The position numbers were made by a program, and so were the translations under genes. The notes under the pieces were generated by a model that worked only from the letters and a program-made list of their open reading frames with translations, ran no database searches and was not told the origin of the DNA. Source: an uncultured delta proteobacterium (lineage in GTDB: Bacteria; Desulfobacterota; Desulfobacteria; Desulfobacterales; UBA2156). Taken from it: a stretch of DNA of 64,000 bases. Shown piece after piece: positions 1 through 64,000 of this stretch; within the stretch, counting starts at the first letter, position 1; the number at the start of each line of letters is the position of its first letter. The stretch is taken from the NCBI GenBank assembly GCA_963736855.1, contig CAVTQK010000006.1:97370-161369 (forward strand), read 5' to 3'.

Positions 1-1045
1 ACCGGACAATTTCGCGCACAGCATTGGGAATCTCGATGCCGATCACCGATTTTCCGGGAATCGGTGCGACGATGCGCACGCTGAGTGCACGAAGGGCCAG
101 GGAAAGGTCGTCCGCCAATCCGGCGATCTTGCTGATTTTGACTCCCGGGGCGGGCTCATATTCGAAGGTGGTTATGACCGGTCCGGGCGCCACGGACACG
201 ACCCGCCCCTCCACGCCGAAGTCGGCCAGTTTCTTCTCCAAAAGTTTGGACTGCATTTTTAGGTTTTCGCTGTCCACCTGCACCGCCCGGACCCCCGGGT
301 CCTCCAGGAGATTGGTCCCGGGCCCCTGATATCCGGATTCTTTCTTCATGAAATCAAAAACAGCCTGCTTGGGGACCGGAGCTTCCTTGATCGGTTTCTG
401 CGGAGGGGTCTTGATGGTGATGGATTCTCCTGAAGGAATCCGTCGGGACACGATTTTTCTTTTCCGGACCTTCTCCCTCCGTTCCTTTTGCTTGGTGACG
501 AAAGCCTTTATACGGTCGACCAGGGAACGCCAGGAGCGAGAGAGGATTCTGAAAAAGCTCACAATAGAGAACCCGGTGGCCAGGACAAAACCGATGATCC
601 AGATCACCAAAAGGGTGATCAGCCCACCGGTAGTGTTGGCATAGCCGGTGAAAAACGATTTCATCGGCAGGCCGATCAGCCCGCCCGAGGAAAAGGGTTG
701 ACCGAAAATTTGAAAGGTCATCTGTTTAAAGGCCAGGAGACTTCCTGTTGTAACGATAAGAAGAACCCCTCCGAAAAGCGTCGTCAATATGGCTTTTTTG
801 GGGTGATCACCGAAAAAATGGATGCTTGAAAGAAGTAAAAGGACGGGGATCCAGAACGCTCCGATGCCAAAAAGCCCGACCAAAAAACCTGCGAGCTGAG
901 CGCCGAACAGACCGAATAGATTATGAATCGTTTTTCCTGCGGCGGCGGTGTGAATGGAAGGATCCGACGGACTGAAAGACAGCAAACTGATCAGCGTCAG
1001 AATCACCAGGAAAAACAAAATAATGCCGGCTATTTCTTTCCGCAT
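1..1045 (-). CDS. ftsK: DNA translocase FtsK/SpoIIIE, N-terminal part (runs off window start)
   Basis: Manual translation from ATG at 1045: MRKEIAGIIVFFLVILTLISLLSFSPSDP (membrane segments) ... LADFGVEGRVVSVAPGPVITTFEYEPAPGVKISKIAGLADDLSLALRALSVRIVAPIPGKSVIGIEIPN (FtsK alpha domain). Absent from the ORF track because there is no stop in the window. Confidence 0.95.
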   Translation of the reverse strand, partial: MRKEIAGIILFFLVILTLISLLSFSPSDPSIHTAAAGKTIHNLFGLFGAQLAGFLVGLFGIGAFWIPVLLLLSSIHFFGDHPKKAILTTLFGGVLLIVTTGSLLAFKQMTFQIFGQPFSSGGLIGLPMKSFFTGYANTTGGLITLLVIWIIGFVLATGFSIVSFFRILSRSWRSLVDRIKAFVTKQKERREKVRKRKIVSRRIPSGESITIKTPPQKPIKEAPVPKQAVFDFMKKESGYQGPGTNLLEDPGVRAVQVDSENLKMQSKLLEKKLADFGVEGRVVSVAPGPVITTFEYEPAPGVKISKIAGLADDLSLALRALSVRIVAPIPGKSVIGIEIPNAVREIVR

Positions 1046-1190
1046 AATTGGGGACACCCGGTGCATTCCATTGCGTTTGAGGTTAACATGGCGGTGATCA
1101 TTTCGTCCTTTTGACCATTCCTGTTTTCGTTGTAACATGGGGCGGGTTTCTTCCCATTTTTGCCCTCTCTCCCTTGTTTCTTTGCCACTT

Positions 1191-2855
1191 TTAAACTTCA
1201 ATAATAAAAGGGAGAATCACCGGACGGCGCTGGATTGCAAAATAGAAGTATTGCCTGAGCGCCGACTGAATTTTCGTGCGGATCTTTTCGATCCGATTTG
1301 GGATTTCAGGGGGAATTTCCTCGACGATTTCTAATATCACACACTTGGCGTCCTCCAGAAGATAGCCGGATTCGGTTTCAAAAATAAAGCCCCGCGACAC
1401 CACATCCGGACCATAGGCTATAATACCGGTCTCCTCGTCAAAGGCCATATTCACCACGACCAGGCCGTCTTCCGACAAGAGACGCCGCTCCTTGAGAACA
1501 CTTCTTCCCACATCTCCGATCCCCTTTCCATCCACCAGAACCCGCCCTGTAAAAACCCGATCACGGATTCTCCCTCCCTTCGAATCGAATTCGATGATTT
1601 GACCGTTCTCCGCCAAAAGCACCCGTTCTTTGGGTATGCCGACTTTTTCAGCCAATCGTGCATGCAGCGCCAAATGACGGTATTCTCCGTGAACCGGAAT
1701 GAAATATTTCGGCCGGGTCAGGGCGATCATCAATTTCAATTCTTCCCGAAAGGCGTGACCGCTGGCATGGATATTGGATATTTTCTCATAAATAACGTCT
1801 GCCTCCAGGCGGCAGAGCTTGTTGATGATATTGCCGATGGCTCTTTCATTTCCCGGAATAAACTTGGATGAAAGAATAACCATGTCCCCTCTTTTGATAG
1901 CAACCCACTTATGGGTCTTGGTGGCCATGCGTGCCAGAGAAGACATGGGTTCCCCCTGGCTCCCCGTGGTGATCAAAAGGAGCTCTTCATCCGGGAACTC
2001 CCCAATCCGACTGATGTCGATCTGCATCTGTTCGGGAATATCGATTAAACCCAGCTCCTTGGCGATATTGACGGTGGTTTCGATGCTTTTTCCGTCTAGT
2101 ACCACCTTTCGACCCTGGGCTTTGGCGATCTCCACAATCTTCCCGATACGGGTAATGTTGGAAGCAAAAAGAGAGATGATCACGCGCCCCTTGTGACTGT
2201 GTGTAACCTGTGACAGGGTTTCGGCGATTTCTTCGGCGGATACGGTATGCCCTTCCCTTTCCACATTGGTGGAATCGGATAGCAGGGCTAAAACCCCTTC
2301 ATCGCCGCATCGAGCAAAATGATTCACGTCTGTGGTCATTCCCCCCGAAGCCGCATGGTTGATATTGAAATCCCCGGTATGCACCACCAATCCGTAGGGA
2401 GTGTGGATCGCCACGCCGACGCCGCCGACCACACTATGTCCCACCCGGATAAATTCAAGTTCCAGCTTTCCGATTTTCAGAAGCTCTCCGGGAGAGATAT
2501 CATGCAGATCACAGGAAGACAGTATTCCGTATTCTTCGAGTTTGCGTCTCACAACCCCCAAGGTGAAGGGCGTCCCGAAAACCGGAGCATGAATATCTTT
2601 GAGCAGGTAGGGGAGTGCGCCGATGTGATCCTCGTGGGCATGGGTCAAGACAATGCCGGAAAGACGGGGCCCCGCCTTTTTCAGATAGGTCATGTCGGGG
2701 ATCACTAAATCGACCCCGAGCATATATTCCTCCGGAAACATGAGACCGGCGTCGATGACGAAAAGCGTATCTTGATACTGGATCGCCATCATATTCAGGC
2801 CTATTTCTCCCAGGCCGCCCAGAGGTATCAGTTTGAGCACCTCACGTCCCTCCAT
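1191..2855 (-). CDS. rnj: Ribonuclease J
   Basis: PLGGLGEIGLNM, THAHEDHIG, TGSQGEP, HASGHA, PVHGEYRH motifs; 554 aa. Confidence 0.96.
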   Translation of the reverse strand: MEGREVLKLIPLGGLGEIGLNMMAIQYQDTLFVIDAGLMFPEEYMLGVDLVIPDMTYLKKAGPRLSGIVLTHAHEDHIGALPYLLKDIHAPVFGTPFTLGVVRRKLEEYGILSSCDLHDISPGELLKIGKLELEFIRVGHSVVGGVGVAIHTPYGLVVHTGDFNINHAASGGMTTDVNHFARCGDEGVLALLSDSTNVEREGHTVSAEEIAETLSQVTHSHKGRVIISLFASNITRIGKIVEIAKAQGRKVVLDGKSIETTVNIAKELGLIDIPEQMQIDISRIGEFPDEELLLITTGSQGEPMSSLARMATKTHKWVAIKRGDMVILSSKFIPGNERAIGNIINKLCRLEADVIYEKISNIHASGHAFREELKLMIALTRPKYFIPVHGEYRHLALHARLAEKVGIPKERVLLAENGQIIEFDSKGGRIRDRVFTGRVLVDGKGIGDVGRSVLKERRLLSEDGLVVVNMAFDEETGIIAYGPDVVSRGFIFETESGYLLEDAKCVILEIVEEIPPEIPNRIEKIRTKIQSALRQYFYFAIQRRPVILPFIIEV

Positions 2856-3577
2856 GAGTCCGACTCAAAGGAATTTTTCATAATGTCCCGTATCTTTTCC
2901 AGCAGGGCATCCTTATTTTTCCTGCTGAAATTTCGGGTCTCAACAGGGGACAGCACTTGAAGAACCACGCTTCCGGGCCGGATCGTCAACCCCTCTTTGG
3001 ACATAATGGACCAAGTACCGAACAAAATAACAGGAACGATGGGAACTCCGGCTTCCGTTGCCAGGACGAAGCCGCCCTTCTTGAACGGACTTATTCGGCC
3101 GTCACGACTCCTTGTCCCTTCGGGAAATATGAGCACCGACGCACCATCCCGGATGGTTTGAGCTGCCTGCTTCAGGCTTAAAAAAGCACTCTTACGATCA
3201 GATCGATCGATGCTGATGTAACCTGCCTTTCGCATGGCCCGGCCGAAAACAGGGATCTTGAAAAGCTCGGCCTTTGCCAGCCACCGGAACTGAACCTTGA
3301 GATGGGCCAGCAGAACCGGGATGTCGAAATTGCTCTGATGATTGGCCATGAAGATATAGCTTTTGTTTGGGTCGATATTAGAAAAACCCTCCACCTGAAC
3401 TCGAATCCGGCTGATGAGAAGGATGCACCTGCCCCAAATTCTGGCGATCTTATGACTGCTTTTATCCGGACTTCCGAAAAAGGAGACGATCACTGCCATG
3501 GTACCAAAAAAAGCGGTCAAGAAGACGACAACCGCTATGATGCAAAATGTCCGAACCATATCTGCTGCGCGTTTCAC
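2828..3577 (-). CDS. plsC: 1-acyl-sn-glycerol-3-phosphate acyltransferase
   Basis: NHQSNFD and FPEGTRS acyltransferase motifs. Confidence 0.92.
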   Translation of the reverse strand: MKRAADMVRTFCIIAVVVFLTAFFGTMAVIVSFFGSPDKSSHKIARIWGRCILLISRIRVQVEGFSNIDPNKSYIFMANHQSNFDIPVLLAHLKVQFRWLAKAELFKIPVFGRAMRKAGYISIDRSDRKSAFLSLKQAAQTIRDGASVLIFPEGTRSRDGRISPFKKGGFVLATEAGVPIVPVILFGTWSIMSKEGLTIRPGSVVLQVLSPVETRNFSRKNKDALLEKIRDIMKNSFESDSWRDVRCSN

Positions 3578-3598
3578 GATGCTTTCCCTTTGTGTTGA

Positions 3599-3855
3599 CC
3601 CTGCTGTTGCAAAAGCCGAGGATGCCCCGGATCCAAGGCGTCCAAGGGCGAAGCCGTAGTATTTTACTGGGAGCCCTTGGTAACGAAGGAGACGGGGCGT
3701 TCTCGGCTTTCCCTCCGGGTAAAAAACATGACAAATTTTTTATTCGTTTTAGAAGTCACTAAAAGTTTATTCGCGAACCATGCCTAAACGTATTCAAATG
3801 CCCTGTTATCATTCTTTTTTTCTATTCCTTGTCATGTTTTTATGCAACTGCAGGG
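3599..3855. mobile_element. MITE-like element family A, complete copy (257 bp)
   Basis: Terminal inverted repeats CCCTGCTGTTGCA ... TGCAACTGCAGGG (1 mismatch), flanking TTGA direct repeat (3595-3598, 3856-3859), internal long hairpin ~3612-3710; second inverted copy at 13725-14078. Confidence 0.8.
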
Positions 3856-3869
3856 TTGATTTCCGGAGT

Positions 3870-4202
3870 TTAGGTCTGGATTCCCAACTCATCAAAAATC
3901 GCATCGATGAACCGAATGAGCCAGTTGCGCTGGGTTTCGGTAGCATACCCCATACAGGCGCAGTGTACCCGTTGATGGGTACGGATCAGCAATTCGCAGG
4001 CCAACCGGTCTTTGTGCATCTCAAAAGCGAAGTAAAACGGCTGGCATGCTTGATGTTCGCACTGAAGATCAGTGAGGATCCCCGGTTCAAGGGAAATCCA
4101 GTATATGTTTTCCAAACCGCCGAGGGTGTAATGTTCATCAAGATACGCTTTGATTTTTTCGTGGTCCTGCTCGCGGAGTTCATCGATGACATATTGCTTC
4201 AT
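3870..4202 (-). CDS. Hypothetical protein, Cys/His-rich (QCEHQACQP, VHCACMGYA)
   Basis: 110 aa ORF filling the gap, protein-like composition. Confidence 0.7.
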   Translation of the reverse strand: MKQYVIDELREQDHEKIKAYLDEHYTLGGLENIYWISLEPGILTDLQCEHQACQPFYFAFEMHKDRLACELLIRTHQRVHCACMGYATETQRNWLIRFIDAIFDELGIQT

Positions 4203-4279
4203 GATTTATTAAGATTACCACACACACCCTTTCGTTGCAATAAGCATGGGAAAAACCTTTTTTCCTAAAAAAGTCTTTC

Positions 4280-4309
4280 TTGACAAAAAGAACCTTTAAA
4301 GTTTATGTT
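4280..4309 (+). promoter_or_regulatory. Candidate sigma70 promoter of the thi operon
   Basis: TTGACA (4280-4285), 18 nt spacer, TATGTT, just upstream of the TPP aptamer. Confidence 0.5.
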
Positions 4310-4322
4310 AAAAAAAATGAGA

Positions 4323-4410
4323 TCCACCACAGGGGCGGCGAAGCAAGCCTGAGAAGGTACCCTTTGAACCTGATCCGGGTAATGCCGGCGTAGGGATGAG
4401 ATGCGGTGGA
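4323..4410 (+). ncRNA. TPP riboswitch
   Basis: AGGGG...CTGAGA...ACCCTTTGAACCTGATCCGGGTAATGCCGGCGTAGGGA consensus upstream of thiM. Confidence 0.95.
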
Positions 4411-4427
4411 GATTTTCAGAGGGGACC

Positions 4428-4463
4428 AAGGGTTGTTTTTGCCAAAAAAACAACCCTTTTTTT
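4428..4463 (+). terminator. Intrinsic terminator (riboswitch expression platform)
   Basis: AAGGGTTGTTTTT-loop-AAAAACAACCCTT followed by a T run, between aptamer and thiM RBS. Confidence 0.75.
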
Positions 4464-4481
4464 ATTCCAAAGGAGATGTCC

Positions 4482-5288
4482 ATGACACATTTTTCCAGCC
4501 AGGCTGCTTTAAATCTCCGGATGATTCGGGACACGAGACCGCTGATCCACAACATCACCAACTATGTGGTCATGAACTATACAGCCAACGCCCTTTTGTG
4601 CGCCGGGGCCTCTCCCGTGATGGCTCATGCCGCGGGAGAGGTGGAAGACATGGTCTCCCTGTCGAAAGCCCTGGTCCTCAACATCGGGACCCTCACCGAT
4701 GATTGGGTCGCCTCGATGATCCAGGCTGGAAAGCGTGCCAATGTGTTAAATATACCAGTGATCCTGGATCCTGTAGGATCGGGGGCCACTGCATTGCGAA
4801 CCCGTTCGGCCAAGCGGATCCTCGAGCAGACTTCCGTCAAGGTGCTGCGGGGAAACGCATCGGAAATTCTGTCACTGAGAAGTGCTGACTCGAAAACCAA
4901 GGGCGTCGATTCGATCCATTCCGTTGAAGACGCCGCCGATATAGCCGGGACTCTTGCCCGGGAATTGAAAACCACCCTGGCCATCACGGGAGCCGTGGAC
5001 ATGGTCACTGACGGAAAACAGAAGGTTCGAGTCGAAAACGGACATCCCCTGATGGGAAAAGTCACGGGAACCGGATGCACGGCAACGGCAATCATCGGCG
5101 CTTTTCTGGCCGTAGACGGCGATCCGGTCATCGCAGCCTCAACCGCCCTGGCCTTTTTCGGCCTGGCCGGAGAGTACGCCGCTAAAAAAGCTCAATCTCC
5201 GGGGAGTTTCATGATCGCACTTCTGGACGCCCTGTATGACATTTCACCCGATGAACTCGAAAAAGAGTGCCGGATCCGAGAAGCGTAA
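4482..5288 (+). CDS. thiM: Hydroxyethylthiazole kinase
   Basis: PLIHNITNYVVMN, GASPVMA, LDPVG, RGNASEI, VTGTGC; AGGAG RBS before ATG 4482. Confidence 0.96.
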   Translation: MTHFSSQAALNLRMIRDTRPLIHNITNYVVMNYTANALLCAGASPVMAHAAGEVEDMVSLSKALVLNIGTLTDDWVASMIQAGKRANVLNIPVILDPVGSGATALRTRSAKRILEQTSVKVLRGNASEILSLRSADSKTKGVDSIHSVEDAADIAGTLARELKTTLAITGAVDMVTDGKQKVRVENGHPLMGKVTGTGCTATAIIGAFLAVDGDPVIAASTALAFFGLAGEYAAKKAQSPGSFMIALLDALYDISPDELEKECRIREA

Positions 5289-5938
5289 TGGAAGATTTTT
5301 CAAGACGGATCGATTATTCCCTATACCTCGTTACAGACCGGGGTCTTGCTGGAGGAAAAAGCACCCTCGAAATCGTCCGGGCCGCGGTGATGGGGGGTGT
5401 GACCTGCGTCCAGCTTAGGGAAAAAAAGGGCTCCACCCGGGAATTTGTCGCCGAGGCTCTTGCTGTTCGCGACCTTTTGAGAAGTCTACATATTCCCCTC
5501 ATCATTAATGACCGCCTGGACGTGGCCTTGGCGGTTCAAGCCGACGGTCTGCATCTGGGACAAACGGACATACCCCTTGAATTTGCCCGGCGCATCGTCG
5601 GAAGATCCATGATCATCGGCATCTCGGCTGAATCCGTAAATGATGCCGTCGAGGCGGAAAAGGGCGGGGCGGATTATATCAGCGTCAGCCCCGTCTTCTC
5701 GACCCCGACAAAGACCGACACCGCACCTCCCCTCGGACTGGAAGGACTTAAAAAAATCCGGGGACGGGTTGCACCCCCCTTGGTGGCCATCGGCGGGCTG
5801 AACCGGGAAAATATCGAAGCGGTCATCCGGAATGGGGCAGACGGGGTAGCCGTGGTATCATCCATTGTCTGCGCACAAGATCCCATGCAGGAGGCACAAG
5901 AATTGAAACGTCTCATTCAAAAGGCCAGATCCACTTGA
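5288..5938 (+). CDS. thiE: Thiamine-phosphate synthase
   Basis: LYLVTD, VQLREK, IINDRLDVA, HLGQTD, TPTK, AIGG; TAATG coupling to thiM. Confidence 0.96.
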   Translation: MEDFSRRIDYSLYLVTDRGLAGGKSTLEIVRAAVMGGVTCVQLREKKGSTREFVAEALAVRDLLRSLHIPLIINDRLDVALAVQADGLHLGQTDIPLEFARRIVGRSMIIGISAESVNDAVEAEKGGADYISVSPVFSTPTKTDTAPPLGLEGLKKIRGRVAPPLVAIGGLNRENIEAVIRNGADGVAVVSSIVCAQDPMQEAQELKRLIQKARST

Positions 5939-6939
5939 AACTTAAAGAGATCGGTGAGTTCGGATGGATCGACCGGATTCGCGGAGGATGCCTGATCCGC
6001 GAGGACACAATCCTGAAAGGAATCGGGGACGATGCAGCCGTTTTCTTCACCCGGCCTGACATGGCCACACTGGTCACGACCGACTTGCTGGTGGAACGCG
6101 TCCATTTCCTGAAAAACGCCACTTCGGCATTCAACTTGGGATATAAGGCCATGGCCATGAATTTAAGCGATATCGCAGCTATGGGAGGAGAGCCGAGAGA
6201 GGCTTTTGTCAGCATCGGGATCCCCCAAGATTGCTCCATTGAGTTCTTGGACGAACTCTACGAAGGGATGAAGCATCTTGCCGCCGAACACCGGGTGAAC
6301 ATACTCGGCGGGGATACCACAGGCTCTAAAACCGATCTCATCATCAATATCACGGTGGTCGGAACGATACCCCCTTCCGAGGTTCTTTATCGTCATGCCG
6401 CACAACCCGGAGACGCGATCCTGTCCACTGGATTTTTAGGGAACAGCCGGGCAGGACTTCACATTATCCTGGAAGGGATCCCGATAGATGCCCCCTTTCT
6501 CCAAGAGCTCGTGGATGCCCACCTGAAGCCCCGGCCCTACGTGCTCGAAGCAAGATTCCTGGCAAGTCTGGGAGGGGTCCATGCAGCAATTGATGTCAGC
6601 GACGGCCTGAGCTCGGATCTGGGCCATATCCTCAAGTCAAGCAGCGTAGGCGCGCAATTGGTAGCCCAAAAGATCCCCATCTCCGAAAACCTGAAACGAT
6701 TCTGCGCGAGATTCAGCCGGGATCCATTGGAATACGCTCTCTCCGGCGGTGAAGACTACACCCTTTTGATCACGGTGTCTCCCGACAGGGAAAAAACGGT
6801 CCGCGAGGCTTATAAGAAAACCTTTGAAACCCCCTTATTCCCGATCGGCTGGATCAACGATTCCCGAAAGCTGGAGATGGTGAGCACCTCGGGGGCCTTG
6901 AATAAGGTAACGGCGTCCGGATGGGATCACTTCAAGTGA
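5935..6939 (+). CDS. thiL: Thiamine-monophosphate kinase
   Basis: GEF, GIGDDAA, NLSDIAAMGG, GGDT, DVSDGL, GGEDY. Confidence 0.96.
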   Translation: MKLKEIGEFGWIDRIRGGCLIREDTILKGIGDDAAVFFTRPDMATLVTTDLLVERVHFLKNATSAFNLGYKAMAMNLSDIAAMGGEPREAFVSIGIPQDCSIEFLDELYEGMKHLAAEHRVNILGGDTTGSKTDLIINITVVGTIPPSEVLYRHAAQPGDAILSTGFLGNSRAGLHIILEGIPIDAPFLQELVDAHLKPRPYVLEARFLASLGGVHAAIDVSDGLSSDLGHILKSSSVGAQLVAQKIPISENLKRFCARFSRDPLEYALSGGEDYTLLITVSPDREKTVREAYKKTFETPLFPIGWINDSRKLEMVSTSGALNKVTASGWDHFK

Positions 6940-7255
6940 GGTTTTGGGTGTTGTGCTTTTCCAGGTCAATGAGGGCCTGTTTAAGGGGCATCCCCCCGCC
7001 AAATTGACCCGGCGTGCCATCGCTTCGGATCACCAGGTGGCAGGGTATCAACAACGGCAGAGGGTTTTTTTTCGGTACAACACCGCTGAATAGCCAAACA
7101 AGGTTTGAAAAATCAATGAATACCCTGACTTTCGAGTCATACCGGCTTGCGGCATGGACTGGGATGTCATCCCATTATTTCATAAATATCGGGGTGGCAA
7201 ATAATTTAGGTTTCGGAAAAGATCTTTTTCGATAAATGGAAGGGGGCTTAAGAAC

Positions 7256-7294
7256 TTAATCCCCCCGGCCCTGAAAGAGGGCCGGGGGGATTAA
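7256..7294. terminator. Strong hairpin between convergent thiL and ferredoxin
   Basis: TTAATCCCCCCGGCCC-loop-GGGCCGGGGGGATTAA inverted repeat. Confidence 0.75.
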
Positions 7295-7306
7295 AAACCA
7301 TATCGC

Positions 7307-7495
7307 TTAGGTCTCCTCTACGGTGATGGCGCCAGGCTCACAGACTTCCACGCAGCTCTCACAACCCAGGCATTCGTCAGCATTGACCGGGACGGACTTG
7401 TCATCTACCAGTTCAAAGACTTCGACCGGGCAGACTTCCACGCATTCTCCGCAACCTTCGCACTTGTCATTGTCAACTGCCACGCTATATCCCAT
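7307..7495 (-). CDS. 2[4Fe-4S] ferredoxin
   Basis: CEGCGECVEVCP and CLGCESCVEVCE, acidic, 62 aa, GGAGG RBS. Confidence 0.93.
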   Translation of the reverse strand: MGYSVAVDNDKCEGCGECVEVCPVEVFELVDDKSVPVNADECLGCESCVEVCEPGAITVEET

Positions 7496-7644
7496 TTCGA
7501 AAAGCCTCCTTTCATAGTTTCTTAAGATCTCATTGACCGATCTTTGGTTTTCAGATTAAGGCAAGCCACTTATACCAATCCATATCCCGAGTCAAGCTTT
7601 ATTCGAACTTTTTTTTGGCGACTTTTTAAAAAACATGCCGGAAT

Positions 7645-8646
7645 TTATGCCGATAAATGGACCACAAGTGTCCTTCTTGCAAGCATTCCCTGAAATTTGG
7701 GGAGCGGCGAAAAATCGGCAGCACGCCCAAAAAAGGTCGAGGGACTTTCATCGACGGCATGCACGGTCACGAGCAACGCTCTATGTCCGCCGAAGGGGAT
7801 CGATGCTTCCACAAGGGGGTCGGAGATACGGAAATCCGGATCCTCCAATGCTTTTGCCAACCCTTCTTGAAAGGCCTCTTTCCAAGGGTCAGTCCCTTCG
7901 GCTCTACCATTCGCGGTCGGAATGGCATGAAATTGCACCGACCGGTATGAAAGTGGTGCAAGTTCCAGCAGATGTTCCATCGCCGGCCTGCTGTGAGTCA
8001 CCCAAACGAGGGTTTTATCGCTGTCTTCCGGAACGACGCCGTGAAGGAGCAATCGGGCCCATGCGGCCAGCCGCTCCGGAACCATGTAGTCTTCCGGTGT
8101 ATCCGATCCGAAAGCGTCGATCTTTGTATGGGTAGACGCCTCTCCCGTGAGGCTTTGAAATAGTTTCTTTTCCGTCCGAGCTAAGGATCTCAGGTCTTTT
8201 TGAACCTCGAAGCTTTCGATATCGTATTGCTGAGCCATATGAAGGAAAAGGGCTGCCCTGAATACGAGATCCTCAGGCTTTTGACTCAAACCGGCCTTAC
8301 CGTTTTTTTTCATGGAAGAAACGATTTGGGATGCAATTTTTTCATCGTCTGGTTCGGTGGATCCCTCCAGCCAGGCAACAAACCGGGTTTTAAGATCCCC
8401 TTTGGATCCATGCATTCGGGCAAAGGCCTGAAATTCGTTAAAGGCCTCGGTCAGCCGAGCCCGCTGATCCACCATCACTGGACAAACGGTTAAGAAGCCG
8501 CCTTCGATAGCCGCCGACATAGATTCCGGAACCTTAAGCAGGAACGGCTGAATCGTTTCAACCGAAGCAAAGCACGCCGCAAGGTCCTCTAGAACGGTTT
8601 CCTGAACAACCGTGTTGGGGAAATATATCGCTTTTATGGCTTTCAT
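7645..8646 (-). CDS. Hypothetical protein
   Basis: Long ORF; start moved to ATG 8646 (MKAIKAIYFP) with AGGAG RBS, removing the overlap with the upstream gene. Confidence 0.75.
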   Translation of the reverse strand: MKAIKAIYFPNTVVQETVLEDLAACFASVETIQPFLLKVPESMSAAIEGGFLTVCPVMVDQRARLTEAFNEFQAFARMHGSKGDLKTRFVAWLEGSTEPDDEKIASQIVSSMKKNGKAGLSQKPEDLVFRAALFLHMAQQYDIESFEVQKDLRSLARTEKKLFQSLTGEASTHTKIDAFGSDTPEDYMVPERLAAWARLLLHGVVPEDSDKTLVWVTHSRPAMEHLLELAPLSYRSVQFHAIPTANGRAEGTDPWKEAFQEGLAKALEDPDFRISDPLVEASIPFGGHRALLVTVHAVDESPSTFFGRAADFSPLPKFQGMLARRTLVVHLSA

Positions 8647-8704
8647 TTCTCCTGTCATCTGAACATCCCGTTCCGCCTTTGCTGTAGACTTAACTGAGCC
8701 CTTA

Positions 8705-10981
8705 TTAAGCAGGGACGTCCCTGATTTCGATTCCCATGGACCGAAGCCGGTCCCGGATTCGGTCCGCAGCGTCCCAGTCTCCGGCGTTACGGGCTGCTTC
8801 CCTGCTTTTGATGAGGGCAATGATCTCCGGGTTTGGTGTGCTGTCCTGAAACCGGAAAATGTTTAAAACCCTGTCGATATCCTGAAATGCGCGGATAATC
8901 TTTTCAGCTCCCTTATCATCAATTTTTCTTTGCCGGATGTCGATGTTGATCTTTCTGATATTATTAAAAAGCGACGCCAATGCCTCAGGCATATTTAAAT
9001 CGTCATCCATGGCCGAAAGGAATCCATGCTTGATGTCATAAAGGAGTTGATCCACCTCGGGGTCCGGGGCTCCCCCTTTGATCTGCCGGAGGGAATGAAT
9101 ACAAGCGTCGATCCGTCTCAAAACACGTCTGGCTTCTTCCAGCCGATCCTGCGAAAAAGCCAGCGGCTTTCGATAATGATTGGAAAGAAGCCAATATCGA
9201 ATTTCGCGGCCGGAGAACCCCTTATCAAACAGATCCTTAAGGGTCACTCCGCCTTGCTTTTTTTCCTTTTCTGCAGCGTTGAACAGGACCCGCTCACAGT
9301 GAATCCAGTAATTGGCCATGGGGTGCCCGGTCAAGGCCACGGAAATGGCGATGTGATTTTCATGGTGGGGAAAAACCAGCTCCCGACCGCTGGTATGAAT
9401 ATCGTACCGATCCCCCATGGACTTCCTGGCTATTGCCGCACACTGAAGGTGCCACGACGGACGAACATTCCCCCACTCGGTCTTAACGAAAATCCCGCGT
9501 TTGAGTTCGGAAAGTCTCGACCGTTTCATGAGGGTGAAATCCCTGGGATTGTCCTTTTCGTATTCATCCAGATCCACCGTAGCCCCGAGCTTGATTTTAT
9601 TGATATCGATTCCGGACAGTTTTCCGTAATCCGGGATCCGGGAAATATTAAAATAAAGGGATCTCAGCTTTTCATAGGCAAACCCGCTCTTCTTGAGGTC
9701 ACGGGCCATCTGAACCATATCTTGGAGATTTCCGCTTGTCCGGGGATAGCTGTCCGCCGGCCGGACGCCCAGGGATTCAAGGTCCTTTTGAAACCATTGA
9801 ATGTGCTCATCCGTAAACTCGGGAAGGGAGATATTGGCCGATTCCGATCCTGCCAGGGTTTTGTCGTCGAAGTCGGTGATGTTTACGATATGACGCACCG
9901 CATACCCCCGGTATCCGAGGTACCGGCAAAGCAGATCGGAAAATACGAATCGGCGGCATTCTTCGATTTGCATTCGGGCATGTGCGGTGGGACCGCAGGT
10001 ATAGAGCGAGGCCTTACCGGGAATCAGGGGCTTAAAGATCTCCTCTTTCCGGCTCATTGTGTTAAAGAGCCTCAAGTCCACCTTTTCTTTTATTGCAAAG
10101 AGAGTCGTGCTGAGATACCTTTCCCCGCCGTCCGGAAGGATTACCACCATGACACCCTTTTCCATGAGAGCGGCTTCCCTGCAAGCAATTGCCATGGCCG
10201 CGCCGCTGCTCATCCCTGCAAAAATCCCCTCTTCTTTGGCCAGCCGTCGGGTCATCTCGAAAGCTTCTTCATCCTCGACGTTGATCTTTTTATCCAGGCG
10301 ATTCTTATCGAAGATTTCAGGCTGGTAAGCCTCTTTCATGTTCTTAAGCCCCTGGATTTTATGACCCAGGTAAGGCTCCACACCGATAATCTGGACGGCC
10401 GGATTGTATTCCTTCAGCCGCCTCGAGATCCCCATAAGGGTGCCTGATGTCCCCAGGGTCGCCACCACAGCGGTAACCGCTCCATGGGTCTGGCGCCAGA
10501 TCTCTTCGGCAGTTCCATGGTAATGGGCTTGCCAGTTGGCATCGTTGTTATACTGATCCGGCATGAAATAAAAATTCGGATTCTCCCGGGACATCCGATA
10601 AACTTCCTCGATGGCGCCGTCGGTTCCTAAGTGTCCCGGGGTCAGAAGGATCTCCGCCCCCCGAGCCTTAAGGATTTTTCTTCGCTCTTCACTCACCGCT
10701 TCCGACATGGCCAAGAGGAGGTGGTATCCCTTCACTGTACATACCAATGCCAGGCCGATTCCCGTGTTACCGCTGGTGGCTTCGATGACCGTTTTGTCGG
10801 GCTTCAAAAGGCCGCAATGTTCCCCGGCTTCAATCATGGAAAGCGCAGGGCGATCTTTCACCGATCCGCCCGGATTAAACGATTCCAGTTTCGCCAATAG
10901 CCTCACCCTCGGGTTGGGGTTTAACCGCCGAATCTCCACTATAGGGGTGTTGCCGATGGCATCAAGGATGGACTGGTTCAT
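8705..10981 (-). CDS. Fusion of cysteine synthase (CysK/CysM family) and cysteinyl-tRNA-synthetase-like domain
   Basis: N-half: IGNTP, KLESFNPGGSVKDR, TSGNTG, GTSGT, PDGGERYLST. C-half: YTCGPT, NITDFDDK, RPSWHLQC, FPHHEN, MDDDLN, ADRIRDRL. One continuous frame. Confidence 0.93.
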   Translation of the reverse strand: MNQSILDAIGNTPIVEIRRLNPNPRVRLLAKLESFNPGGSVKDRPALSMIEAGEHCGLLKPDKTVIEATSGNTGIGLALVCTVKGYHLLLAMSEAVSEERRKILKARGAEILLTPGHLGTDGAIEEVYRMSRENPNFYFMPDQYNNDANWQAHYHGTAEEIWRQTHGAVTAVVATLGTSGTLMGISRRLKEYNPAVQIIGVEPYLGHKIQGLKNMKEAYQPEIFDKNRLDKKINVEDEEAFEMTRRLAKEEGIFAGMSSGAAMAIACREAALMEKGVMVVILPDGGERYLSTTLFAIKEKVDLRLFNTMSRKEEIFKPLIPGKASLYTCGPTAHARMQIEECRRFVFSDLLCRYLGYRGYAVRHIVNITDFDDKTLAGSESANISLPEFTDEHIQWFQKDLESLGVRPADSYPRTSGNLQDMVQMARDLKKSGFAYEKLRSLYFNISRIPDYGKLSGIDINKIKLGATVDLDEYEKDNPRDFTLMKRSRLSELKRGIFVKTEWGNVRPSWHLQCAAIARKSMGDRYDIHTSGRELVFPHHENHIAISVALTGHPMANYWIHCERVLFNAAEKEKKQGGVTLKDLFDKGFSGREIRYWLLSNHYRKPLAFSQDRLEEARRVLRRIDACIHSLRQIKGGAPDPEVDQLLYDIKHGFLSAMDDDLNMPEALASLFNNIRKINIDIRQRKIDDKGAEKIIRAFQDIDRVLNIFRFQDSTPNPEIIALIKSREAARNAGDWDAADRIRDRLRSMGIEIRDVPA

Positions 10982-11044
10982 TCGTGCTGGATCCTCAAAT
11001 TCGGCCAGAGCCTGCACGCATGCCATCGGCTTCGTTTTCCCGGA

Positions 11045-11698
11045 TCATGACCTTTTTTCCTTCTTGTTTAGAAGACTTTCGGGGAGCATCCCGATCACCT
11101 GGCGGAACACCTTATCCTCGGTGGACGTCGCATCGATAATGCGGATCCGCTGCGGTTGTGCCTTGGCCATCTCCAGGTATCCTTTTCTCACCTTCTCATG
11201 AAAGGATAAGGCTTCTTCCTCGAAACGGCTTTCATCACAAACACCCGAATCCTTGATGATCCTTGCCCAAGCCCGGGCCAATCCTTTTTCGGCAGGTAGG
11301 TCCAGAAGAAAAGTCAGATCCGGTGCAATCCCGCTGAGAGCGATCGAGTGAAAGGCGTGGATGAGTGGAATATCCAGGCCTCTTCCATACCCTTGATAAG
11401 CGACAGTGGCATCCAGGAATCGATCGCAAAGCACCGACTTTCCTTCAGCCAGAGCCGGTTCGATGATCTCCTTCACGTGCTGGGCACGATCCGCCATGTA
11501 AAGCATCAGTTCGGCCGTCGCATCCAGCATCGAATGATTCCGGTCGAGCAAGATTTCACGGATCTTCACGCCGATCTTCGTCCCACCAGGCTCCCGGGTG
11601 ACGATACAATGATGTCCCGAATCCTTCAGATAATCCGCTACCCGCTGCACCTGGGTGGTTTTTCCGGAGCCTTCGATCCCTTCAAAGGTAATAAACAT
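11045..11698 (-). CDS. tmk: Thymidylate kinase
   Basis: MFITFEGIEGSGKTTQ, TREPGGT, LCDRF, AYQGYGR. Confidence 0.95.
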   Translation of the reverse strand: MFITFEGIEGSGKTTQVQRVADYLKDSGHHCIVTREPGGTKIGVKIREILLDRNHSMLDATAELMLYMADRAQHVKEIIEPALAEGKSVLCDRFLDATVAYQGYGRGLDIPLIHAFHSIALSGIAPDLTFLLDLPAEKGLARAWARIIKDSGVCDESRFEEEALSFHEKVRKGYLEMAKAQPQRIRIIDATSTEDKVFRQVIGMLPESLLNKKEKRS

Positions 11699-11790
11699 GG
11701 CAACCTCTTTATCCGTTATGTGTTGGATTGATGGGGTGGAATCGGATCCAGTCAACAGCCACGATGAAAGAGAAGCTGGGTTATTTTTTT

Positions 11791-12756
11791 TCAACCCTTT
11801 TTCCGATAGAACTGCCGCTCCAACACCCTGTGATAGGATGTCCACTGATCGCCCGGGGAATCGGATTCAATGAACTCCCGTATCCCATTGATCTTGGAAT
11901 CGATTTCGTCGATGTAATGGAGTAAGACCGCTTCGACGGTCTTGGGAACTTCGGGAGATCCGTATTCCCGGCTGCCATGATGGCTGAGAACCAAGTGTTT
12001 CAGGAGCATGGCTTTTTCATCAGGGAAATCCCTTATCTCCTTTAATTTTTCCTCTAGCATGTGTACACCTATGACGATATGTCCCAAAAGCCGACCCCCA
12101 TCCGAATAGTCGATCACATGATCATAAATAAATTCTTTGGTTTTACCGATATCATGTAAAACAGCACCTGCCAAGAGGAGGTCGCGGTCGATGCCTCGGT
12201 AGTGACCGGCAATGGCGTCGCTGAGACAGACCATGGACAGGGTATGCTCCAACAGTCCCCCGACATAAGCATGATGCATCATTTTCGCCGCAGGTGCCTT
12301 CTTGAATTGGGCTATCAGCTCCGAATCATCAAAAAACGCCTTCAGAAGTTTTTTCAGGTGCGCGTCCTTAATGGATTGGGATATGCGATCCAGTTTATCA
12401 AACATATCTTCGATATCTCGTCGGGTTTTCGGGAGAAACGCCTCCGGATCAATGTCCGTCTCCTGAAAAGGGAAGATCTCTTTCACCACTACCTGGAGCT
12501 GCCCATGGTATTCCGAAACGAATCCTTTAACCTGGACAAGCTTCCCTTTCCGGATATTGGCGGCGGCCAGGTCCGCATTTTCCCACATGACGGCCCGGAT
12601 GCCTCCGGATCGATCGCTAAGGGTCATGGTAAGATAGCTGTTTCCATCTCTCTTTTTCCCTAATACTTTCTCTGAGAGAGCAAAGATTTCGTCTATGGGT
12701 TCCCCCGGCTTCAGATCCGCTGCAAAACGACCTTTGATCGGTTTACTCCCCATCAA
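11791..12756 (-). CDS. yhaM: OB-fold + HD domain 3'-5' exoribonuclease, YhaM/Cbf1 family
   Basis: PAAKMMHHAYVGGLLEH, LHDIGK, SHHG motifs. Confidence 0.88.
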   Translation of the reverse strand: MMGSKPIKGRFAADLKPGEPIDEIFALSEKVLGKKRDGNSYLTMTLSDRSGGIRAVMWENADLAAANIRKGKLVQVKGFVSEYHGQLQVVVKEIFPFQETDIDPEAFLPKTRRDIEDMFDKLDRISQSIKDAHLKKLLKAFFDDSELIAQFKKAPAAKMMHHAYVGGLLEHTLSMVCLSDAIAGHYRGIDRDLLLAGAVLHDIGKTKEFIYDHVIDYSDGGRLLGHIVIGVHMLEEKLKEIRDFPDEKAMLLKHLVLSHHGSREYGSPEVPKTVEAVLLHYIDEIDSKINGIREFIESDSPGDQWTSYHRVLERQFYRKKG

Positions 12757-13516
12757 ATTTGTGAGGCTCCAATTGCCATCCTTTCAATTTTTCAAGGATG
12801 TCATGATCGGTGATGTCACACCGGATAGGCGTCAGGGTGATATAGTTTCGACTCAAGGCCGCCCCGTCCGTATCCGGCCCGCTGAAGGCCCTTTGCTGTT
12901 CGCAACCTTGCCAATAATAGGCTCGATTCCTTGGATCCGTCCGCCTTTCAAAGTGTTCTTCAACGGGGAACATTTCGAGCCGGGTGATCCGAACTCCGGC
13001 GGTTTGATCCATAGGAATATCGGGGATGTTGATATTCAAGACAGTTCCGTGATAAATTGGATGTTCCAACACTCTTTGGGCCACTTGTTCCACGAATGCC
13101 GCCGCGTTATCGATATACCGGCCCTCTCCCGGCATAGACACAGCAATGGCCGGAATGCCGTAAAAACCGGCTTCCCGGGCCGCGCAGACCGTTCCGGAAT
13201 AATTCACGTTGAAGCCGATATTTGCCCCAGGATTGATTCCGGACAGAACCAAATCGGGCTTGATGTCCATCAGTTCCAGGATCGCGAGCTTGATGCAATC
13301 TGCCGGAGTCCCATTCACTGCATACCCAAAAACATTTCCCTCCAAGTGAATCCGTTCACATCGGATCGGTTTGTGCAACGTGATGGAATGCCCAACCGCG
13401 CTGCGTTGCCGGTCCGGTGCGACAATGAAAACTTCATGTTTCATTGAAAAACGACGGTAAAGAGCAAAAAGGCCTCTGGCATGAATCCCGTCGTCATTGG
13501 TCAACAAGATACGCAT
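12743..13516 (-). CDS. surE: 5'/3'-nucleotidase SurE
   Basis: MRILLTNDDG, GTPADC, SGINPGAN, YSGTV. Confidence 0.96.
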   Translation of the reverse strand: MRILLTNDDGIHARGLFALYRRFSMKHEVFIVAPDRQRSAVGHSITLHKPIRCERIHLEGNVFGYAVNGTPADCIKLAILELMDIKPDLVLSGINPGANIGFNVNYSGTVCAAREAGFYGIPAIAVSMPGEGRYIDNAAAFVEQVAQRVLEHPIYHGTVLNINIPDIPMDQTAGVRITRLEMFPVEEHFERRTDPRNRAYYWQGCEQQRAFSGPDTDGAALSRNYITLTPIRCDITDHDILEKLKGWQLEPHKFDGE

Positions 13517-13724
13517 CTGCTTATCCCTGAAACGCATCTCAACCGGAAATGTCGCTTGCAAACAGCGGCACCAAACTTTATAAAATCCGAAAGGCGAGCG
13601 TAAAACCCCGGTCTATAAAAAGGCCATTCAACTTCATATTGACTTTTAACATCGATTCGGATCTATACATAAAACTTCATTCGCGTTCAAGAAAGTTATC
13701 CATAACAGGCCGAAGCCCTCTAAA

Positions 13725-14078
13725 CCCTGAAGTTGCATAAAAAACATGACGGGGAATAGAAAAAAAGAATGATAACAGAGCATTTGAATACGTTTAGGTA
13801 TGGTTCTCGAATAAACTTGGATGGCTTCGTAAAAAGGTTTTATGAGCGCCATCCAAGTCTTTTCGGAAAAAGAGAGGCAAAGGGTTGAGCGTTAAAAATC
13901 TCAAGCTGTTTGAGGCACTTGTGCCGAGTTCTTGAGATTTAGCGAAACCCTTTGGATCTTCCGAAAAGAATTGCGGCGCGAGAAAAATCGGCCTTTTTAC
14001 GATTTCATCAACTTTTGGTGACTTCTAAAACAAATAAAAAATTTGTCATGTTTTTTACCCAGAGGGAAAGCCAAGGAT
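13725..14078. mobile_element. MITE-like element family A, inverted, one end missing, interrupted by a family B element
   Basis: Reverse complement matches 3705-3855 on both sides of 13820-14009; begins CCCTGAAGTTGCA. Confidence 0.8.
13820..14009. mobile_element. Palindromic MITE-like element family B (190 bp)
   Basis: Ends GATGGCTTCGTAAAAAGG ... CCTTTTTACGATTTCATC; flanks AACTTG / AACTTT; absent from the equivalent site in the copy at ~3762. Confidence 0.8.
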
Positions 14079-16387
14079 GCCATGTCGATCCTCTCTGGCG
14101 AGGGAAATTGGCTCTCTTTCTCTCCCTTTTTGTTGTCCTTTTAGGGATGGCGCTTTCCGGAATGTCCCATGCCGCATCTCGGTCCGAGAATGTCTTTGGA
14201 TCCACTACCGCCGATGCAAGCTCGCCCTGGCAGGTCACGGCCGATTCCCTGTTTTATGACCAAGAAGCCGACCATTACGTCGCCAAGGGACATGTCGTCG
14301 TCGTCAAAAAGAGGATGCGCCTCAGCGGCGACTTCGTTCAGCTGAATCACAAAACGGGCCAGGCTCTTGCCATCGGAAACGCCGTCTTGTCCGATGGAGA
14401 GGACATCCTCACCGGGGAGCGCATCCGCTTCGACCTGAAAAATGAAACCGGAAGCGCCTATCACGGCACCGTCTTTTTAAAACAAAACCATTTTTATATC
14501 CAGGGGGATAAGATACAAAAGACCGGCGAAAAGACTTATAGTGCCCAATCGGCAAGCATTTCCACCTGTGACGGTGAGAACCCGGCCTGGAGGGTCACGG
14601 CCCGAAATGTCTCTGTGGCGCTGGAAGGATACGGCTCCGCCACACACAGTACTCTGTGGCTAAAAAAGGTGCCGGTGCTTTATACTCCATACTTTGTCTT
14701 CCCCGCCAAAACCAAACGCCAGTCCGGATTTCTTCCCCCTCGCCTGGGGGTCTCCGACCGGAAGGGAACCGAATATGAACAGCCCTATTTCTGGGCCATC
14801 AATGATAATTCGGATGCCACACTCTACTTAGACCATATGGATCGACGGGGAGAAAAAGTCGGGCTTGAATACCGCTACGTCCTGAGTCGCCTTTCCAAAG
14901 GTGCCCTCATGGGAGATTTCCTCAATGATCGTCAGTTGGACGACGGAACCGGCGATTCAAGCGATCGCTGGGGTTACGAGGACGACAAGTACTTAAGACC
15001 CAACCACGACCGTTATTGGTTCAGGATGAAACACGACCAGGTCCTTCCGTGGGACTTTTTCGCCAAACTCGATCTCGACATTGTCTCGGACCAGGATTAT
15101 TTGGTGGAATTCAAAAGCGGCTACAATGGCTTCGATGAAACCAATCAGTATTTTGAAACCGTCTTCGGCAGGGGCGTGGACGATTATACGGACACCACCC
15201 GATTGAACCGCCTGAACCTGAATCGGGCTTGGAACCGAAGCAGCCTCAACATCGAAGGCCGATGGTATGACAATGTTCTTTTCCGCAGGCACAGCGATCC
15301 GGACGACTTAGATAAGACCCTTCAGCGCCTCCCGTTCGTCGAATACGACATTTCCAAAGGGCGGTTACTAGATACCCCATTTTATTACGATATGTCCTCA
15401 GATTATGTCCGTTACTACCGTAAAGACGGGCTGCGGGGGCACCGTGTGGATGTTTATCCGAAGGCGTATCTACCCGTAAAACTAAACAATTATCTGTCCC
15501 TGGAACCTTTTATGGGGCTTCGGGAAACATTCTGGCATATCGACCAGTACGAAACCGATAAGGAAGATCAGGACCGCACCCAGCTCAGAGACCTCTATGA
15601 CGCAGGCGTCAATCTCAGCACGGAATTGTATCGGATTTACAACACCGGAGGGAAAACCCTCGATAAGATCCGCCACAGCATCCTCCCAAAGATCACCTAT
15701 CGCTATCTACCGGAAAAAGAACAGGATCAATACCCCAAATTCGACGACGTCGACCGGATCGGAAGAGTCAACCAGGTCGGCTACTCGCTGACGAACACGT
15801 TCACCTCAAGGTCCCTCAAGAAAAAACCGGACACGGAAAATCCTCAATATATATACCGGGAATTCGCAAGACTCGGCGTCAGTCAGAGCTACAATATCTA
15901 TGAAGCCACAGACGAGGACATTGAAGAGAAAGAACCGTTTTCCAACATTAATGGTCGGCTGGAACTCAGACCCATGGATCATATATCCGTTGACGCCGAT
16001 GCCCAGTGGTCCGTTTACGAACATGACTGGATGTCTTATAATGCTCAGTGTAAGGCCTCGGATTATCGAGGGGACAGCTTCCATGTCGAATATCGTTACC
16101 GGCGGGATTCAGCCGAAGGTAAATCGAACGGGAAGGAGTCCATTTATACCCGGCTTTATGCCAACCTTTTTGGGGGTTTCTCCGCTTTTTGGGAATATGA
16201 ACGCAACCTGTACGACAAAGAGGATATCAAAACCGGAATCGGGGTGATCTATAAAGCCCAATGCTGGTCCATCGATTTTCGATATACTGACGAATTCGAA
16301 GACCGGGCCTACTCCGTAATGATTAACCTTTACGGCCTCGGCGGCTTCGGAAGCAGCATTGGAACCGAAAAACAAGAAACCGAATGA
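14048..16387 (+). CDS. lptD: LPS assembly outer-membrane protein LptD
   Basis: Signal peptide, OstA-like N-terminus, STCDGENPAW, VPVLYTPY, KRQSGFLPP, PYFWAI, YKAQCWS. Confidence 0.9.
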   Translation: MFFTQRESQGCHVDPLWRGKLALFLSLFVVLLGMALSGMSHAASRSENVFGSTTADASSPWQVTADSLFYDQEADHYVAKGHVVVVKKRMRLSGDFVQLNHKTGQALAIGNAVLSDGEDILTGERIRFDLKNETGSAYHGTVFLKQNHFYIQGDKIQKTGEKTYSAQSASISTCDGENPAWRVTARNVSVALEGYGSATHSTLWLKKVPVLYTPYFVFPAKTKRQSGFLPPRLGVSDRKGTEYEQPYFWAINDNSDATLYLDHMDRRGEKVGLEYRYVLSRLSKGALMGDFLNDRQLDDGTGDSSDRWGYEDDKYLRPNHDRYWFRMKHDQVLPWDFFAKLDLDIVSDQDYLVEFKSGYNGFDETNQYFETVFGRGVDDYTDTTRLNRLNLNRAWNRSSLNIEGRWYDNVLFRRHSDPDDLDKTLQRLPFVEYDISKGRLLDTPFYYDMSSDYVRYYRKDGLRGHRVDVYPKAYLPVKLNNYLSLEPFMGLRETFWHIDQYETDKEDQDRTQLRDLYDAGVNLSTELYRIYNTGGKTLDKIRHSILPKITYRYLPEKEQDQYPKFDDVDRIGRVNQVGYSLTNTFTSRSLKKKPDTENPQYIYREFARLGVSQSYNIYEATDEDIEEKEPFSNINGRLELRPMDHISVDADAQWSVYEHDWMSYNAQCKASDYRGDSFHVEYRYRRDSAEGKSNGKESIYTRLYANLFGGFSAFWEYERNLYDKEDIKTGIGVIYKAQCWSIDFRYTDEFEDRAYSVMINLYGLGGFGSSIGTEKQETE

Positions 16388-16420
16388 ATACTTAGGTATC
16401 AAGGAAGCAAAACATCAGCC

Positions 16421-17416
16421 ATGGTCATCGTCAAGACACCTCTTCGACTAAGCTTTGTGGGCGGCGGCTCAGACATGAAGCCCTTTTACTCGAAACAGCC
16501 GGGGCAGGTCATTTGCACGGCCATCGACAAATTCGTTTATGCCATCGTCAAGGAACGTTTCGACGACATGATCTATATCAACTATTCCAAAAAAGAGTGC
16601 GTTGAACATGTCTCGGAAGTCCGACATGACCTTGTCCGTGAGGCCATGAAGATCACCGGTGTTGAAAAAGGGATCGAGATCACCACGCTGGCCGATGTCC
16701 CTTCCAGCGGATCGGGCCTAGGGAGTTCAAGCTCCATCACCGTGGCACTTTTACACGCTCTCTATGCTTACCAAAATCTTCTTATCACTGCAGAGCAACT
16801 GGCCCAAGACGCCTGCCGGGTCGAAATCGATATCCTTAAAAAGCCCATCGGCAGGCAGGATCAATACGCGGCTGCTTATGGCGGTGTGAACCAGTTCATT
16901 TTTCATGAAAACGAAACCACCACTCGCATTCCTGTCACCATGGACCGTGCAGCAAAGAGAAAATTCACATCATCTCTTCTCCTGTACTACACCGGAATTA
17001 CCCGGAAAGCCGATTGGATCCTTGCCGATCAGCAAAAAAAATTTTCCGAGAAATCTGCCTTTGATGCCATGGTTCGGATGACAACTTTCGTGGACCCTTT
17101 CAGAGAAGCGATGAGCATCGGTAATATCTTAGAATGCGGGCATCTCTTGGATGAAAATTGGCGCCTCAAGCAACATATGGCCGAAGGAATCACCAACAAC
17201 TCCGTCGAGAAAATGATCCGGAAGGCCAGGAAGGCAGGGGCGATAGGTGCAAAGATCGCCGGGGCCGGAGGCGGCGGATTTCTCCTCTTGATCGCTCCCC
17301 GAGAAAAACAGGGAGAAATCATGGAAGCGATGAAGGACTACCGGGAGCTCCCGTTTATGCTCGAAGAGAGCGGATCCAAAGTGATCTTCGACGATCGATC
17401 GTACTCGAGCAAGTAG
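16421..17416 (+). CDS. hddA: GHMP sugar kinase, D-glycero-alpha-D-manno-heptose-7-phosphate kinase-like
   Basis: PLRLSFVGGGSD, GSGLGSSS, GRQDQY, GAGGGGF; gmhA two genes downstream. Confidence 0.8.
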   Translation: MVIVKTPLRLSFVGGGSDMKPFYSKQPGQVICTAIDKFVYAIVKERFDDMIYINYSKKECVEHVSEVRHDLVREAMKITGVEKGIEITTLADVPSSGSGLGSSSSITVALLHALYAYQNLLITAEQLAQDACRVEIDILKKPIGRQDQYAAAYGGVNQFIFHENETTTRIPVTMDRAAKRKFTSSLLLYYTGITRKADWILADQQKKFSEKSAFDAMVRMTTFVDPFREAMSIGNILECGHLLDENWRLKQHMAEGITNNSVEKMIRKARKAGAIGAKIAGAGGGGFLLLIAPREKQGEIMEAMKDYRELPFMLEESGSKVIFDDRSYSSK

Positions 17417-17481
17417 GAAAAGGGATTCAACATATCCTCGTCTTCGGTAAAACACACCGGGACAATTCAAGGACAACATTG

Positions 17482-18621
17482 ATGGCTTATCGGGTTTTGG
17501 TTACCGGCGGTGCCGGGTTTATCGGCTCACACACAGTGGATGCCCTTATTCAAAAGGGAAATCAGGTGCGGATTCTGGATAATTTTTCGAAAAGGGTCCA
17601 TCCCCATGGAATACCGGAATACCTGAATGCGAAAGCCGAATTGATGGTAGGAGATGTTCGCGAAAAGGGGGTCTGGGAAGAAGCGCTCAAGGGCATCGAT
17701 GTGGTTTACCATTTTGCTGCATATCAGGATTACATGCCCGACTTTTCCACCTTTTTTCATGTGAACGCCGTATCCACCGCTTTGCTTTATGAAGTGCTGG
17801 TGGAAAAGCGCATGACTGAAAAAATCAGGAAAATCATTGTTGCGGCAAGCCAGGCGGTCATGGGGGAAGGGCGCCACAGATGTCCCACCTGCCATCCCGA
17901 GGGGGGGCATTTCATCTATCCTTCCATCCGGCTGGAATCCCGGCTTTCTAAGGGAGAGTGGGATCACCAATGCCCCGCATGCAATACCGTCCTCCAATGG
18001 GTACCCTCTGACGAATCCGTGGTTCATCCCTGCAACCAATATGCGCTCTCCAAATATTCCCAGGAGCAGATCGCCCTGAATCTGGCAAAGCGATACGGCA
18101 TTCCTTCCGTGGTTCTGCGCTATTCCATCGTTCAGGGAGAAAGGCAGTCCTTTTATAACGCGTATTCCGGCGCCATGCGAATATTTGCCCTTTGCCTGCT
18201 GTTTGACTCAAGCCCGGTGATTTTCGAGGACGGACACCAGGTCCGGGACTTCGTCAACATCAAAGACGTGGTGGATGCCAACTTGCTGGTATTGGAAAAT
18301 GATGCGGCAAATGGGCGCGTTATTAATGTGGGAGGCGGTATCCCCTGGACCATCCTCGACTTTTATCGGTCGATGCAACAAACCCTTAAAAAGGACATCG
18401 AACCCCAGATTCCGGGCCGCTATCGGTTCGGAGATACGCGACATATCGTCTCCGATATCACCCGTCTCCAAACCCTGGGATGGTCGCCTCGACGCACCGT
18501 CAAAGACAGCATCAGGGCTTACTGGTCCTATATTACCGGCGAAAAGGCACAAAAAGAGGTTTTGGAATTCGCCGAACAGCAGATGAAACAAATGCAAGTC
18601 ATTCGGGAAGTTCAACACTAA
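17482..18621 (+). CDS. NAD-dependent epimerase/dehydratase with Cys-rich insert
   Basis: VLVTGGAGFIGS, YALSK; CPTC...CPAC insert. Confidence 0.88.
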   Translation: MAYRVLVTGGAGFIGSHTVDALIQKGNQVRILDNFSKRVHPHGIPEYLNAKAELMVGDVREKGVWEEALKGIDVVYHFAAYQDYMPDFSTFFHVNAVSTALLYEVLVEKRMTEKIRKIIVAASQAVMGEGRHRCPTCHPEGGHFIYPSIRLESRLSKGEWDHQCPACNTVLQWVPSDESVVHPCNQYALSKYSQEQIALNLAKRYGIPSVVLRYSIVQGERQSFYNAYSGAMRIFALCLLFDSSPVIFEDGHQVRDFVNIKDVVDANLLVLENDAANGRVINVGGGIPWTILDFYRSMQQTLKKDIEPQIPGRYRFGDTRHIVSDITRLQTLGWSPRRTVKDSIRAYWSYITGEKAQKEVLEFAEQQMKQMQVIREVQH

Positions 18622-18636
18622 TGCGAGGTTTCTCAA

Positions 18637-19221
18637 ATGGATATCAAAGCCTTTGCGGACCGTTATCTTGCCGAGCTTTCGGATGTGCTATCCGCCTTTA
18701 ACAAGGAACAATTCGACAAGCTGACCCGGCTCATCCTGGAGGCTTATGATCTCAATCGGTGCATCTTCATCATGGGAAACGGGGGGAGCGGCGCAACAGC
18801 ATCCCATTTTGCCTGTGATATCAACAAGGGGTGCTGCATGGATGTGGAAAAAAAATTCAAGGTCATCTGCCTGAATGACAACATCCCCACTCTTCTGGCT
18901 TACGCCAACGACTTATCCTACGACAGGATTTTCGTGGAACCGATGAAGAACTTTTTCAGCAAGGGGGATGTGGTGATCGGGATATCGGCAAGCGGAAATT
19001 CAGAAAATGTCATTAAAGCTATTGCTTTTGCCAATGAAAATGGCGGAAAGACTGCGGGTCTGTGCGGTTTTTCTGGAGGCAGGCTGGCTCAGATGGCGCA
19101 TGTTCCTTTCGTGGTTCGCGTGGACGACATGCAGAAAGTGGAAGATGTCCACGTCATCGTCATCCACATGATCATGCAGGCGGTCTATGCGGAGCTGCAT
19201 CCGGAGAACGGACTTCGATGA
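18637..19221 (+). CDS. gmhA: Sedoheptulose-7-phosphate isomerase (SIS domain)
   Basis: GNGGSGATASH, AYAND, ISASGNS, VEDVH. Confidence 0.85.
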   Translation: MDIKAFADRYLAELSDVLSAFNKEQFDKLTRLILEAYDLNRCIFIMGNGGSGATASHFACDINKGCCMDVEKKFKVICLNDNIPTLLAYANDLSYDRIFVEPMKNFFSKGDVVIGISASGNSENVIKAIAFANENGGKTAGLCGFSGGRLAQMAHVPFVVRVDDMQKVEDVHVIVIHMIMQAVYAELHPENGLR

Positions 19222-19745
19222 AACATGAGGCGCTTGTCCGGAAATGGTATGTGCTCCATACCAAAAGCCGTTTTGAAAACGTCGTCACCGAAGGCCTGAC
19301 GAAAAAATCGTTGGAAGTCTTTCTTCCAAAGATTCAGGTTCAAAGCAGACGCAAAGACCGAAAGCTCCTAATCCGGGTTCCCCTATTTCCCGGATATGTC
19401 TTTGTAAAAACCGACTTAAACCCTTATCAGCATCTGGAAATCGTCAAGACGGTGGGGGCGGTCCGACTCATCGGGAATAAAACCGGACCGGTTCCAGTTA
19501 GGGATGAAACGGTGACTTCTCTTCAAATCATGATAGCCACCGATCATTCGATTTCCACAGGGAGTCGTCTGAAAAGAGGAGACCGGGTCATGGTGGTAAA
19601 TGGACCCTTTACCGGGGTGACCGGCATCTTCATCCGTTACAAGAGCCAGAGCCGGGTCGTGGTCAATATCGAGGCGCTTGGCCAGTATGCCGCCGTGGAT
19701 GTAGATCAGGACGATGTGGAAAAGATCCCCCATTTCATTCCTTAA
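19218..19745 (+). CDS. NusG-paralog antiterminator (UpxY/RfaH/LoaP-like)
   Basis: WYVLHTKSRFE, PLFPGYVFV, KOW GDRVMVVNGPFTG; ATGA overlap with gmhA. Confidence 0.88.
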   Translation: MKHEALVRKWYVLHTKSRFENVVTEGLTKKSLEVFLPKIQVQSRRKDRKLLIRVPLFPGYVFVKTDLNPYQHLEIVKTVGAVRLIGNKTGPVPVRDETVTSLQIMIATDHSISTGSRLKRGDRVMVVNGPFTGVTGIFIRYKSQSRVVVNIEALGQYAAVDVDQDDVEKIPHFIP

Positions 19746-19817
19746 ATCTTGCCTTATTGCCCTTTTTCTTTTAGACTGTCTCCCGTGGTTTGACATCGGA
19801 AACCAATTTAAGCAGAG

Positions 19818-20909
19818 ATGGTGATCTCGTCGATGGAACCTGATTTTGACATCTTGAAACACCAGAAGCATGCGAACCGCCTTCTCGGGGCTTTTCTCAA
19901 AAGCGGCCATATCCCCCACGCCCTCCTATTCACGGGAATCGAGGGATCGGGTAAAAGAGACGCCGCTTTTGCCTTTGCCATGGCCTGCAACTGCGAGGAG
20001 TCCCCGACAGACTGGGTTCAAGGCTTAAAAAAAACCGTCTTCGGACCGATTCCCTGCGGTTGTTGTCTGCCCTGCCGCAAGATCGTTTCGGGGAATCACC
20101 CCGATATGATCCTTCTTGCCCCTGAACAATCAGTGATCAAGATCGCCCGGATCCGCCAACTCAGTCACGAACTCTCTTTAAAAGCCTATGAAGCCAAAAG
20201 ACGCGTTGCAGTGATCGTCGATGCGCCCCGGATGACACCGGAAGCTGGGAATGCCTTGCTCAAAATGCTGGAGGAACCTCCTCCTCAGACACTTTTGATT
20301 CTTACTGCTGTTCAGCGTTCCGATCTGCTCCCGACTCTGGTTTCCCGCTGCCACTCCATACGGTTCCACCCCCTCCCGGAGAGTCATATTGCCGCCGTCT
20401 TGCAGAACCGTCTCGGCCTTTCCGCGGAAGAGGCCGATGCACTGGCTCCTATGGCCAACGGGAGCCTGTCACGGGCACTTGCCATGGCGAACAGGGAGGC
20501 TGGTGCCTCAAAGTGGCTGAATCGCAGGGAGGCGATTATTTCCGCCTCCGGGTTAGATCACCCGGAAACGTTCTCTTTCGAGCCGCTCACCTTGTCCCTG
20601 GCCTTTGCAGAGCGGCTGTCTGACGAAAAGGAGCGTATCCCAGAGGCCCTCGAAATTCTGCAATGCTACCTTCGGGACCTCATAGCGCTTCGATGGACGT
20701 CACCCTATTTATTCAATAAAGACTTGACCCAAGAGATGCAATATGCTTCACAACATACCCGTCTGGAAGTGCTTATAACGCAAATTGAAGCGATTCAGCG
20801 GGCTCAAAGAAACCTTACGGCCAACGTGAATCCCAGGCTGGCATTGGAAACCATGATGATTCATCTTCGAAACGCCTGTCATGAACAAGATTGTCGGAAT
20901 CCGTTTTAA
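19818..20909 (+). CDS. holB: DNA polymerase III delta' subunit
   Basis: HALLFTG, CGCCLPC, HPD, NALLKMLEEPP, PTLVSRC. Confidence 0.93.
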   Translation: MVISSMEPDFDILKHQKHANRLLGAFLKSGHIPHALLFTGIEGSGKRDAAFAFAMACNCEESPTDWVQGLKKTVFGPIPCGCCLPCRKIVSGNHPDMILLAPEQSVIKIARIRQLSHELSLKAYEAKRRVAVIVDAPRMTPEAGNALLKMLEEPPPQTLLILTAVQRSDLLPTLVSRCHSIRFHPLPESHIAAVLQNRLGLSAEEADALAPMANGSLSRALAMANREAGASKWLNRREAIISASGLDHPETFSFEPLTLSLAFAERLSDEKERIPEALEILQCYLRDLIALRWTSPYLFNKDLTQEMQYASQHTRLEVLITQIEAIQRAQRNLTANVNPRLALETMMIHLRNACHEQDCRNPF

Positions 20910-21705
20910 GCCGACCGGGAAGGTCTATCATTTTGATTGCGGAGCCTTCGTGCTACATGAAAAGGACTCGGTGATCGTCGAAACCGAACAGGGTCTCGAA
21001 CTGGGCACTGTGGTGGTCGCTCCCTTTACTCGCGATGAAGACTTTTCGGGCAAACCTTTGAAAAAGGTGTATCGACTGGCCGTGGAGAACGATTTCAAGC
21101 AACTGGAACAAAACCGGGAAACAGAAAGGCGCGCCCTTGCCTTTTGTTTGAACAGCATCCTAAACTTGGGGCTTTCCATGCATCTATTTTCAGTGGAAAG
21201 TAATTTCGACGGCAACAAGCTGACCTTCTTCTTCACCGCGGAAGGGCGTATCGATTTCCGCCAGCTTGTGAAAATGTTGGTAAAAGAACTCGGTACCAGG
21301 GTGGAAATGCGTCAGGTCGGAATTCGGAATCAGGCTAAGATGTGCGGCGGGATCGGGCGCTGTGGAAGGATGTTCTGCTGCTCGAATTTTATCGAGAAGT
21401 TCGAGCCGATTTCCATACGTATGGCCAAAGAGCAGGGGCTGTCCCTCAACCCAACCAAGATTTCCGGGCAGTGTGGCAGATTGATGTGCTGTTTAACCTT
21501 CGAAAACGAAACCTATTTGGAATTGAAAAAAGAACTCCCGCCCATCGGCCATACGGTGAAGACCGCTCGAGGAGAAGGAAAAGTGGTCCGCCACAACATC
21601 ATTTGTGGCCGCATGGTCATTCAAATAGCCGACGGCCAGGAAATCGAAATTCATCGAGACGAAATCCAAGAAACAGAAAAGAGGTACAACAAAATTGACA
21701 TCTGA
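20881..21705 (+). CDS. ricT: PSP1-domain protein RicT/YaaT
   Basis: GRIDFRQLVK, GGIGRCGR, SIRMAKEQGLSLNPTKISGQCGRLMCCL. Confidence 0.92.
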   Translation: MNKIVGIRFKPTGKVYHFDCGAFVLHEKDSVIVETEQGLELGTVVVAPFTRDEDFSGKPLKKVYRLAVENDFKQLEQNRETERRALAFCLNSILNLGLSMHLFSVESNFDGNKLTFFFTAEGRIDFRQLVKMLVKELGTRVEMRQVGIRNQAKMCGGIGRCGRMFCCSNFIEKFEPISIRMAKEQGLSLNPTKISGQCGRLMCCLTFENETYLELKKELPPIGHTVKTARGEGKVVRHNIICGRMVIQIADGQEIEIHRDEIQETEKRYNKIDI

Positions 21706-23620
21706 ACCTTTTTACGTCACCACCCCTATTTATTATGTCAATGCCCGGCCACACTTGGGACACGCCTATACGACTCTTGTTGCGGATGTCCTGTGCCGGT
21801 ACCAACAAATGAAGCAAAAGGAGACATTCCTTCTGACCGGCACGGATGAACACGGCGACAAAGTGGTCCAAGCCGCAAAGGCGGAAAACGAAAGCCCCAA
21901 GGATTATGTGGATAAAATCAGCGGCCTTTTCCGTGACCTATGGCCGAAGCTGAACGTACGGCACCACGACTTCATCAGAACCACGGAGCCCCGGCACATT
22001 GCGGTGGTGGAACGTGTGCTTCAAAAGATCTACGACGCCGGCGATATCTACTTCAGCGAATACGAAGGCCTCTATTGTTTTGGGTGCGAACGTTTTTATA
22101 CCGAACATGAACTTAAAGACGGCAAATGCCCGGATCATGAAACGGAGCCCGAACGAATTAGAGAGCATAATTATTTCTTCAAGATGAGCCGGTATCAGGG
22201 ATGGCTCATCGATCACATTCAGTCCCATCCCGATTTCATCCGTCCGCAGCGGTACCGAAACGAGGTCCTGTCATTTCTGAAAGAACCCTTAGAGGACCTG
22301 TGTATCTCCCGCCCCAAGACCCGCCTGCAATGGGGCATTACGCTGCCGTTCGACAATAATTACGTCACCTATGTCTGGTTCGACGCTCTCTTGAACTATG
22401 TGTCCGCACTGGGATACCCCGACGGTGAGCGTTTCTTGAAACTCTGGCCCCATGCCCAACACATCGTTGCCAAAGACATCTTAAAGCCCCACGGCATATA
22501 CTGGCCTACTATGCTCAAGGCCGCCGGAATCCCGGTCTACCAGCACCTCAACGTGCATGGATATTGGAACGTGGACCAAAGCAAAATGTCCAAAAGCCTC
22601 AAAAACGTCATTGACCCCCTTGCCTTGATTCAAAGCTATGGACTGGATGCTTTTCGATTCTTCCTCATGCGAGAGATGGTCTTCGGGTTGGATGCCGGCT
22701 TTTCCGAGGCGGCTCTGGTCGCCCGCATCAACTCCGATTTGGCCAACGACTTGGGTAATCTGTTTTCAAGAACGTTGGCCATGGCCCACAAATACTTCAA
22801 AGGACGCGTTCCGGAAGTCTCACTCGAAGCCCGGCATGAAATAGGATTCAGCATTGAAAAAAAAGCAGGGGATACCGTTTCGGAATTTGAAGCGGCCATG
22901 GAATCCTTTGCCTTCCATAAAGCCCTCATGGCGGTCTGGGAATTTATCAACCAGTTGAACAAATACATCGACGTCACGGCTCCCTGGATACTGGCTAAGG
23001 ACCCTTCCCAACACGACCTTCTTGCCGCAGTCATCTCTAACCTGTTGGAAGGACTGTATGTCATATCGGGCCTGATCTATCCGGTCATGCCGAAAACAGC
23101 TCAAACCATGCAAAAACATTTAGGGCTGGAGCCCGATGCCCGGTTTTTCGACCTTGATCGGATAGGCCCGTTTAACCGGATACGCTCCGGAACTCATCTT
23201 CCTAAAGCGACTGCCCTTTTTCCGAGGATCGACACGGAGAAAAGAAAAAACCAAGGATCCGACGAGACCCATCCGGTCGTAGCGTTGCAAGCCGTCAAAC
23301 CTGAGATTGACATAGAAACCTTCCGTAAGCTTGACCTTCGGGTAGTCACCGTCTTGAAGGCCGAATCGATCCCTAAGGCCAAGAAACTTTTAGCGCTGGA
23401 AGTCGATATGGGAGAAATACGGACCGTAGTATCGGGCATCGCCCAAAGCTACAAGCCGGAAGACCTCATCGGCAAACAGATCGTTATGGCAGCCAACTTA
23501 AAGCCGGCTAAAATCATGGGAGTGCTTTCCAAAGGGATGATGCTGGCCGTCGCAGACGGAGATCATGCCGTCGCCCTGACCGTGGATAAACCGGTCAAGG
23601 CGGGGACTCCCGTCACTTGA
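21695..23620 (+). CDS. metG: Methionyl-tRNA synthetase
   Basis: HLGH, YVWFDAL, KMSKS, C-terminal tRNA-binding OB domain. Confidence 0.97.
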   Translation: MTSEPFYVTTPIYYVNARPHLGHAYTTLVADVLCRYQQMKQKETFLLTGTDEHGDKVVQAAKAENESPKDYVDKISGLFRDLWPKLNVRHHDFIRTTEPRHIAVVERVLQKIYDAGDIYFSEYEGLYCFGCERFYTEHELKDGKCPDHETEPERIREHNYFFKMSRYQGWLIDHIQSHPDFIRPQRYRNEVLSFLKEPLEDLCISRPKTRLQWGITLPFDNNYVTYVWFDALLNYVSALGYPDGERFLKLWPHAQHIVAKDILKPHGIYWPTMLKAAGIPVYQHLNVHGYWNVDQSKMSKSLKNVIDPLALIQSYGLDAFRFFLMREMVFGLDAGFSEAALVARINSDLANDLGNLFSRTLAMAHKYFKGRVPEVSLEARHEIGFSIEKKAGDTVSEFEAAMESFAFHKALMAVWEFINQLNKYIDVTAPWILAKDPSQHDLLAAVISNLLEGLYVISGLIYPVMPKTAQTMQKHLGLEPDARFFDLDRIGPFNRIRSGTHLPKATALFPRIDTEKRKNQGSDETHPVVALQAVKPEIDIETFRKLDLRVVTVLKAESIPKAKKLLALEVDMGEIRTVVSGIAQSYKPEDLIGKQIVMAANLKPAKIMGVLSKGMMLAVADGDHAVALTVDKPVKAGTPVT

Positions 23621-23675
23621 AACCCACAATCGGCAACATGCACAGCTGGATTTAAAACGATTTAGCCTAAATCTC

Positions 23676-25097
23676 ATGAAACCCGAACTCTCCAAAGAAA
23701 AACCCATATTGACCCCATCACCCCGTCAAACCTGGCAGGACTATCAGGCCGAATTGAAACGCCGGAATATCCGCAAAAGACACACCCGCAGGTTGGTTCG
23801 GTGTGTCATGTTCCTGCTGGTCCTTGCAGCATCTCTTTACGGTCTGTCGGTAAGGATCGATGGATTCTCCGGCACTCCGAAAGATTTTTCCGAACCAAAG
23901 CCGAGCCTTGCTCTCTCTGATCCGTCAGATTCCCAAGCGAATAAAACACCGGATTTGGATATTAAGAAAAACAATTGGACGGCCTTGTGGAGAAACCCGT
24001 CGTCCTTAAAAGAAATACGACCTCAATGGACCTTCCATCAAGACGGCAAGCGCTTTTCCGTGGAAACTACACTAAACGCTTCCCTGCAGCACTTTTTGAA
24101 TGATAAGATAGATCGAAAATTACCGAAACAGGTCGCCGTAGTGGTCGTAGAGCCTTCAACCGGACGTATCTTGGCCCTTGCAGGGCACGACCGGATCAAT
24201 CCTACAAACAACCCGTGCTTGAAAAGCGACTTTCCGGCAGCCAGTATTTTCAAAATCGTCACTGCTTCGGCCGCTGTTGAAAAACACGCTTTTAAACCCG
24301 AGACCTCGTTTTTCTACAACGGACAAAAACATACTCTGTATAAATCCCAGCTAAAGAACACCAGGAATAAATACAGCCATTGGATCACGTTACGGGATTC
24401 CTTTGCCCAATCCATCAATCCTATATTCGGGAAATTGGGTATTTATCATCTTGATATGTCTGAAATCGAAAATTATGCCCGGGCATTCGGATTCGGAGAA
24501 GAAATCGAATTTGAGTTGGGAAAGTTCCGAAGCAGTCTGTTCGTTTCCGAGGAGCCTTATCATTTGGCGGAGATTGCCAGCGGATTCAACCGGAAAACCA
24601 CCCTCTCTCCATTGCACGGAGCCCTCATCGCATCGGCTGTCCTCAACGGCGGGAGGTTCATGTCGCCGTCACTCATCGATCGGGTCACCAACGGGGACGG
24701 CGAAACGGTTTATCAGGGTCATACTTCCCAGATCAGCCAAGCGATATCTCCAAGCACCGCATCGGTCCTCTCGGATCTCATGCAGGCCACCATCCGATCC
24801 GGAACCTCCCGTAGAGCCTTCAGCGGTTACCGTTATGACAAGGTGTTGTCGAAGCTGATCATCGGAGGAAAAACCGGTTCAATTTCCAACATCACCCAGA
24901 CTTCCAAATATGACTGGTTCGTCGGCTTTGCCAAGGAAAAAGGGAGGGCGGAAAGCATCGCCGTCTCGGTGCTCGTGGTTCACGGAGAAACGCTTTCCAG
25001 GAGAGCCGGATCTTATGCGCGGATGGCCATTAAGGCCTATTATGAGGAGCATTTCAATGGAAAATCGGCCGTTTCCAATAATAAAAGGCGTTCCTGA
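23676..25097 (+). CDS. Penicillin-binding protein, transpeptidase domain
   Basis: N-terminal TM; SIFK, SIN, KTG motifs. Confidence 0.88.
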   Translation: MKPELSKEKPILTPSPRQTWQDYQAELKRRNIRKRHTRRLVRCVMFLLVLAASLYGLSVRIDGFSGTPKDFSEPKPSLALSDPSDSQANKTPDLDIKKNNWTALWRNPSSLKEIRPQWTFHQDGKRFSVETTLNASLQHFLNDKIDRKLPKQVAVVVVEPSTGRILALAGHDRINPTNNPCLKSDFPAASIFKIVTASAAVEKHAFKPETSFFYNGQKHTLYKSQLKNTRNKYSHWITLRDSFAQSINPIFGKLGIYHLDMSEIENYARAFGFGEEIEFELGKFRSSLFVSEEPYHLAEIASGFNRKTTLSPLHGALIASAVLNGGRFMSPSLIDRVTNGDGETVYQGHTSQISQAISPSTASVLSDLMQATIRSGTSRRAFSGYRYDKVLSKLIIGGKTGSISNITQTSKYDWFVGFAKEKGRAESIAVSVLVVHGETLSRRAGSYARMAIKAYYEEHFNGKSAVSNNKRRS

Positions 25098-25143
25098 TGC
25101 GGTATCAAGCCCATAATCTAAAAAAAGTTTGAGGAGATAGAAT

Positions 25144-26334
25144 ATGCCCGGATTTGAACGGTTTGATGATGCAGAGAGGAAAGAAGTCCAGGAAGTCCTT
25201 GAAACCGGCGTTTTGTTCCGTTACGGATTCGATTCGGCGAGGCGCGGCCGGTGGAAGGCTCTTGAATTCGAAAGGGCTTTTGCCAAACGACTGGGAGTCG
25301 GGTTCTGTTACTTGTGCTCCAACGGGACGGCCTCCCTCAGCATCGCCCTGGCATCCTGCGGCATCGGCGCCGGAGACGAAGTCATCGTCCCACCCTTTAC
25401 CTTTGTAGCCACCATTGAAGCGGTCCTTCTTGCCGGAGCGATACCGATCTACACCGAAATCGACGATACCCTCTGTCTGGACCCCGATGCCGTTAAAAAG
25501 ACCATCTCCAGCCGCACAAAAGCGGTTATCGTTGTCCATATGTGCGGCGCCATGGCCAGAATCGATGAGATTCAGGCCGTATGCCGTGAACATGATGTGG
25601 TGCTCATCGAGGATGCCTGCCAATCCGTCGGCGCCACTTTCCAAGGTCAAGCCATAGGCACCTTCGGCCACATGGGATGCTTTTCCTTTGACCCGGTAAA
25701 GACCATCACCTGCGGGGAAGGAGGTGCTGTGGCTACCGACGATGAGAAGCGGTACCGGACGGCCATGGCCTTTGCCGATCACGGGCACGATCATTTGGGA
25801 ACCGACCGGGGCCGCGAGGGGCATCCGATCTTGGGAACCAATTTCCGTATCAGCGAACTCAATGCAGCGGTGGGCCTGGCCCAGTTGAGAAAACTCGATA
25901 CCTTCCTGGAGTTACAACGGAGACATAAACATCAGCTCTTGGAAATGATGGGTGCATTCCCCCGTATCACACCCCGGTACATCCCGGATAACGCCGGGGA
26001 TTCGGCCACTTTTCTTTCTTTCTTCCTTCCAAACGAGGAAAGCGCGCGGAAAACCGCATGCGCATTGGCGGAAAAAGGAGTTGATGGATGTTTTTACTGG
26101 TACGACAACAACTGGCATTACCTAAAACAATGGGACCATATCAAGAGGCTTAAAGCGCCCGCAAAGCTGCCTATCAGACTCATCGAATCAAGACCGGACT
26201 ATCAGAAGATTCATCTTCCCCGTTCGGACAGCATCATGAGCTGTATGATTTCCATGCAGATCAAGCTCTCCTGGACCGAAGAGGATATCCAAAAAAGAAT
26301 GGATGCGATGGCTGATATATTTTCCAAAATTTGA
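25144..26334 (+). CDS. kdnA: DegT-family aminotransferase, 8-amino-Kdo transaminase-like
   Basis: MPGFE start, SFDPVKTITCGEGG, DHGHDH, GVDGCFYWYDNNWHY as recalled for Shewanella KdnA; adjacent kdnB. Confidence 0.85.
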   Translation: MPGFERFDDAERKEVQEVLETGVLFRYGFDSARRGRWKALEFERAFAKRLGVGFCYLCSNGTASLSIALASCGIGAGDEVIVPPFTFVATIEAVLLAGAIPIYTEIDDTLCLDPDAVKKTISSRTKAVIVVHMCGAMARIDEIQAVCREHDVVLIEDACQSVGATFQGQAIGTFGHMGCFSFDPVKTITCGEGGAVATDDEKRYRTAMAFADHGHDHLGTDRGREGHPILGTNFRISELNAAVGLAQLRKLDTFLELQRRHKHQLLEMMGAFPRITPRYIPDNAGDSATFLSFFLPNEESARKTACALAEKGVDGCFYWYDNNWHYLKQWDHIKRLKAPAKLPIRLIESRPDYQKIHLPRSDSIMSCMISMQIKLSWTEEDIQKRMDAMADIFSKI

Positions 26335-26420
26335 CGAGGTATCTCTACCTAATTCCGGGGAGCACTCAGATCGGATAATTTAAAACACCGACAATTCGAA
26401 AACGACAAGGACTGACAATC

Positions 26421-27488
26421 ATGTTTCGAAACTTTAAAACAGTCTCACGGGTGCTCTATGGCCGTGGCAGCTTCGATCAGCTGGAGGATATCCTTCGAGA
26501 AAAACGGAAGGAAAATGGATCTTATATCGTCTTTATGGTGGATGAAGTATTCAAGGACCAACCTTTTCAGGACCGTATTCCCGCCCTTGAAACGGACCGG
26601 GTCATTTTTATCAACGTTAAGGAAGAACCCACCACCGATTATGTCGATGATCTGACTCTCAGAGTTCAGCGTCTTTCTGCAACGCCTCCGAACGGAGTCG
26701 TGGGAATCGGAGGGGGAAGCACCATGGACCTGGCAAAGGCCGTGTCATTGATGCTGACCAATCCCGGATCGGCAGCCGACTACCAGGGTTGGGACCTCAT
26801 CCGAAACCCCGCGGTTTACCATGTGGGAGTGCCGACCCTTTCAGGAACCGGAGCGGAGGTATCCCGAACCACCGTGCTGATCGGTCCTCAACGAAAACTA
26901 GGGATCAACTCCGACCATACGGTTTTTGACCAGATCCTCCTCGACCCGGATCTGATCGCATCGCCACCGGCCGATCAACGATTTTATACCGGGATGGATT
27001 GCTATATCCATTGTGTAGAATCCCTGAGCGGAACCTATTTAAATGCCTTCAGCAAGGCCTACGGTGAAAAAGCCATGGCCCTTTGCCGTGAAGTCTTCCT
27101 GACACCCACCACCGACGCGGATGAAAAGTTGATGATGGCATCTTATTTCGGAGGTATGAGTATCGTTTATTCACAAGTGGGTGTCTGTCACGCCTTATCC
27201 TACGGTCTTTCTTTCGTACTGGGGATCCACCATGGCATCGGAAATTGCATCGTCTTCAATCGGCTTGAAGAATTCTATCCCGAAGGTGTTCGCGAATTCA
27301 GGCGGATGATGGATTTCAACGGGATCTCTTTGCCGGAAAATCGGGTCTCCGGCATCGAGGTTCAAAAACTGGAAAAGATGATCGACGTCTCTTTAACACT
27401 GGATCCCCTTTGGGAGAATGCGCTGGGAAAAACCTGGAAACGCGTTATGACCCGGGATCGGATCAAAGAACTGTATTTACGGATGTAA
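26421..27488 (+). CDS. kdnB: Iron-containing alcohol dehydrogenase, Kdo 8-oxidase-like
   Basis: GRGSF, GGGSTMD, YQGWDLI, GTGAE, FYTGMDCYIHCVESL, HHGIGNC. Confidence 0.85.
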   Translation: MFRNFKTVSRVLYGRGSFDQLEDILREKRKENGSYIVFMVDEVFKDQPFQDRIPALETDRVIFINVKEEPTTDYVDDLTLRVQRLSATPPNGVVGIGGGSTMDLAKAVSLMLTNPGSAADYQGWDLIRNPAVYHVGVPTLSGTGAEVSRTTVLIGPQRKLGINSDHTVFDQILLDPDLIASPPADQRFYTGMDCYIHCVESLSGTYLNAFSKAYGEKAMALCREVFLTPTTDADEKLMMASYFGGMSIVYSQVGVCHALSYGLSFVLGIHHGIGNCIVFNRLEEFYPEGVREFRRMMDFNGISLPENRVSGIEVQKLEKMIDVSLTLDPLWENALGKTWKRVMTRDRIKELYLRM

Positions 27489-27494
27489 ATCAAA

Positions 27495-30400
27495 ATGAAG
27501 ATTCTACGCTTTTTTGAAACGAAGGTGTGGCCTCGGACGGCCGGTATTGCAGGATGGCTTACGCCGTATCTTAAGGCCAACATCTTTTTCGCCAGGGCCT
27601 TATCAAGCGTTCCGGCTAATTCCATCGTCTTTTTTCCGGTTGCGATGAACCGTCTGTGTTGCGGTATTGCCGGAATCATATCATTCGTCCCTCCAAAGAA
27701 AATGCAACAGACACCGGATATCCAAGCGGCTGAAAAGCTGTTTGCCCGCATTCGATCCAACCCGATTTTCTTGCAGGTCGAAAAGGATCCTGAGAGCGGG
27801 GACCCGGAAAATCTGCGATCCCGCCTTTTTGATGCCGTTCGAATGCTCAAGCAAGATATCCCTTTTTCCCACATCCTTTTGAATCCGCACAGTTACGAGG
27901 GTCTGCTGCAACTTGGCCGGGATATCTCCGGTTTTGCGATATCGGAAGACACATGGCTGGCCGGGAAGATGGGAGTTTTAAAGCCTGAAACCGTGGAATA
28001 CGCCGTGCATGGCATCGAAACCCTGAAGGACGTATCCTGGTCTCTGCTTTCTGAAATCGGCGAAAATGTGATCAAGGTGAAGGCACTCCTGAAGGATCAG
28101 GAAAAGGACTACCCCTTACACGCGATCCTTACGGCCAAAAAAATCAATTCCGTACTCAACAGCATCGACCGCCTTGAAGTCAGGGGCCGGGACTCTGCCG
28201 GCATCTCCCTGATTGTGCTTCTCGACAAACCGGTCTTTGATGATTTTCAAAAGGCCCTGGATGCCCGGGACCTGACCGCATCGTTTCGAGATCGTATGGA
28301 AGCGGAATATTTAGTTAATCGGGGAATCGATTGCCGCGAAACCACCTATGAAAACAGTCGCCCCCTCGTCAGCGTGACTTTGACTTACAAAGTCGCTGCG
28401 GAAATCGGGAAACTGGGGGACAATGTCCGTTTTCTTCGAGGACAAATCCGAAATGATTCCATTTTTCATACCCTGATCCAGCACATTCCCCGGTATTACT
28501 CGATATTGTGCCACACCCGATGGGCTTCCATCGGCGGCATCACCGAAGCCAACTGCCATCCTGTAGACAACCATTGTCCGGGCACATCATCTCAAAAATC
28601 TGGCGTCATTCATGTCTGCTTGAACGGTGATATCGACAATTATCTGGATCTGAAAAGAACCTTTGACGAAAACGGGATCCGCATCCACCCCGAGGTCTCA
28701 ACGGACACTAAAATCATCCCCCTCCAAATTGGAAGCTATCTCAAAAAGGGCTTCGGAGTCGCGGAAGCGTTCCGCCTGGCGGTCAACGGGTTCGACGGGT
28801 CCCATGCCATTGCCATGCACACGGACTTAGCGCCGGGAAAGCTCTTTTTGGCCCAAAGGGGAAGCGGACAGGCGATTTTCGTCGGCATTGCCCCGGACCA
28901 TTACATCCCCGCCTCAGAGGTGTATGGTTTCGTGGAAGAAACTCCCGTTTACATCAAGTTGGAAGGCGACAAAGAAACGGCGGAAAAAACCAAAGGACAG
29001 ATCTTCATTCTCAATCAGGCTTGCGCCGGCGGGCTTTCAGGCATTTCCGCCATGGGGTATGACGGTTCCCCGATCTTGCTTTCGGATGCCGACTTGAAGA
29101 CCACGGCGATTACCTCCCGGGACATCGATCGACAAGGTTTCTCTCATTACTTTCTGAAAGAAATCTCCGAATCCCCTCGTTCGGTCAAACAGACCCTCCG
29201 GAATCGATGGCATATTGAGGAAGGCCCTCATCGACTGTACAAGGTAAGACTCGATGAGAAGTCCTTTCCGTCCGCCCTGCGGCAGGCATTCCTTGACAAC
29301 CAAATCCGACGGATCTTTTTCATCGGCCAGGGAACGGCCGGAGTCGCCGCCGCCGCCTGCGCTGAGATTTTCAACTATTACCTCAATGACTCTTTGCTGC
29401 ACATCCACGCAATGAAAGCCACCGAGCTGAGCGGGTTCCGTCTTGACGAAAAAGATGGGGCGACCGATATGGCCGACGCCCTGGTGGTTGCCATCTCCCA
29501 GTCCGGAACCACTACCGATACCAATCGGACTGTGGACATGGTCAGGGAAAGAGGGGCGCATACTCTGGCTATCGTGAATCGGAGGGACTCGGACATCACT
29601 TTCAAGGTTGACGGCATCTTCTATACCAGCAGTGGCCGGGACATCGAGATGTCCGTGGCTTCCACCAAGGCCTTCTATTCCCAAATCGTGGCCGGGGCGC
29701 TCTTGGGCCTTTACATCACTGATCTGAAAAATCGCCGGGACGCCGCGTTTATTTCCAAAGAGATCCAAAACCTTCTCCGACTCCCGGAGCAGATGGAAAC
29801 AATTCTTTCCACAAAAGATAAAATCGCTGCATCGGCTGCCAGGCTGGCCGTCACAAAAACCTATTGGGCAGTTGTGGGAAGCGGTCCCAACAAGGTGTCC
29901 GCAGACGAAATCCGGATCAAACTGAGCGAATTGTGTTATAAAACCATCTCTTCGGACTATGTGGAGGATAAAAAACATATCGATCTTTCCTCGGAACCCT
30001 TGATTATTGTATGTGCCGCCGGCACTAAAACCACCGTCATTTCCGACATCGTCAAAGACACAGCCATCTTTCATGCTCACAAGGCAACCCCCATCGTCAT
30101 AACCGACGATGGAGATCATCGGTTTGATCCCTATGCCGCAGACGTCTTTCATGTTCCCATGGTCGACCAGCACCTCGCCCCCATATTGAATACCCTGGTA
30201 GGACACATTTGGGGGTATTACGCCGCCTTGGCCATCAATGAGGGCTCCCGATTCCTCTTTGATTTTCGGTCAAACCTCCAGAAAATCATAGATGACCACT
30301 CAGCAAAAGGGTTGGACATCTACGAATTAATGCTGGAGGAAACGTTTCGGGAAAAAATTATTTCATTTTACCATGCATTCCGCAAGAAGAAGGCCGACCA

Positions 30401-31238
30401 CCGGTTCTCCGGCACCATCGGTTTCGACATCGCATCGGAACTGCCCCTTTTGCTCAAATATCTATCCGGCAGGCTCCCGGTGACAGACTTCGAGCTCGAT
30501 TTCGGTCTCAAGGGGACAGCCTCCAACATGCTGCAATCCCTGTTTCATTATCTGGGCAAATCCATCAACCAAATGGCCCGACCGGTGGACGCCATCAAGC
30601 ATCAGGCCAAGACCGTCACTGTCGGGACCAGCCGGATCCGTGAAAAGGTAGAGGGGATCCTTTTTGACACCCTTTTTGCACGCCGGTTCGACATCTCCCA
30701 GATCACCAACAAGAACGTCATCGTCTTGAAAAATCTGCAGGCGATCATTCGGACGATCAATGGATCGACCCTATATCGAATCCACGGATTGAATCTGCTG
30801 GGAGAACCCTCCGACGAAACCACCATCGAAATGGTGGCAAGGGATGGCACATCCCTTACGATCCCTTCCCGCGTCGAAAAGGACACAACGCTGAAAGGTA
30901 CCAAACGAATCATCGTCCGGGAGGGAAATGTTTACATCGGCAAAGGGCGAAAAGACGACCGCAGCATCTTGATCATTCCCATCATCTCCCTTTCCAGCGA
31001 TCAGCCGAACTTTATCGAACACCTGTTGCTTTTGGATGTCTCCTTCAAAACGGATGTCTCCTTATCGGACAAGATAAAGGCTCTCGGCGGCAAATACGAA
31101 CGGATCAAAAACATCGTTCAGGAAAACAGCTTGTCCTGGGAAGACGCCTATCTTAATGCCATCAAGATGGATGAGCTGTTTGGAAGGTCGGCGGAAAAAA
31201 TCGGCGAGCAGATCGTCGATCGCTTTAAGAAGGGATGA
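27495..31238 (+). CDS. Giant GlmS-like glutamine amidotransferase/SIS protein
   Basis: CGIAGI, RGRDSAG, HTRWA, NGDIDN, SQSGTT, VASTKAF, KLSEL, AKTVTV; 1247 aa with large inserts. Confidence 0.85.
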   Translation: MKILRFFETKVWPRTAGIAGWLTPYLKANIFFARALSSVPANSIVFFPVAMNRLCCGIAGIISFVPPKKMQQTPDIQAAEKLFARIRSNPIFLQVEKDPESGDPENLRSRLFDAVRMLKQDIPFSHILLNPHSYEGLLQLGRDISGFAISEDTWLAGKMGVLKPETVEYAVHGIETLKDVSWSLLSEIGENVIKVKALLKDQEKDYPLHAILTAKKINSVLNSIDRLEVRGRDSAGISLIVLLDKPVFDDFQKALDARDLTASFRDRMEAEYLVNRGIDCRETTYENSRPLVSVTLTYKVAAEIGKLGDNVRFLRGQIRNDSIFHTLIQHIPRYYSILCHTRWASIGGITEANCHPVDNHCPGTSSQKSGVIHVCLNGDIDNYLDLKRTFDENGIRIHPEVSTDTKIIPLQIGSYLKKGFGVAEAFRLAVNGFDGSHAIAMHTDLAPGKLFLAQRGSGQAIFVGIAPDHYIPASEVYGFVEETPVYIKLEGDKETAEKTKGQIFILNQACAGGLSGISAMGYDGSPILLSDADLKTTAITSRDIDRQGFSHYFLKEISESPRSVKQTLRNRWHIEEGPHRLYKVRLDEKSFPSALRQAFLDNQIRRIFFIGQGTAGVAAAACAEIFNYYLNDSLLHIHAMKATELSGFRLDEKDGATDMADALVVAISQSGTTTDTNRTVDMVRERGAHTLAIVNRRDSDITFKVDGIFYTSSGRDIEMSVASTKAFYSQIVAGALLGLYITDLKNRRDAAFISKEIQNLLRLPEQMETILSTKDKIAASAARLAVTKTYWAVVGSGPNKVSADEIRIKLSELCYKTISSDYVEDKKHIDLSSEPLIIVCAAGTKTTVISDIVKDTAIFHAHKATPIVITDDGDHRFDPYAADVFHVPMVDQHLAPILNTLVGHIWGYYAALAINEGSRFLFDFRSNLQKIIDDHSAKGLDIYELMLEETFREKIISFYHAFRKKKADHRFSGTIGFDIASELPLLLKYLSGRLPVTDFELDFGLKGTASNMLQSLFHYLGKSINQMARPVDAIKHQAKTVTVGTSRIREKVEGILFDTLFARRFDISQITNKNVIVLKNLQAIIRTINGSTLYRIHGLNLLGEPSDETTIEMVARDGTSLTIPSRVEKDTTLKGTKRIIVREGNVYIGKGRKDDRSILIIPIISLSSDQPNFIEHLLLLDVSFKTDVSLSDKIKALGGKYERIKNIVQENSLSWEDAYLNAIKMDELFGRSAEKIGEQIVDRFKKG

Positions 31239-31250
31239 GTTGCCCCAGAC

Positions 31251-33599
31251 TCAAGGCGTGTTCCAAAAAAGCCGGGCTCCCAAAGCATCTAAAAATGCAT
31301 CTGCGGCATGAGCTTTTAACCAGTCCAAACCCGATTCCTCTAGCGATTTAAAACCCGATTCAATGAAGAGTATCCCCAACTCCTGAGAGCCTTCGGTTTG
31401 AAGGATCCGGATGAGTTCAGAAACGATAGCTTCCTGAAAAAGCTCCATGAGGGCATGCAGGGCAAACTCCCTCTTGCGAAAATCCCCCTGGCGTAGATCG
31501 GATAAAAGAATTTCCCTGGCCTGGGTCGCTTCAGGAGTCACACTCCGGTTGGATAGGGCCAGATCGTAATAAAGTTGTTCTGCCTGCGTTTTCGGCTGCC
31601 ATCCGAACCCGGCAAGGGCCGCCGCCGCTTGATGTCCTGCCCATCGATCCGGCAGGGAATCCACCAAGGCGGGTATCGCTTTGGGATCCTTGATCTTTCC
31701 CAGTCCCTGGACCGCAAAATATCGGACCTCCGGGCTTCGATGGAATACGACTCCCATCAATGCGCCAATGGCCGCCGGATTCCCGATCTCCGTCAGAGCT
31801 TTGACCGCCCTCCATAGACGGTCCGGGTCCTGTATTTCTACCAACTGCACTAGAGGGAAAACGGCAAGTTCACCGATTTTGACAAGGATATCCGAACAGC
31901 GGCTTTGAATCACCGGATCCGGATCCGACAGGTGTTCGATCAAACCCGGAACAGCCGACGCTCCGGTTTCAATTAAAATACCGGTAACCGTTTCTTCGAT
32001 ATGCACATCCGCCCGGTTCAGCAATCTGATCAGCGATTCCACAGCCGGAGCACCTATTTTTCTTAAAGTGGCTTCGGCCAGGCTTTGAACGGGTGATTCC
32101 GGATCCTCCATGGCCTGGATCAAGGGCGAAACCGCCGGCTTACCTATTTTAGCCAGAGCTTCTGCAGAAACCTCCCGCATCTCCGGTTCTTCAGCCCCCA
32201 AGGTTTTCATCAAGGGGGCGATACCCTTTTCATCTCCAATCTCTCCGAGGGCTTTGACGCAACGGATCCGCATTGCCAAATCATCGGTTTTCAATCCCTC
32301 TTTGAGAAACGGTACTGCCGGAGAGCCGATGGCCGAAAGAAGCCGAACCGCCAGATCTCCTGTGGAAAGAGCATCCTCTTTGAGAATGGACATTAAAGGC
32401 TCCACTGCTGGAACCCCGATGGCAGGCACCACGTCCATCACTAAATCCTCGAATCGGGTTGGATCGGATGCCATTTCAATGAATAGGGGAGGCACGGCCT
32501 TGGCCCCGATTCCAATCAGTGCGGTGACAGCCACCTGCCGGGCACTTCCGTTTGCCGCTGCCGCCTGCATGAGAGGAATGACGGATGCTTCTCCTATGCT
32601 AATCAGCGCATCGGATGCAGCCCGACTTAGAAAAGGATCCTCCTTTTCGAGCGCTCTGATCAGGAATTCAACCGTCCGTTCATCTTTGATCTCACCCAAT
32701 GCTTTCGCGGCCAGCCGGGCAACCTCCAAGTCCGTATCTTCAACGGCCCGGATCAGCGGTTCCACAGCAACGGATCCGATCTTCGCTATGGCATGCGGTA
32801 TCTCGTGCAGTCCCGGTGAGGCCTTTTCATAGAGCGCTTCCATGATCGGTCCTACGGCTCTTTCATCGCCCAGATCGCCAAGGGCGATTGTTGCTGCAAT
32901 ACGAACCCTGTCCGGAAAGGGTGATCCAAAGGCTACAAGTAAAGGCGGAAGCGCCGATGGATCCTTGATCTTTCCTAGAATCCGGGCCGATGCTTCCTGA
33001 ATATGAACATCGACATGTTTCAGTGAAGCGATCAAAGGCACAACCGCCTCTGACCCGAACCCGATGAGCACCTGTTCCGTCACATACCGCACGCCCGGGT
33101 CATCGTGATCCAAAAGACGGATCAAGGTCGCCACAGCTCCTGGGTGGTCAATGGCTCCCAGAGCCAAAACAGCGCTTTGAACCACTTCGGGATCCGGATC
33201 CTGTAACAGCGCCATCAGGTTCGGCATCCATCCAGGGTCCTTTGTCCGACCCAAAGTCCGGGCTGCGTCCATTCTCGTTTCCGGTTCAGGGTCTCCGAGA
33301 TTCAGAACCGTTTGTCGAGAAACAGAGGCGCAGCCCTGTATGAATATCAAGATGGAGAAGGTAACCGAAAATAGACTGTGACAGAATGTTTTCCACCCAC
33401 ATATCCGTTGTCGGAAGCAGGCACGCCCGTCTCGGCAAATCAAGCCGACGCTAAACCAAGTCCCTTTTTGAATCTGGATGTCGATGATTTTTTCAGGCAC
33501 CTTAAAATTTTCCTTCCCGGCGGATTGCATTTGCTGAAATACGATAAGGTCGAACCGGCGGATTGTGCATCTTAGCGGATTATCCCCTTCGGTTGTCAA
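31251..33599 (-). CDS. HEAT/PBS-lyase repeat protein, possible lipoprotein (start uncertain, probably downstream of 33599)
   Basis: Many ALGxIG...AVxPLIxAL repeats; hydrophobic stretch ending IQGC. Confidence 0.85.
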   Translation of the reverse strand: MTTEGDNPLRCTIRRFDLIVFQQMQSAGKENFKVPEKIIDIQIQKGTWFSVGLICRDGRACFRQRICGWKTFCHSLFSVTFSILIFIQGCASVSRQTVLNLGDPEPETRMDAARTLGRTKDPGWMPNLMALLQDPDPEVVQSAVLALGAIDHPGAVATLIRLLDHDDPGVRYVTEQVLIGFGSEAVVPLIASLKHVDVHIQEASARILGKIKDPSALPPLLVAFGSPFPDRVRIAATIALGDLGDERAVGPIMEALYEKASPGLHEIPHAIAKIGSVAVEPLIRAVEDTDLEVARLAAKALGEIKDERTVEFLIRALEKEDPFLSRAASDALISIGEASVIPLMQAAAANGSARQVAVTALIGIGAKAVPPLFIEMASDPTRFEDLVMDVVPAIGVPAVEPLMSILKEDALSTGDLAVRLLSAIGSPAVPFLKEGLKTDDLAMRIRCVKALGEIGDEKGIAPLMKTLGAEEPEMREVSAEALAKIGKPAVSPLIQAMEDPESPVQSLAEATLRKIGAPAVESLIRLLNRADVHIEETVTGILIETGASAVPGLIEHLSDPDPVIQSRCSDILVKIGELAVFPLVQLVEIQDPDRLWRAVKALTEIGNPAAIGALMGVVFHRSPEVRYFAVQGLGKIKDPKAIPALVDSLPDRWAGHQAAAALAGFGWQPKTQAEQLYYDLALSNRSVTPEATQAREILLSDLRQGDFRKREFALHALMELFQEAIVSELIRILQTEGSQELGILFIESGFKSLEESGLDWLKAHAADAFLDALGARLFWNTP

Positions 33600-33694
33600 T
33601 GAAAAAGCGGCAACCTTGTTAAAACTTGGGTTTCAAGAACGGGATTACTTTTTTCTCCTTGAAAAGAGTCGCTGTTTTTCTTAAAATTCGGATT

Positions 33695-34441
33695 ATGGGA
33701 TACGTCTTTGACTTCAATGATGCTCTATCATATGAAATTTGGCTGGCGGATCCAAAAAATCAGTCCACCTTGAGGCTTCAAACACAGCTTGTCTTTGATT
33801 TGCTCCAACCGTCTCCCGGAGAAACGCTTCTTGACATCGGGTGCGGCGCCGGATTTCATCTGTCGGCTTTTGCGAGCCAAAAACTTCAAGTCACCGGAAT
33901 CGATCCTTCCCCATACCTGCTTGATATCGCTTATAAAACCCTGGGAAATCGGGTGGACCTGCATCGGGGTTTTGCCGAAGATCTTCCCTTTGACGACAAT
34001 GAATTCAATTACGCGTGTCTGATTACCGTTCTGGAATTCGCTGAAAATCCCCAAAAAGCCCTTCAGGAGGCGTTTCGGGTGGCCAAGGATCGGGTGATCC
34101 TGGGGATATTGAACCGATATGCCCTCAAGGGATTGGAACGCCGAATTAAAGGGATTTTCACTCATACCATTTATAACAGAGCTCGATTTTTCAGTATCTG
34201 GGAGATCAAACGTATGGCTTTTTCACTCTTGGGTGAGGTCCCTATCACCTGGGGAACGATATGCCAGCTCCCGATTTCTACCAGCCGAATGGCCAGACGG
34301 ATCCAGATGTCTCCGATGATACAGCGGTGGCCCTTTGGGGCCTTTGCAGCCATTTCCGTGACGCTGGCTCCGCGCTTCAGGACCTGGTCGCTTCCATTGG
34401 AATTTGGAGCCAAACACACCATCAGCTCTTTAACGGGGTGA
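33695..34441 (+). CDS. Class I SAM-dependent methyltransferase
   Basis: LLDIGCGAG, GIDPS, AEDLPFDD. Confidence 0.88.
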   Translation: MGYVFDFNDALSYEIWLADPKNQSTLRLQTQLVFDLLQPSPGETLLDIGCGAGFHLSAFASQKLQVTGIDPSPYLLDIAYKTLGNRVDLHRGFAEDLPFDDNEFNYACLITVLEFAENPQKALQEAFRVAKDRVILGILNRYALKGLERRIKGIFTHTIYNRARFFSIWEIKRMAFSLLGEVPITWGTICQLPISTSRMARRIQMSPMIQRWPFGAFAAISVTLAPRFRTWSLPLEFGAKHTISSLTG

Positions 34442-34444
34442 CAT

Positions 34445-35461
34445 ATGGAAGCGGTTCTCTATGATAAACAGGCGGATAAGCTATTGGTAAATTGCCGGCT
34501 TTGCAACCATCGCTGCCTCATACCGGAAGGAAAACGCGGGATCTGTGGGGTTCGGGAAAACCAATCCGGCATTCTGAAAACCCTGGTCTACGGTAAACTC
34601 GTTGCCCAACACGTTGACCCTATTGAGAAAAAGCCGCTTTTTCATTTTTTACCCGGGACCCTTTCTTATTCCATCGCCACGGCAGGATGCAATTTCAAGT
34701 GTGATTTTTGCCAGAATGCAGACATCTCGCAGATGCCCTCGGATAGAGGGGGCATGATCCTGGGGAAAGATTCAACACCCCAAGATATTGTGGACGCCGC
34801 CCTTGGATCTCAGTGCGACAGCATTTCTTATACCTACACGGAACCCACCGTCTTTTTCGAATTTGCATTTGATACGGCCCGCCTCGCCCATGATAAGGGG
34901 CTTAAAAATGTTTTTGTGACCAATGGATATATGACTTTAGAGGCTCTGGATAGGATCCGGCCTTTCCTGCATGCAGCCAATGTGGATCTCAAGGCTTTCC
35001 GCGACAGCTTTTACAAGAAGCACTGCGGTGCAAAGCTTGAACCGGTTAAAGAAACTCTGATCCATATGAAATCTTTGGGGATCCTTGTTGAGGTAACCAC
35101 CTTGTTGATTCCGGAGCTTAATGACGATCCCGCAGAATTAAAGGAGCTGGCCGCCTTTTTAGCCGAATCCCTCGGGACGGATACGCCATGGCATATCAGC
35201 CGGTTTCATCCCACCTACCGGCTGATGGATCGTCCCGTCACTCCGGTGCAAACCCTCAGGAACGCCCGCCGCATCGGCACTGAGGCTGGGTTGAAATACG
35301 TTTACATGGGAAACGTCCCCGGAGAAGATGGAGAAAAGACCTTTTGCCCTGCCTGCAAGGCGCTGCTCATTGACCGATGGGGATTCTCTGTAAAGAAAAA
35401 TGTTATTGAAGCCGGCCGGTGTCCCCGCTGCGGTGCCGCGATCGAAGGGGTCTGGGGATGA
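34445..35461 (+). CDS. AmmeMemoRadiSam-type (PflA-like) radical SAM enzyme
   Basis: CRLCNHRC, DPIEKKPLFHF, GCNFKCDFCQN, YTYTEP, SRFHP. Confidence 0.9.
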   Translation: MEAVLYDKQADKLLVNCRLCNHRCLIPEGKRGICGVRENQSGILKTLVYGKLVAQHVDPIEKKPLFHFLPGTLSYSIATAGCNFKCDFCQNADISQMPSDRGGMILGKDSTPQDIVDAALGSQCDSISYTYTEPTVFFEFAFDTARLAHDKGLKNVFVTNGYMTLEALDRIRPFLHAANVDLKAFRDSFYKKHCGAKLEPVKETLIHMKSLGILVEVTTLLIPELNDDPAELKELAAFLAESLGTDTPWHISRFHPTYRLMDRPVTPVQTLRNARRIGTEAGLKYVYMGNVPGEDGEKTFCPACKALLIDRWGFSVKKNVIEAGRCPRCGAAIEGVWG

Positions 35462-35477
35462 TACAGTAGGCTACCCC

Positions 35478-35681
35478 TTATTTCAAACCGGCCTCGTAAC
35501 AGCGGCGCTCCATATAATATCGGGTTTTAGGGTCATACGCCGCTTCGTTTTCATGGATATATTTCGCGCCCCCCTCCCAGGCTCCGCAGGCTAGTACCAC
35601 GGTGTCCCCAAGCGAAAATTTCTTGCCACATGCAGGACACCCCTCTGCATTGAGGGAGTTGACCTTCTCAAGATCGAGCAT
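35478..35681 (-). CDS. Small Cys-rich hypothetical protein
   Basis: CPACG...ACGAW...H...C, 67 aa, GAGG upstream. Confidence 0.65.
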   Translation of the reverse strand: MLDLEKVNSLNAEGCPACGKKFSLGDTVVLACGAWEGGAKYIHENEAAYDPKTRYYMERRCYEAGLK

Positions 35682-35771
35682 GAGTTTTTCCTCTTTTTTC
35701 ACAAATCCTCCCACTCTTCGATTCCCAAAATCCGACACCTTCCGTCGCCTGATTATATTTTGAGCTCCGGC

Positions 35772-36266
35772 TTAATTCAGGCGCACACGCTTTTTGAGGC
35801 GCTGAGCGCTCTTTTCATCCCTGAAGGAGACGAGTGTGATCGGTGAGTGACGGAACATTTTTTCCGCCACAGATCCCACCAGGAAGTGTTCCAATTCCGT
35901 GTGCGCCTTGATCCCGACGACGATCATATCGGCCCCCTCTTCAACGGCAACCCGGATCAGGGTTTCCGTCGGATGGCCGACCTTGAATATCGATTTGAAT
36001 CTTTGCTGAGGGAATGCTGTTTCTTGAATCAGGGAGTCAAGAAGGCGCTGCCGGTCTTCTTTCAGCCGAGCCACATAATTCTCACCGCTGATTTCATACC
36101 CCATCAGGGCAATCTTCGAGATGCCGTCCACATCTCTTTCATTGATGACATTAACGGCCACAAGATCGGAATTCAGCTTTAAAGCAAGCCCTGCGGCAAA
36201 ATCAAACAGCTCGGATACATTCTCCGAAAATTCCATGGCAACCATCACCTTGCGGATTTCTTTCAT
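35772..36266 (-). CDS. Universal stress protein
   Basis: ADMIVVG...FLVGSVAEKMFRHSP. Confidence 0.9.
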   Translation of the reverse strand: MKEIRKVMVAMEFSENVSELFDFAAGLALKLNSDLVAVNVINERDVDGISKIALMGYEISGENYVARLKEDRQRLLDSLIQETAFPQQRFKSIFKVGHPTETLIRVAVEEGADMIVVGIKAHTELEHFLVGSVAEKMFRHSPITLVSFRDEKSAQRLKKRVRLN

Positions 36267-36459
36267 AAGAGCCTCCTCACACAGAGAAAGTACGCTATTT
36301 ATAAAAAGCAGATGATCAGTTGGATTACCTGAATAGATAGTAATTCAGAACAATAGCTTTTCGACATGATATCCGAACACGGATTTTTAGAATTTTATAT
36401 CAAAACAAAATCCGCGGCACAAGCCTGGATTAAAAACGATTTTCGGTATCCTTGAAAAC

Positions 36460-36494
36460 GAAACGCCTGGCCGAAAATATTGGCCGGGCGTTTC
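36460..36494 (-). terminator. Terminator-like hairpin downstream of metF copy 1
   Basis: GAAACGCCTGGCC-loop-GGCCGGGCGTTTC. Confidence 0.55.
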
Positions 36495-36558
36495 TTTGAA
36501 TGATCCTGTCAGGAGCAAGCGATCCGGAACGTTTTGTCGTCGGTCCTTTCTGCCGTAA

Positions 36559-37485
36559 TTAATTCACTTTAGGGCGAGGCAAAACTTTGGCCATTTCGGC
36601 GATTTCCGGGACCTTATGCTCCCACTCAATGGCCATAAGGTGCACGCCAGCCACCCCTTTCAATTCCTTAAACTCTTCGATCTGCTCCACGGCCATCTTG
36701 ATTCCTTCCTCCCCCTGTTTTTTCTTGTCCACCCCCTGCAGGCGGCTGATGATCTCGTCAGGAACGTCCATCCCGGGAACCTTGTTCTTCATATACTTGG
36801 CCATGCCGATACTTTTCATGGGAGTGACCCCCGCCAGGATATAGGCTTTTTCCGTCAACCCCATGTCGTTGGCTTGTTTGATGAATTCCCGGAATTTATT
36901 CATGTTGTAGATGCATTGGGTCTGAATGAAATCGACGCCGGCGGCGACCTTTTTGGCCAAACGATGCACCCGCCATTCAAAAGGATCGGCGAAGGGGTTC
37001 GCAGCTGCTCCGATAAACATTTTTGGAGCCCCGTCCAGATCGGCGCCGCTTAGGAATTTCCCCTCGTCCCGCATCTTTTTGACCGTAGCGATCAGCTGTA
37101 TGGAGTCGATATCAAAAACTCCTTTGGCCTGAGGGTGATCCCCGAATTTGCAGTGGTCTCCGGACAGACATAAAATATTACGTATGCCGTGCGCGTAGGC
37201 ACCCAGGATGTCCGACTGCATGGCAAGGCGATTCCGGTCCCGGCACACCATCTGGTAGTTGGGTTCGATTCCATCCTGGATTAAAAAAATGCAGGAAGCC
37301 CAGCTTGACATTCGGACCATTGCGGTCTGGTTATCCGTGATGTTGACCGAATCGACATTCCCCTTCAAGAAAGCGGCCTTTTTTCGCACTTCTTCGGCGT
37401 TTGCACCCCTGGGTGGGCCCAATTCGCCGGTGAATGCAAAATGCCCTGCCCTTAAAACCTTTTCCAAATTGCTTCCTGATTTCAT
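36559..37485 (-). CDS. metF: Methylenetetrahydrofolate reductase (copy 1)
   Basis: GELGPP, NITDNQTA, CRDRNR, LCLSGDH, FIQTQ, GVHLMA. Confidence 0.93.
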   Translation of the reverse strand: MKSGSNLEKVLRAGHFAFTGELGPPRGANAEEVRKKAAFLKGNVDSVNITDNQTAMVRMSSWASCIFLIQDGIEPNYQMVCRDRNRLAMQSDILGAYAHGIRNILCLSGDHCKFGDHPQAKGVFDIDSIQLIATVKKMRDEGKFLSGADLDGAPKMFIGAAANPFADPFEWRVHRLAKKVAAGVDFIQTQCIYNMNKFREFIKQANDMGLTEKAYILAGVTPMKSIGMAKYMKNKVPGMDVPDEIISRLQGVDKKKQGEEGIKMAVEQIEEFKELKGVAGVHLMAIEWEHKVPEIAEMAKVLPRPKVN

Positions 37486-37539
37486 GGTCGTCTTTCCCTG
37501 CTATATTCCATGTTTAACGATATAAATCCCTGCCGAACA

Positions 37540-37776
37540 CTACTTCTTCTGCCCGGCGTTATCGGGTTTCGAGTATCCCGGTTGGACCAGGGTTCGAGGT
37601 CCGATGTCCTGCCAGTCATTGGCGGGATGCACCTTCATCATCAGATCGAGGCGCCCCTGCCTGGAAAGACGCTCAAAAATCATAAACCAGGCACAAGGCT
37701 GATCCGGATTGATTTCGCAGCTCCCTTTGTTGGTACCTCCGCAGGGACCGTTATACAATCCCTTGGCGCACATGGT
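37540..37776 (-). pseudogene. metV: MetV, 3' remnant only
   Basis: TMCAKGLYNGPCGGTNKGSCEINPDQPCAW matches the C-terminus of 46469-47140; similarity stops at ~37776, next to an IS end. Confidence 0.88.
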
Positions 37777-37799
37777 GTTATCACGGTCACACACTTCCA

Positions 37800-38045
37800 G
37801 GTAGTATATAATCTTTTGTGTAAATTTTAAAAAAGGGTAAAAAAAGGGCGCTTTTTCTTTAAAAGGGTTTTGGCAAAAAACACCATAAGAAAGGAAAAGC
37901 ACCCATGTAAGTAGAAATTAGCGTACCTGAGTTTGTAAATATTTTCAAGGAAATCCAGCAGCAGCCGGAGAATATTTTTGAGATGATCCGCGTAGAGATC
38001 AAAGAGAGCGTCGGTCAATACCTGAGCTAACTGATGGATTTGGAA
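37800..38045 (+). mobile_element. IS256-family remnant (left end plus decayed transposase N-terminus)
   Basis: End GGTAGTATATAATCTTTTGTGTAAA; manual translation M*VEISVPEFVNIFKEIQQQPENIFEMIRVEIKESVGQYLS*LMDLE with two stops. Confidence 0.65.
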
Positions 38046-38944
38046 AAGCACTCATGCAAATGAATCTGCAGCTGCATCACGTCGTCAGCGATATTACAGG
38101 TGCCACGGGAATGAAAATCATTCGTTCAATCATTGCGGGAGAACGTTCCGCCAAAAAGCTTGCCTCCTACCGAGACGTGCGCTGCAAAAAGTCCGAGCAG
38201 ACTATCTCCGATGTACTAACCGGCAACTATCGTCCAGAGCACGTTTTTGCCCTTAAACAAGCTGTTTCGCTATATGATTTCTATCAGGGGCAGATTGCCG
38301 AGTGTGATAAAGAAATTGAAGCGATGTTATCAAAGCTGAAAACTGAAAAGCCTGCACCGAACCAGACCCTTCCCAAGGCGCGTCACCGGACCAAGCAGAA
38401 AAACGAGCCTGATTTTGCCCTTCGCCAGTCGCTTTACATGTTGGTTGAAGTGGATCTGACTAAAAAAACGGAATCGGTGCATACACGGCCTTGCGTCTTA
38501 TTGCCGAATGCGACAACGATATGGGCAAATGGCCGACATTAAAGCATTTTGCATCGTGGCTCTGCCTATCACCCGGCAATAAAATATCCGGCGGCAAGGT
38601 GCTGGCGAGCAACAAGCGTAAAACCAAGAGCAGGGCAGCAACACTTTTTCGAATAGCTGCGGTGAATGTCGGAAAAACCCAGACCGCTTTAGGTGCATTT
38701 TATCAACGTTTATCCACCAGAATCGGCAAGGCAAAAGCCGTCACTTCCACGGCCAGAAAGCTTGCCGTCTTGTTTTACAATGTGATGCGGTACGGAACAT
38801 CATTTGTTGAAACCGGTTCTGATTATTACGAAAAACAGTATATAAAAAAAGTTCTGCAAAACCTGTCCCGTCGAGCAAAAGATCTGTGCTTCGAATTGAT
38901 AAAGATGAAGGGACATGCTGCTGCTCCGTGAATGTTTCTTAGGA
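38041..38944 (+). mobile_element. IS110-family transposase remnant, 5'-truncated and frameshifted
   Basis: KALMQMNLQLHHVVSDITGATG, FASWLCLSPGNKISGG, TARKLA; frame change at A-run ~38462. Confidence 0.88.
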
Positions 38945-39883
38945 AAGCCACCGCGTACTTTGCCAAGGAGTCGCTGCACGGCATGCGGTGATGGAGGAGA
39001 TGCGACTCGACTATCCGTTGGGGTGTTGTGCCGGGTATTTGGGGTATCGGCCAGCGGATTTCATGCCAGGCGCAGCCGTGGGCCTTCTCGGAGGGCGCGG
39101 GAAGAGGGACAGTTGGAAACTGAGATCCGGGCCGCCCACAAGCGTACGCGGGAGACCTACGGTCCGGAGCGTTTGCAGCGGGATCTGGCGGCTCACGGAG
39201 TGCATATCGGGGTACATCGGATTAAGCGCATTCGTCGCAATCTTGGCCTGCGGTGCAGGCAGAAGCGAAAATTCAAGGTTACCACCGACTCTCGGCACAG
39301 TCTGCCGGTGGCCGACAATCTGTTGAACCAGCGGTTCCAGGCCGAGGCACCCTCCCGGGCGTGGCTGAGTGACATGACTTATATTCCCACCGATGAGGGG
39401 TGGCTTTACCTGGTCGGCCACAAGGACTTGTGCACCCGCAAGATCGTCGGCCATGCCATGGGCGAGCGCATGACTCGGAATCTTGTGATCGAGTCGCTGC
39501 TGCGGGCTGTGGAGACCACAGGATCCTGTACCGGTCTGCTTCATCACTCGGACAAGGGGAACCAGTACTGCTCTCACGAATACCGAAAGATGCTCGATTG
39601 CCTCGGGATGACGGTCTCGATGAGCGGAACCGGGAACTGTTACGACAATGCCCCTATGGAGAGCTTCTGGGCAACGCTTAAGACCGAGTTGATCTTTCAT
39701 CGACGTTTCGCTACCCGACTCCAGGCCATTCGGGAAATAACCGAATACATTGAAGTGTTCTACAATAGACACAGAATTCAGAAAAAGCTGGACTATTTTT
39801 CACCAGCGGCATTCGAACACCGATTCTATGAACAGCGGTTAGCAGCATGATAAATTGGTGTCCACTATTGACGACCGATACCA
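38945..39883 (+). mobile_element. IS3-family remnant (orfA tail, orfB integrase, right end)
   Basis: KATAYFAKES, TYG, WLSDMTYI, HHSDKGNQY, GNCYDNAPMESF; end GGTGTCCACTATTGACGACCGATACCA. Confidence 0.9.
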
Positions 39884-39955
39884 AGATATGGAATTCTTCA
39901 AACTTAAAAATTTTCGCGCTCCACGAGGCAAAGTAAGCTTTAGTCGGATGAACCG

Positions 39956-40105
39956 AAATTTCACTTGACAGTGCATATTTCTCCACGATATCAAAAATTT
40001 GTAAGCCTTGACAACTGCAGGTTCCCATATCTTGGGGTGCAGATGATGCCAAAATATATTCCATGCCCGCACTTAATCCGCCCAAAAAAAAGCGAGTTGT
40101 TATCA
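39956..40105 (+). promoter_or_regulatory. Conserved promoter/leader element, copy 1 (function unknown)
   Basis: Ungapped match at offset 18530 to 58486-58635; TTGACA, hairpin CTGCAG..TCCCA-TATCT-TGGGG.GCAG, block CCCGCACTTAATCCGCC. Confidence 0.65.
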
Positions 40106-40256
40106 ATTTTTCTTGACTTATGGAGGCGTATTGATTGAGAATTAAAACTTATGTTATCTGGTTTGCTGTCAGGGTGTTGATCAAGCCAATCGACGCCCAA
40201 ATGAATAAGGATATTGATGTTAACCGCCTTAAGATTAATTTTTAAAGGAGTTTTAC

Positions 40257-43200
40257 ATGACCACTAAAGTTCATGGATCTGTAATGGTAGTAGGCGGCGG
40301 AATCGCTGGAATGCAATCCGCCCTGGATCTCGCCAATTCTGGATACTATGTGTATCTTGTTGAAAAGTCCGCAGCCGTCGGAGGGTTGATGTCCCAGATT
40401 GACAAGACCTTCCCCACAAACGACTGCGCCATGTGAATTATCTCACCCAAACTGGTCGAGGTCGGCCGGCACCTCAATATTGAACTCATTACAACAGCAG
40501 AATTAATTGATTTGCAAGGCGAACCTGGGCGGTTCAGCGCTCGGATTCGCCAGGAACCCCGCTTCGTAGACCTGTTAAAGTGTACAAGCTGCGGGGAATG
40601 TGCTAAAGTTTGCCCAGTGTCACTCCCCAACGAATATGATGAAAACCTCTCCCAAAAGCACGCCGCTTACAAACAATATGCCCAGGCTATTCCGGGAGCT
40701 TATGCGATCCAAAAGGCGGATAAAGCGCCTTGCCGTTTAGCCTGCCCTGCTGGTTTGAATGTTCAGGGATATGTCCAGATGGTTGGCCAGGGTAAATACA
40801 AGGAAGCTCTGGAAATCATCATGGAAGATCTTCCCCTGCCCGGAGTACTCGGCAGGATTTGCCCTCATGGGTGCGAAGAAGCTTGCAGGCGGTGTCAAGT
40901 TGATGAGCCGGTTTCTATTCGTAATCTTAAGCGCCTTGCAGCAGATCAATTTGATCCGCGCAAAATAGAAATCAAATGCTTGCCAAGAAGGGAAGAAAAG
41001 GTTGCAATCATTGGATCGGGTCCGGCAGGACTTTCAGCAGCTTATCAATTGGCTCGAAAAGGAATCCTTTCGACAATTTTTGAAGCACAGCCAAAACCAG
41101 GTGGAATGTTGAGATTGGGTATCCCCGATCATCGTCTGCCTATCGAAGTTCTGGATAGAGAAATAGAAGTCATTACCAATCTGGGTGTAGAAATTAAAAC
41201 CAATTCACCTCTCGGACCGGACTTGACCGTTGATGACCTTTTTAAGAAGGGCTATAAAGCGGTTTACTTGGCAATAGGCGCCCATAAAGGGATTGAACTG
41301 GGTATCCCTGGTGAAAAAGCAAAAGGCGTCCGCCAGGGCGTTGAATTTTTACGTGAAGTAAACCTTGCAGGCAAAACAACAGTTGGCAAAAAAGTTGCTG
41401 TTATCGGAGGCGGAAATGTTGCCATAGATGTTTCCCGCGCAGCAGTTCGATTAGGTGCGGAGAAGGTGATGATCATCTATCGCCGGACAAGAGCCGAAAT
41501 GCCTGCCTGGGAAGAGGAAATTCAAGCGGCGGAATCAGAAGGCGTTGAAATTACATACCTTTCAGCACCTCAGGAAATTCTTATTGAGGATGGCAAAATC
41601 GTTGGGGTGCGCTGCATCCGGATGGAACTTACAGAACCGGATTCTTCAGGACGAAGAAGACCTGTGCCGGTTCCCAGATCGGAATACGACATTGAAATCG
41701 ACCAGATTATCCCTGCAATCGGTCAACGTGCGGACCTGAGTTCTATCGAAGATGTTCCGGATTTGAAATTTACACGGTGGGGAACAGTTGAAGTTGATCC
41801 CATCACTTATGCAACAGGAAAAGAAGGTGTATTTGCAGGCGGTGATCTGCAAAGCGGTCCATGGATCGCAATCGGAGCAATTGCTACCGGGAAGGAAGCT
41901 GCCGAATCCATTTTCAGATTCATAGAGGGTCGTGACATGGCAGAAGGAAGGGAAGCCATTACCAATGAAAATCCTGTTTACCAACCCATTCCTGAAAATG
42001 AGCCTCGTAAAGCCAGGGCAAAAATGCCGCATCTTCTTTTAGAAGAGCGGAAAGACAGCTTTAAAGAAGTTGAAATGGGGTTTGATGAGACTTCGGGAAA
42101 AGAAGAAGCCAAACGATGTTTGAATTGCGGTTATTGTTGTGAGTGTTTTCAGTGTGTGGGCGCATGTCTTGCAGGCGCTATCGATCATAGCCAGGTTCCG
42201 GTGGAAAGAACCATTGATGTCGGTAGCGTAATTCTTTCACCCGGAACTGAAGTCTTTGATCCTTCAAAGATGGATGAATTTTACCATTATAAAACAAATC
42301 CCAATGTCATGACGGCATTAGAATTTGAACGTATTTTAAGCGCTTCCGGACCAACCATGGGACATCTGGTTCGACCCTCGGATCACAAAGAACCGAAGAG
42401 AATCGCATGGCTTCAATGTATCGGTTCAAGGGATACCAACAGATGCGGAAACAGTTATTGTTCTTCTGTTTGTTGCACCTATGCAGTCAAAGAGGCGATG
42501 ATCGCCAAAGAACATTCCCACGGCGATCTGGATTGCGCTGTATTCTATATGGATATCCGGACATTCGGAAAAGATTATGAAAAATATTATAACCGTGCTC
42601 GTCATAAAAACGGTGTTCGGTTTGTTAAAGCCAGAGTTCATACCATTAACGAGGAGCGGGACAATAAAAATTTAATCATCCGATATGCAGATGAGACCGG
42701 TCAAATTCAGGAAGAAATTTTTGACATGGTGGTTCTGTCGGTTGGGTTGGAAGTACCCAAGTCAACAATTGAATTGGCAAAACGGCTCAACATTGAACTC
42801 AATCCCCATAATTTTGCTGTAACTCCGACATTTGCCCCGGTTGAAACCACAAGACCCGGCGTTTATGCTTCCGGTATCTTCCAGGGACCAAAGGATATTC
42901 CGAGTTCGGTTACTGAAGCAAGTGCTGCGGCGTGCGCTGCGGGCACATTCATTGCCGAAGGTCGCGATACGCTAACTAAAAAAGTCGAAGTTCCTGAAGA
43001 AATTGATGTTGCAAATAAGGAACCGCGGGTAGGTGTTTTTGTTTGTAACTGCGGCATAAATATTGCGGGTGTTCTGGATTGTAATGCATTGGTGGAGTAT
43101 GCCAAGAGCCTTCCTAATGTGGCTTTTGCCAAGCAAAACCTCTTTACCTGCTCCCAGGACTCTCAGGAGATAATGAAGAAAGATATCGAGGAGAACAATC

Positions 43201-44687
43201 TTAACCGTGTAGTGGTGGCTGCATGCACCCCTAAAACCCATGAAGCCATTTTTATGAGCACGATGGAAAGTATCGGTTTAAATAAGTACCTCTTTGAAAT
43301 GGCTAACATCCGCAATCAGGATTCCTGGGTTCATGCAAATAATCCGGATCTCGGCACGAAAAAAGCGAAAGAATTGATTCGCATGTCGGTGTCTAGAGCT
43401 GCCAGTTTAAATCCCCTCAAAGAAAAAGTAATCCCAGTAACCAAGCGGGCGCTTGTCATCGGAGGCGGGATTGCCGGTATGAATGCCGCGCTTGGGATTG
43501 CACAACAGGGGTATGATGTCGCTCTTGTGGAAAAGGAAAAAGAACTCGGTGGAATGGCAAGAAATCTTTTTCATACCATTGAAGGAGATGACATCCAGGC
43601 ATACCTCAAAAAATTGATCGGAGAAGTGAAAAACAAATCCAAAATCAAAGTATATACGGACGCCCGTATTACTGAATTTAAGGGCTTTAAAGGAAATTTC
43701 GTCACAACAGTCACGGTTGGAGGAGAAAAACAGGAAATTAAGCACGGCATAATTATTATCTCAACCGGAGCTAAAGAATATCGACCCAAGGAATTCCATT
43801 ATGGAGAAGATCCACGCGTTGTTACTCAGTTGGAACTGGGCAAACGATTGGAGGAAAAGGGTGCTTCAGATATTTCAACAGCGGTCATGATTCAATGTGT
43901 TGGTTCTCGGAATGAAGAAAATGAAAATTGCTCTCGTATCTGTTGCCAGAATGCAATAAAGAATGCTTTGACAATTAAAAAAACAAACCCGGATTGTCAG
44001 ATTTTTGTGCTTTACCGGGATATGAGAACTTACGGATTTTTGGAAGATTATTACCTAGAAGCCAGAAATCGCGGCGTCATATTTATTCGTTTTGAGCAGG
44101 AAGAACCACCGGTCGTCAGTAGCTCATCCGAAGGTCTTGTTGTACGAGTGAAGGATCATGTGTTGCAGAGAGACATAGAGATTTCAGCAGATATTCTAGC
44201 GCTGAGCGCAGGCGTAGTTGCAGCGGATACCGATGAACTCAGCGGCATCATGAAACTGAATCGAAGCCCTGAAGGCTTTTTTATAGAAGCCCATGTGAAA
44301 CTCAGACCTGTGGACATGCCCAGCGAGGGTATTTTCCTCTGCGGTACTGCCCATTCGCCGAAACTGATATCTGAAACCATTGCCCAAGCGCAAGCAGCCG
44401 CTTCTCGGGCGATGACATTCCTTGCCAAGTCAGAACTCAAGCTTTCTGCAATCACAGCTAAAGTTGATACGGATCATTGTGTGAAGTGTTTAACATGTGT
44501 TCGTTCATGCCCATTTGGCGTGCCAGTGTTTAATGAAAAGGAAAAGGTTATTGAAATTGATGAGGCGCTCTGTCATGGGTGTGGCATTTGTGCGTGTGTT
44601 TGTCCGAGGGAAACAATACAACTCAGTTACTATGAGGATGATCAAATAACCAGTAAAATTGACGCATTGTTGGCGGAGGGGATGTAA
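40257..44687 (+). CDS. hdrA: Large selenocysteine-containing HdrA (HdrL-type) with GltD-like insert and duplicated HdrA module
   Basis: ATG 40257 with [13 protein letters not shown]...[13 protein letters not shown](40434)-IISPKL in frame with ORF 40512-44687; SECIS-like CTGGTCG-AGGT-CGGCCGG; GltD motifs [23 protein letters not shown]; two QCxGSR/CSxxCC motifs. Confidence 0.92.
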
Positions 44688-45110
44688 TGGCAGAATTTGA
44701 ACCTAAAATTATTGCATTTTGCTGTGACTATTGAGGATATTCAGCCGCGGACCTGGCAGGTTCCATGCGACTGGAATATCCAACGAACGTCAAAATAATC
44801 CGGGTGCCTTGTACCGGAAAAGTTGATGTCATGCACCTTCTAAGGGCGATTCAAAAGGGCGCAGATGGCGTTTATTGCGTGGGCTGTTTGGAAGGGGCTT
44901 GTCATTATAACGCAGGTAACCTGAGAGCCCGGGAGCGTGTTGAATATGTAAAAAAACTTCTCAGAAGAGGTAGGGTTGGAGGGTGATAGGGTCAGGATGT
45001 ATAATCTGACATCGGGTGAAGGTCCAACTTTTGCTGCATATGCAAAAGAAATGACCGAAAATATCAAAGCGCTGGGACCCAATCCATTAAAGAAATACAC
45101 AACAACCTAA
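44687..45110 (+). CDS. mvhD: Selenocysteine-containing MvhD [2Fe-2S] subunit; one +1 frameshift near 44963
   Basis: [18 protein letters not shown](44732)-GYSAADLAG, IRVPCTGKV, GADGV, GCLEGACHY; C-terminus EEVGLEGDRVRM...KALGPNP in the +1 frame. Confidence 0.9.
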
Positions 45111-45127
45111 ATAATATGGGATCAACT

Positions 45128-46449
45128 ATGGCACAGAAAGAAGTCATTAAAATCGGGGGAAAGAAGAAGAGCAAGTTCTTGGACAAAGTCAGGGAGATCC
45201 TTCCTGAAGAAGGACACCTGAACATGTGTCTGACGTGTGGGCTCTGTTCCTCGGGATGCCCTGCGACAGGGTTGGAAGGGCTTGATCCGAGGAAAGTGCT
45301 TCGCATGGCTGCTCTTGGAATGGATGAAGAATTGTTAAGCACTACAATGGGCATGGATGTGCAGTATGTGCTGGCGATGTATGGTCGCATGCCCTATGAA
45401 AATCGATATCCCACAATTGGTCTTTAATATGCGGAAAAGCTGGCCTAGTAGAAACTCGACCCAAAGGCATATTAGGTTCATGTGATATGGCGTTAAGAAG
45501 CGATACGTGTAGCGCCATGGGAGCGACTGAAGAAGATTTTGAATTTGTTGTCAATGATGTGCTGGAAGAATATCGGGAAGGACAACCTGAACTTGCAGAA
45601 ATGCAGGCTCCCATCAACAAGCAGGGTGCAGAATTTTTCTTGAATCAGAATTCAAGAGAGCCGGTTACAGAACCCGACGAAATGGTTCCGCTATGGAAAA
45701 TCCTTCATCTGGTTGGCGCAGATTGGACATATGGAACCAAAGGCTGGGCTGCGGAAAACTATTGTTTATTCATAGCAGATGACGAGGGCTGGAAGCATAT
45801 TGTCCAGGTCAAAGCAAAAGCGGTAGATGATCTGGGCTGTAAAGTCTGGCTCAATACGGAGTGAGGGCACGAACTATTTGCAGTCCGGGCTGGACTGAAA
45901 AAATTCAACATTCCTTACAAGTTTGAAATCAAAAGCATCATTCAATATTATGCGCAATGGATTCGGGAAGGCAAACTCAAGGTTAATTCAGAATGGAACA
46001 AAGACCTTAAAATCAAGTTTACGGTTCAGGATCCCTGCCAATTAGTGCGTAAAAGTTTTGGAGATCCGGTAGCCGAAGACCTTCGCTTCGTGGTTAAAAC
46101 AGTTGTGGGTGAAGAAAATTTTATTGATATGCAACCGAACCGATCCAACAATTACTGTTGCGGCGGAGGGGGTGGTTTCCTTCAAGCCGGTTTACCGGAA
46201 GCCCGTCGAGCTTATGGCAAATTAAAATTTGAGCAGATTATGGAAACAGGTGCTCATTATTGCATCACACCTTGTCATAATTGCCATGCGCAGGTGCACG
46301 ATTTGTCCGAACATTATGAAGGAGGCTACCATACGGTTCATTTATGGACAATTATTTGCCTTGCACTGGGTATTTTGGGGCCAAAAGAAAGAGAATATTT
46401 GGGAGACGACCTGAAGGATATGATGGTTTTTCATCCTGAAATGGAATAA
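45128..46449 (+). CDS. Selenocysteine-containing HdrD/DsrK-like Fe-S (CCG-domain) oxidoreductase; two +1 frameshifts (~45345, ~45448)
   Basis: CLTCGLCSSGCP; shifted frame WMCSMCWRCMVACP; NTE-TGA(45862)-GH where the family has ECGH; QDPCQ, NYCCGGGGG, PCHNC; SECIS-like CAGTCCG-GGC-TGGACTG. Confidence 0.85.
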
Positions 46450-46468
46450 GAATAATACTGGAGGGAAT

Positions 46469-47140
46469 ATGATCATCGCAAAAAGGAAACCCTTTGAAGA
46501 GATAAAGGAAATGGTTAAGGGCTATAAGAAAGTCCTTAACGTTGGCTGCGGAACTTGCGTGGCGGTTTGTCTGGCAGGGGGCGAAAAAGAGGTTGATGTA
46601 CTAAATGCTGAACTGGACATGGCAAGAAAAATCGAAAATAACCCCATCGATATCGGTTCATATACAGTGGAACGTCAATGTGACAGTGAATACATGGAAG
46701 TTCTGGACCCCATAGTAAAGGATTATGAAGCCCTTCTCACCATGGCGTGTGGAGCTGGAGTTCAGTTTTTGGCGGAGAGATATCCGAAAATTCCGGTTTT
46801 CCCTGCAGTGAATACCACGTTTATTGGAGTCAATAAGGCAGTGGGATGGTATGAAGAGCGATGTCGTTCCTGCGGAAGTTGTGTTTTAGGGATAACGGCA
46901 GGTATTTGTCCGGTAACCATGTGCGCCAAAGGTCTTTACAATGGCCCGTGTGGCGGCACAAATAAAGGCTCATGTGAAATCAATAAGGATCAACCCTGCG
47001 CCTGGTATATGATATGGGAAAGATTATCGGGTCAAGGTCGACTCAATAATATAATTGATATAGTCCCGATTCAGGAATGGCAGAATCAGACGCCAAGAAC
47101 TGTGATCCAGCCCGGGTATAAAAAACCGGAGACTGCATAG
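46469..47140 (+). CDS. metV: Methylenetetrahydrofolate reductase Fe-S subunit MetV
   Basis: GCGTCVAVCLAGG, ERQC, ACGAG, CRSCGSC, CPVTMCAKGLYNGPCGG. Confidence 0.9.
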   Translation: MIIAKRKPFEEIKEMVKGYKKVLNVGCGTCVAVCLAGGEKEVDVLNAELDMARKIENNPIDIGSYTVERQCDSEYMEVLDPIVKDYEALLTMACGAGVQFLAERYPKIPVFPAVNTTFIGVNKAVGWYEERCRSCGSCVLGITAGICPVTMCAKGLYNGPCGGTNKGSCEINKDQPCAWYMIWERLSGQGRLNNIIDIVPIQEWQNQTPRTVIQPGYKKPETA

Positions 47141-47218
47141 ATATGTAATTAAATCGAGGTAAGATATGTTTAATGGTTTTTTTCAACCAAATACGTTTAA
47201 ACATAAGAGGAATCCGAG

Positions 47219-48157
47219 ATGAACGCTGAATTAAAAGCAGGAAGCAATTTAGAAAAGGTTCTAAAAGCAGGTCACTTTGCCTTTACCGGTGAGCTTGGAC
47301 CGCCGCGTGGTGCCGATACCCATGAAGTAAGACATAAAGCATCCTTTTTAAAAGGCAATGTAGATTCGGTAAATATCACAGATAATCAGACCGCTGTTGT
47401 ACGCATGTCAAGCTGGGCAGCTTGTATTGTTTTACTTCAGGAGGGTATTGAACCCAATTACCAGATGGTATGTCGGGATAGAAACCGCCTTGCAATGCAA
47501 AGTGATATTTTAGGGGCAAGCGCGCTGGGCATAAAAAATATTTTATGTTTATCCGGCGACCATTGTGTATTCGGAGACCATCCTAATGCCTTGGGGGTAT
47601 TTGATATTGATTCAATGCAACTCATCGGCATGGTTAAAAAGATGCGTGATGAAGGAAAATTTCAAAGCGGCGCTGAATTGAAACCACCGCCCAAGATGTT
47701 CATCGGCGCAGCCTCAAATCCATTTGCTGAGCCCATTGAATGGCGAGTTTACCGCCTTGCGAAAAAAATCAAAGCCGGGGTGGACTTCATTCAGACCCAG
47801 TGCATCTATAACATGGAGAGGTTCCGGAAGTTTATCCAACAAGCCAATGATATGGGATTGACGGAAAAGTGTTATATCCTGGCTGGAGTTACACCCATGA
47901 AAAATGTCGGGATGGCAAAATACATGAAGAACAAGGTTCCGGGAATGGATGTGCCCGATGAAATCATCAAGCGACTCCAGGGGGTTGATAAGAAAGATCA
48001 GGCAGAGGAAGGAATTAAAATGGCCCTGGAACAGATCGAAGAATTCAAAGGAATGAAAGGGGTTGCAGGCGTGCATATGATGGCGATCGAATGGGAACAT
48101 AGAGTTCCCGAGATTGCTGAACGCGCCAAAGTTCTCCCTCGTCCTATAATGCAATAA
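47219..48157 (+). CDS. metF: Methylenetetrahydrofolate reductase (copy 2)
   Basis: Same motifs as, and collinear with, 36559-37485. Confidence 0.93.
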   Translation: MNAELKAGSNLEKVLKAGHFAFTGELGPPRGADTHEVRHKASFLKGNVDSVNITDNQTAVVRMSSWAACIVLLQEGIEPNYQMVCRDRNRLAMQSDILGASALGIKNILCLSGDHCVFGDHPNALGVFDIDSMQLIGMVKKMRDEGKFQSGAELKPPPKMFIGAASNPFAEPIEWRVYRLAKKIKAGVDFIQTQCIYNMERFRKFIQQANDMGLTEKCYILAGVTPMKNVGMAKYMKNKVPGMDVPDEIIKRLQGVDKKDQAEEGIKMALEQIEEFKGMKGVAGVHMMAIEWEHRVPEIAERAKVLPRPIMQ

Positions 48158-48187
48158 TCAATTTTTTATTTTTTTCGTTTAATACCA

Positions 48188-48225
48188 TAAAACCCGGGTT
48201 TTTAATAAAGCCGGGTTTTTGTTAT
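48188..48225 (+). terminator. Intrinsic terminator after metF copy 2
   Basis: ATAAAACCCGG-loop-CCGGGTTTTTGT. Confidence 0.6.
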
Positions 48226-48389
48226 TTCAACCGAGCTATGTTCGAAAGTTGTGTTTAGCTGATCTTTAACAGTTCAATTTTTATTCTTCAATAAAAACGG
48301 GCAACTACAGGTTGTAAAAATGTTCTTGGCACTACCCCCATGCCAAAATTGCAAAAATTCCGGATTAAATTTCGCGAATCGTGGGCGGC

Positions 48390-49203
48390 ATCGCCATACC
48401 GCTTTTCTTTGGCCATGGCCAAAACCGCCTGTCTTCCCACCGGTAACAGCCGATGGGCCGGTTATTTGGGGCCCGGTTTTCCGTTTTCAAGGGGCAACCC
48501 TTGTGTCAACCGGCCGCGCCACCGGGTCACCCTACGGCGTTGGATCGCCCACATCCTGCATGTCCGGCTCACGGGGGTCCCTTCTTCCTTTCCCTGCACG
48601 GTGCTGGAAACAATCTCCCGTTTTCGATCCGATTCAAGCCAACACCCTTCTATCTTTCCCAGGAACCCCCATTCATTTTTTTTCTTAAGATGGCCACCTC
48701 CAGAGCCATCTCCGCCAACACCCGCTCCTTTTCCTCCAGTTCCTGTTTTAAGGCCTCGTATTGTTCCAAAGAGACCATCTTCTTTTTGGCCCCAGGTCGC
48801 GGAAAGACGCTCCAAAGCTCCTTCTTTCACCTTCTGCCGGATCCGAGCCAGATCCGTCGAGTACAGACCCTCCCGCCGTAACACCTCGGCGGCAAGCACA
48901 TCGCCTCGCTGGGCTTCTAAAAAGATCTGGAACTTTTTCTCCGGCGATAAAAACCGCCGTGACTTCTTGTCATCTTGAACACCGTTTGAATTCGCAATCA
49001 TGGTCTGCTTCTCCTTCCCAGGGTGGCTGGTGGGGAATTCCGGTCGCCCTGCGGACTCCCTCCATTCCCCACCAGCGCCTCATCCTACCATGTAGCGTAA
49101 TTCAATCCAACTTTTGGGACATAAATTCAGAAACGGAGGGCTACGCCGAACTAAATTGCGCAAGCGATTTTTTCAAGCAGACCCCCGTCTCTGGCGGTTG
49201 ACA
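48390..49203 (-). mobile_element. Decayed two-ORF IS (IS3-like HTH orfA plus start of orfB); ends uncertain
   Basis: RRFLSPEKKFQIFLEA...EVLRREGLYSTDL; A8 run at 48676-48683; PVSRTCRMWAI..RRVTRWR; no catalytic core seen. Confidence 0.7.
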
Positions 49204-49274
49204 CCCGATTCGATATTGTTTATAGATTTTCAAAAGTTGAATCCATCACCATCACAATGAGAAGGGAAACGACC

Positions 49275-49742
49275 ATGCAGTTTAAAAATGTGGGAGAGAT
49301 CATCGATTTTGCCATGGAAAAGGAAAAAGAGGCCGTGGAATTCTATCGCTTTCTGTCCAAAAAGGAATCCCTGTCCGGATCCAAGGAAATGTTTGCAGAC
49401 TTCGCCAAGGAAGAGCAGAAACACTTTGACATGCTTTCCAAAATCAAGAGCGGCCAGACGGATAAGACGGTCTCGGAGTACAGATTCAAATGGATTCCGG
49501 ACATCAAGCGAAGCGATTATGTGATAGAAACGGCCTACCAGAAAGGGATGGGATACAACGAAATCCTCATGCTGGCCATGAAACGGGAAGAAAAGGCCCT
49601 GGCACTTTATAACGACCTTTTAAAAAAGTCAGAAACCGATGCCGCTAAAAAGGTATTCAAGATCCTGTGCCAGGAAGAGGCCAAGCACAAGCTGGCGCTG
49701 GAGACCCTGTACGACGACTACATGGCCAAAATGGGGGATTGA
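49275..49742 (+). CDS. Rubrerythrin/ferritin-like diiron protein
   Basis: Two E..A..FY/LY ... EExxH halves. Confidence 0.88.
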   Translation: MQFKNVGEIIDFAMEKEKEAVEFYRFLSKKESLSGSKEMFADFAKEEQKHFDMLSKIKSGQTDKTVSEYRFKWIPDIKRSDYVIETAYQKGMGYNEILMLAMKREEKALALYNDLLKKSETDAAKKVFKILCQEEAKHKLALETLYDDYMAKMGD

Positions 49743-49915
49743 CTCCCTGTTTGATTGTTCCGTTAAAGCAACTGCATGAAAATGGGCACCTTTCAGCACC
49801 ACGGGATTTGAAATGCCCCCGTTTCATTGAGTTGATATTCCAAAACTTATATTGAACTTCGCTGCCTGATTATCATGAGGCGCACCGGGTATTTGCAGGA
49901 GGTCAGAGGCGCACC

Positions 49916-50410
49916 TCATGGATTTTCCATCCGCATCCGGATGTCTTCGATCTTTTCCTTAACGGCGATATATCCCTCCTCAATGGCCTGTTCCACGCGG
50001 TCGAACTCCAGCATCTTCATCTCGCCCAGGCGCGGCTGGATGAGCACATCCGGAGGATCCACGGCCAGGTTGATTCCGGCGATGCGCTGCTGCACGATAT
50101 TGACGGAGGCCAACACGGTTTCCACGATGTCCGGAGCTTCGCTTTCTCCTTTGAGCATTTCACCGATTTTAGCTTTGAAACCCGATTCGGCATGATCATA
50201 GTAAGCCGCTAATTTTTTTAAAAGCTCCCTTTTAAGTTCGTGGGGGATGCCGTGTTTTTTTTCTTTGACCTTTCTTTTGCGTGGAAAAAGACGGCTGGTC
50301 AAATCGACGGCAACCCCGGCCTCTTCGAGCGCTTCAATGGCCCCGATGTGAGCCCAGCCCCGGGAAGCGCCGCTGCCCAATGCCAGACCGATCTTCTTTC
50401 TCGATGCCAT
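49916..50410 (-). pseudogene. Patatin-like phospholipase (RssA-type) with in-frame internal deletion
   Basis: GLALGSGASRGWAHIG start and PPDVLIQP...EFDR...AIEEG end, but no GxSxG or DGG; 164 aa. Confidence 0.8.
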
Positions 50411-50499
50411 CTTCCCCTCCTCGTCTAGGATAACCGAGTTGTTTTTCCCCGGAAAAACGGATAGTCAACCGGAATGAACTCAAAGATCCTTCAAAAATT

Positions 50500-50652
50500 G
50501 ACGAACTCGTAAAAAGTCGAAAATCAGATGGCAAAGTAAAAAGTTCAAGTTCAAGGCGTCGCGAATCCCGTGTGATGAGGCGTACTTATCGTACGTCGAA
50601 ATCGCAACGGGATGAAGCGCAACGCAGAAATTGGACTTTTTACTTTGCCATC
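50500..50652. mobile_element. Palindromic MITE-like element family B (153 bp)
   Basis: GACGAACTCGTAAAAAGTC and inner GATGGCAAAGTAAAAAGT ... GACTTTTTACTTTGCCATC; flanks AAAATT / AAAAGT. Confidence 0.75.
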
Positions 50653-50685
50653 AAAAGTTAACATCATGACCTATCGGATGCAATA

Positions 50686-51570
50686 ATGGAACAGAAAGAG
50701 ACGCTCAAGGCCTACGGGGCATGGTTATCCGTCTGTTTTTTCTGGGGAACCACCTATCTGGCCATCCGCATCGGCGTTGAAAGTCTGCCGCCCGCCCTTT
50801 TTGCCGGAATCCGGTGGCTGACCGCCGGATTGCTTTTTCTGCTGATTCTCAGGATCCGTGGAGTCCCTTTCCCCGAACGGCGGGAGTATCTGAATTTAGC
50901 CGTCGTCGCCGTCATGCTTCTGGTTATAGCCAACGGCTGCGTGGTCTGGGCCGAGCAATGGGTCCCCAGCGGTCTGACGGCCCTGATCGTGGCGACATTG
51001 CCGTTCTGGATGGCGGGCATCGAGGCGCAGCTGCCGACCGGCAACCCTCTGGATACCCGCAAAGTTATCGGTATCGTTATCGGATTTTCAGGACTTGTCC
51101 TGTTGTTCTACCCGGACCTGAATGCCTCTTTTGACCGGACCTATCTGTGGGGGATCTTCGTTCTGTTTTTTGCACCGTTTTCCTGGGCAATCGGATCCCT
51201 GTATTCCAAATATAGACCCGTCAATAGCCAACCCCTGATGGCAGCCGCCGCACAGATGGTGATTGCCGGAATCGTTCTGATCGGAATCGGCATCGTTGCG
51301 CAGGAGACCAGAAGTTTTCATTTCAGCATGGCCGGTTTCGGGGCGATGGCGTATCTGATCGTGTTCGGCTCCATTGTCGGGTACGGGTCTTATATTTATT
51401 CTCTGACCAAGCTTCCGGCCGCCAAGGTTTCCCTGTTCGCATATATCAATCCCGTCATCGCGGTATTTTTAGGATGGCTGATTCTGGACGAACGATTAGA
51501 TGGGTATGTTTTCGCAGCTACGGCCCTCATCCTTTCCGGAGTACTGATGGTCAAATCTTCCAGAAACTGA
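50686..51570 (+). CDS. EamA/DMT family transporter
   Basis: WGTTYLAIR, ~10 TM segments, AYINPVIAV. Confidence 0.9.
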   Translation: MEQKETLKAYGAWLSVCFFWGTTYLAIRIGVESLPPALFAGIRWLTAGLLFLLILRIRGVPFPERREYLNLAVVAVMLLVIANGCVVWAEQWVPSGLTALIVATLPFWMAGIEAQLPTGNPLDTRKVIGIVIGFSGLVLLFYPDLNASFDRTYLWGIFVLFFAPFSWAIGSLYSKYRPVNSQPLMAAAAQMVIAGIVLIGIGIVAQETRSFHFSMAGFGAMAYLIVFGSIVGYGSYIYSLTKLPAAKVSLFAYINPVIAVFLGWLILDERLDGYVFAATALILSGVLMVKSSRN

Positions 51571-51611
51571 TGCACCGGTAAGGAGCATTTTTTCATTTCG
51601 ACCGGATCGGG

Positions 51612-52028
51612 CTACTCACCGATGATTTTAATCAGGACCCGCTTTTTTCTGCGGCCGTCAAACTCACCGTAAAATATCTGTTCCCATGGACCGAAATCGA
51701 GGTTCCCGTCGGTAACGGCCACCACCACCTCACGGCCCATGATCTGGCGCTTCATGTGGGCGTCGGCGTTCTCCTCTCCGACATTGTGCCGGTACTGGGA
51801 AATCGGTTCGTGGGGAGCAAGTTTTTCCAGCCAGACTTCGTAATCGTGGTGAAGTCCGGATTCGTCGTCGTTGATGAAGACCGAGGCCGTAATGTGCATG
51901 GCGTTTACGAGGACCAGGCCTTCCTGAATCCCGCTTTCCTTTATGCATTTTTCCACTTCTGATGTGATGTTGACAAAGCCCCGGCGGGTAAGCACCTGGA
52001 ACCACAATTCTTTCCGATAAGACTTCAT
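51612..52028 (-). CDS. yjbQ: YjbQ/UPF0047 protein
   Basis: [25 protein letters not shown]. Confidence 0.9.
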
Positions 52029-53368
52029 GTCATTTCCTTGAGCAGTTGGTTGGCGGCGGTGAGCATGGGATCCCAGACCGGACTGAAAGGGGGTGCATAC
52101 GCCAGATCAGATTGGTAAAACTCGGCCACGGTCATTCGGGCATGCAGGGCCACGGCCGGGGCATCAATCCGGTGGGCGGCTCCTTCTTTTCCAACCATCT
52201 GGACGCCCAGCAGGCGGCCGGAAGCCTTGTCACCCACCATGTGGACCCAGAGGGTGGATGCCCCGGGATGGGCATGGGCCCGCGAGCGTGACTGAATGGT
52301 GGTCATCACCGGTTGAAAACCGGCAGCTTCGGCTTCCTTCCCGCTCAGGCCGGTTCGGGCTACTTCCAGGTCAAACACCTTGAAGATGGCGGTTCCGGCG
52401 ATACCCGGCAGGGCGGTCTCCTTACCGCACACCGTGTCTGCCACAGCCCACCCGGCCCGATTCGCCCTCAGAGCCAAAGGAATATAGGCCCTTTTCCCGG
52501 TTACGATGTGGAATGCATCGGCGCAATCGCCGGCGGCGAAGATGTCCGGATTCGAGGTCTTCAGATACTTGTCTACGGCGATGGCACCCTGGGGCCCCAA
52601 TTCAAGCCCGGCTTCTGCCGCCATTTGGCTGTTGGGTGATACCCCGACGGCAATCAAAACCATGTCCGCGATCAGGACCCCGTCAGAGGCAACAAGCCGA
52701 AGTCCTTTCTCAGCGGTTTCAATGCGTTCCACCCTCTTACCTAGATGCAACCGGACGCCGCGGTTTTCCACCTCCTCCCGGACGACGCCAACCAAATCCG
52801 GCGGCATCCAGGGCAAGAAAACCGGCCGGGGCTTGATCATCTCGACGCCGATTTCCCGGGTATGCAGTGCCTCCGCCATCTCCAGGGCAATATACCCCAT
52901 ACCGATGATGGCGGCTTTTTTTACACAGGTGCCGGCGATCCAATCCTTGAGTTTCCGGCCATCTTCGAGGCTTTTGAGAACCAGGACTCCCGGCAGGTCT
53001 TTTCCCGGGATATCCGGAACTATGGCGGATGCGCCTGTGGCGATCAGCAGCTTGTCATAGGCTTTTTGAAACCGATTCCCATCCATATCCGTACCAAAGA
53101 CCTGCCGATTAACCGGATCGATCCGTTCCACAAAATGCCCGGTATGCAAGTCGATCCCCTGCTTTTTCCGGAAAACATCGGCGCGGCGAACCACTAGATC
53201 GTCCATCGACCGGTTCGGATCGGCGATATTATACGGCATGCCGCAGGCGCTGTAGGAAACATCCCGGGTTTTTTCGAAAACAGTGACGGAAAGCTCGGGT
53301 TGGTTGCGTTTGGCGCGACTGGCAGCACTCATGCCGGCTGCATCCCCTCCGATGATGACAAATTCCAT
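52025..53368 (-). CDS. CoA-disulfide reductase / NADH oxidase family flavoprotein
   Basis: [34 protein letters not shown]. Confidence 0.9.
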
Positions 53369-53533
53369 GGGTACTTCTCCTTAAAAGTAGTAACATTTAG
53401 ACAAGCTGGATCGATGCATCTGAAAATCATTGCAGATATAAGCCCGAATGTCAAAAACTTGAAAATCTTCCAATCCATACACCTAAACATCCACCATCTT
53501 GATATTCATCCACTTCCTGTATACAAATTTATT

Positions 53534-56500
53534 ATGGTCCAATCCCTTTCCGATCGCATTAACCTCATTCGCCGACGCCTTCGCTTGACCATGTCGGCCG
53601 ACCGACCCGATTTTTTGGGCAAAATCAACAGGGTGAAAAATGCCCTGCTGCACCATCCGGATCCAGAGGTTTTGGAAAAAGAATTATCCGCCATCGAACG
53701 CCGCCTTGAAGGCTCTATCAAGCAGCAGCTTTATCGGAAAACCCATCGGCCCTCGCTTAGATACCCTGTGGATCTTCCCATCCTGGCGCACCGGGAAGAG
53801 ATTATCCAGGCCATTCAAAAGAATCCCGTGGTGATCGTGTCGGGAGAGACGGGCTCCGGCAAGACCACCCAGATCCCCAAATTCTGTCTGGAAGCCGGGA
53901 GAGGGCTCTCCGGCGTCATCGGCTGCACCCAGCCCAGGAGGATCGCCGCCATCACGGTTTCCCAGCGCATCGCCGAAGAGATGGGTGAACCCATGGGCCG
54001 ATCCGTGGGGTACAAGATCCGGTTCCAGGAACAAACCGGAAAAGACCTTTTCATTAAAATCATGACCGATGGGATCCTCCTGGCCGAAACGGCCCGGGAC
54101 CGGCGGCTTTTGACTTACGACACCCTCATCATCGACGAGGCCCATGAACGCAGCCTCAATATCGATTTCATTCTCGGATACCTGAGAAGCCTTCTCCCAA
54201 GGCGACAAGATCTCAGGCTCATAATCACGTCGGCAACCATCGATACGGAAAAATTCTCCAAAGCCTTTGATGACGCCCCGGTGGTGGAGGTTTCCGGCCG
54301 CACCTATCCGGTCGAAGTCCGCTATGCCGTGGATGAAGAAGAGGATAACGAGGATACACCTTATACTGAAATAGCCTCAGAAGCGGTAAAGAACCTAGTT
54401 CGACAAGGTGCTTTCGGAGACATCCTTGTTTTCATGCCCACTGAACGCGATATCCGGGAGACCTGCGAAATCCTTACAGGGATGCGCCTAAAAAAGACCA
54501 CGGTGATGCCTCTTTTTGCCCGCCTTTCTGCCGGCGATCAAAAAAAGGTATTTGCGGCAATATCCGGAAGGAAGATCGTCGTGGCCACCAACGTGGCGGA
54601 AACTTCCATCACCATCCCCGGCATCCGTTACGTGATCGACACGGGTTTGGCCCGCATCTCCCGGTTTTCACCGTCTTCCCGCACCAACGCTCTCCCGATC
54701 CTTCCCGTCTCCAGAAGCAGCGCCGATCAGCGGAAAGGGCGATGCGGACGGATGGAAGAAGGAGTTTGTATCCGCCTCTTTACAGAAACCGATTATCTAT
54801 CCCGGCCTCTTTACACGCCCCCGGAGATCCTTCGTTCGAACCTGGCTGAGGTGATCCTGAAGATGATAGCCTTCGATATGGGGGATCCGTCGGATTTCCC
54901 GTTCATCGACAAACCTTCCCCCAAATGGATCGCCAGCGGATATGACATTTTAACGGAGCTCGGAGCCATTGAAAAAAACCCTTCCGGCAAAACGGTTTTA
55001 ACCGAAACCGGCCGCAAGATGGCCAGAATGCCCCTGGATCCGAGGATCTCCAGAATGCTGCTGGAGGCAAAGAAAGAAAAATGTCTGGAAACCGTGGCCG
55101 TCATCGCGGCTTCCCTGAGCATTCCGGACCCCAGGGAAACCCCTCTAGGCAAGAAACAGGAGGCCCGGGAAGCGCACAGCGAATTTGTCCATCCGGACTC
55201 CGACTTCTTGACCTTGCTCATCCTTTGGAATCGCTTTCAGGAAAATGTTGGAAAAATCGGGAGCACTTCAACGATGAGCCGGTTCTGCCGAAAGCATTTT
55301 CTGTCTTTCAGACGGATGCGGGATTGGCAGGATATTCACTCCCAGATACTGGACATCCTCGATGAAACCGGTCTTCTCAAAACTGTAAAAGCGGCCCCCA
55401 TCACCACGGACGGAGCCCTCCAAATGGATAGCGAAGCTTACAGCAGGATCCACCGATCCATTTTAAGCGGCTTTATTTCCAACATCGCTTTTCGAAAAGA
55501 AAAAAACATCTTCGTCGCCGCCAAGGGAAAGGAAGTAATGCTCTTCCCGGGATCCGGGCTTTTCAATCGGGGCGGGGAATGGATCGTTGCAGCAGAAATC
55601 GTCGAAACGTCCAGGGTTTTTGCCCGCACGGCAGCCAACATCGAAAGCACCTGGCTGGAGCCCGTCGGCAAGACTCAGTGCCGTTACACATATGACGAGC
55701 CGTTCTGGTCGAAAGGCAAGGAAGCGGTGATGGCCATGGAAAGGGTGCATCTATACGGGCTACTGATCGAGCCCGGCCGTCCGGTTCCCTACAGCCCCAT
55801 CGACCCGGAAAAAGCCGGCGCCGTTTTCATCCGGGATGCCATTATGGCCGGAAATATGAAATATACCCTCCCGTTTCTGATGCACAATCGGGAGCGGATC
55901 CAACACGTGGAGAACCTGGAACACAAGCTTCGACGGCGCGATATCAAAGTCTCAGACTCAGAGATCTTCTCATTTTATTCAGAGCGCCTGAAGAGGGTGT
56001 TTGATCCGAAATCCCTGAAAAAACTGATCCTCGAAATAGAGTCGGATTCTTTTTTGCGCATGACCATCGAGGATCTGGTCAACTATGTCCCGAGTGCGGA
56101 AAGGCTTTCCGAATTTCCCGACACCCTCTTCCTGGATGAAAGATCCTTCCCCTTGACTTATCGCTTCAACCCGGGAGAAGACGATGACGGGATAACGCTC
56201 CATGTCCCCTATTCCTTCGCCCCGGTTATCCCCGAAGAGAAACTGGAATGGCTGGTTCCAGGTTTGCTCCCTGAAAAAATCGAATGCCTGGTCAAAGGGC
56301 TTCCCAAAGAATACCGAAAATCACTTCCGCCCCTGTCCTCTTTCCTGGATATCCTGCCGCAAGAAATACCCCTTTTGGATTCATCGCTGACGCGCGCCTT
56401 GAGTCGCTTCATCCAGGAGCGCTTCGGTGTTTCCGTTCCGGAAGACGCCTGGCCCCTGAAAACCCTTCCCGAGCATCTGCGCATGCGGATCGCTTTTGAA

Positions 56501-57512
56501 ACACCGGACGGCAGGTGCATCCATTCCGGGAGGGCGCCGGAAGCCCTCAGATTCGATCCGGAAACCCGGAAGGCATTCAGGCTCCCTGAAGATGTGAGGG
56601 AAGCGAAAATGAAACGGGAGAAAAATGGGATTTACCGACTGGATCTTTGGGGATCTTCCGGAAACGGTTACTTTCAAAAGCCGGGATCAGGGGGAGTGGC
56701 TCTTCTTTCCGGCGCTTGAAAAGGATCCAAGACAGGCCGGAGTCCGATTGCGACTCTTTTCCTTTTTAGATGAAGCAAAGGCATCACATCCGAAAGGTGT
56801 CGCAGCCCTTTTTGAGGTGCGGCTCTCCAAACACTTGAAGGAATTGGGCCGATCCATCGCCTCGTCAAAATTGCCGGGTTATGGTGCTGAACGCTTCGAC
56901 AGAAAAAATCGAATTAGCGATCAGGTCCTCCGGCGCGTTTCATCCGATCTTTTCCGACAATCCATTCGAACCCGAATGGACTTTGAAATCTCATCCGAAA
57001 CGATTTCCACTTTGATCCACTCCAGAGGCCTTGAAATCTTTAAAAAAGCCGTGGGAGTACTTGAAGCCCTAGACGCGGCCTGGAAAAACCTGCACACTCT
57101 GGAACGCGCTCATCATGCAAACGCGGGCATCCTGGCGTTTCTTCAAGCCCTTCGAGCAGATCTGGATACACTGGTACCGGAAACCTTTATTCGGCTTTAT
57201 GACGACCAGCGGCTCTTGCATCTGCCGCGCTACATTCAGACCGTAACGGTTCGCGCAAAAAAGGGGGTTCTCGATTTGAAAAAAGATCAGGAGCGCTCGA
57301 AACAGGTATCATATTTTTCGGCAGAGCTGAATAAGATGCTCAAAAGTCTGGCACCTTCTACTTCCGATGAGAAACGAAAGGCCACAGAAGAATTCTTCTG
57401 GCTCATCGAAGAGTTCAAAGTCTCCCTGTTCGCCCAGGAGCTGAAAACCCCCTTCCCCATTTCGGTTAAAAAGCTTCAATCCCGCATAGAAGCGATTCGG
57501 AAAATACCCTGA
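53534..57512 (+). CDS. hrpA: ATP-dependent RNA helicase HrpA; one +1 frameshift near 56621-56633
   Basis: GETGSGKTTQ, DEAH, SAT, QRKGRCGR; C-terminal EEFKVSLFAQEL in ORF 56625-57512. Confidence 0.92.
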
Positions 57513-57639
57513 ATATTTTGAAACCAATTCATAGGATGAATGCACAGAGAATCACCAAGGCCTTCGAATGCGTTTACGATGAGCAATCCTGACGGAAACC
57601 AAAGGTGGGAACTCGGCGGGCTTTTTAAGAACAAAAAAT

Positions 57640-57668
57640 GAAGAGGGGGGCATTTCGCCCCCCTCTTC
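57640..57668. terminator. Hairpin between convergent genes
   Basis: GAAGAGGGGG-loop-CCCCCTCTTC. Confidence 0.65.
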
Positions 57669-57693
57669 TCACTTGATCAGGCAAGAACAACCG

Positions 57694-58128
57694 TTATTTA
57701 ACTTCCTTCATTTTTTCCACGGTCAGAACCTTCTTGTCCTGCACCGTAGCGATAGTGCCGGTTGCCTCTACCTTCTTTCCTAACATGGCGGCAATTTTCT
57801 CGCCCTTCATTCCACAGGTCTCGGTCTCGGTCTTGAGGGCGTAGCCGGTGACCTTGCCCTTATCATCCTTGACCTCTTTCACCACACCGGTCAGCGTGAC
57901 GGGCTCAACCTTCTTCGCTGTGACCTCAGCGGCCTTTGCAGGCGCGGCGGTCGCAGCAGGCGCGGCGGGAGCAGCAGGCGCGGCGGGCGCAACGGTCGCA
58001 GCAGGCGCTGCAGGAGCGGCTGGCGCGGCAGGCGCGGCGGGAGTGGCAGGCTTAGCCTGCTGAGCAGCAACAAGCACAGGCGCTACCAAAAATGCAGCGA
58101 TCACCAACATCGAGATAACTCTTTTCAT
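57694..58128 (-). CDS. Secreted hypothetical protein with Pro/Ala-rich linker and small beta-rich C-terminal domain
   Basis: Signal peptide, (PAA)n repeats at ~57935-58050, strong GGAGG RBS. Confidence 0.8.
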   Translation of the reverse strand: MKRVISMLVIAAFLVAPVLVAAQQAKPATPAAPAAPAAPAAPAATVAPAAPAAPAAPAATAAPAKAAEVTAKKVEPVTLTGVVKEVKDDKGKVTGYALKTETETCGMKGEKIAAMLGKKVEATGTIATVQDKKVLTVEKMKEVK

Positions 58129-58485
58129 TTCTTCCTTCCTCCTTCTGAGTCTTCTTGCCTTAACGGCGGTTACTAAAATAATACCCTGCTCTCCTTGGCA
58201 CTTGCCTGTACTTTGAGAGCACTCTTCCCGGGGCAGATACCTGCCCCGGATCTTTATCCTTTGTCCCCTATAAAATCATGATGACGATATCTGCCGAATC
58301 CCCTTTCCACAGTCTTACTGATGGTCTATTTCCATAACCGTTCCTTCGAGCGGGCTGCTATGTATCAAGTCTGAAGAGCTTTAGCAAGAAAATATTTCCT
58401 TAAAAACATTATAAAATTAATTCAATAGCTTATAATATAATTTCTTAAAAAATATGAGATTGAAAATTTCATCAACATGCCGATA

Positions 58486-58635
58486 AAATTCCGGTTGACA
58501 GCACATTCACCTTCGGATAGTTGAAAATTCATGAGCCTTATCAACTGCAGATTCCCATATCTTGGGGCGCAGATGATGGAAAAACACAATTCAGTCCCGC
58601 ACTTAATCCGCCAACAAAAAAACGACTTCTATCAG
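58486..58635 (+). promoter_or_regulatory. Conserved promoter/leader element, copy 2 (function unknown)
   Basis: Ungapped match to 39956-40105. Confidence 0.65.
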
Positions 58636-58636
58636 T

Positions 58637-58880
58637 CCCCTTAACCCGTAACCATGCCGTTGCAATGATCCGGCAAAGCAGAGGACATAAACTCAATTCG
58701 GGATACAGATATCAGCCGCCGGCAGATGAACAGGCTCTGGCAGACTGCATTCTGACGGTGGCCAATATGGCTGAAACCCGTCCTGAAATCGTCGAAATCG
58801 ATCTGAATCCGGTCTTTACATATCCGTATGGAATATATTGGTCGTTGATGCTATAATTATTGAAAAGGAGAAAGGTTACT
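58637..58880 (+). pseudogene. 3' remnant of ADP-forming acyl-CoA synthetase (ATP-grasp domain)
   Basis: PLTRNHAVAMI...GYR..PPADEQALAD...PEIVEIDLNPV; VVDA continues in another frame. Confidence 0.75.
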
Positions 58881-58907
58881 ATTTATTGTTTCATTAATCA
58901 CTGAAAA

Positions 58908-59858
58908 TTGGAAAATCAGACTATGCCTCTGTCTCAAAACGTTGTCCTACAACTCATGAACCGGTTCCCCATGTTGCAATACTTCACCGGTCGTCCATTT
59001 GGTATAGAGATTGAATTTTTCGGACTGGACTATGTTCTTGCCCCGATTGACAACAATATCATCAAACCCTACTGTATTTCATCTCGGGCCAAAGACGGCC
59101 GAGATTTTCAGCAGCTTTATGAGGATTTCAGGATTCCCATCGGTGCTGACAGAGATTGCTGGCATTTCGAGAAAGACGGATCTGTCAGAGGCAAAGGACA
59201 TACTCAATTTGGCGCCGAGCTGATCAGTCCGATTCTACACGGCATCACGGGCCTGGTCCAGGCGTACAACGCATTCCAGTTCCTATGCAACATCCAAGGC
59301 ATCAATATTGATAACAGCTGCGGTTTCCATGTTCATCACGGTGTTGATTCAAAAGTGTTTACCTGCAAACATTTACAGGAACTTGTTCGACTGGTTTACC
59401 CGATAGAAGAGTGCTTTTACCTTCTTATCCCTGGCCACCGACAGAATGCAGAAACCTGTAAACCAATGGAAATCGATGTAACGGCCTTTTTGGACGTTTG
59501 CGATAGTGAATCAGAAGAAGGTAGTGACAAAATCAAACGACTCTGGTATTCGCCGGAAAACAAGTATGATCCACAGTCAGCCGTATCTCCGCGATACGAC
59601 AAAACCCGTTATCACGGCCTGAATCTTCACTCCTACTGGTATCGCTCCACAATTGAATTTCGCTACCACTCGGCTGTGCTGAATAACATTGATGAAGCCA
59701 TGGAATGGATTATTTTCACCCAGTTTCTTATAGAGTTAAGCCAGGGACATGCCCCTAATATCTGTTTTTACCCTGAGGCTAACAAATGGCTGAATACGAT
59801 CTATATGATCTACAAAAAGTTGGGATATGAGGACCGTATGAAGCGAGTAGAAAACTAG
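58908..59858 (+). CDS. Amidoligase (COOH-NH2 ligase, Amidoligase_2-like); start may be ATG 58923
   Basis: FGIEIEF, DGSV, ELISPIL, SCGFHVH, RYHGLN, TIEFR. Confidence 0.85.
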   Translation: MENQTMPLSQNVVLQLMNRFPMLQYFTGRPFGIEIEFFGLDYVLAPIDNNIIKPYCISSRAKDGRDFQQLYEDFRIPIGADRDCWHFEKDGSVRGKGHTQFGAELISPILHGITGLVQAYNAFQFLCNIQGINIDNSCGFHVHHGVDSKVFTCKHLQELVRLVYPIEECFYLLIPGHRQNAETCKPMEIDVTAFLDVCDSESEEGSDKIKRLWYSPENKYDPQSAVSPRYDKTRYHGLNLHSYWYRSTIEFRYHSAVLNNIDEAMEWIIFTQFLIELSQGHAPNICFYPEANKWLNTIYMIYKKLGYEDRMKRVEN

Positions 59859-59983
59859 TCCGAACACTTCATGATATCGTATTGGGGAATTGGAAAAATT
59901 ACACTAAATATAGGTATCGAAAATTTTACTGTTTATTAAAAATATAAAATGGGCCGGATCTCATCATAAAGAGGGAGGCGATC

Positions 59984-60724
59984 ATGTGTGATATTTTCGC
60001 CATATCCGCAGGCTATCAACATATACCCAAAAAGTATCTGCCCATCTTTGCGGAAAAGGGCAAAGAAAACATGAATGGCTGGGGTATCGGTTTTTTTCGT
60101 GACGATCAGGCGTTTACGGAGAAATCTGATGAACAGGTATTCAACCAGGAGCAGGTTCATGAAAGTTTCCAAAGGCTGGCAAGGGTCATCGACAGCAGAA
60201 TCATTATTTCCCATATAACTTGCCCCAAAAGCGGTGGCCGCCACATTGACCATCGCAATCCGTTCAAACTCTCCTTTCTGGATCATAATTGGCTTTTTGC
60301 CCATGTTGGATTCGTTAACCACATTGAAAAATATCAGACCACTGAAAAACCCCACCTGACAGCCGATGTCTATACCGCCAGAATTTTTGAATTTTTAAGA
60401 GATCGAATGATGTTCTTACATAATCAAAACCCTTATATCAGTCTTTATATGGCTCTGCGCATCAGTATTCAAAAACTTGTGTTCGACTATCCGGGTGAAT
60501 ACTCCTTTTTTCTGGCCAATGAATCGGTGCTTTTTTCTTTCTGTAATTACAGACAGTTCATGATTTTTAAAGAGTCTCAAAGTATGGGAGATATCCTGTT
60601 GATCACCACGATCAAAGAGGGTCTTAGCCAAAGCAAATGGCAACAGATTGTGCCGGATCCGCTATCTCTTGGAGAGCTTTTGGTCATTGCCGGCCCGGAC
60701 GTATTATATGCCGGAGATGTTTAA
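59984..60724 (+). CDS. Class II glutamine amidotransferase (YafJ/EgtC-like), divergent motifs
   Basis: MCDIFA, NGWGIG, SHITCPKSG, RNPF, FAHVG. Confidence 0.82.
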   Translation: MCDIFAISAGYQHIPKKYLPIFAEKGKENMNGWGIGFFRDDQAFTEKSDEQVFNQEQVHESFQRLARVIDSRIIISHITCPKSGGRHIDHRNPFKLSFLDHNWLFAHVGFVNHIEKYQTTEKPHLTADVYTARIFEFLRDRMMFLHNQNPYISLYMALRISIQKLVFDYPGEYSFFLANESVLFSFCNYRQFMIFKESQSMGDILLITTIKEGLSQSKWQQIVPDPLSLGELLVIAGPDVLYAGDV

Positions 60725-60756
60725 AATCAAATTGATCCTGTTACCCTGTTAAAAAA

Positions 60757-61500
60757 ATGTGTGACCTTTTTGCACTTTCTGCAAACAAAGATTTTTCAGC
60801 TCCAAAATCTTTGCCCCTTTTTGCCTCCGGGGCAAAAAAAAACATGGACGGCTGGGGCATCGGCTATTTCAGGAAGGATAGTGCCCTCATTGAGAAATCA
60901 GGTGGCGGTGTCTTTGTTTCCGGGCACATTCACGACAGTTTCCGGAAATTAGCCCGGGTGATAAAAAGCAGAATTATTATCTGTCATGTCCGTTTTCGTA
61001 CCAGCGGCACCATAGACGAATGCCACGCCCATCCCTTTGTCCTCAGATTCGGCGGTCACGACTGGATATTCGCCCATAACGGAAAAGCACCGGCTATTGA
61101 ATCTTACAGAAGCAACAACACTACCATCGAGTGTGCCGTGAGCGACTCGCCCAGAGCCTTTGAGTATCTCCGGGATCACCTGTTGCTTTATTACCAGGAC
61201 GCAATCCAACTTCCGACGCTCTTCCAGGCCTTGTGCAAAAGCACAGAGCAAATGGTTGAAGAGTATCCCGGTGAATACAACTACCTGCTGTCCAATGGCC
61301 GGACCCTTTTTGCCTTTACCAACCATCGCCAGTTTATGTTCCTTATAGGGAGTGAAAAGCTGGAAGGCGCCCTGCTTCTTACAACACTGGCGCGAGGTCT
61401 GAGCAATGAAAAGTGGATTCGGATAGCCAGGGCAACAAATAGCAAGGGCACGCTTATGGCGATTTCAGGGACGGATATAATTTTAAAACAGTCCTTGTAG
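60757..61500 (+). CDS. Class II glutamine amidotransferase (YafJ/EgtC-like)
   Basis: MCDLFA, DGWGIG, HVRFRTSG, HPF, FAHNG, SDS. Confidence 0.88.
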   Translation: MCDLFALSANKDFSAPKSLPLFASGAKKNMDGWGIGYFRKDSALIEKSGGGVFVSGHIHDSFRKLARVIKSRIIICHVRFRTSGTIDECHAHPFVLRFGGHDWIFAHNGKAPAIESYRSNNTTIECAVSDSPRAFEYLRDHLLLYYQDAIQLPTLFQALCKSTEQMVEEYPGEYNYLLSNGRTLFAFTNHRQFMFLIGSEKLEGALLLTTLARGLSNEKWIRIARATNSKGTLMAISGTDIILKQSL

Positions 61501-61511
61501 AACTTCGTATT

Positions 61512-62102
61512 TTAGCTTTCAGACCGGGGCGTTAGATATCCGTCTGAAGTGAAACCGGACTTATTTTCCCCCGGCTGTTTTCGAACCAATTCCTGAAGCT
61601 TAACAAAGAACCCATTTCGGATTTTTTCGATATGCAATGCTTCTTGGTAAGGTAAAATGGCTCTGTCTTGATGCTTGAACCTTTCAGGTTCGACTTGAAG
61701 CGCGTAAGAATTGATCTGTCTCTCCCAGAACCACTCCGCACAACAAAGCTGAATGTTATTCGGATCGATAGCCATGATTTGACTCTGAGCCCCAAGCAAT
61801 CTTCTTCCCAACTCGCTGTTTTCAATACAAAGGCAGATATAGGCGATCCTGTACTCCACTTCGGCAATAGTATCTGTAATCGGCAAGGGATCCAGGTTGT
61901 GAGCATCGTTTTGACCCTCGTAGAGAAAATGCCCATAGCAGCACTGCAGCGTGAAACAATAAGACAGCCTGTTGAACGCATGTATCAACTCAATGATGGG
62001 GGCATCGATCATTCCATCACTGAGACCAGCCAAAGTGTCCCGTCTTTGATCCGGATAATGCGGGTTTTCAACCAATCCCTTGAGTTCTGTGAAAGTTTCC
62101 AA
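61512..62102 (-). CDS. Hypothetical protein
   Basis: 196 aa ORF; IDAPI...FTLQCCYGH motif. Confidence 0.7.
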   Translation of the reverse strand: METFTELKGLVENPHYPDQRRDTLAGLSDGMIDAPIIELIHAFNRLSYCFTLQCCYGHFLYEGQNDAHNLDPLPITDTIAEVEYRIAYICLCIENSELGRRLLGAQSQIMAIDPNNIQLCCAEWFWERQINSYALQVEPERFKHQDRAILPYQEALHIEKIRNGFFVKLQELVRKQPGENKSGFTSDGYLTPRSES

Positions 62103-62149
62103 CTATGCTGTCCAAAAAACCTCAAAGCTTTTTTCCATGCGTTCTGTCG

Positions 62150-62620
62150 TCAAAAATTCGGTATCCATTTCCCGGTTTGTCTCTTATATGCTCGATAATC
62201 TTCTCCGAATTTTTTCTCCAGCAATTGTTCTTCATATCCGGCGATAAAATTGTGAAAGACGAATATTCCTGAAAACAGCAAAAGAGACAATAACGATGCC
62301 GTAGATACCGTCAATCCCAGGTAGGTCAAAAGACTTGCCGAATACAAAGGGTGCCGCACATACCGGAAGGCTCCTGTTGTCAATACATAATTCGGCCGTT
62401 GTTCATGGCTGACGACCACGTGGCCGGATTTGAACAGGACCATGGCCAGGATCATCGCAACCCCGAGAACAACCAGACGAATCCAAAGCGGCACGTATTC
62501 CGAAAGAAACGTCGATTTGCGAATAAAAAACGAATCCGCCACCCAAACGATCAAAAACGTTGCGAGAGATATCAACTGTCCCGCGTCGCCAAAAGGATGT
62601 TCACCTTTCTTTTCTTTCAT
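62150..62620 (-). CDS. Isoprenylcysteine carboxylmethyltransferase/PEMT family membrane protein
   Basis: TTGAFRYVRHPLY, EEQLL..FGEDYRAY. Confidence 0.88.
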   Translation of the reverse strand: MKEKKGEHPFGDAGQLISLATFLIVWVADSFFIRKSTFLSEYVPLWIRLVVLGVAMILAMVLFKSGHVVVSHEQRPNYVLTTGAFRYVRHPLYSASLLTYLGLTVSTASLLSLLLFSGIFVFHNFIAGYEEQLLEKKFGEDYRAYKRQTGKWIPNF

Positions 62621-62684
62621 GCCCGTCTCCTATTCCATCGCTGGAAAATAACATACCACTTTGATATTACCGCAAAATTGTATG

Positions 62685-63128
62685 CTAGCACGCGCCCCCT
62701 GTCCCGGGAACAAGGGTTTTCGACATCACTCCGATATCCGAACGGTAGGTCCAGCCCATGGCGCCCCAGAACGCGATACCAGCGGCGTTGCTGTTGAAAA
62801 TAAAGATATGGCATTTCCGGATGCCCGAATCGGTCAAAGCTTTTAAGCAACGGTTCACGAGTTGCCGGGCGATGCCTTTCCTCCGGAAATCGGATGCAAC
62901 GGCAAGATGATGGATGTATCCTCTCCTGCCGTCATGGCCGGCCAGGATTGCGCCGACGACGTTATCCTCCGAAGCGGCAATGAAACTCATTCCCGGGTTG
63001 CGGTCGAGATACATCCGGATACGCTCTCGCGAGTCGGCATCGCTTAAACCGATGCCTTCACACCGCTGCCAGAGCGCAAAAACCGCATCATATCAATCAA
63101 TGGTAAAGGGATGGAATTCAATTTTCAT
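62685..63128 (-). CDS. GNAT acetyltransferase with in-frame TGA at codon 12 (pseudogene or recoded)
   Basis: MKIEFHPFTID-TGA(63095-63093)-YDAVFALWQRCEGIGLSDADSRE...GHDGRRGYIHHLAV...RRKGIA. Confidence 0.8.
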
Positions 63129-63377
63129 GTCATTACCCTATATCAAATTTTTCGGTGATACGTCTCAAAAATTTTCTCCAAGAGTTCGATCCCATGAACC
63201 GCCTTGACAACCCCATCCGTGTGACAGGGCGTATCATCATCACAATCGTTGATGCGATCGAAAAAGTGCTATATTTTAGCTATGAGAGTCTGCCGAGGGC
63301 TTTTTTCATATTTGCTGTTGCACTTTTTTGGGTCGCCACGACCTGCACCGCATCTTAAATTGCAAAGGGCTTGGCCT

Positions 63378-64000
63378 ATGGTTTTATACGACGTCACCGT
63401 TCCGTTGCGGACAGGGATAGTCACCTTTCCCGGGGATCCCTCCTTTTCGATGTCCCCTTATTTCGAAAGGAAAAAGGGAGACCCCTTTGACCTTGCCCTC
63501 CTGAGCATGGGGACCCACATCGGCACCCACGTGGATCCTCCTGCACATTATCTGGATGGCGGAGCAACCGTGGATCAAATCCCCCTGGACACCTTGATAG
63601 GAGAGGCTTTTGTCCTGGATATGAGGGGAAGGAAGACCATTGACGCAAATGACATTGATAAAAGCTTTCCGCCTGATGCAAGAAGGGTTCTTTTTAAAAC
63701 CGATAACGGGCCCCTTCTTTTTAAAAATGAATTCCACGAGGATTACGTTTCACTCACAGAGAAGGGAGCGCGGTTCCTTGCAGAGAAGGGGGTATGTCTC
63801 GTCGGAACAGACTACCTTTCCATAGAGCGCTATAAAAATTCCGGAGCGCCTGTTCACAAGACGCTTCTGAAAACCGGAGCCCTGATTGTGGAGGGACTCA
63901 ACCTGATGGACATCCCTGCAGGACGCTACGAAATCTTCTGCCTGCCTTTACTCATCCAGGGTGCGGACGGCGCTCCTGCCAGGGTGATTCTGAGGAGATG
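63378..64000 (+). CDS. Cyclase / kynurenine formamidase family (stop codon at or beyond window end)
   Basis: Manual translation: FPGDP, HIGTHVDPPAH, GTDYLS, VEGL, GADGAPARV. Confidence 0.9.
   Translation, partial: MVLYDVTVPLRTGIVTFPGDPSFSMSPYFERKKGDPFDLALLSMGTHIGTHVDPPAHYLDGGATVDQIPLDTLIGEAFVLDMRGRKTIDANDIDKSFPPDARRVLFKTDNGPLLFKNEFHEDYVSLTEKGARFLAEKGVCLVGTDYLSIERYKNSGAPVHKTLLKTGALIVEGLNLMDIPAGRYEIFCLPLLIQGADGAPARVILRR

Follow-up and report, generated by a model that had tools for sequence, protein, structure and literature searches.

A cysteine synthase fused to a putative conserved pseudo-cysteinyl-tRNA synthetase in Desulfobacterota

Components of the translation machinery have been reused as metabolic sensors, and two textbook examples are HisZ, a HisRS paralog that serves as the regulatory subunit of the ATP phosphoribosyltransferase HisG, and the HisRS-like pseudo-synthetase domain of GCN2, which is fused to a catalytic domain and is thought to act by binding tRNA. 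Aminoacyl-tRNA can also serve as an activated donor outside the ribosome, as it does for the cyclodipeptide synthases. To our knowledge, no synthetase-derived pseudo-enzyme sensor has been described for cysteine, and we know of no cysteinyl-tRNA synthetase (CysRS) core with cysteinyl-transfer chemistry. The paralogs of CysRS named in the available sections of the reviews are only MshC and CysRS*, and HisZ is listed there among the paralogs of aminoacyl-tRNA synthetases (aaRS) (PMC9437257). MshC, the mycothiol cysteine ligase, acts outside translation and keeps the cysteine/zinc pocket (PMC2922099, PMC9437257); it is ATP-dependent and tRNA-independent. CysRS* of Desulfobacterales is described as having no anticodon-binding domain (ABD) and as lying downstream of selC*/selB* (Mukai et al. 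2017, PMC5389517). We found no description of a fusion between a cysteine synthase and a CysRS in the non-subscription literature, nor in the sections available of PMC2922099, PMC5389517, PMC9437257, PMC5388404, PMC8762117 and PMC10655014.

The gene considered here encodes such a fusion, and lies on the minus strand of the window, by which we mean the whole stretch of 64,000 nucleotides that was analysed (Table 1). Four Pfam families match its product, namely, PALP at residues 20-299 (2.8e-70), tRNA-synt_1e at residues 331-633 (7e-73), DALR_2 at residues 669-724 and CysS_C at residues 734-771. A first-pass annotation of the sequence had placed an in-frame junction of the two halves near ~10090, and a single minus-strand open reading frame indeed runs through this point, with the linker AIKEKVD joining the halves. 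The open frame extends to a further ATG at 11026 (8705-11026, minus strand, 773 aa; protein P0001), from which the residue numbers of the fusion are counted. However, since the alignment of its relatives begins only at residue 14-16, the ATG at 10981, which has GAGGA upstream of it and was also the start adopted in the first pass, is probably the likelier start.

Table 1. Positions in the window of the fusion gene, its domains and its motif positions
Feature	Coordinates	Strand	Remarks
Fusion CDS, CysM-pseudoCysRS	8705..10981	-	758 aa from ATG 10981
Cysteine synthase half, CysM/CysK-type PLP fold II	10097..10969	-	residues 20-310
PLP lysine K57, in GSVKDR	10856-10858	-	coordinates checked by translation
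Asn loop TSGNTG	10754-10777	-	coordinates checked by translation
Linker AIKEKVD between halves, ~7 residues	10076..10096	-	translation
Catalytic body of CysRS type (Rossmann/CP), ATP motifs lost	9128..10075	-	residues 318-633; tRNA-synt_1e; alignment to 8qhp, 1li5
HIGH position, QIEE	9959..9970	-	alignment to 8qhp, 1li5; translation
GG.D position, SGRE	9380..9391	-	family alignment; translation
KMSKS position, EKEKK	9257..9271	-	alignment to 8qhp, 1li5; translation
Span of kept zinc/cysteine-pocket residues	9365..9997	-	C344, W525/H526, C529, H554
C344; C529; H554	9995-9997; 9440-9442; 9365-9367	-	coordinates checked by translation
DALR_2 helical domain	8855..9022	-	residues 669-724; Pfam 1.8e-08
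Anticodon-binding domain CysS_C	8714..8827	-	residues 734-771; Pfam 5.2e-08

The N-terminal half has the PLP lysine, the Asn loop and the glycine-rich loop in common with CysK/CysM (TIGR01136; PDB 2q3b, 2bhs), but unlike these enzymes the fusion bears a 460-residue C-terminal CysRS-like body. It scores 362.4 bits against the cysKM model TIGR01136, above the cut-off of 344.15, and misses both the cysM (365.5 versus 394.2 bits) and the cysK (312.4 versus 350.95 bits) equivalogs. The match to solved cysteine synthases has an E-value of 1e-74, and the best match of the fusion to a solved CysRS, 8qhp, one of 9.8e-87; both are far beyond chance. K57, T84-G89, G192/T193/G195/T196 and S273/S274 are invariant in 66 fused proteins, and so are Q158 and the GTSGT loop. 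The intact PLP cysteine synthase with its SVKDR lysine that had been read from the sequence is borne out, K57 being confirmed by translation. We take the Asn loop to be the binder of the substrate carboxylate, and the invariance of this loop, of the PLP lysine and of Q158 and the GTSGT loop points to a free amino acid as the substrate of this half. We therefore predict that it is an active free-substrate cysteine synthase of the O-acetylserine sulfhydrylase type.

A PLP enzyme flexibly linked to a tRNA-Cys binder would also suit a tRNA-dependent amino-acid conversion, similar to that of SepCysS or SelA, or Sec/Cys editing on tRNA-Cys, and the first-pass annotation had suggested a role on tRNA-bound substrate, such as Cys-versus-Sec discrimination. 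We consider this very improbable. The invariant carboxylate-binding Asn loop and Q158 suit a free amino acid; no SepRS was found in the host genome, where the best match reaches 24.8 bits versus a cut-off of 380.65; and selA is present in five of five relatives without the fusion as well as in five of five with it, so that the use of selenocysteine neither requires the fusion nor goes along with it. The host genome harbors one ordinary tRNA-Cys (GCA, U73, G1:C72) and one tRNA-Sec; neither a second tRNA-Cys nor selC* was found in it, and no tRNA gene was found in the 64-kb window. The fusion resembles CysRS* in that both are additional CysRS copies in this bacterial group, but differs from it in that the ABD is present, there is no selC*, and the neighbours are tmk and a gene without a Pfam family.

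The C-terminal half shares with canonical CysRS (E. coli CysS, PDB 1LI5/1U0B) the Rossmann core, the CP insertion, the DALR domain and the C-terminal ABD, as well as three of the four zinc ligands, the equivalents of W205/H206 and the residues contacting G34. It differs by the N-terminal cysteine synthase and by the replacement of HIGH, GG.D and KMSKS. In alignments to solved CysRS structures (8qhp, 1li5), QIEE falls under HLGH/HIGH and EKEKK under KMSKS, which, together with translation, agrees with the earlier reading of these positions as QIEE and EKEKKQ; KTLA at the KIIK position is likewise recovered in the family alignment. Beyond these two signatures, a third ATP-site element is lost, as GG.D, which plays a role in ATP binding and precedes FPHHENE, has become SGRE. 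At the HIGH position, the 76 canonical rows of our alignment have H76, G76 and N60/H16 as the fourth residue, versus H107/N7/Q6/E1, G103 and E118/D2/Q1 in 121 close homologs of the fusion. The GG.D residues are G in 76/76, G in 72/76 and D in 75/76 canonical rows, versus S106/A14/G1, S86/G30 and E118/A2/D1 in the close homologs. At KMSKS, the canonical K74 M75 S57/A18 K76 S74 stands against a majority K-V-D-E-Q, with the second Lys kept in 16 of the 121. Since all three elements are replaced both here and in the 121 homologs, the CysRS half does not appear to be a charging enzyme.

Retention of both activities, with cysteine synthesis alongside tRNA-Cys charging through a non-canonical ATP site, would explain the complete CysRS architecture including the ABD, and the database labels of family members, 'cysteine--tRNA ligase' or 'cysteine synthase', include the name of such an activity. 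The motifs of some distant fusions would fit as well: fused relatives from other orders (the fusion of genome G057 being outside this motif reading) keep H.G. and KMSRS and score 355-457 bits, above the cysS cut-off, and the Nanoarchaeota fusion P0125 has canonical HIGN/KMSKS. The high scores and kept motifs of the other-order fusions suggest that the family may have had an ATP-dependent activity formerly, or may still have it in the KMSRS lineages, an activity that a pure sensor model leaves unexplained. On the other hand, the three ATP-site elements are replaced here, the fourth HIGH residue being acidic (E in 118/121) and the GG.D aspartate being E; the fusion reaches 326-328 bits with TIGR00435, the model for EC 6.1.1.16, under the curated cut-off of 340 bits; and a canonical cysS with CHIGHARS and KMSKS exists in the same genome (C21:414097-415521; 569.4 bits versus the same cut-off). 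There is accordingly only a very slight chance that the fusion charges tRNA, and the possibility that it is the only CysRS copy is ruled out. A canonical-type CysRS match was detected in 40 of 41 related genomes. The host genome also harbors a standalone cysK (49% identical), which adjoins a cysE-like gene. An ordinary tRNA synthetase label in the databases is probably wrong for the CysRS half.

We compared the fusion gene with those of three congeners and obtained dN/dS values of 0.046-0.064 for the CysM half, 0.076-0.133 for the catalytic body and 0.098-0.147 for the helical domain plus ABD, the last measurable in two of the three pairs. Decay of the gene is ruled out by these values, which lie at 0.05-0.15 in all three parts. 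Moreover, the residues that took the place of the lost ones have become fixed (E356 118/121, R359 121/121, R548 121/121, E549 118/121), and 39 family-specific positions reach a conservation of >=95%, of which 12 lie in the CP region 472-512. The low dN/dS and the fixed replacements indicate a functional fusion that is not decaying. Accordingly, the first-pass view of a pseudo-synthetase holds up: the close homologs lack HIGH/KMSKS (these being kept, as H.G./KMSRS, in the distant other-order fusions), charging can be assigned to a separate canonical cysS, and purifying selection acts on the gene. Taken together, these comparisons support the CysRS half as a conserved pseudo-synthetase, neither a working nor a decaying CysRS.

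The family is large, with fusion matches in 181 of the 401 genomes sampled from the phylum (E<=1e-100), and hosts named among the matches listed are Desulforapulum autotrophicum, Desulfatibacillum, Desulfobulbus and Desulfovibrionaceae. The contig scan behind these names relied on patterns of the synthase half, and most of its at least 80 loci are plain CysK genes, so that it serves for host names and carries no measure of distribution. The fusion is absent from six of 41 related genomes, and is therefore dispensable. Within one 27-row clade (SH-aLRT 99), KMSKS was lost several times while the domain was retained, so KMSKS is not required for the function under selection. Both the repeated motif loss and the dispensability in 6/41 relatives could be expected if the CysRS half were an inert relic, left over from a former bifunctional enzyme and retained only because it helps the synthase half to fold or stay soluble. 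However, such a relic would hardly have a dN/dS of 0.08-0.15 in its CysRS half, invariant anticodon contacts on its surface and 39 newly fixed positions, or persist in 111 or more of the 255 genera sampled, and we give this reading scant credence.

Which function has been selected may be judged from the residues that remain. C344, W525, H526, C529 and H554 are each present in 121/121 close homologs. The zinc ligands of E. coli CysRS are C28, C209, H234 and E238; the position of the fourth is His558 in the fusion and varies among the 121 homologs (E 98, K 10, H 5, I 4, V 3, G 1). The initial claim that the Zn-ligand residues and the anticodon-binding C-terminus remain thus stands for C344, C529, H554 and the ABD, with the fourth ligand position as a correction. 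In the host's order, zinc and cysteine or a cysteinyl group are probably still held in the old active-site pocket. The residues of E. coli CysRS that contact anticodon base G34 are R423, R427, W432 and D436 (Table S2 of PMC12684709), corresponding to R742, R746, W751 and D755 of the fusion in the ungapped end of the 1li5 alignment. All four are present in 121/121 close homologs, and even in a set of 32 fused proteins that includes the most degenerate branch they read R32, R31+K1, W27+F4+Y1 and D32. The CP 'LSG' motif is retained as well. These observations support retained tRNA binding by the CysRS half, and we infer from the conserved residues that tRNA-Cys itself is bound.

The invariance of C344, C529, H554 and W525 (121/121) and the precedent of HisZ, as listed in PMC9437257, would also be compatible with a sensor of free cysteine only, a strict HisZ analogue with feedback through the zinc pocket and vestigial tRNA binding. 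This seems decidedly unlikely, as the anticodon contacts are equally conserved and the fourth zinc ligand position is variable. In the Desulfovibrio-type branch the zinc cysteines are lost and the anticodon contacts are kept, so that the latter outlast the former and cysteine sensing cannot be the shared function of the family.

A persulfide/polysulfide synthase comparable to the CPERS activity of E. coli CysRS, with PLP chemistry supplied by the fused synthase half, is another candidate, the host being from a sulfur-cycling phylum. Akaike et al. (2017; PMC5660078) reported that CysRS makes CysSSH in a PLP-dependent manner without ATP or tRNA, which would favour it, and that all four lysines K73, K76, K266 and K269 were needed. 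However, the K76 position is A here, the four commonest residues among the 121 homologs being N51/D44/I9/A8, the K269 position is Lys in only 16/121, and the conserved anticodon contacts are left unexplained; this candidate has a slim chance at best.

As for the contact between the halves, the AF2 model of the full-length fusion has a pTM of 0.60 and a pLDDT below 50 at residues 306-314, the linker, so that the halves have no predicted fixed orientation to each other and a fixed domain arrangement is not upheld. Complex prediction between the two halves gave a score of 0.52, versus 0.00 for the best of three controls, with at least 83% of contacts agreeing between runs and a partner pLDDT of at least 84; the mark used for this score is reached by 116/157 solved complexes and 2/215 mismatched pairs, but with a score of 0.60 or under by only 18 of the 157 solved complexes and by both mismatches. 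The two halves may touch, a contact to which this score lends weak support.

We tentatively favour, at somewhat less than an even chance, a module that binds tRNA-Cys without charging it and links cysteine synthesis to the status of tRNA-Cys or cysteine. The cysteine synthase half would be permanently tethered to a CysRS-derived module that is unable to bind ATP or to form cysteinyl-adenylate and that binds tRNA-Cys via its anticodon, the charging of tRNA-Cys being left to the separate canonical CysRS. The module would then most likely signal to the synthase half the status of tRNA-Cys or cysteine, or dock the synthase on tRNA-Cys, with a logic resembling that of HisZ on HisG or of the HisRS-like domain of GCN2. 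A sensing or regulatory activity, allosteric coupling and its direction would be extrapolations from the conserved residues. By analogy, the fusion is similar to HisZ as a synthetase-derived protein that does not charge tRNA and is joined to the enzyme that makes its cognate amino acid, and it matches the HisZ-like class in motif loss and in its covalent link to a biosynthetic enzyme. However, HisZ is class II, non-homologous and a separate subunit without anticodon-binding function, and regulation by the fusion module would be a presumption. GCN2 likewise joins a pseudo-synthetase domain to a catalytic domain, but is eukaryotic and class II, binds many uncharged tRNAs and has a kinase as output.

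Alternatively, the module might be a Cys-tRNA-Cys-dependent cysteinyl transferase, in which an ATP-less class I core uses a donor made by the canonical CysRS, the cysteinyl thiol is held on zinc, and the acceptor is made or bound by the PLP half; its product would be a thiol metabolite, making it an ATP-independent counterpart of MshC. This would account jointly for the anticodon contacts, the zinc/thiol pocket, the loss of the ATP site and the new active-site/CP residues, and precedents are at hand in MshC, a CysRS paralog in thiol biosynthesis (PMC2922099), and in folds of the aaRS type that lack ATP motifs and draw on aminoacyl-tRNA (PMC9437257). The fusion is nevertheless not MshC itself, as it has lost the ATP motifs and kept the ABD, and scores 155.9 bits with TIGR03447 (MshC) versus a cut-off of 485.1. 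We regard a transferase as unlikely, since the zinc site is missing in the Desulfovibrio-type branch and no acceptor, candidate catalytic nucleophile or partner gene was identified; the neighbourhoods are variable and consist of housekeeping genes. In the window, the fusion is flanked by tmk and, downstream, by a gene at 7645-8646, for which no Pfam family and no usable Atlas match were found. Among 20 listed sequencing data sets that contain this stretch, none is registered as RNA. We scanned 16 fused loci from other lineages, comparing 45 ORFs with Pfam: MurJ lies downstream in two of the 16, tmk is upstream within the host's order only, and the 45 ORFs include no sulfur-carrier, E1-like or tRNA-related partner. 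Hence, outside the order, the neighbourhood gives no clue to function.

Annotation of this family as ligase or synthase leads to miscounted synthetase genes in these genomes. If the transferase reading were true, Desulfobacterota could make a cysteine-containing metabolite or a low-molecular-weight thiol in a tRNA-dependent manner, and the CysRS core would be a new kind of aminoacyl-tRNA-dependent enzyme rather than a passive sensor. If, under the reading that we tentatively prefer, the module senses the charging of tRNA-Cys, it would be a protein counterpart of T-box logic that acts directly on the enzyme, and the series from KMSRS forms to forms without zinc ligands would be a record of a synthetase becoming a sensor.

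The cysteine synthase and full-length CysRS-like halves that the first-pass annotation had described as fused in frame do lie in one ORF (P0001; residues numbered from 11026), and Pfam, NCBIfam and solved structures agree on both. The N-terminal half scored 362.4 bits with the NCBIfam cysKM subfamily, over the cut-off of 344.15, and the C-terminal half 326 bits with cysS, slightly below the cut-off of 340; solved CysRS structures matched P0001 at 9.8e-87 (8qhp) and 8.8e-77 (1li5), and solved cysteine synthases at about 1e-74. The start at 10981, proposed in the same annotation, is likelier than 11026, since relatives' alignments begin at residue 14-16 and GAGGA lies upstream of this ATG.

Features of the fusion and its surroundings
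Feature	Position	Strand	Detail
Fusion P0001, single ORF	8705-11026	-	773 aa
PALP domain	residues 20-299		Pfam 2.8e-70
Linker AIKEKVD			seven residues, joins the two halves
Class I CysRS catalytic domain	residues 331-633		Pfam 7e-73
DALR_2	residues 669-724		Pfam
CysRS anticodon-binding domain	residues 734-771		Pfam
HIGH position, QIEE	9959-9970	-	8qhp and 1li5 alignments, checked by translation
KMSKS position, EKEKK	9257-9271	-	8qhp and 1li5 alignments, checked by translation
Conserved gene directly downstream of fusion	7645-8646	-	333 aa from ATG 8646, AGGAG in front; extended to 8820 in ORF list
TPP riboswitch RF00059	4321-4414	+	61.6 bits, above its gathering score
thiL-like AIR-synthase-family gene	5935-6939	+

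The downstream gene has no Pfam family and no usable Atlas match. Its relatives follow the fusion in seven of nine other order-level loci compared by tblastn, and at L037, L039 and L040 comparably sized ORFs (323-363 aa), likewise lacking a Pfam family, come after the fusion. Between 40001 and 48000, unlike the rest of the window, G+C falls to 0.44-0.47 with a positive GC skew of 0.08-0.18.

Both ATP-binding signatures are replaced, as had been noticed at first pass, and so is a further element, GG.D preceding FPHHENE, which presumably has a role in ATP binding and here reads SGRE. We compared these motifs in 121 close homologs of the fusion (the family) and 76 canonical CysRS rows. Canonical rows read H (76), x, G (76), N (60) or H (16) at HIGH; K (74), M (75), S (57) or A (18), K (76), S (74) at KMSKS; and G (76), G (72), D (75) at GG.D. 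In contrast, the family reads H (107), N (7), Q (6) or E (1), x, G (103), E (118), D (2) or Q (1) at HIGH; mostly K-V-D-E-Q at KMSKS, the second lysine being kept in 16; and S (106), A (14) or G (1), S (86) or G (30), E (118), A (2) or D (1) at GG.D. Since HIGN rather than HIGH is common in true CysRS, the acidic residue at position 4 is the telling change, and QIEE is a further-diverged variant found in two of the 121 rows. Residual tRNA charging is contradicted by these replacements and is most improbable. A role as persulfide synthase is very unlikely as well, since the fusion lacks lysines that Akaike et al. reported as essential for CysRS persulfide synthesis (PMC5660078).

The altered motifs are thus shared by homologs, and the simple decay raised as an alternative is ruled out by low dN/dS (Nei-Gojobori, against three congeners' loci, L011-L013) in all parts of the fusion: 0.046-0.064 in the synthase half, 0.076-0.133 in the CysRS-like core and 0.098-0.147 over the helical plus anticodon-binding domains, with saturated dS for one pair out of three. 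The same values contradict an inert relic, which is scarcely credible. Over 458 columns, 49 positions show the same conservation in the family as in the canonical rows, 10 are conserved in both but switched (e.g. Q528 for E, E549 for D, S524 for G), and 39 are fixed at ≥95% in the family only, 12 of them within the insertion in the catalytic body (CP, 472-512). The CysRS half of the family has been remodelled under constraint.

The three zinc-ligand residues and anticodon-binding C-terminus reported earlier as remaining, and the PLP synthase half reported as intact, were indeed retained. C344, C529 and H554, together with W525, H526 and H555, are each present in 121/121 close homologs; where E. 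coli has its fourth zinc ligand, E238, the window fusion has His, and this position varies across the family. In the synthase half, 66 fused proteins show no variation at PLP lysine K57, Q158 or S273/S274, or within the TSGNTG and GTSGT loops. According to Table S2 of PMC12684709, E. coli CysRS Arg423, Arg427, Trp432 and Asp436 touch anticodon base G34; their equivalents, read from the C-terminal stretch of the 1li5 alignment where no gaps occur, are R742, R746, W751 and D755, each 121/121 in close homologs, and 32 fused proteins including the most degenerate branch have R (32), R (31) or K (1), W (27), F (4) or Y (1), and D (32). A sensor of cysteine only would leave these anticodon contacts unaccounted for and is quite unlikely. 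A Cys-tRNA-dependent cysteinyl transferase would explain the same residue pattern, plus the residues newly fixed in the active site and CP insertion. It has neither acceptor nor partner, however, and we regard it as unlikely.

The 3.9-Mb host genome (100% complete) carries a canonical cysS at C21:414097-415521 (569 bits, CHIGHARS and KMSKS), so the fusion is not its only CysRS. It also holds a standalone cysK, 49% identical to the fused half and immediately downstream of a cysE-like gene that scores 164 bits (under the cut-off), one tRNA-Cys (GCA, U73, G1:C72) and one tRNA-Sec. Conversion of a tRNA-bound substrate, or the Sec/Cys editing proposed earlier, is contradicted by the lack of SepRS in this genome, by the invariant synthase residues and, for editing, by selA occurring in 5/5 relatives with and 5/5 without the fusion; it is hardly plausible.

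An AF2 model on a 66-row alignment (mean pLDDT 85.0, pTM 0.60; pLDDT under 50 in the linker, 306-314, and in a CP loop, 480-495) predicts two well-folded halves whose orientation is not confidently fixed. Folded as separate chains, the halves gave an interface score of 0.52 (best of three controls, 0.00), with at least 83% contact agreement between runs and partner pLDDT of at least 84. Of 157 solved complexes 116 attain the interface mark, as do 2 of 215 mismatched pairs, but at 0.60 or under only 18 of those complexes and both mismatches do, lending weak support to a modelled interface.

The best 120 database matches are all fusions of 758-776 aa, 67-99% identical to the window protein and, where named, annotated cysteine--tRNA ligase. 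Among 41 genomes of the order, the fusion is full-length in 30, split at contig ends in 5 and absent from 6 (G006, G008, G010, G026, G032, G040); a canonical-type CysRS matched in 40, the query used finding none in G012 (91% complete). One ortholog (G011:C19:25988-27598, genome 66% complete) has two in-frame TGA in its CysRS half, which could reflect recoding, a broken gene or an error of assembly. Across the phylum, sampled evenly, 181/401 genomes and 111/255 genera match at E≤1e-100; each of the 150 matches listed spans both halves over at least about 620 residues. Named hosts of the fusion include Desulforapulum autotrophicum, Desulfatibacillum, Desulfobulbus, Desulfopila, Desulfocurvus and Desulfovibrionaceae.

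A quick maximum-likelihood tree was built from 103 CysRS domains (LG+G4, SH-aLRT only, arbitrarily rooted on the genome's own CysRS). In it, all Desulfobacterota fusions form one 27-row clade (support 99) containing the window's family as an 11-row subclade (support 99). KMSKS was lost in several branches; KMSRS/KMARS members number 7 of 27, all outside the window's subclade. In a Desulfovibrio ferrophilus-type branch the two zinc cysteines are gone as well (VGPS, SWFMQMA), but the anticodon domain retains R, R, W/F and D. Five complete genomes of other families each have a canonical cysS (535-598 bits) and a fusion (355-457 bits); of fusions read from four, three retain H.G[LVN] and KMSRS and one lacks KMSKS. 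In G431, a complete genome of another family, a broken third CysRS-like copy (G431:C1:1072239-1073541, L035/L036; two pieces, one TGA and one TAG inside) lies beside canonical cysS and fusion. A Nanoarchaeota MAG protein (P0125, 768 aa, HIGN/KMSKS) is a true fusion of cysteine synthase with a canonical-type CysRS; it nests among canonical CysRS and is independent of the Desulfobacterota fusions. Another independent link is a cysK/cysS pair, its CysRS canonical-type, overlapping in different frames in a Patescibacteria MAG contig (L069:2992-5279), and P0165 (858 aa) is a canonical-type CysRS (HIGN, KMSKS) that carries some 400 additional residues at its N-terminus.

Our full-text literature search found no description of a cysteine synthase-CysRS fusion of this type. 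In a 2022 review, CysRS* and MshC are the only CysRS paralogs given (PMC9437257). CysRS* lacks the anticodon-binding domain and is linked to selC*/selB* (PMC5389517), whereas the fusion has this domain and no tRNA gene lies within the 64-kb window, which rules out CysRS*; MshC is ruled out by 155.9 bits against a cut-off of 485.1. In kind, the fusion is a pseudo-enzyme of synthetase origin attached to a biosynthetic enzyme.

Because KMSKS was lost repeatedly while the domain was retained, the selected function does not need adenylation, and because one branch lost the zinc site, cysteine binding is not the shared function; the anticodon contacts are the single feature common to all. The main caveat is that ATP-dependent chemistry may still be possible in KMSRS-bearing relatives. 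In the window protein an intact, predicted free-substrate cysteine synthase is joined covalently to a CysRS body. This body is unable to use ATP canonically, is under purifying selection, and keeps the anticodon contacts and, in this order, the zinc pocket. We tentatively suggest, as plausible if somewhat short of probable, that this body binds tRNA-Cys, perhaps also the cysteinyl or cysteine group, and that binding would either tune the synthase half or place it at tRNA-Cys, by a logic that would be the same as that of HisZ/HisG and the HisRS-like domain of GCN2.

Follow-up and report, generated by a model that had tools for sequence, protein, structure and literature searches.

A selenocysteine-containing Desulfobacterales operon that probably encodes a version of the Hdr-type methylene-THF reductase

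The Hdr-type enzyme MetFV-HdrCBA-MvhD, a fourth type of methylene-THF reductase, has been described from Moorella thermoacetica and Sporomusa ovata (PMC9430772, PMC5861303, PMC6295475, PMC6085437). According to the published domain description, M. thermoacetica HdrA is a 162.8-kDa protein that has GltD inserted in an N-terminal TrxR-like domain and an HdrA-like part at residues 922–1487 (PMC9430772). Pull-downs reported for S. ovata place MetVF in contact with HdrA, HdrB and MvhD, but the account also states that MetVF purified alone, without the Hdr subunits, and was ferredoxin-dependent (PMC9430772). The Moorella complex, as summarised in PMC6295475, did not catalyse NADH-dependent methylene-THF reduction. 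Related components are reported from Desulfobacterium autotrophicum HRM2, where a large HdrA/glutamate-synthase fusion termed HdrL is followed by mvhD, Sec is present in HdrL1/L3, MvhD1/2/3/5 and HdrD4, and soluble HdrD proteins contain HdrC- and HdrB-like domains (Strittmatter et al. 2009, PMC2702500). HdrA, FrhD (MvhD/VhuD) and 'Fe-S oxidoreductase (GlpC)' appear among the deltaproteobacterial selenoprotein families catalogued by Zhang et al. (2006, PMC1794560).

The window analysed here is a 64,000-nt stretch of contig CAVTQK010000006.1 from an uncultured delta proteobacterium of the Desulfobacterales. Five same-strand genes occupy positions 40257–48157, separated by −1, 5, 19 and 78 nt and ordered hdrL, mvhD, a CCG gene encoding an HdrC/HdrB fusion, metV and metF. 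Pfam assigns FlpD (MvhD), CCG domain, DUF5981 (MetV) and MTHFR (MetF) within the operon, and the position and five-gene make-up given in a preliminary description of this DNA were reproduced:

40257–44687, + strand: hdrL, 1476-residue HdrA-GltD-HdrA fusion flavoprotein; Sec60 is TGA 40434–40436 (translation, Pfam, NCBIfam)
44687–45110, + strand: mvhD (FlpD family); Sec16 is TGA 44732–44734; an extra base near 44963 breaks the frame (Pfam)
45116–46449, + strand: CCG gene (HdrD/HmcF/TmcB-like); Sec in 'NTEUGHE' is TGA 45862–45864; two frame breaks (Pfam, DNA alignment)
46469–47140, + strand: metV, 223 residues, DUF5981 (Pfam 4.7e-35; 65–79% identity to MetV of relatives)
47219–48157, + strand: metF, 312 residues, MTHFR (Pfam 1.6e-38; 75–83% identity to copies in relatives)

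This operon is probably the Desulfobacterales version of the Hdr-type ('type IV', Moorella-type) methylene-THF reductase, with frameshifts that are likely assembly errors and a mechanism that we infer. The Hdr-linked type of this Wood-Ljungdahl folate enzyme is itself already known; the operon described here carries three Sec codons and one fused Fe-S subunit instead of two.

HdrL has the composition proposed for it earlier: two HdrA-like modules and a GltD/NfnB-like module with the motif GGGNVA...YRRT. In alignment to HdrA (PDB 5ODC_A; E 4e-180 for the modules), residues 10–153 and 626–846 correspond to HdrA 147–290 and 292–510, and residues 921–1075 and 1324–1471 to HdrA 2–156 and 500–649. 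Residues 156–633 match GltD/NfnB-like chains, and the HdrA-like part extends over 921–1476. The GltD module, put forward as a variant feature for built-in NAD(P)H input, is present but not novel, because the TrxR-GltD-HdrA layout is shared by the published M. thermoacetica HdrA (PMC9430772). Module 1 retains E691 and K745 in 50/50 and 51/51 relatives, whereas module 2 has G1195 at the Glu position, which is occupied by Glu in only 7/53.

The CCG protein contains two [4Fe-4S] motifs, one complete CX39CCX37CX2C motif and a Cys219/Sec252 pair; its invariant residues are C219, E251-C/U252-G253-H254, C310, C350, C351, C389 and C392. The AlphaFold model of an intact orthologue (pLDDT 83.7) matches EtfD (TMq 0.68), HdrB (TMt 0.58–0.64 among the HdrB chains listed) and HdrC. 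The label 'DsrK-like' used in the preliminary description is too specific, because an intact orthologue scores 181 bits for HmcF, 174 for TmcB and 118 for DsrK, all far under the family cut-offs of 750, 735 and 400 bits. The genome encodes a separate, true DsrK, HmcF and TmcB, and in a quick tree the MetF-linked CCG proteins form a clade of their own. Judged from its sequence, the protein is an HdrD/HmcF/TmcB-like HdrC+HdrB fusion and not DsrK, and DsrC is only a candidate for its substrate.

Sequence comparison identifies all three in-frame TGAs as selenocysteine codons. Alignment with homologues places them (40434, 44732 and 45862) at Cys-equivalent positions, as first proposed. TGA is found in 51/51 relatives for hdrL, in 51/51 close orthologues for mvhD and at 80/80 loci for the CCG gene. 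U60 of HdrL aligns with the second Cys of 'NDCSIC' in HdrA 5ODC_A (Cys197 by our own count). The mvhD position in 40 distant paralogues is TGC/TGT in 32 and a Ser codon in 8, and the CCG-protein position is invariably Cys in 40 Cys-form homologues. The genome encodes selA, selB, selD and tRNA-Sec (selC), the complete set that a selenoprotein reading presupposes. Each codon is followed by a SECIS-like hairpin:

40452–40469, + strand: hairpin after the hdrL UGA, CUGGUCG-AGGU-CGGCCGG
44749–44763, + strand: hairpin after the mvhD UGA, GGACCU-GGC-AGGUUC, with an outer stem at 44735–44781
45881–45897, + strand: hairpin after the CCG-gene UGA, CAGUCC-GGGCU-GGACUG

The hdrL hairpin lies in a 23-nt run that is unchanged in 30/30 sequences, with invariant third codon positions at 6/6 sites inside versus 1/16 outside. 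For mvhD, the fold has −21 kcal/mol with z −2.45, the inner pairs are kept in 30–31 of 31 sequences, six compensatory changes occur at one outer pair, and third positions are invariant at 4/5 sites inside versus 1/17 outside. In the CCG gene, 97.3% of cells pair, compared with 8–38% for slid partners; five cells are compensatory, and the covariation score was reached by 0/500 shuffles. Single-sequence folding of the hdrL and CCG-gene hairpins, two of the three, was no better than for shuffles (z 0.01 and −0.61).

As assembled, full-length MvhD and CCG protein cannot be made: the five-gene set proposed at the outset is present, but reading TGA as Sec still leaves the frames of mvhD and the CCG gene interrupted. 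Three extra bases are responsible, one near 44963 in mvhD and two in the CCG gene, near 45343–45346 and near 45455. The Pfam FlpD profile is matched at positions 1–83 in one frame and 86–123 in the next, and the CCG gene must be read in three frames, splitting its ferredoxin part (Pfam Fer4_8). In DNA alignments the extra bases occur in 0/5 relatives for mvhD and 0/6 for the CCG gene. MvhD is an intact ORF of 137–148 residues at 32/32 loci; the two ends of the CCG gene share a frame at 78/78 loci holding both, and intact orthologues have 432–440 residues and a single TGA. Near-identical environmental short-read contigs (93–100% alike) covered two of the three sites, the exception being that near 45455. 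A 151-nt contig from run X1 (97% alike) has one base fewer at 44963, and contigs from runs X1 and X2 have one base fewer at 45346 and 45343; a 134-nt piece from run X4, 100% identical, stops aligning at 44958, just before the first frameshift. No run in the public-run search contained more than 0.15 of the sampled sequence words. Split genes elsewhere in the genome include hrpA, a tuf-like copy, a dnaE-like copy and Hdr paralogues on contigs C5, C8 and C20; rpoB, rpoC and dnaE (~11.5 kb) are unbroken, so errors are not everywhere in the assembly. The extra bases most likely arose as errors in the assembly consensus of a strain-variable segment, with recent decay possible, and the organism's mvhD and CCG gene are therefore probably intact. 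Three breaks inside 500 bp beside 6 kb of intact hdrL, metV and metF are odd under either reading.

The operon lies in an IS-flanked, low-GC, strain-variable segment. At 45.2% GC it falls in the 7th percentile of a genome that averages 51.4%, and in tetranucleotide distance it ranks at the 92nd percentile. Two features lie at its left junction:

36562–37776, − strand: second metF (308 residues), plus a second metV cut off at the IS junction, of which the C-terminal third is left
38054–39850, + strand: transposase remnants of the IS110 and IS3 families, 5'-truncated, directly upstream of hdrL (NCBIfam, Pfam)

The IS110 remnant covers only NCBIfam profile positions 150–217 and 236–342, in two frames, and the IS3 remnant only positions 100–369. 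The second MetF is 84% identical to the operon copy and the MetV fragment (residues 150–223; DUF5981 profile 39–95 only) 70%, with metV homology ending at 37776.

An operon that is real but recently inactivated, with true frameshifts in a horizontally acquired cassette, is a possible though less likely reading. It would fit the truncated remnants and second metV, the deviant composition and the unbroken long essential genes. Five same-genus genomes yielded only a CCG protein, at 74–78% identity (29% in one), the level also of this genome's own paralogue on C8, compared with 81–87% in other lineages; further copies on C9 (metV-metF) and C12 (hdrA-mvhD-metV) could substitute. Against decay, hdrL (4.4 kb), metV and metF are without breaks, and every catalytic motif, Sec codon and hairpin is intact; a dead operon would not predict three breaks confined to 500 bp, and the short-read contigs are free of the extra bases or stop aligning where they lie. 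The alternative hdrA-mvhD-metV set is moreover deleted in the C6 arrangement, so selection on the cassette would be expected.

Conservation of the neighbourhood, for which the preliminary description had proposed a search, was evident among 47 Desulfobacterales loci whose flanks reach at least 7 kb upstream and 2.3 kb downstream. metF is present in 39 of these and stays beside the CCG gene across at least four distinct gene orders: metV-metF lies immediately downstream in 22/47 and metF immediately upstream in 8/47. mvhD immediately precedes the CCG gene in 31/47, the order hdrA(any)-mvhD-CCG-metV-metF is found in 21/47, and the exact order of the window, including a GltD-bearing HdrL, in 5/47. 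Some CCG genes occur without hdrA or mvhD. These gene arrangements support the view of a gene set that combines MetVF methylene-THF reductase with HdrA-type and MvhD genes and one CCG protein.

It is rather unlikely that the CCG protein and HdrL-MvhD form an independent soluble disulfide reductase, linked to NAD(P)H or ferredoxin, that is only co-transcribed with a plain ferredoxin-dependent MetVF. Such an enzyme would be a cytoplasmic counterpart of HmcF/TmcB/DsrK, outside any joint complex with MetVF. This arrangement is suggested by C13 and C8 of the same genome, where HdrA-MvhD is followed by Sec-containing CCG proteins without metF, by the 8/47 well-flanked loci lacking metF within reach, three of the five annotated ones (L017, L078, L091) having a Sec-type formate dehydrogenase gene convergent to the CCG gene, and by the isolated S. 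ovata MetVF (PMC9430772). The persistence of metF beside the CCG gene, one locus with CCG-metF and no intervening metV, and the reported S. ovata pull-downs (PMC9430772) argue the other way. That 37777–49160 is an assembly chimera from another Desulfobacterales population, joined at mobile-element sequence in place of a true locus on C12, is improbable: the reverse complement of C12 (6.2 kb, typical composition unlike the operon) fits there as well, with 98% identity between its first 121 nt and window positions 49281–49161 and with its end encoding MetV residues 1–150, continued as 150–223 at 37776–37555, and the frame breaks are concentrated in this interval, but two chimeric joints would be needed within one contig, no repeat is common to 37777 and 49160, and a real insertion/replacement variant in the population accounts for the same facts.

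In the Hdr-type reductase that we favour, these subunits may form one physical complex, possibly coupled to DsrC/disulfide chemistry as the preliminary description suggested. MetF (flavin) and MetV (Fe-S) would exchange electrons with HdrL via the [2Fe-2S] protein MvhD. In HdrL, the NAD(P)H/FAD GltD module appears to be spliced into the inserted-ferredoxin position of the first HdrA-like module, and only this module would keep the Glu/Lys pair that marks a bifurcating flavin. The single HdrC+HdrB fusion would replace HdrB and HdrC and most likely reduces some disulfide or persulfide carrier. The host reduces sulfate and has DsrK, HmcF and TmcB, so the oxidative direction is likely; in a complete oxidiser, methyl-THF oxidation (about −200 mV) would supply an electron pair that is split between NAD(P)+ (uphill) and a thiol/disulfide acceptor (downhill).

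Compared with the Moorella/Sporomusa enzyme as published, MetF, MetV, MvhD and an HdrA-type flavoprotein are likewise encoded together. The TrxR-like module is interrupted by the same GltD FAD/NAD(P)H domain, the complete HdrA-like part starts at ~921/922, and in both the pyridine nucleotide partner is probably NAD(P)H. The published Moorella type has separate HdrB and HdrC and keeps both E/K pairs of HdrA (PMC9430772), whereas here HdrC+HdrB is fused with a single complete CCG motif, the module 2 Glu is lost, Sec is present in HdrL, MvhD and the CCG protein, and the host reduces sulfate. The HdrL-mvhD succession, Sec in HdrL/MvhD/HdrD and a protein with HdrC and HdrB domains are common to HRM2, where HdrL is described as tied to DsrABC and NADH oxidation (PMC2702500), whereas here it accompanies MetVF. 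All three Sec-bearing products fall in families of the Zhang et al. catalogue, in which the operons described are hydrogenase-linked (glpC-hdrA-frhD-frhG-frhA; PMC1794560) and not MetVF-linked. DsrK, HmcF and TmcB, the best NCBIfam matches, share the two [4Fe-4S] motifs, CCG-type domains and the conserved E-C-G-H cysteine, whose position is Sec here; they are cytoplasmic subunits of the membrane complexes of sulfate respiration, whereas no membrane partner gene adjoins this CCG gene. In MvhAGD-HdrABC of Methanothermococcus thermolithotrophicus (PDB 5ODC), HdrA aligns with HdrL, and HdrB and HdrC superpose on the CCG model; the operon here is without a hydrogenase, combines two HdrA-like modules in a single chain with GltD in place of the inserted ferredoxin domain of HdrA, and fuses HdrB and HdrC, leaving only a Cys and a Sec of the first CCG motif.

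The operon comprises five genes on one strand of the window, between positions 40257 and 48157, separated by -1, 5, 19 and 78 nt when TGA is read as Sec. Translation and Pfam searches bear out the coordinates and gene identities assigned to this set in the preliminary description.

40257-44687, forward strand: hdrL, 1476 aa, one in-frame TGA, in 'DCAMUIISPK' (TGA read as Sec)
44687-45110, forward strand: mvhD (FlpD, 2.3e-34)
45116-46449, forward strand: gene for an HdrC/HdrB-fusion protein, the 'CCG protein' (Fer4_8 and CCG)
46469-47140, forward strand: metV (DUF5981, 4.7e-35)
47219-48157, forward strand: metF (MTHFR, 1.6e-38)

HdrL carries Pyr_redox_2, Fer4_20 and ferredoxin domains (Pfam). 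The side-by-side metV and metF genes, an arrangement known from Hdr-type (Moorella-type) methylene-THF reductase clusters, share a transcription unit with an hdrA-type gene and with mvhD, which is frameshifted in the assembly. Between 39800 and 49300, neither promoter-like sites (17 versus 15.0 in shuffled sequences) nor terminator-like sites (11 versus 10.0) are in excess.

HdrL aligns with HdrA of PDB 5ODC (chain A) with an E-value of 4e-180, in segments that define two successive HdrA-like modules.

Segments of HdrL and their counterparts
Residues 10-153: HdrA 147-290 (alignment to 5ODC_A)
Residues 156-633: GltD/NfnB/DPD-like module for FAD, NAD(P)H and 2[4Fe-4S] (matches 9bov, 8oh5, 4ylf, 5jca, 2vdc)
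Residues 626-846: HdrA 292-510 (alignment to 5ODC_A)
Residues 921-1075: HdrA 2-156 (alignment to 5ODC_A)
Residues 1324-1471: HdrA 500-649 (alignment to 5ODC_A)

A complete HdrA-like part is made up by residues 921-1476. In this layout the GltD module therefore separates, as an insert, the two cluster motifs of the ferredoxin domain that is inserted in HdrA. The GltD module contains a 'YRRT' motif, a possible sign of NADPH preference. In module 1, the residue pair E691/K745 is kept in 50 of 50 and 51 of 51 relatives, respectively. Module 2 has G1195 at the Glu position, where relatives carry Ser (26), Gly (14), Glu (7), Ala (5) or Thr (1; n = 53), and K1235, which is kept in 46 of 53. The corresponding pair of HdrA, E356/K409, serves in the text of PMC9430772 as the marker for a bifurcating flavin.

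All three Sec codons are strongly supported. The proposal that three UGA codons encode Sec at Cys-equivalent positions holds up on conservation of the TGA, on the presence of Cys in homologues and on hairpins downstream. TGA is found at the Sec codon of the CCG protein in 80 of 80 related loci (the best 80 of 546 relatives), and at HdrL U60 and MvhD U16 in 51 of 51 matches each at a minimum identity of 55%. Among 40 more distant MvhD paralogues, the U16 position is occupied by TGC or TGT in 32 and by Ser codons in eight. The residue of HdrA (PDB 5ODC) opposite HdrL U60 is the second Cys of 'NDCSIC' (Cys197 by our count), and all of 40 full-length Cys-form homologues of the CCG protein have E-C-G-H at the place of the Sec. 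Since 2006, HdrA, FrhD/MvhD and 'Fe-S oxidoreductase GlpC' have been on record as selenoprotein families of bacteria, according to the text of PMC1794560.

In all three genes a hairpin begins 17-19 nt past the first base of the UGA. Invariant third codon positions are concentrated inside the hairpins of HdrL (6/6 versus 1/16 outside) and MvhD (4/5 versus 1/17), with 2/6 versus 0/16 for the CCG gene. Pairing in the CCG hairpin is kept in 97.3% of alignment cells, compared with 8-38% when the partner is slid, and five cells are compensatory. Folded as a single sequence, the mvhD hairpin is better than shuffles (z -2.45), and the hdrL (z 0.01) and CCG (z -0.61) hairpins are no better than shuffles. 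The genome also encodes the components whose absence had been put forward as an argument against the proposed complex: selA (617 bits), selB (381 bits) and selD (374 bits), each above its cut-off, together with tRNA-Sec (selC) on contig C21. The selD gene itself (G000:C15:107386-108306, locus L010, in the source genome) has one in-frame TGA and so specifies a Sec-containing selenophosphate synthetase.

The 'DsrK-like' label originally given to the CCG protein is not sustained. The best NCBIfam matches of an intact orthologue all lie below their cut-offs: HmcF (NF045711; 181 bits, cut-off 750), TmcB (NF045724; 174 bits, cut-off 735) and DsrK (NF045796; 118.5 bits, cut-off 400). True HmcF (923 bits), TmcB (835) and DsrK (737) are encoded elsewhere in the same genome, and the neighbours of the CCG gene are hdrL, mvhD, metV and metF, with no dsrMKJOP context. 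In a quick maximum-likelihood IQ-TREE phylogeny, which has long branches and a root placed for drawing only, MetF-linked CCG proteins in both Sec and Cys forms fall in one tight group apart from the HmcF/TmcB/DsrK group (SH-aLRT 96). The nearest outlier to this clade is a 408-aa CCG protein of the same genome, encoded on contig C13 (L118:3547-4770) after another hdrA-mvhD pair; it has an in-frame TGA in 'WPEUGH' and is not metF-linked. Cys-form homologues, found for example in Desulfonema magnum, Desulfosarcina ovata and Desulfobacter postgatei, carry only the public names '(Fe-S)-binding protein' or 'Fe-S oxidoreductase'.

In its AlphaFold model (pLDDT 83.7), an intact orthologue resembles Mycobacterium smegmatis EtfD (TMq 0.68), HdrB (TMt 0.58-0.64 over the listed chains) and HdrC; sequence searches against solved structures return weak HdrB matches only (best E 0.0017). 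The invariant cysteines make up two [4Fe-4S] motifs and one complete CX39CCX37CX2C motif (C310, C350, C351, C389 and C392). The first CCG motif is reduced, with only C219 and E251-U/C252 remaining; the spacing of the motifs suggests that the Sec position belongs to it. The Cys/Sec pair may act on a disulfide.

Re-annotation with UGA as Sec, as the preliminary description proposed, opens hdrL and leaves mvhD and the CCG gene broken, a feature that it did not mention: no single reading frame spans either gene. In mvhD, the FlpD match covers profile positions 1-83 and then continues in the following frame with 86-123; in the CCG gene, three successive frames are needed to cover the pair of [4Fe-4S] motifs and the CCG part. 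DNA alignments place one extra base in mvhD relative to five of five relatives, and two in the CCG gene relative to six of six, near 45343 and near 45455. In each of the 32 loci examined, an uninterrupted ORF of 137-148 aa encodes MvhD. In all 78 related loci that hold both ends of the CCG gene, the two ends share one frame, and orthologues with a clear start have 432-440 aa and a single TGA.

The operon copy in the window is compromised by three frame breaks, and we consider it fairly probable that these are assembly errors. Contigs from four public sequencing runs, which derive from other samples, were aligned to the stretch and cover the first two of the three sites. A 151-nt contig of run X1 (97% alike) has one base fewer at 44963, and contigs of X1 and X2 (93-95% alike) have one base fewer at 45346 and 45343; a piece from X4 is identical over 134 nt and its alignment ends at 44958. 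None of the public runs searched holds the stretch (best share of sampled words 0.15), and an exact-pattern scan of metagenome_contigs over the first site, with and without the extra base, gave no matches. Further genes of the genome are split, namely hrpA in the window, a tuf-like copy, a dnaE-like copy and Hdr paralogues on contigs C5, C8 and C20; rpoB, rpoC and dnaE are unbroken. The hrpA gene (53300-57509) consists of two overlapping ORFs covering NCBIfam profile positions 16-998 and 1003-1282, a single frame break outside the operon. The second EF-Tu-like gene (G000:C6:75422-76301, outside the window) has a possible frame break between ORFs covering profile positions 1-132 and 170-266.

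A recent, real inactivation of mvhD and the CCG gene is the less probable explanation. Programmed +1 frameshifting is ruled out because the extra bases occur in no relative. All three selenoprotein genes are split by gene callers, and with three added frameshifts automated annotation would therefore yield fragments or pseudogenes for what is probably a central catabolic enzyme.

The search for conservation of the operon was based on the CCG protein, for which 546 relatives were confirmed in one-genome-per-species contigs. The best 80 (80-87% identical) were fetched, and the counts rest on the 47 of these loci whose flanks reach 7 kb or more upstream and 2.3 kb or more downstream. The association put forward in the preliminary description is a recurrent one: metF is present in 39 of the 47 loci and missing from eight, and the same gene set stays together through at least four gene orders. 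metV-metF lies directly downstream of the CCG gene in 22 loci, and metF directly upstream in eight; mvhD is directly upstream in 31. An hdrA-type gene is found upstream in 35, 10 of them with the GltD module. The order hdrA (of any type)-mvhD-CCG-metV-metF occurs in 21 of 47 loci and the exact layout of the window in five. We also annotated five loci without hdrA beside the CCG gene. In L017, L078 and L091 this gene is convergent to a Sec-type formate dehydrogenase gene; in L021 and L037 it lies beside an HrpA-type helicase, with a CoA-disulfide-reductase-like gene and a Usp gene also present in L037. In L017 (7683-10167) metF comes immediately after the Sec-CCG gene without an intervening metV; downstream is a convergent formate dehydrogenase alpha gene, which is split (Sec), and NfnAB-like genes lie upstream.

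Directly upstream of the operon are 5'-truncated remnants of IS110- and IS3-family elements (38054-39850). Beyond them, the opposite strand carries what is left of a second metV, its final third (37776-37555), and also a second metF. The 6.2-kb contig C12 carries an hdrA without GltD module, mvhD and then metV residues 1-150, the piece absent from the second metV of the window, and at the opposite end it aligns with window 49281-49161 at 98%. In reverse complement, C12 therefore offers an alternative version of window 37777-49160. The assembly holds two arrangements of one locus (window 36562-40256 and 49161-49281; contig C12, L125): hdrA-mvhD-metV 1-150 on C12, and IS remnants with the hdrL operon in the window, where just metV residues 150-223 and metF are retained on the minus strand. 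The operon has a GC content of 45.2% against 51.4% for 8-kb genome windows (7th percentile), and its tetranucleotide distance ranks at the 92nd percentile; the composition of C12 is typical. The five genomes of the same genus that were searched contain only CCG proteins at 74-78% identity (one at 29%), the identity level of the genome's own paralogue on C8. From the IS remnants, the C12 alternative, the composition and the same-genus search, the operon thus lies in a segment that is strain-variable and was probably acquired horizontally, which also fits a lower read depth and more frequent consensus errors in it.

A composite transposon was rejected as the carrier, with no flanking direct or inverted IS repeats found. 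The C8 paralogue belongs to a cluster (C8:92000-104000, L124) with the order HdrL-like gene, mvhD, unknown ORF, CCG gene and hdrA, without metVF; its CCG protein contains Sec, is 75% identical and is also frame-broken, and this cluster type appears common to same-genus genomes. A repeat of about 157 nt on C12 (L125:461-617), probably of a MITE family, recurs dozens of times on the genome's contigs, with 90-99% identity. A second dispersed repeat, roughly 100-150 nt long and lying a short way upstream of hdrL (39950-40112), has some 25 partial copies on other contigs at 73-83% identity. The window also contains fragments of a patatin-like phospholipase (49919-50410, profile positions 214-293 of 301) and of an acetate-CoA-ligase-like protein (58521-58853, profile positions 132-195 of 665).

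The gene set, cofactor motifs, Sec codons and conservation are observed here. Analogy with the Mvh-Hdr structure and with Sporomusa ovata pull-downs suggests an electron path from MetF through MetV and MvhD to HdrL. The GltD module would exchange hydride with NAD(P)H, the module-1 flavin is a candidate bifurcation site, and the fused HdrCB-like protein could provide a high-potential thiol/disulfide branch. In a sulfate reducer that runs the Wood-Ljungdahl pathway oxidatively, electrons would come from methyl-THF, and this pair may be split between NAD(P)+ and a disulfide acceptor. A bolder and, in our estimation, improbable version is that the Sec HdrD-like subunit is a selenosulfide-forming reductase of oxidised DsrC or another sulfur-carrier protein, with HdrL splitting the methyl-THF pair between NADP+ and the sulfite-reduction machinery. 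If true, it would give the Wood-Ljungdahl pathway's methyl branch a direct coupling to dissimilatory sulfate reduction and identify the second partner that has long been sought for Hdr-type methylene-THF reductases. More generally, a Sec HdrD-like thiol/disulfide module in place of HdrBC is a concrete candidate for the branch to this second redox partner. It bears on the drive for methyl-THF oxidation (about -200 mV) in complete-oxidising sulfate reducers and can be tested in cultivable Desulfobacterales.

Components of this system have been reported. HdrL, Sec-MvhD and Sec-HdrD of Desulfobacterium autotrophicum are named in the text of Strittmatter et al. 2009 (PMC2702500), HdrL/HdrABC are among the proteins reported in Syntrophobacter proteomes, and the text of PMC6085437 counts 'Met' clusters in eight Proteobacteria genomes. 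We found no description of an HdrL-MvhD-HdrD-like-MetVF unit in Desulfobacterales in the literature searched, which for PMC2702500, whose figures and supplements may show the neighbours of metF1, comprised the text. The hdrL gene fits the HdrL described in the text of Strittmatter et al. 2009 (PMC2702500), a large HdrA/glutamate-synthase-type fusion, often with Sec, followed by mvhD. Its layout, in which the GltD NAD(P)H/FAD domain interrupts an extra TrxR-like module, is that of the 162.8-kDa HdrA of Moorella thermoacetica as described in the text of PMC9430772; this layout is already published, hence HdrL is not novel in this respect. The Moorella protein keeps both E/K pairs according to that text, whereas module 2 of HdrL has G1195 at the Glu position. 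In the Moorella-type enzyme, HdrB and HdrC are also separate subunits and both CCG motifs of HdrB are complete, in contrast to the single 432-440 aa fusion with one complete motif found here.
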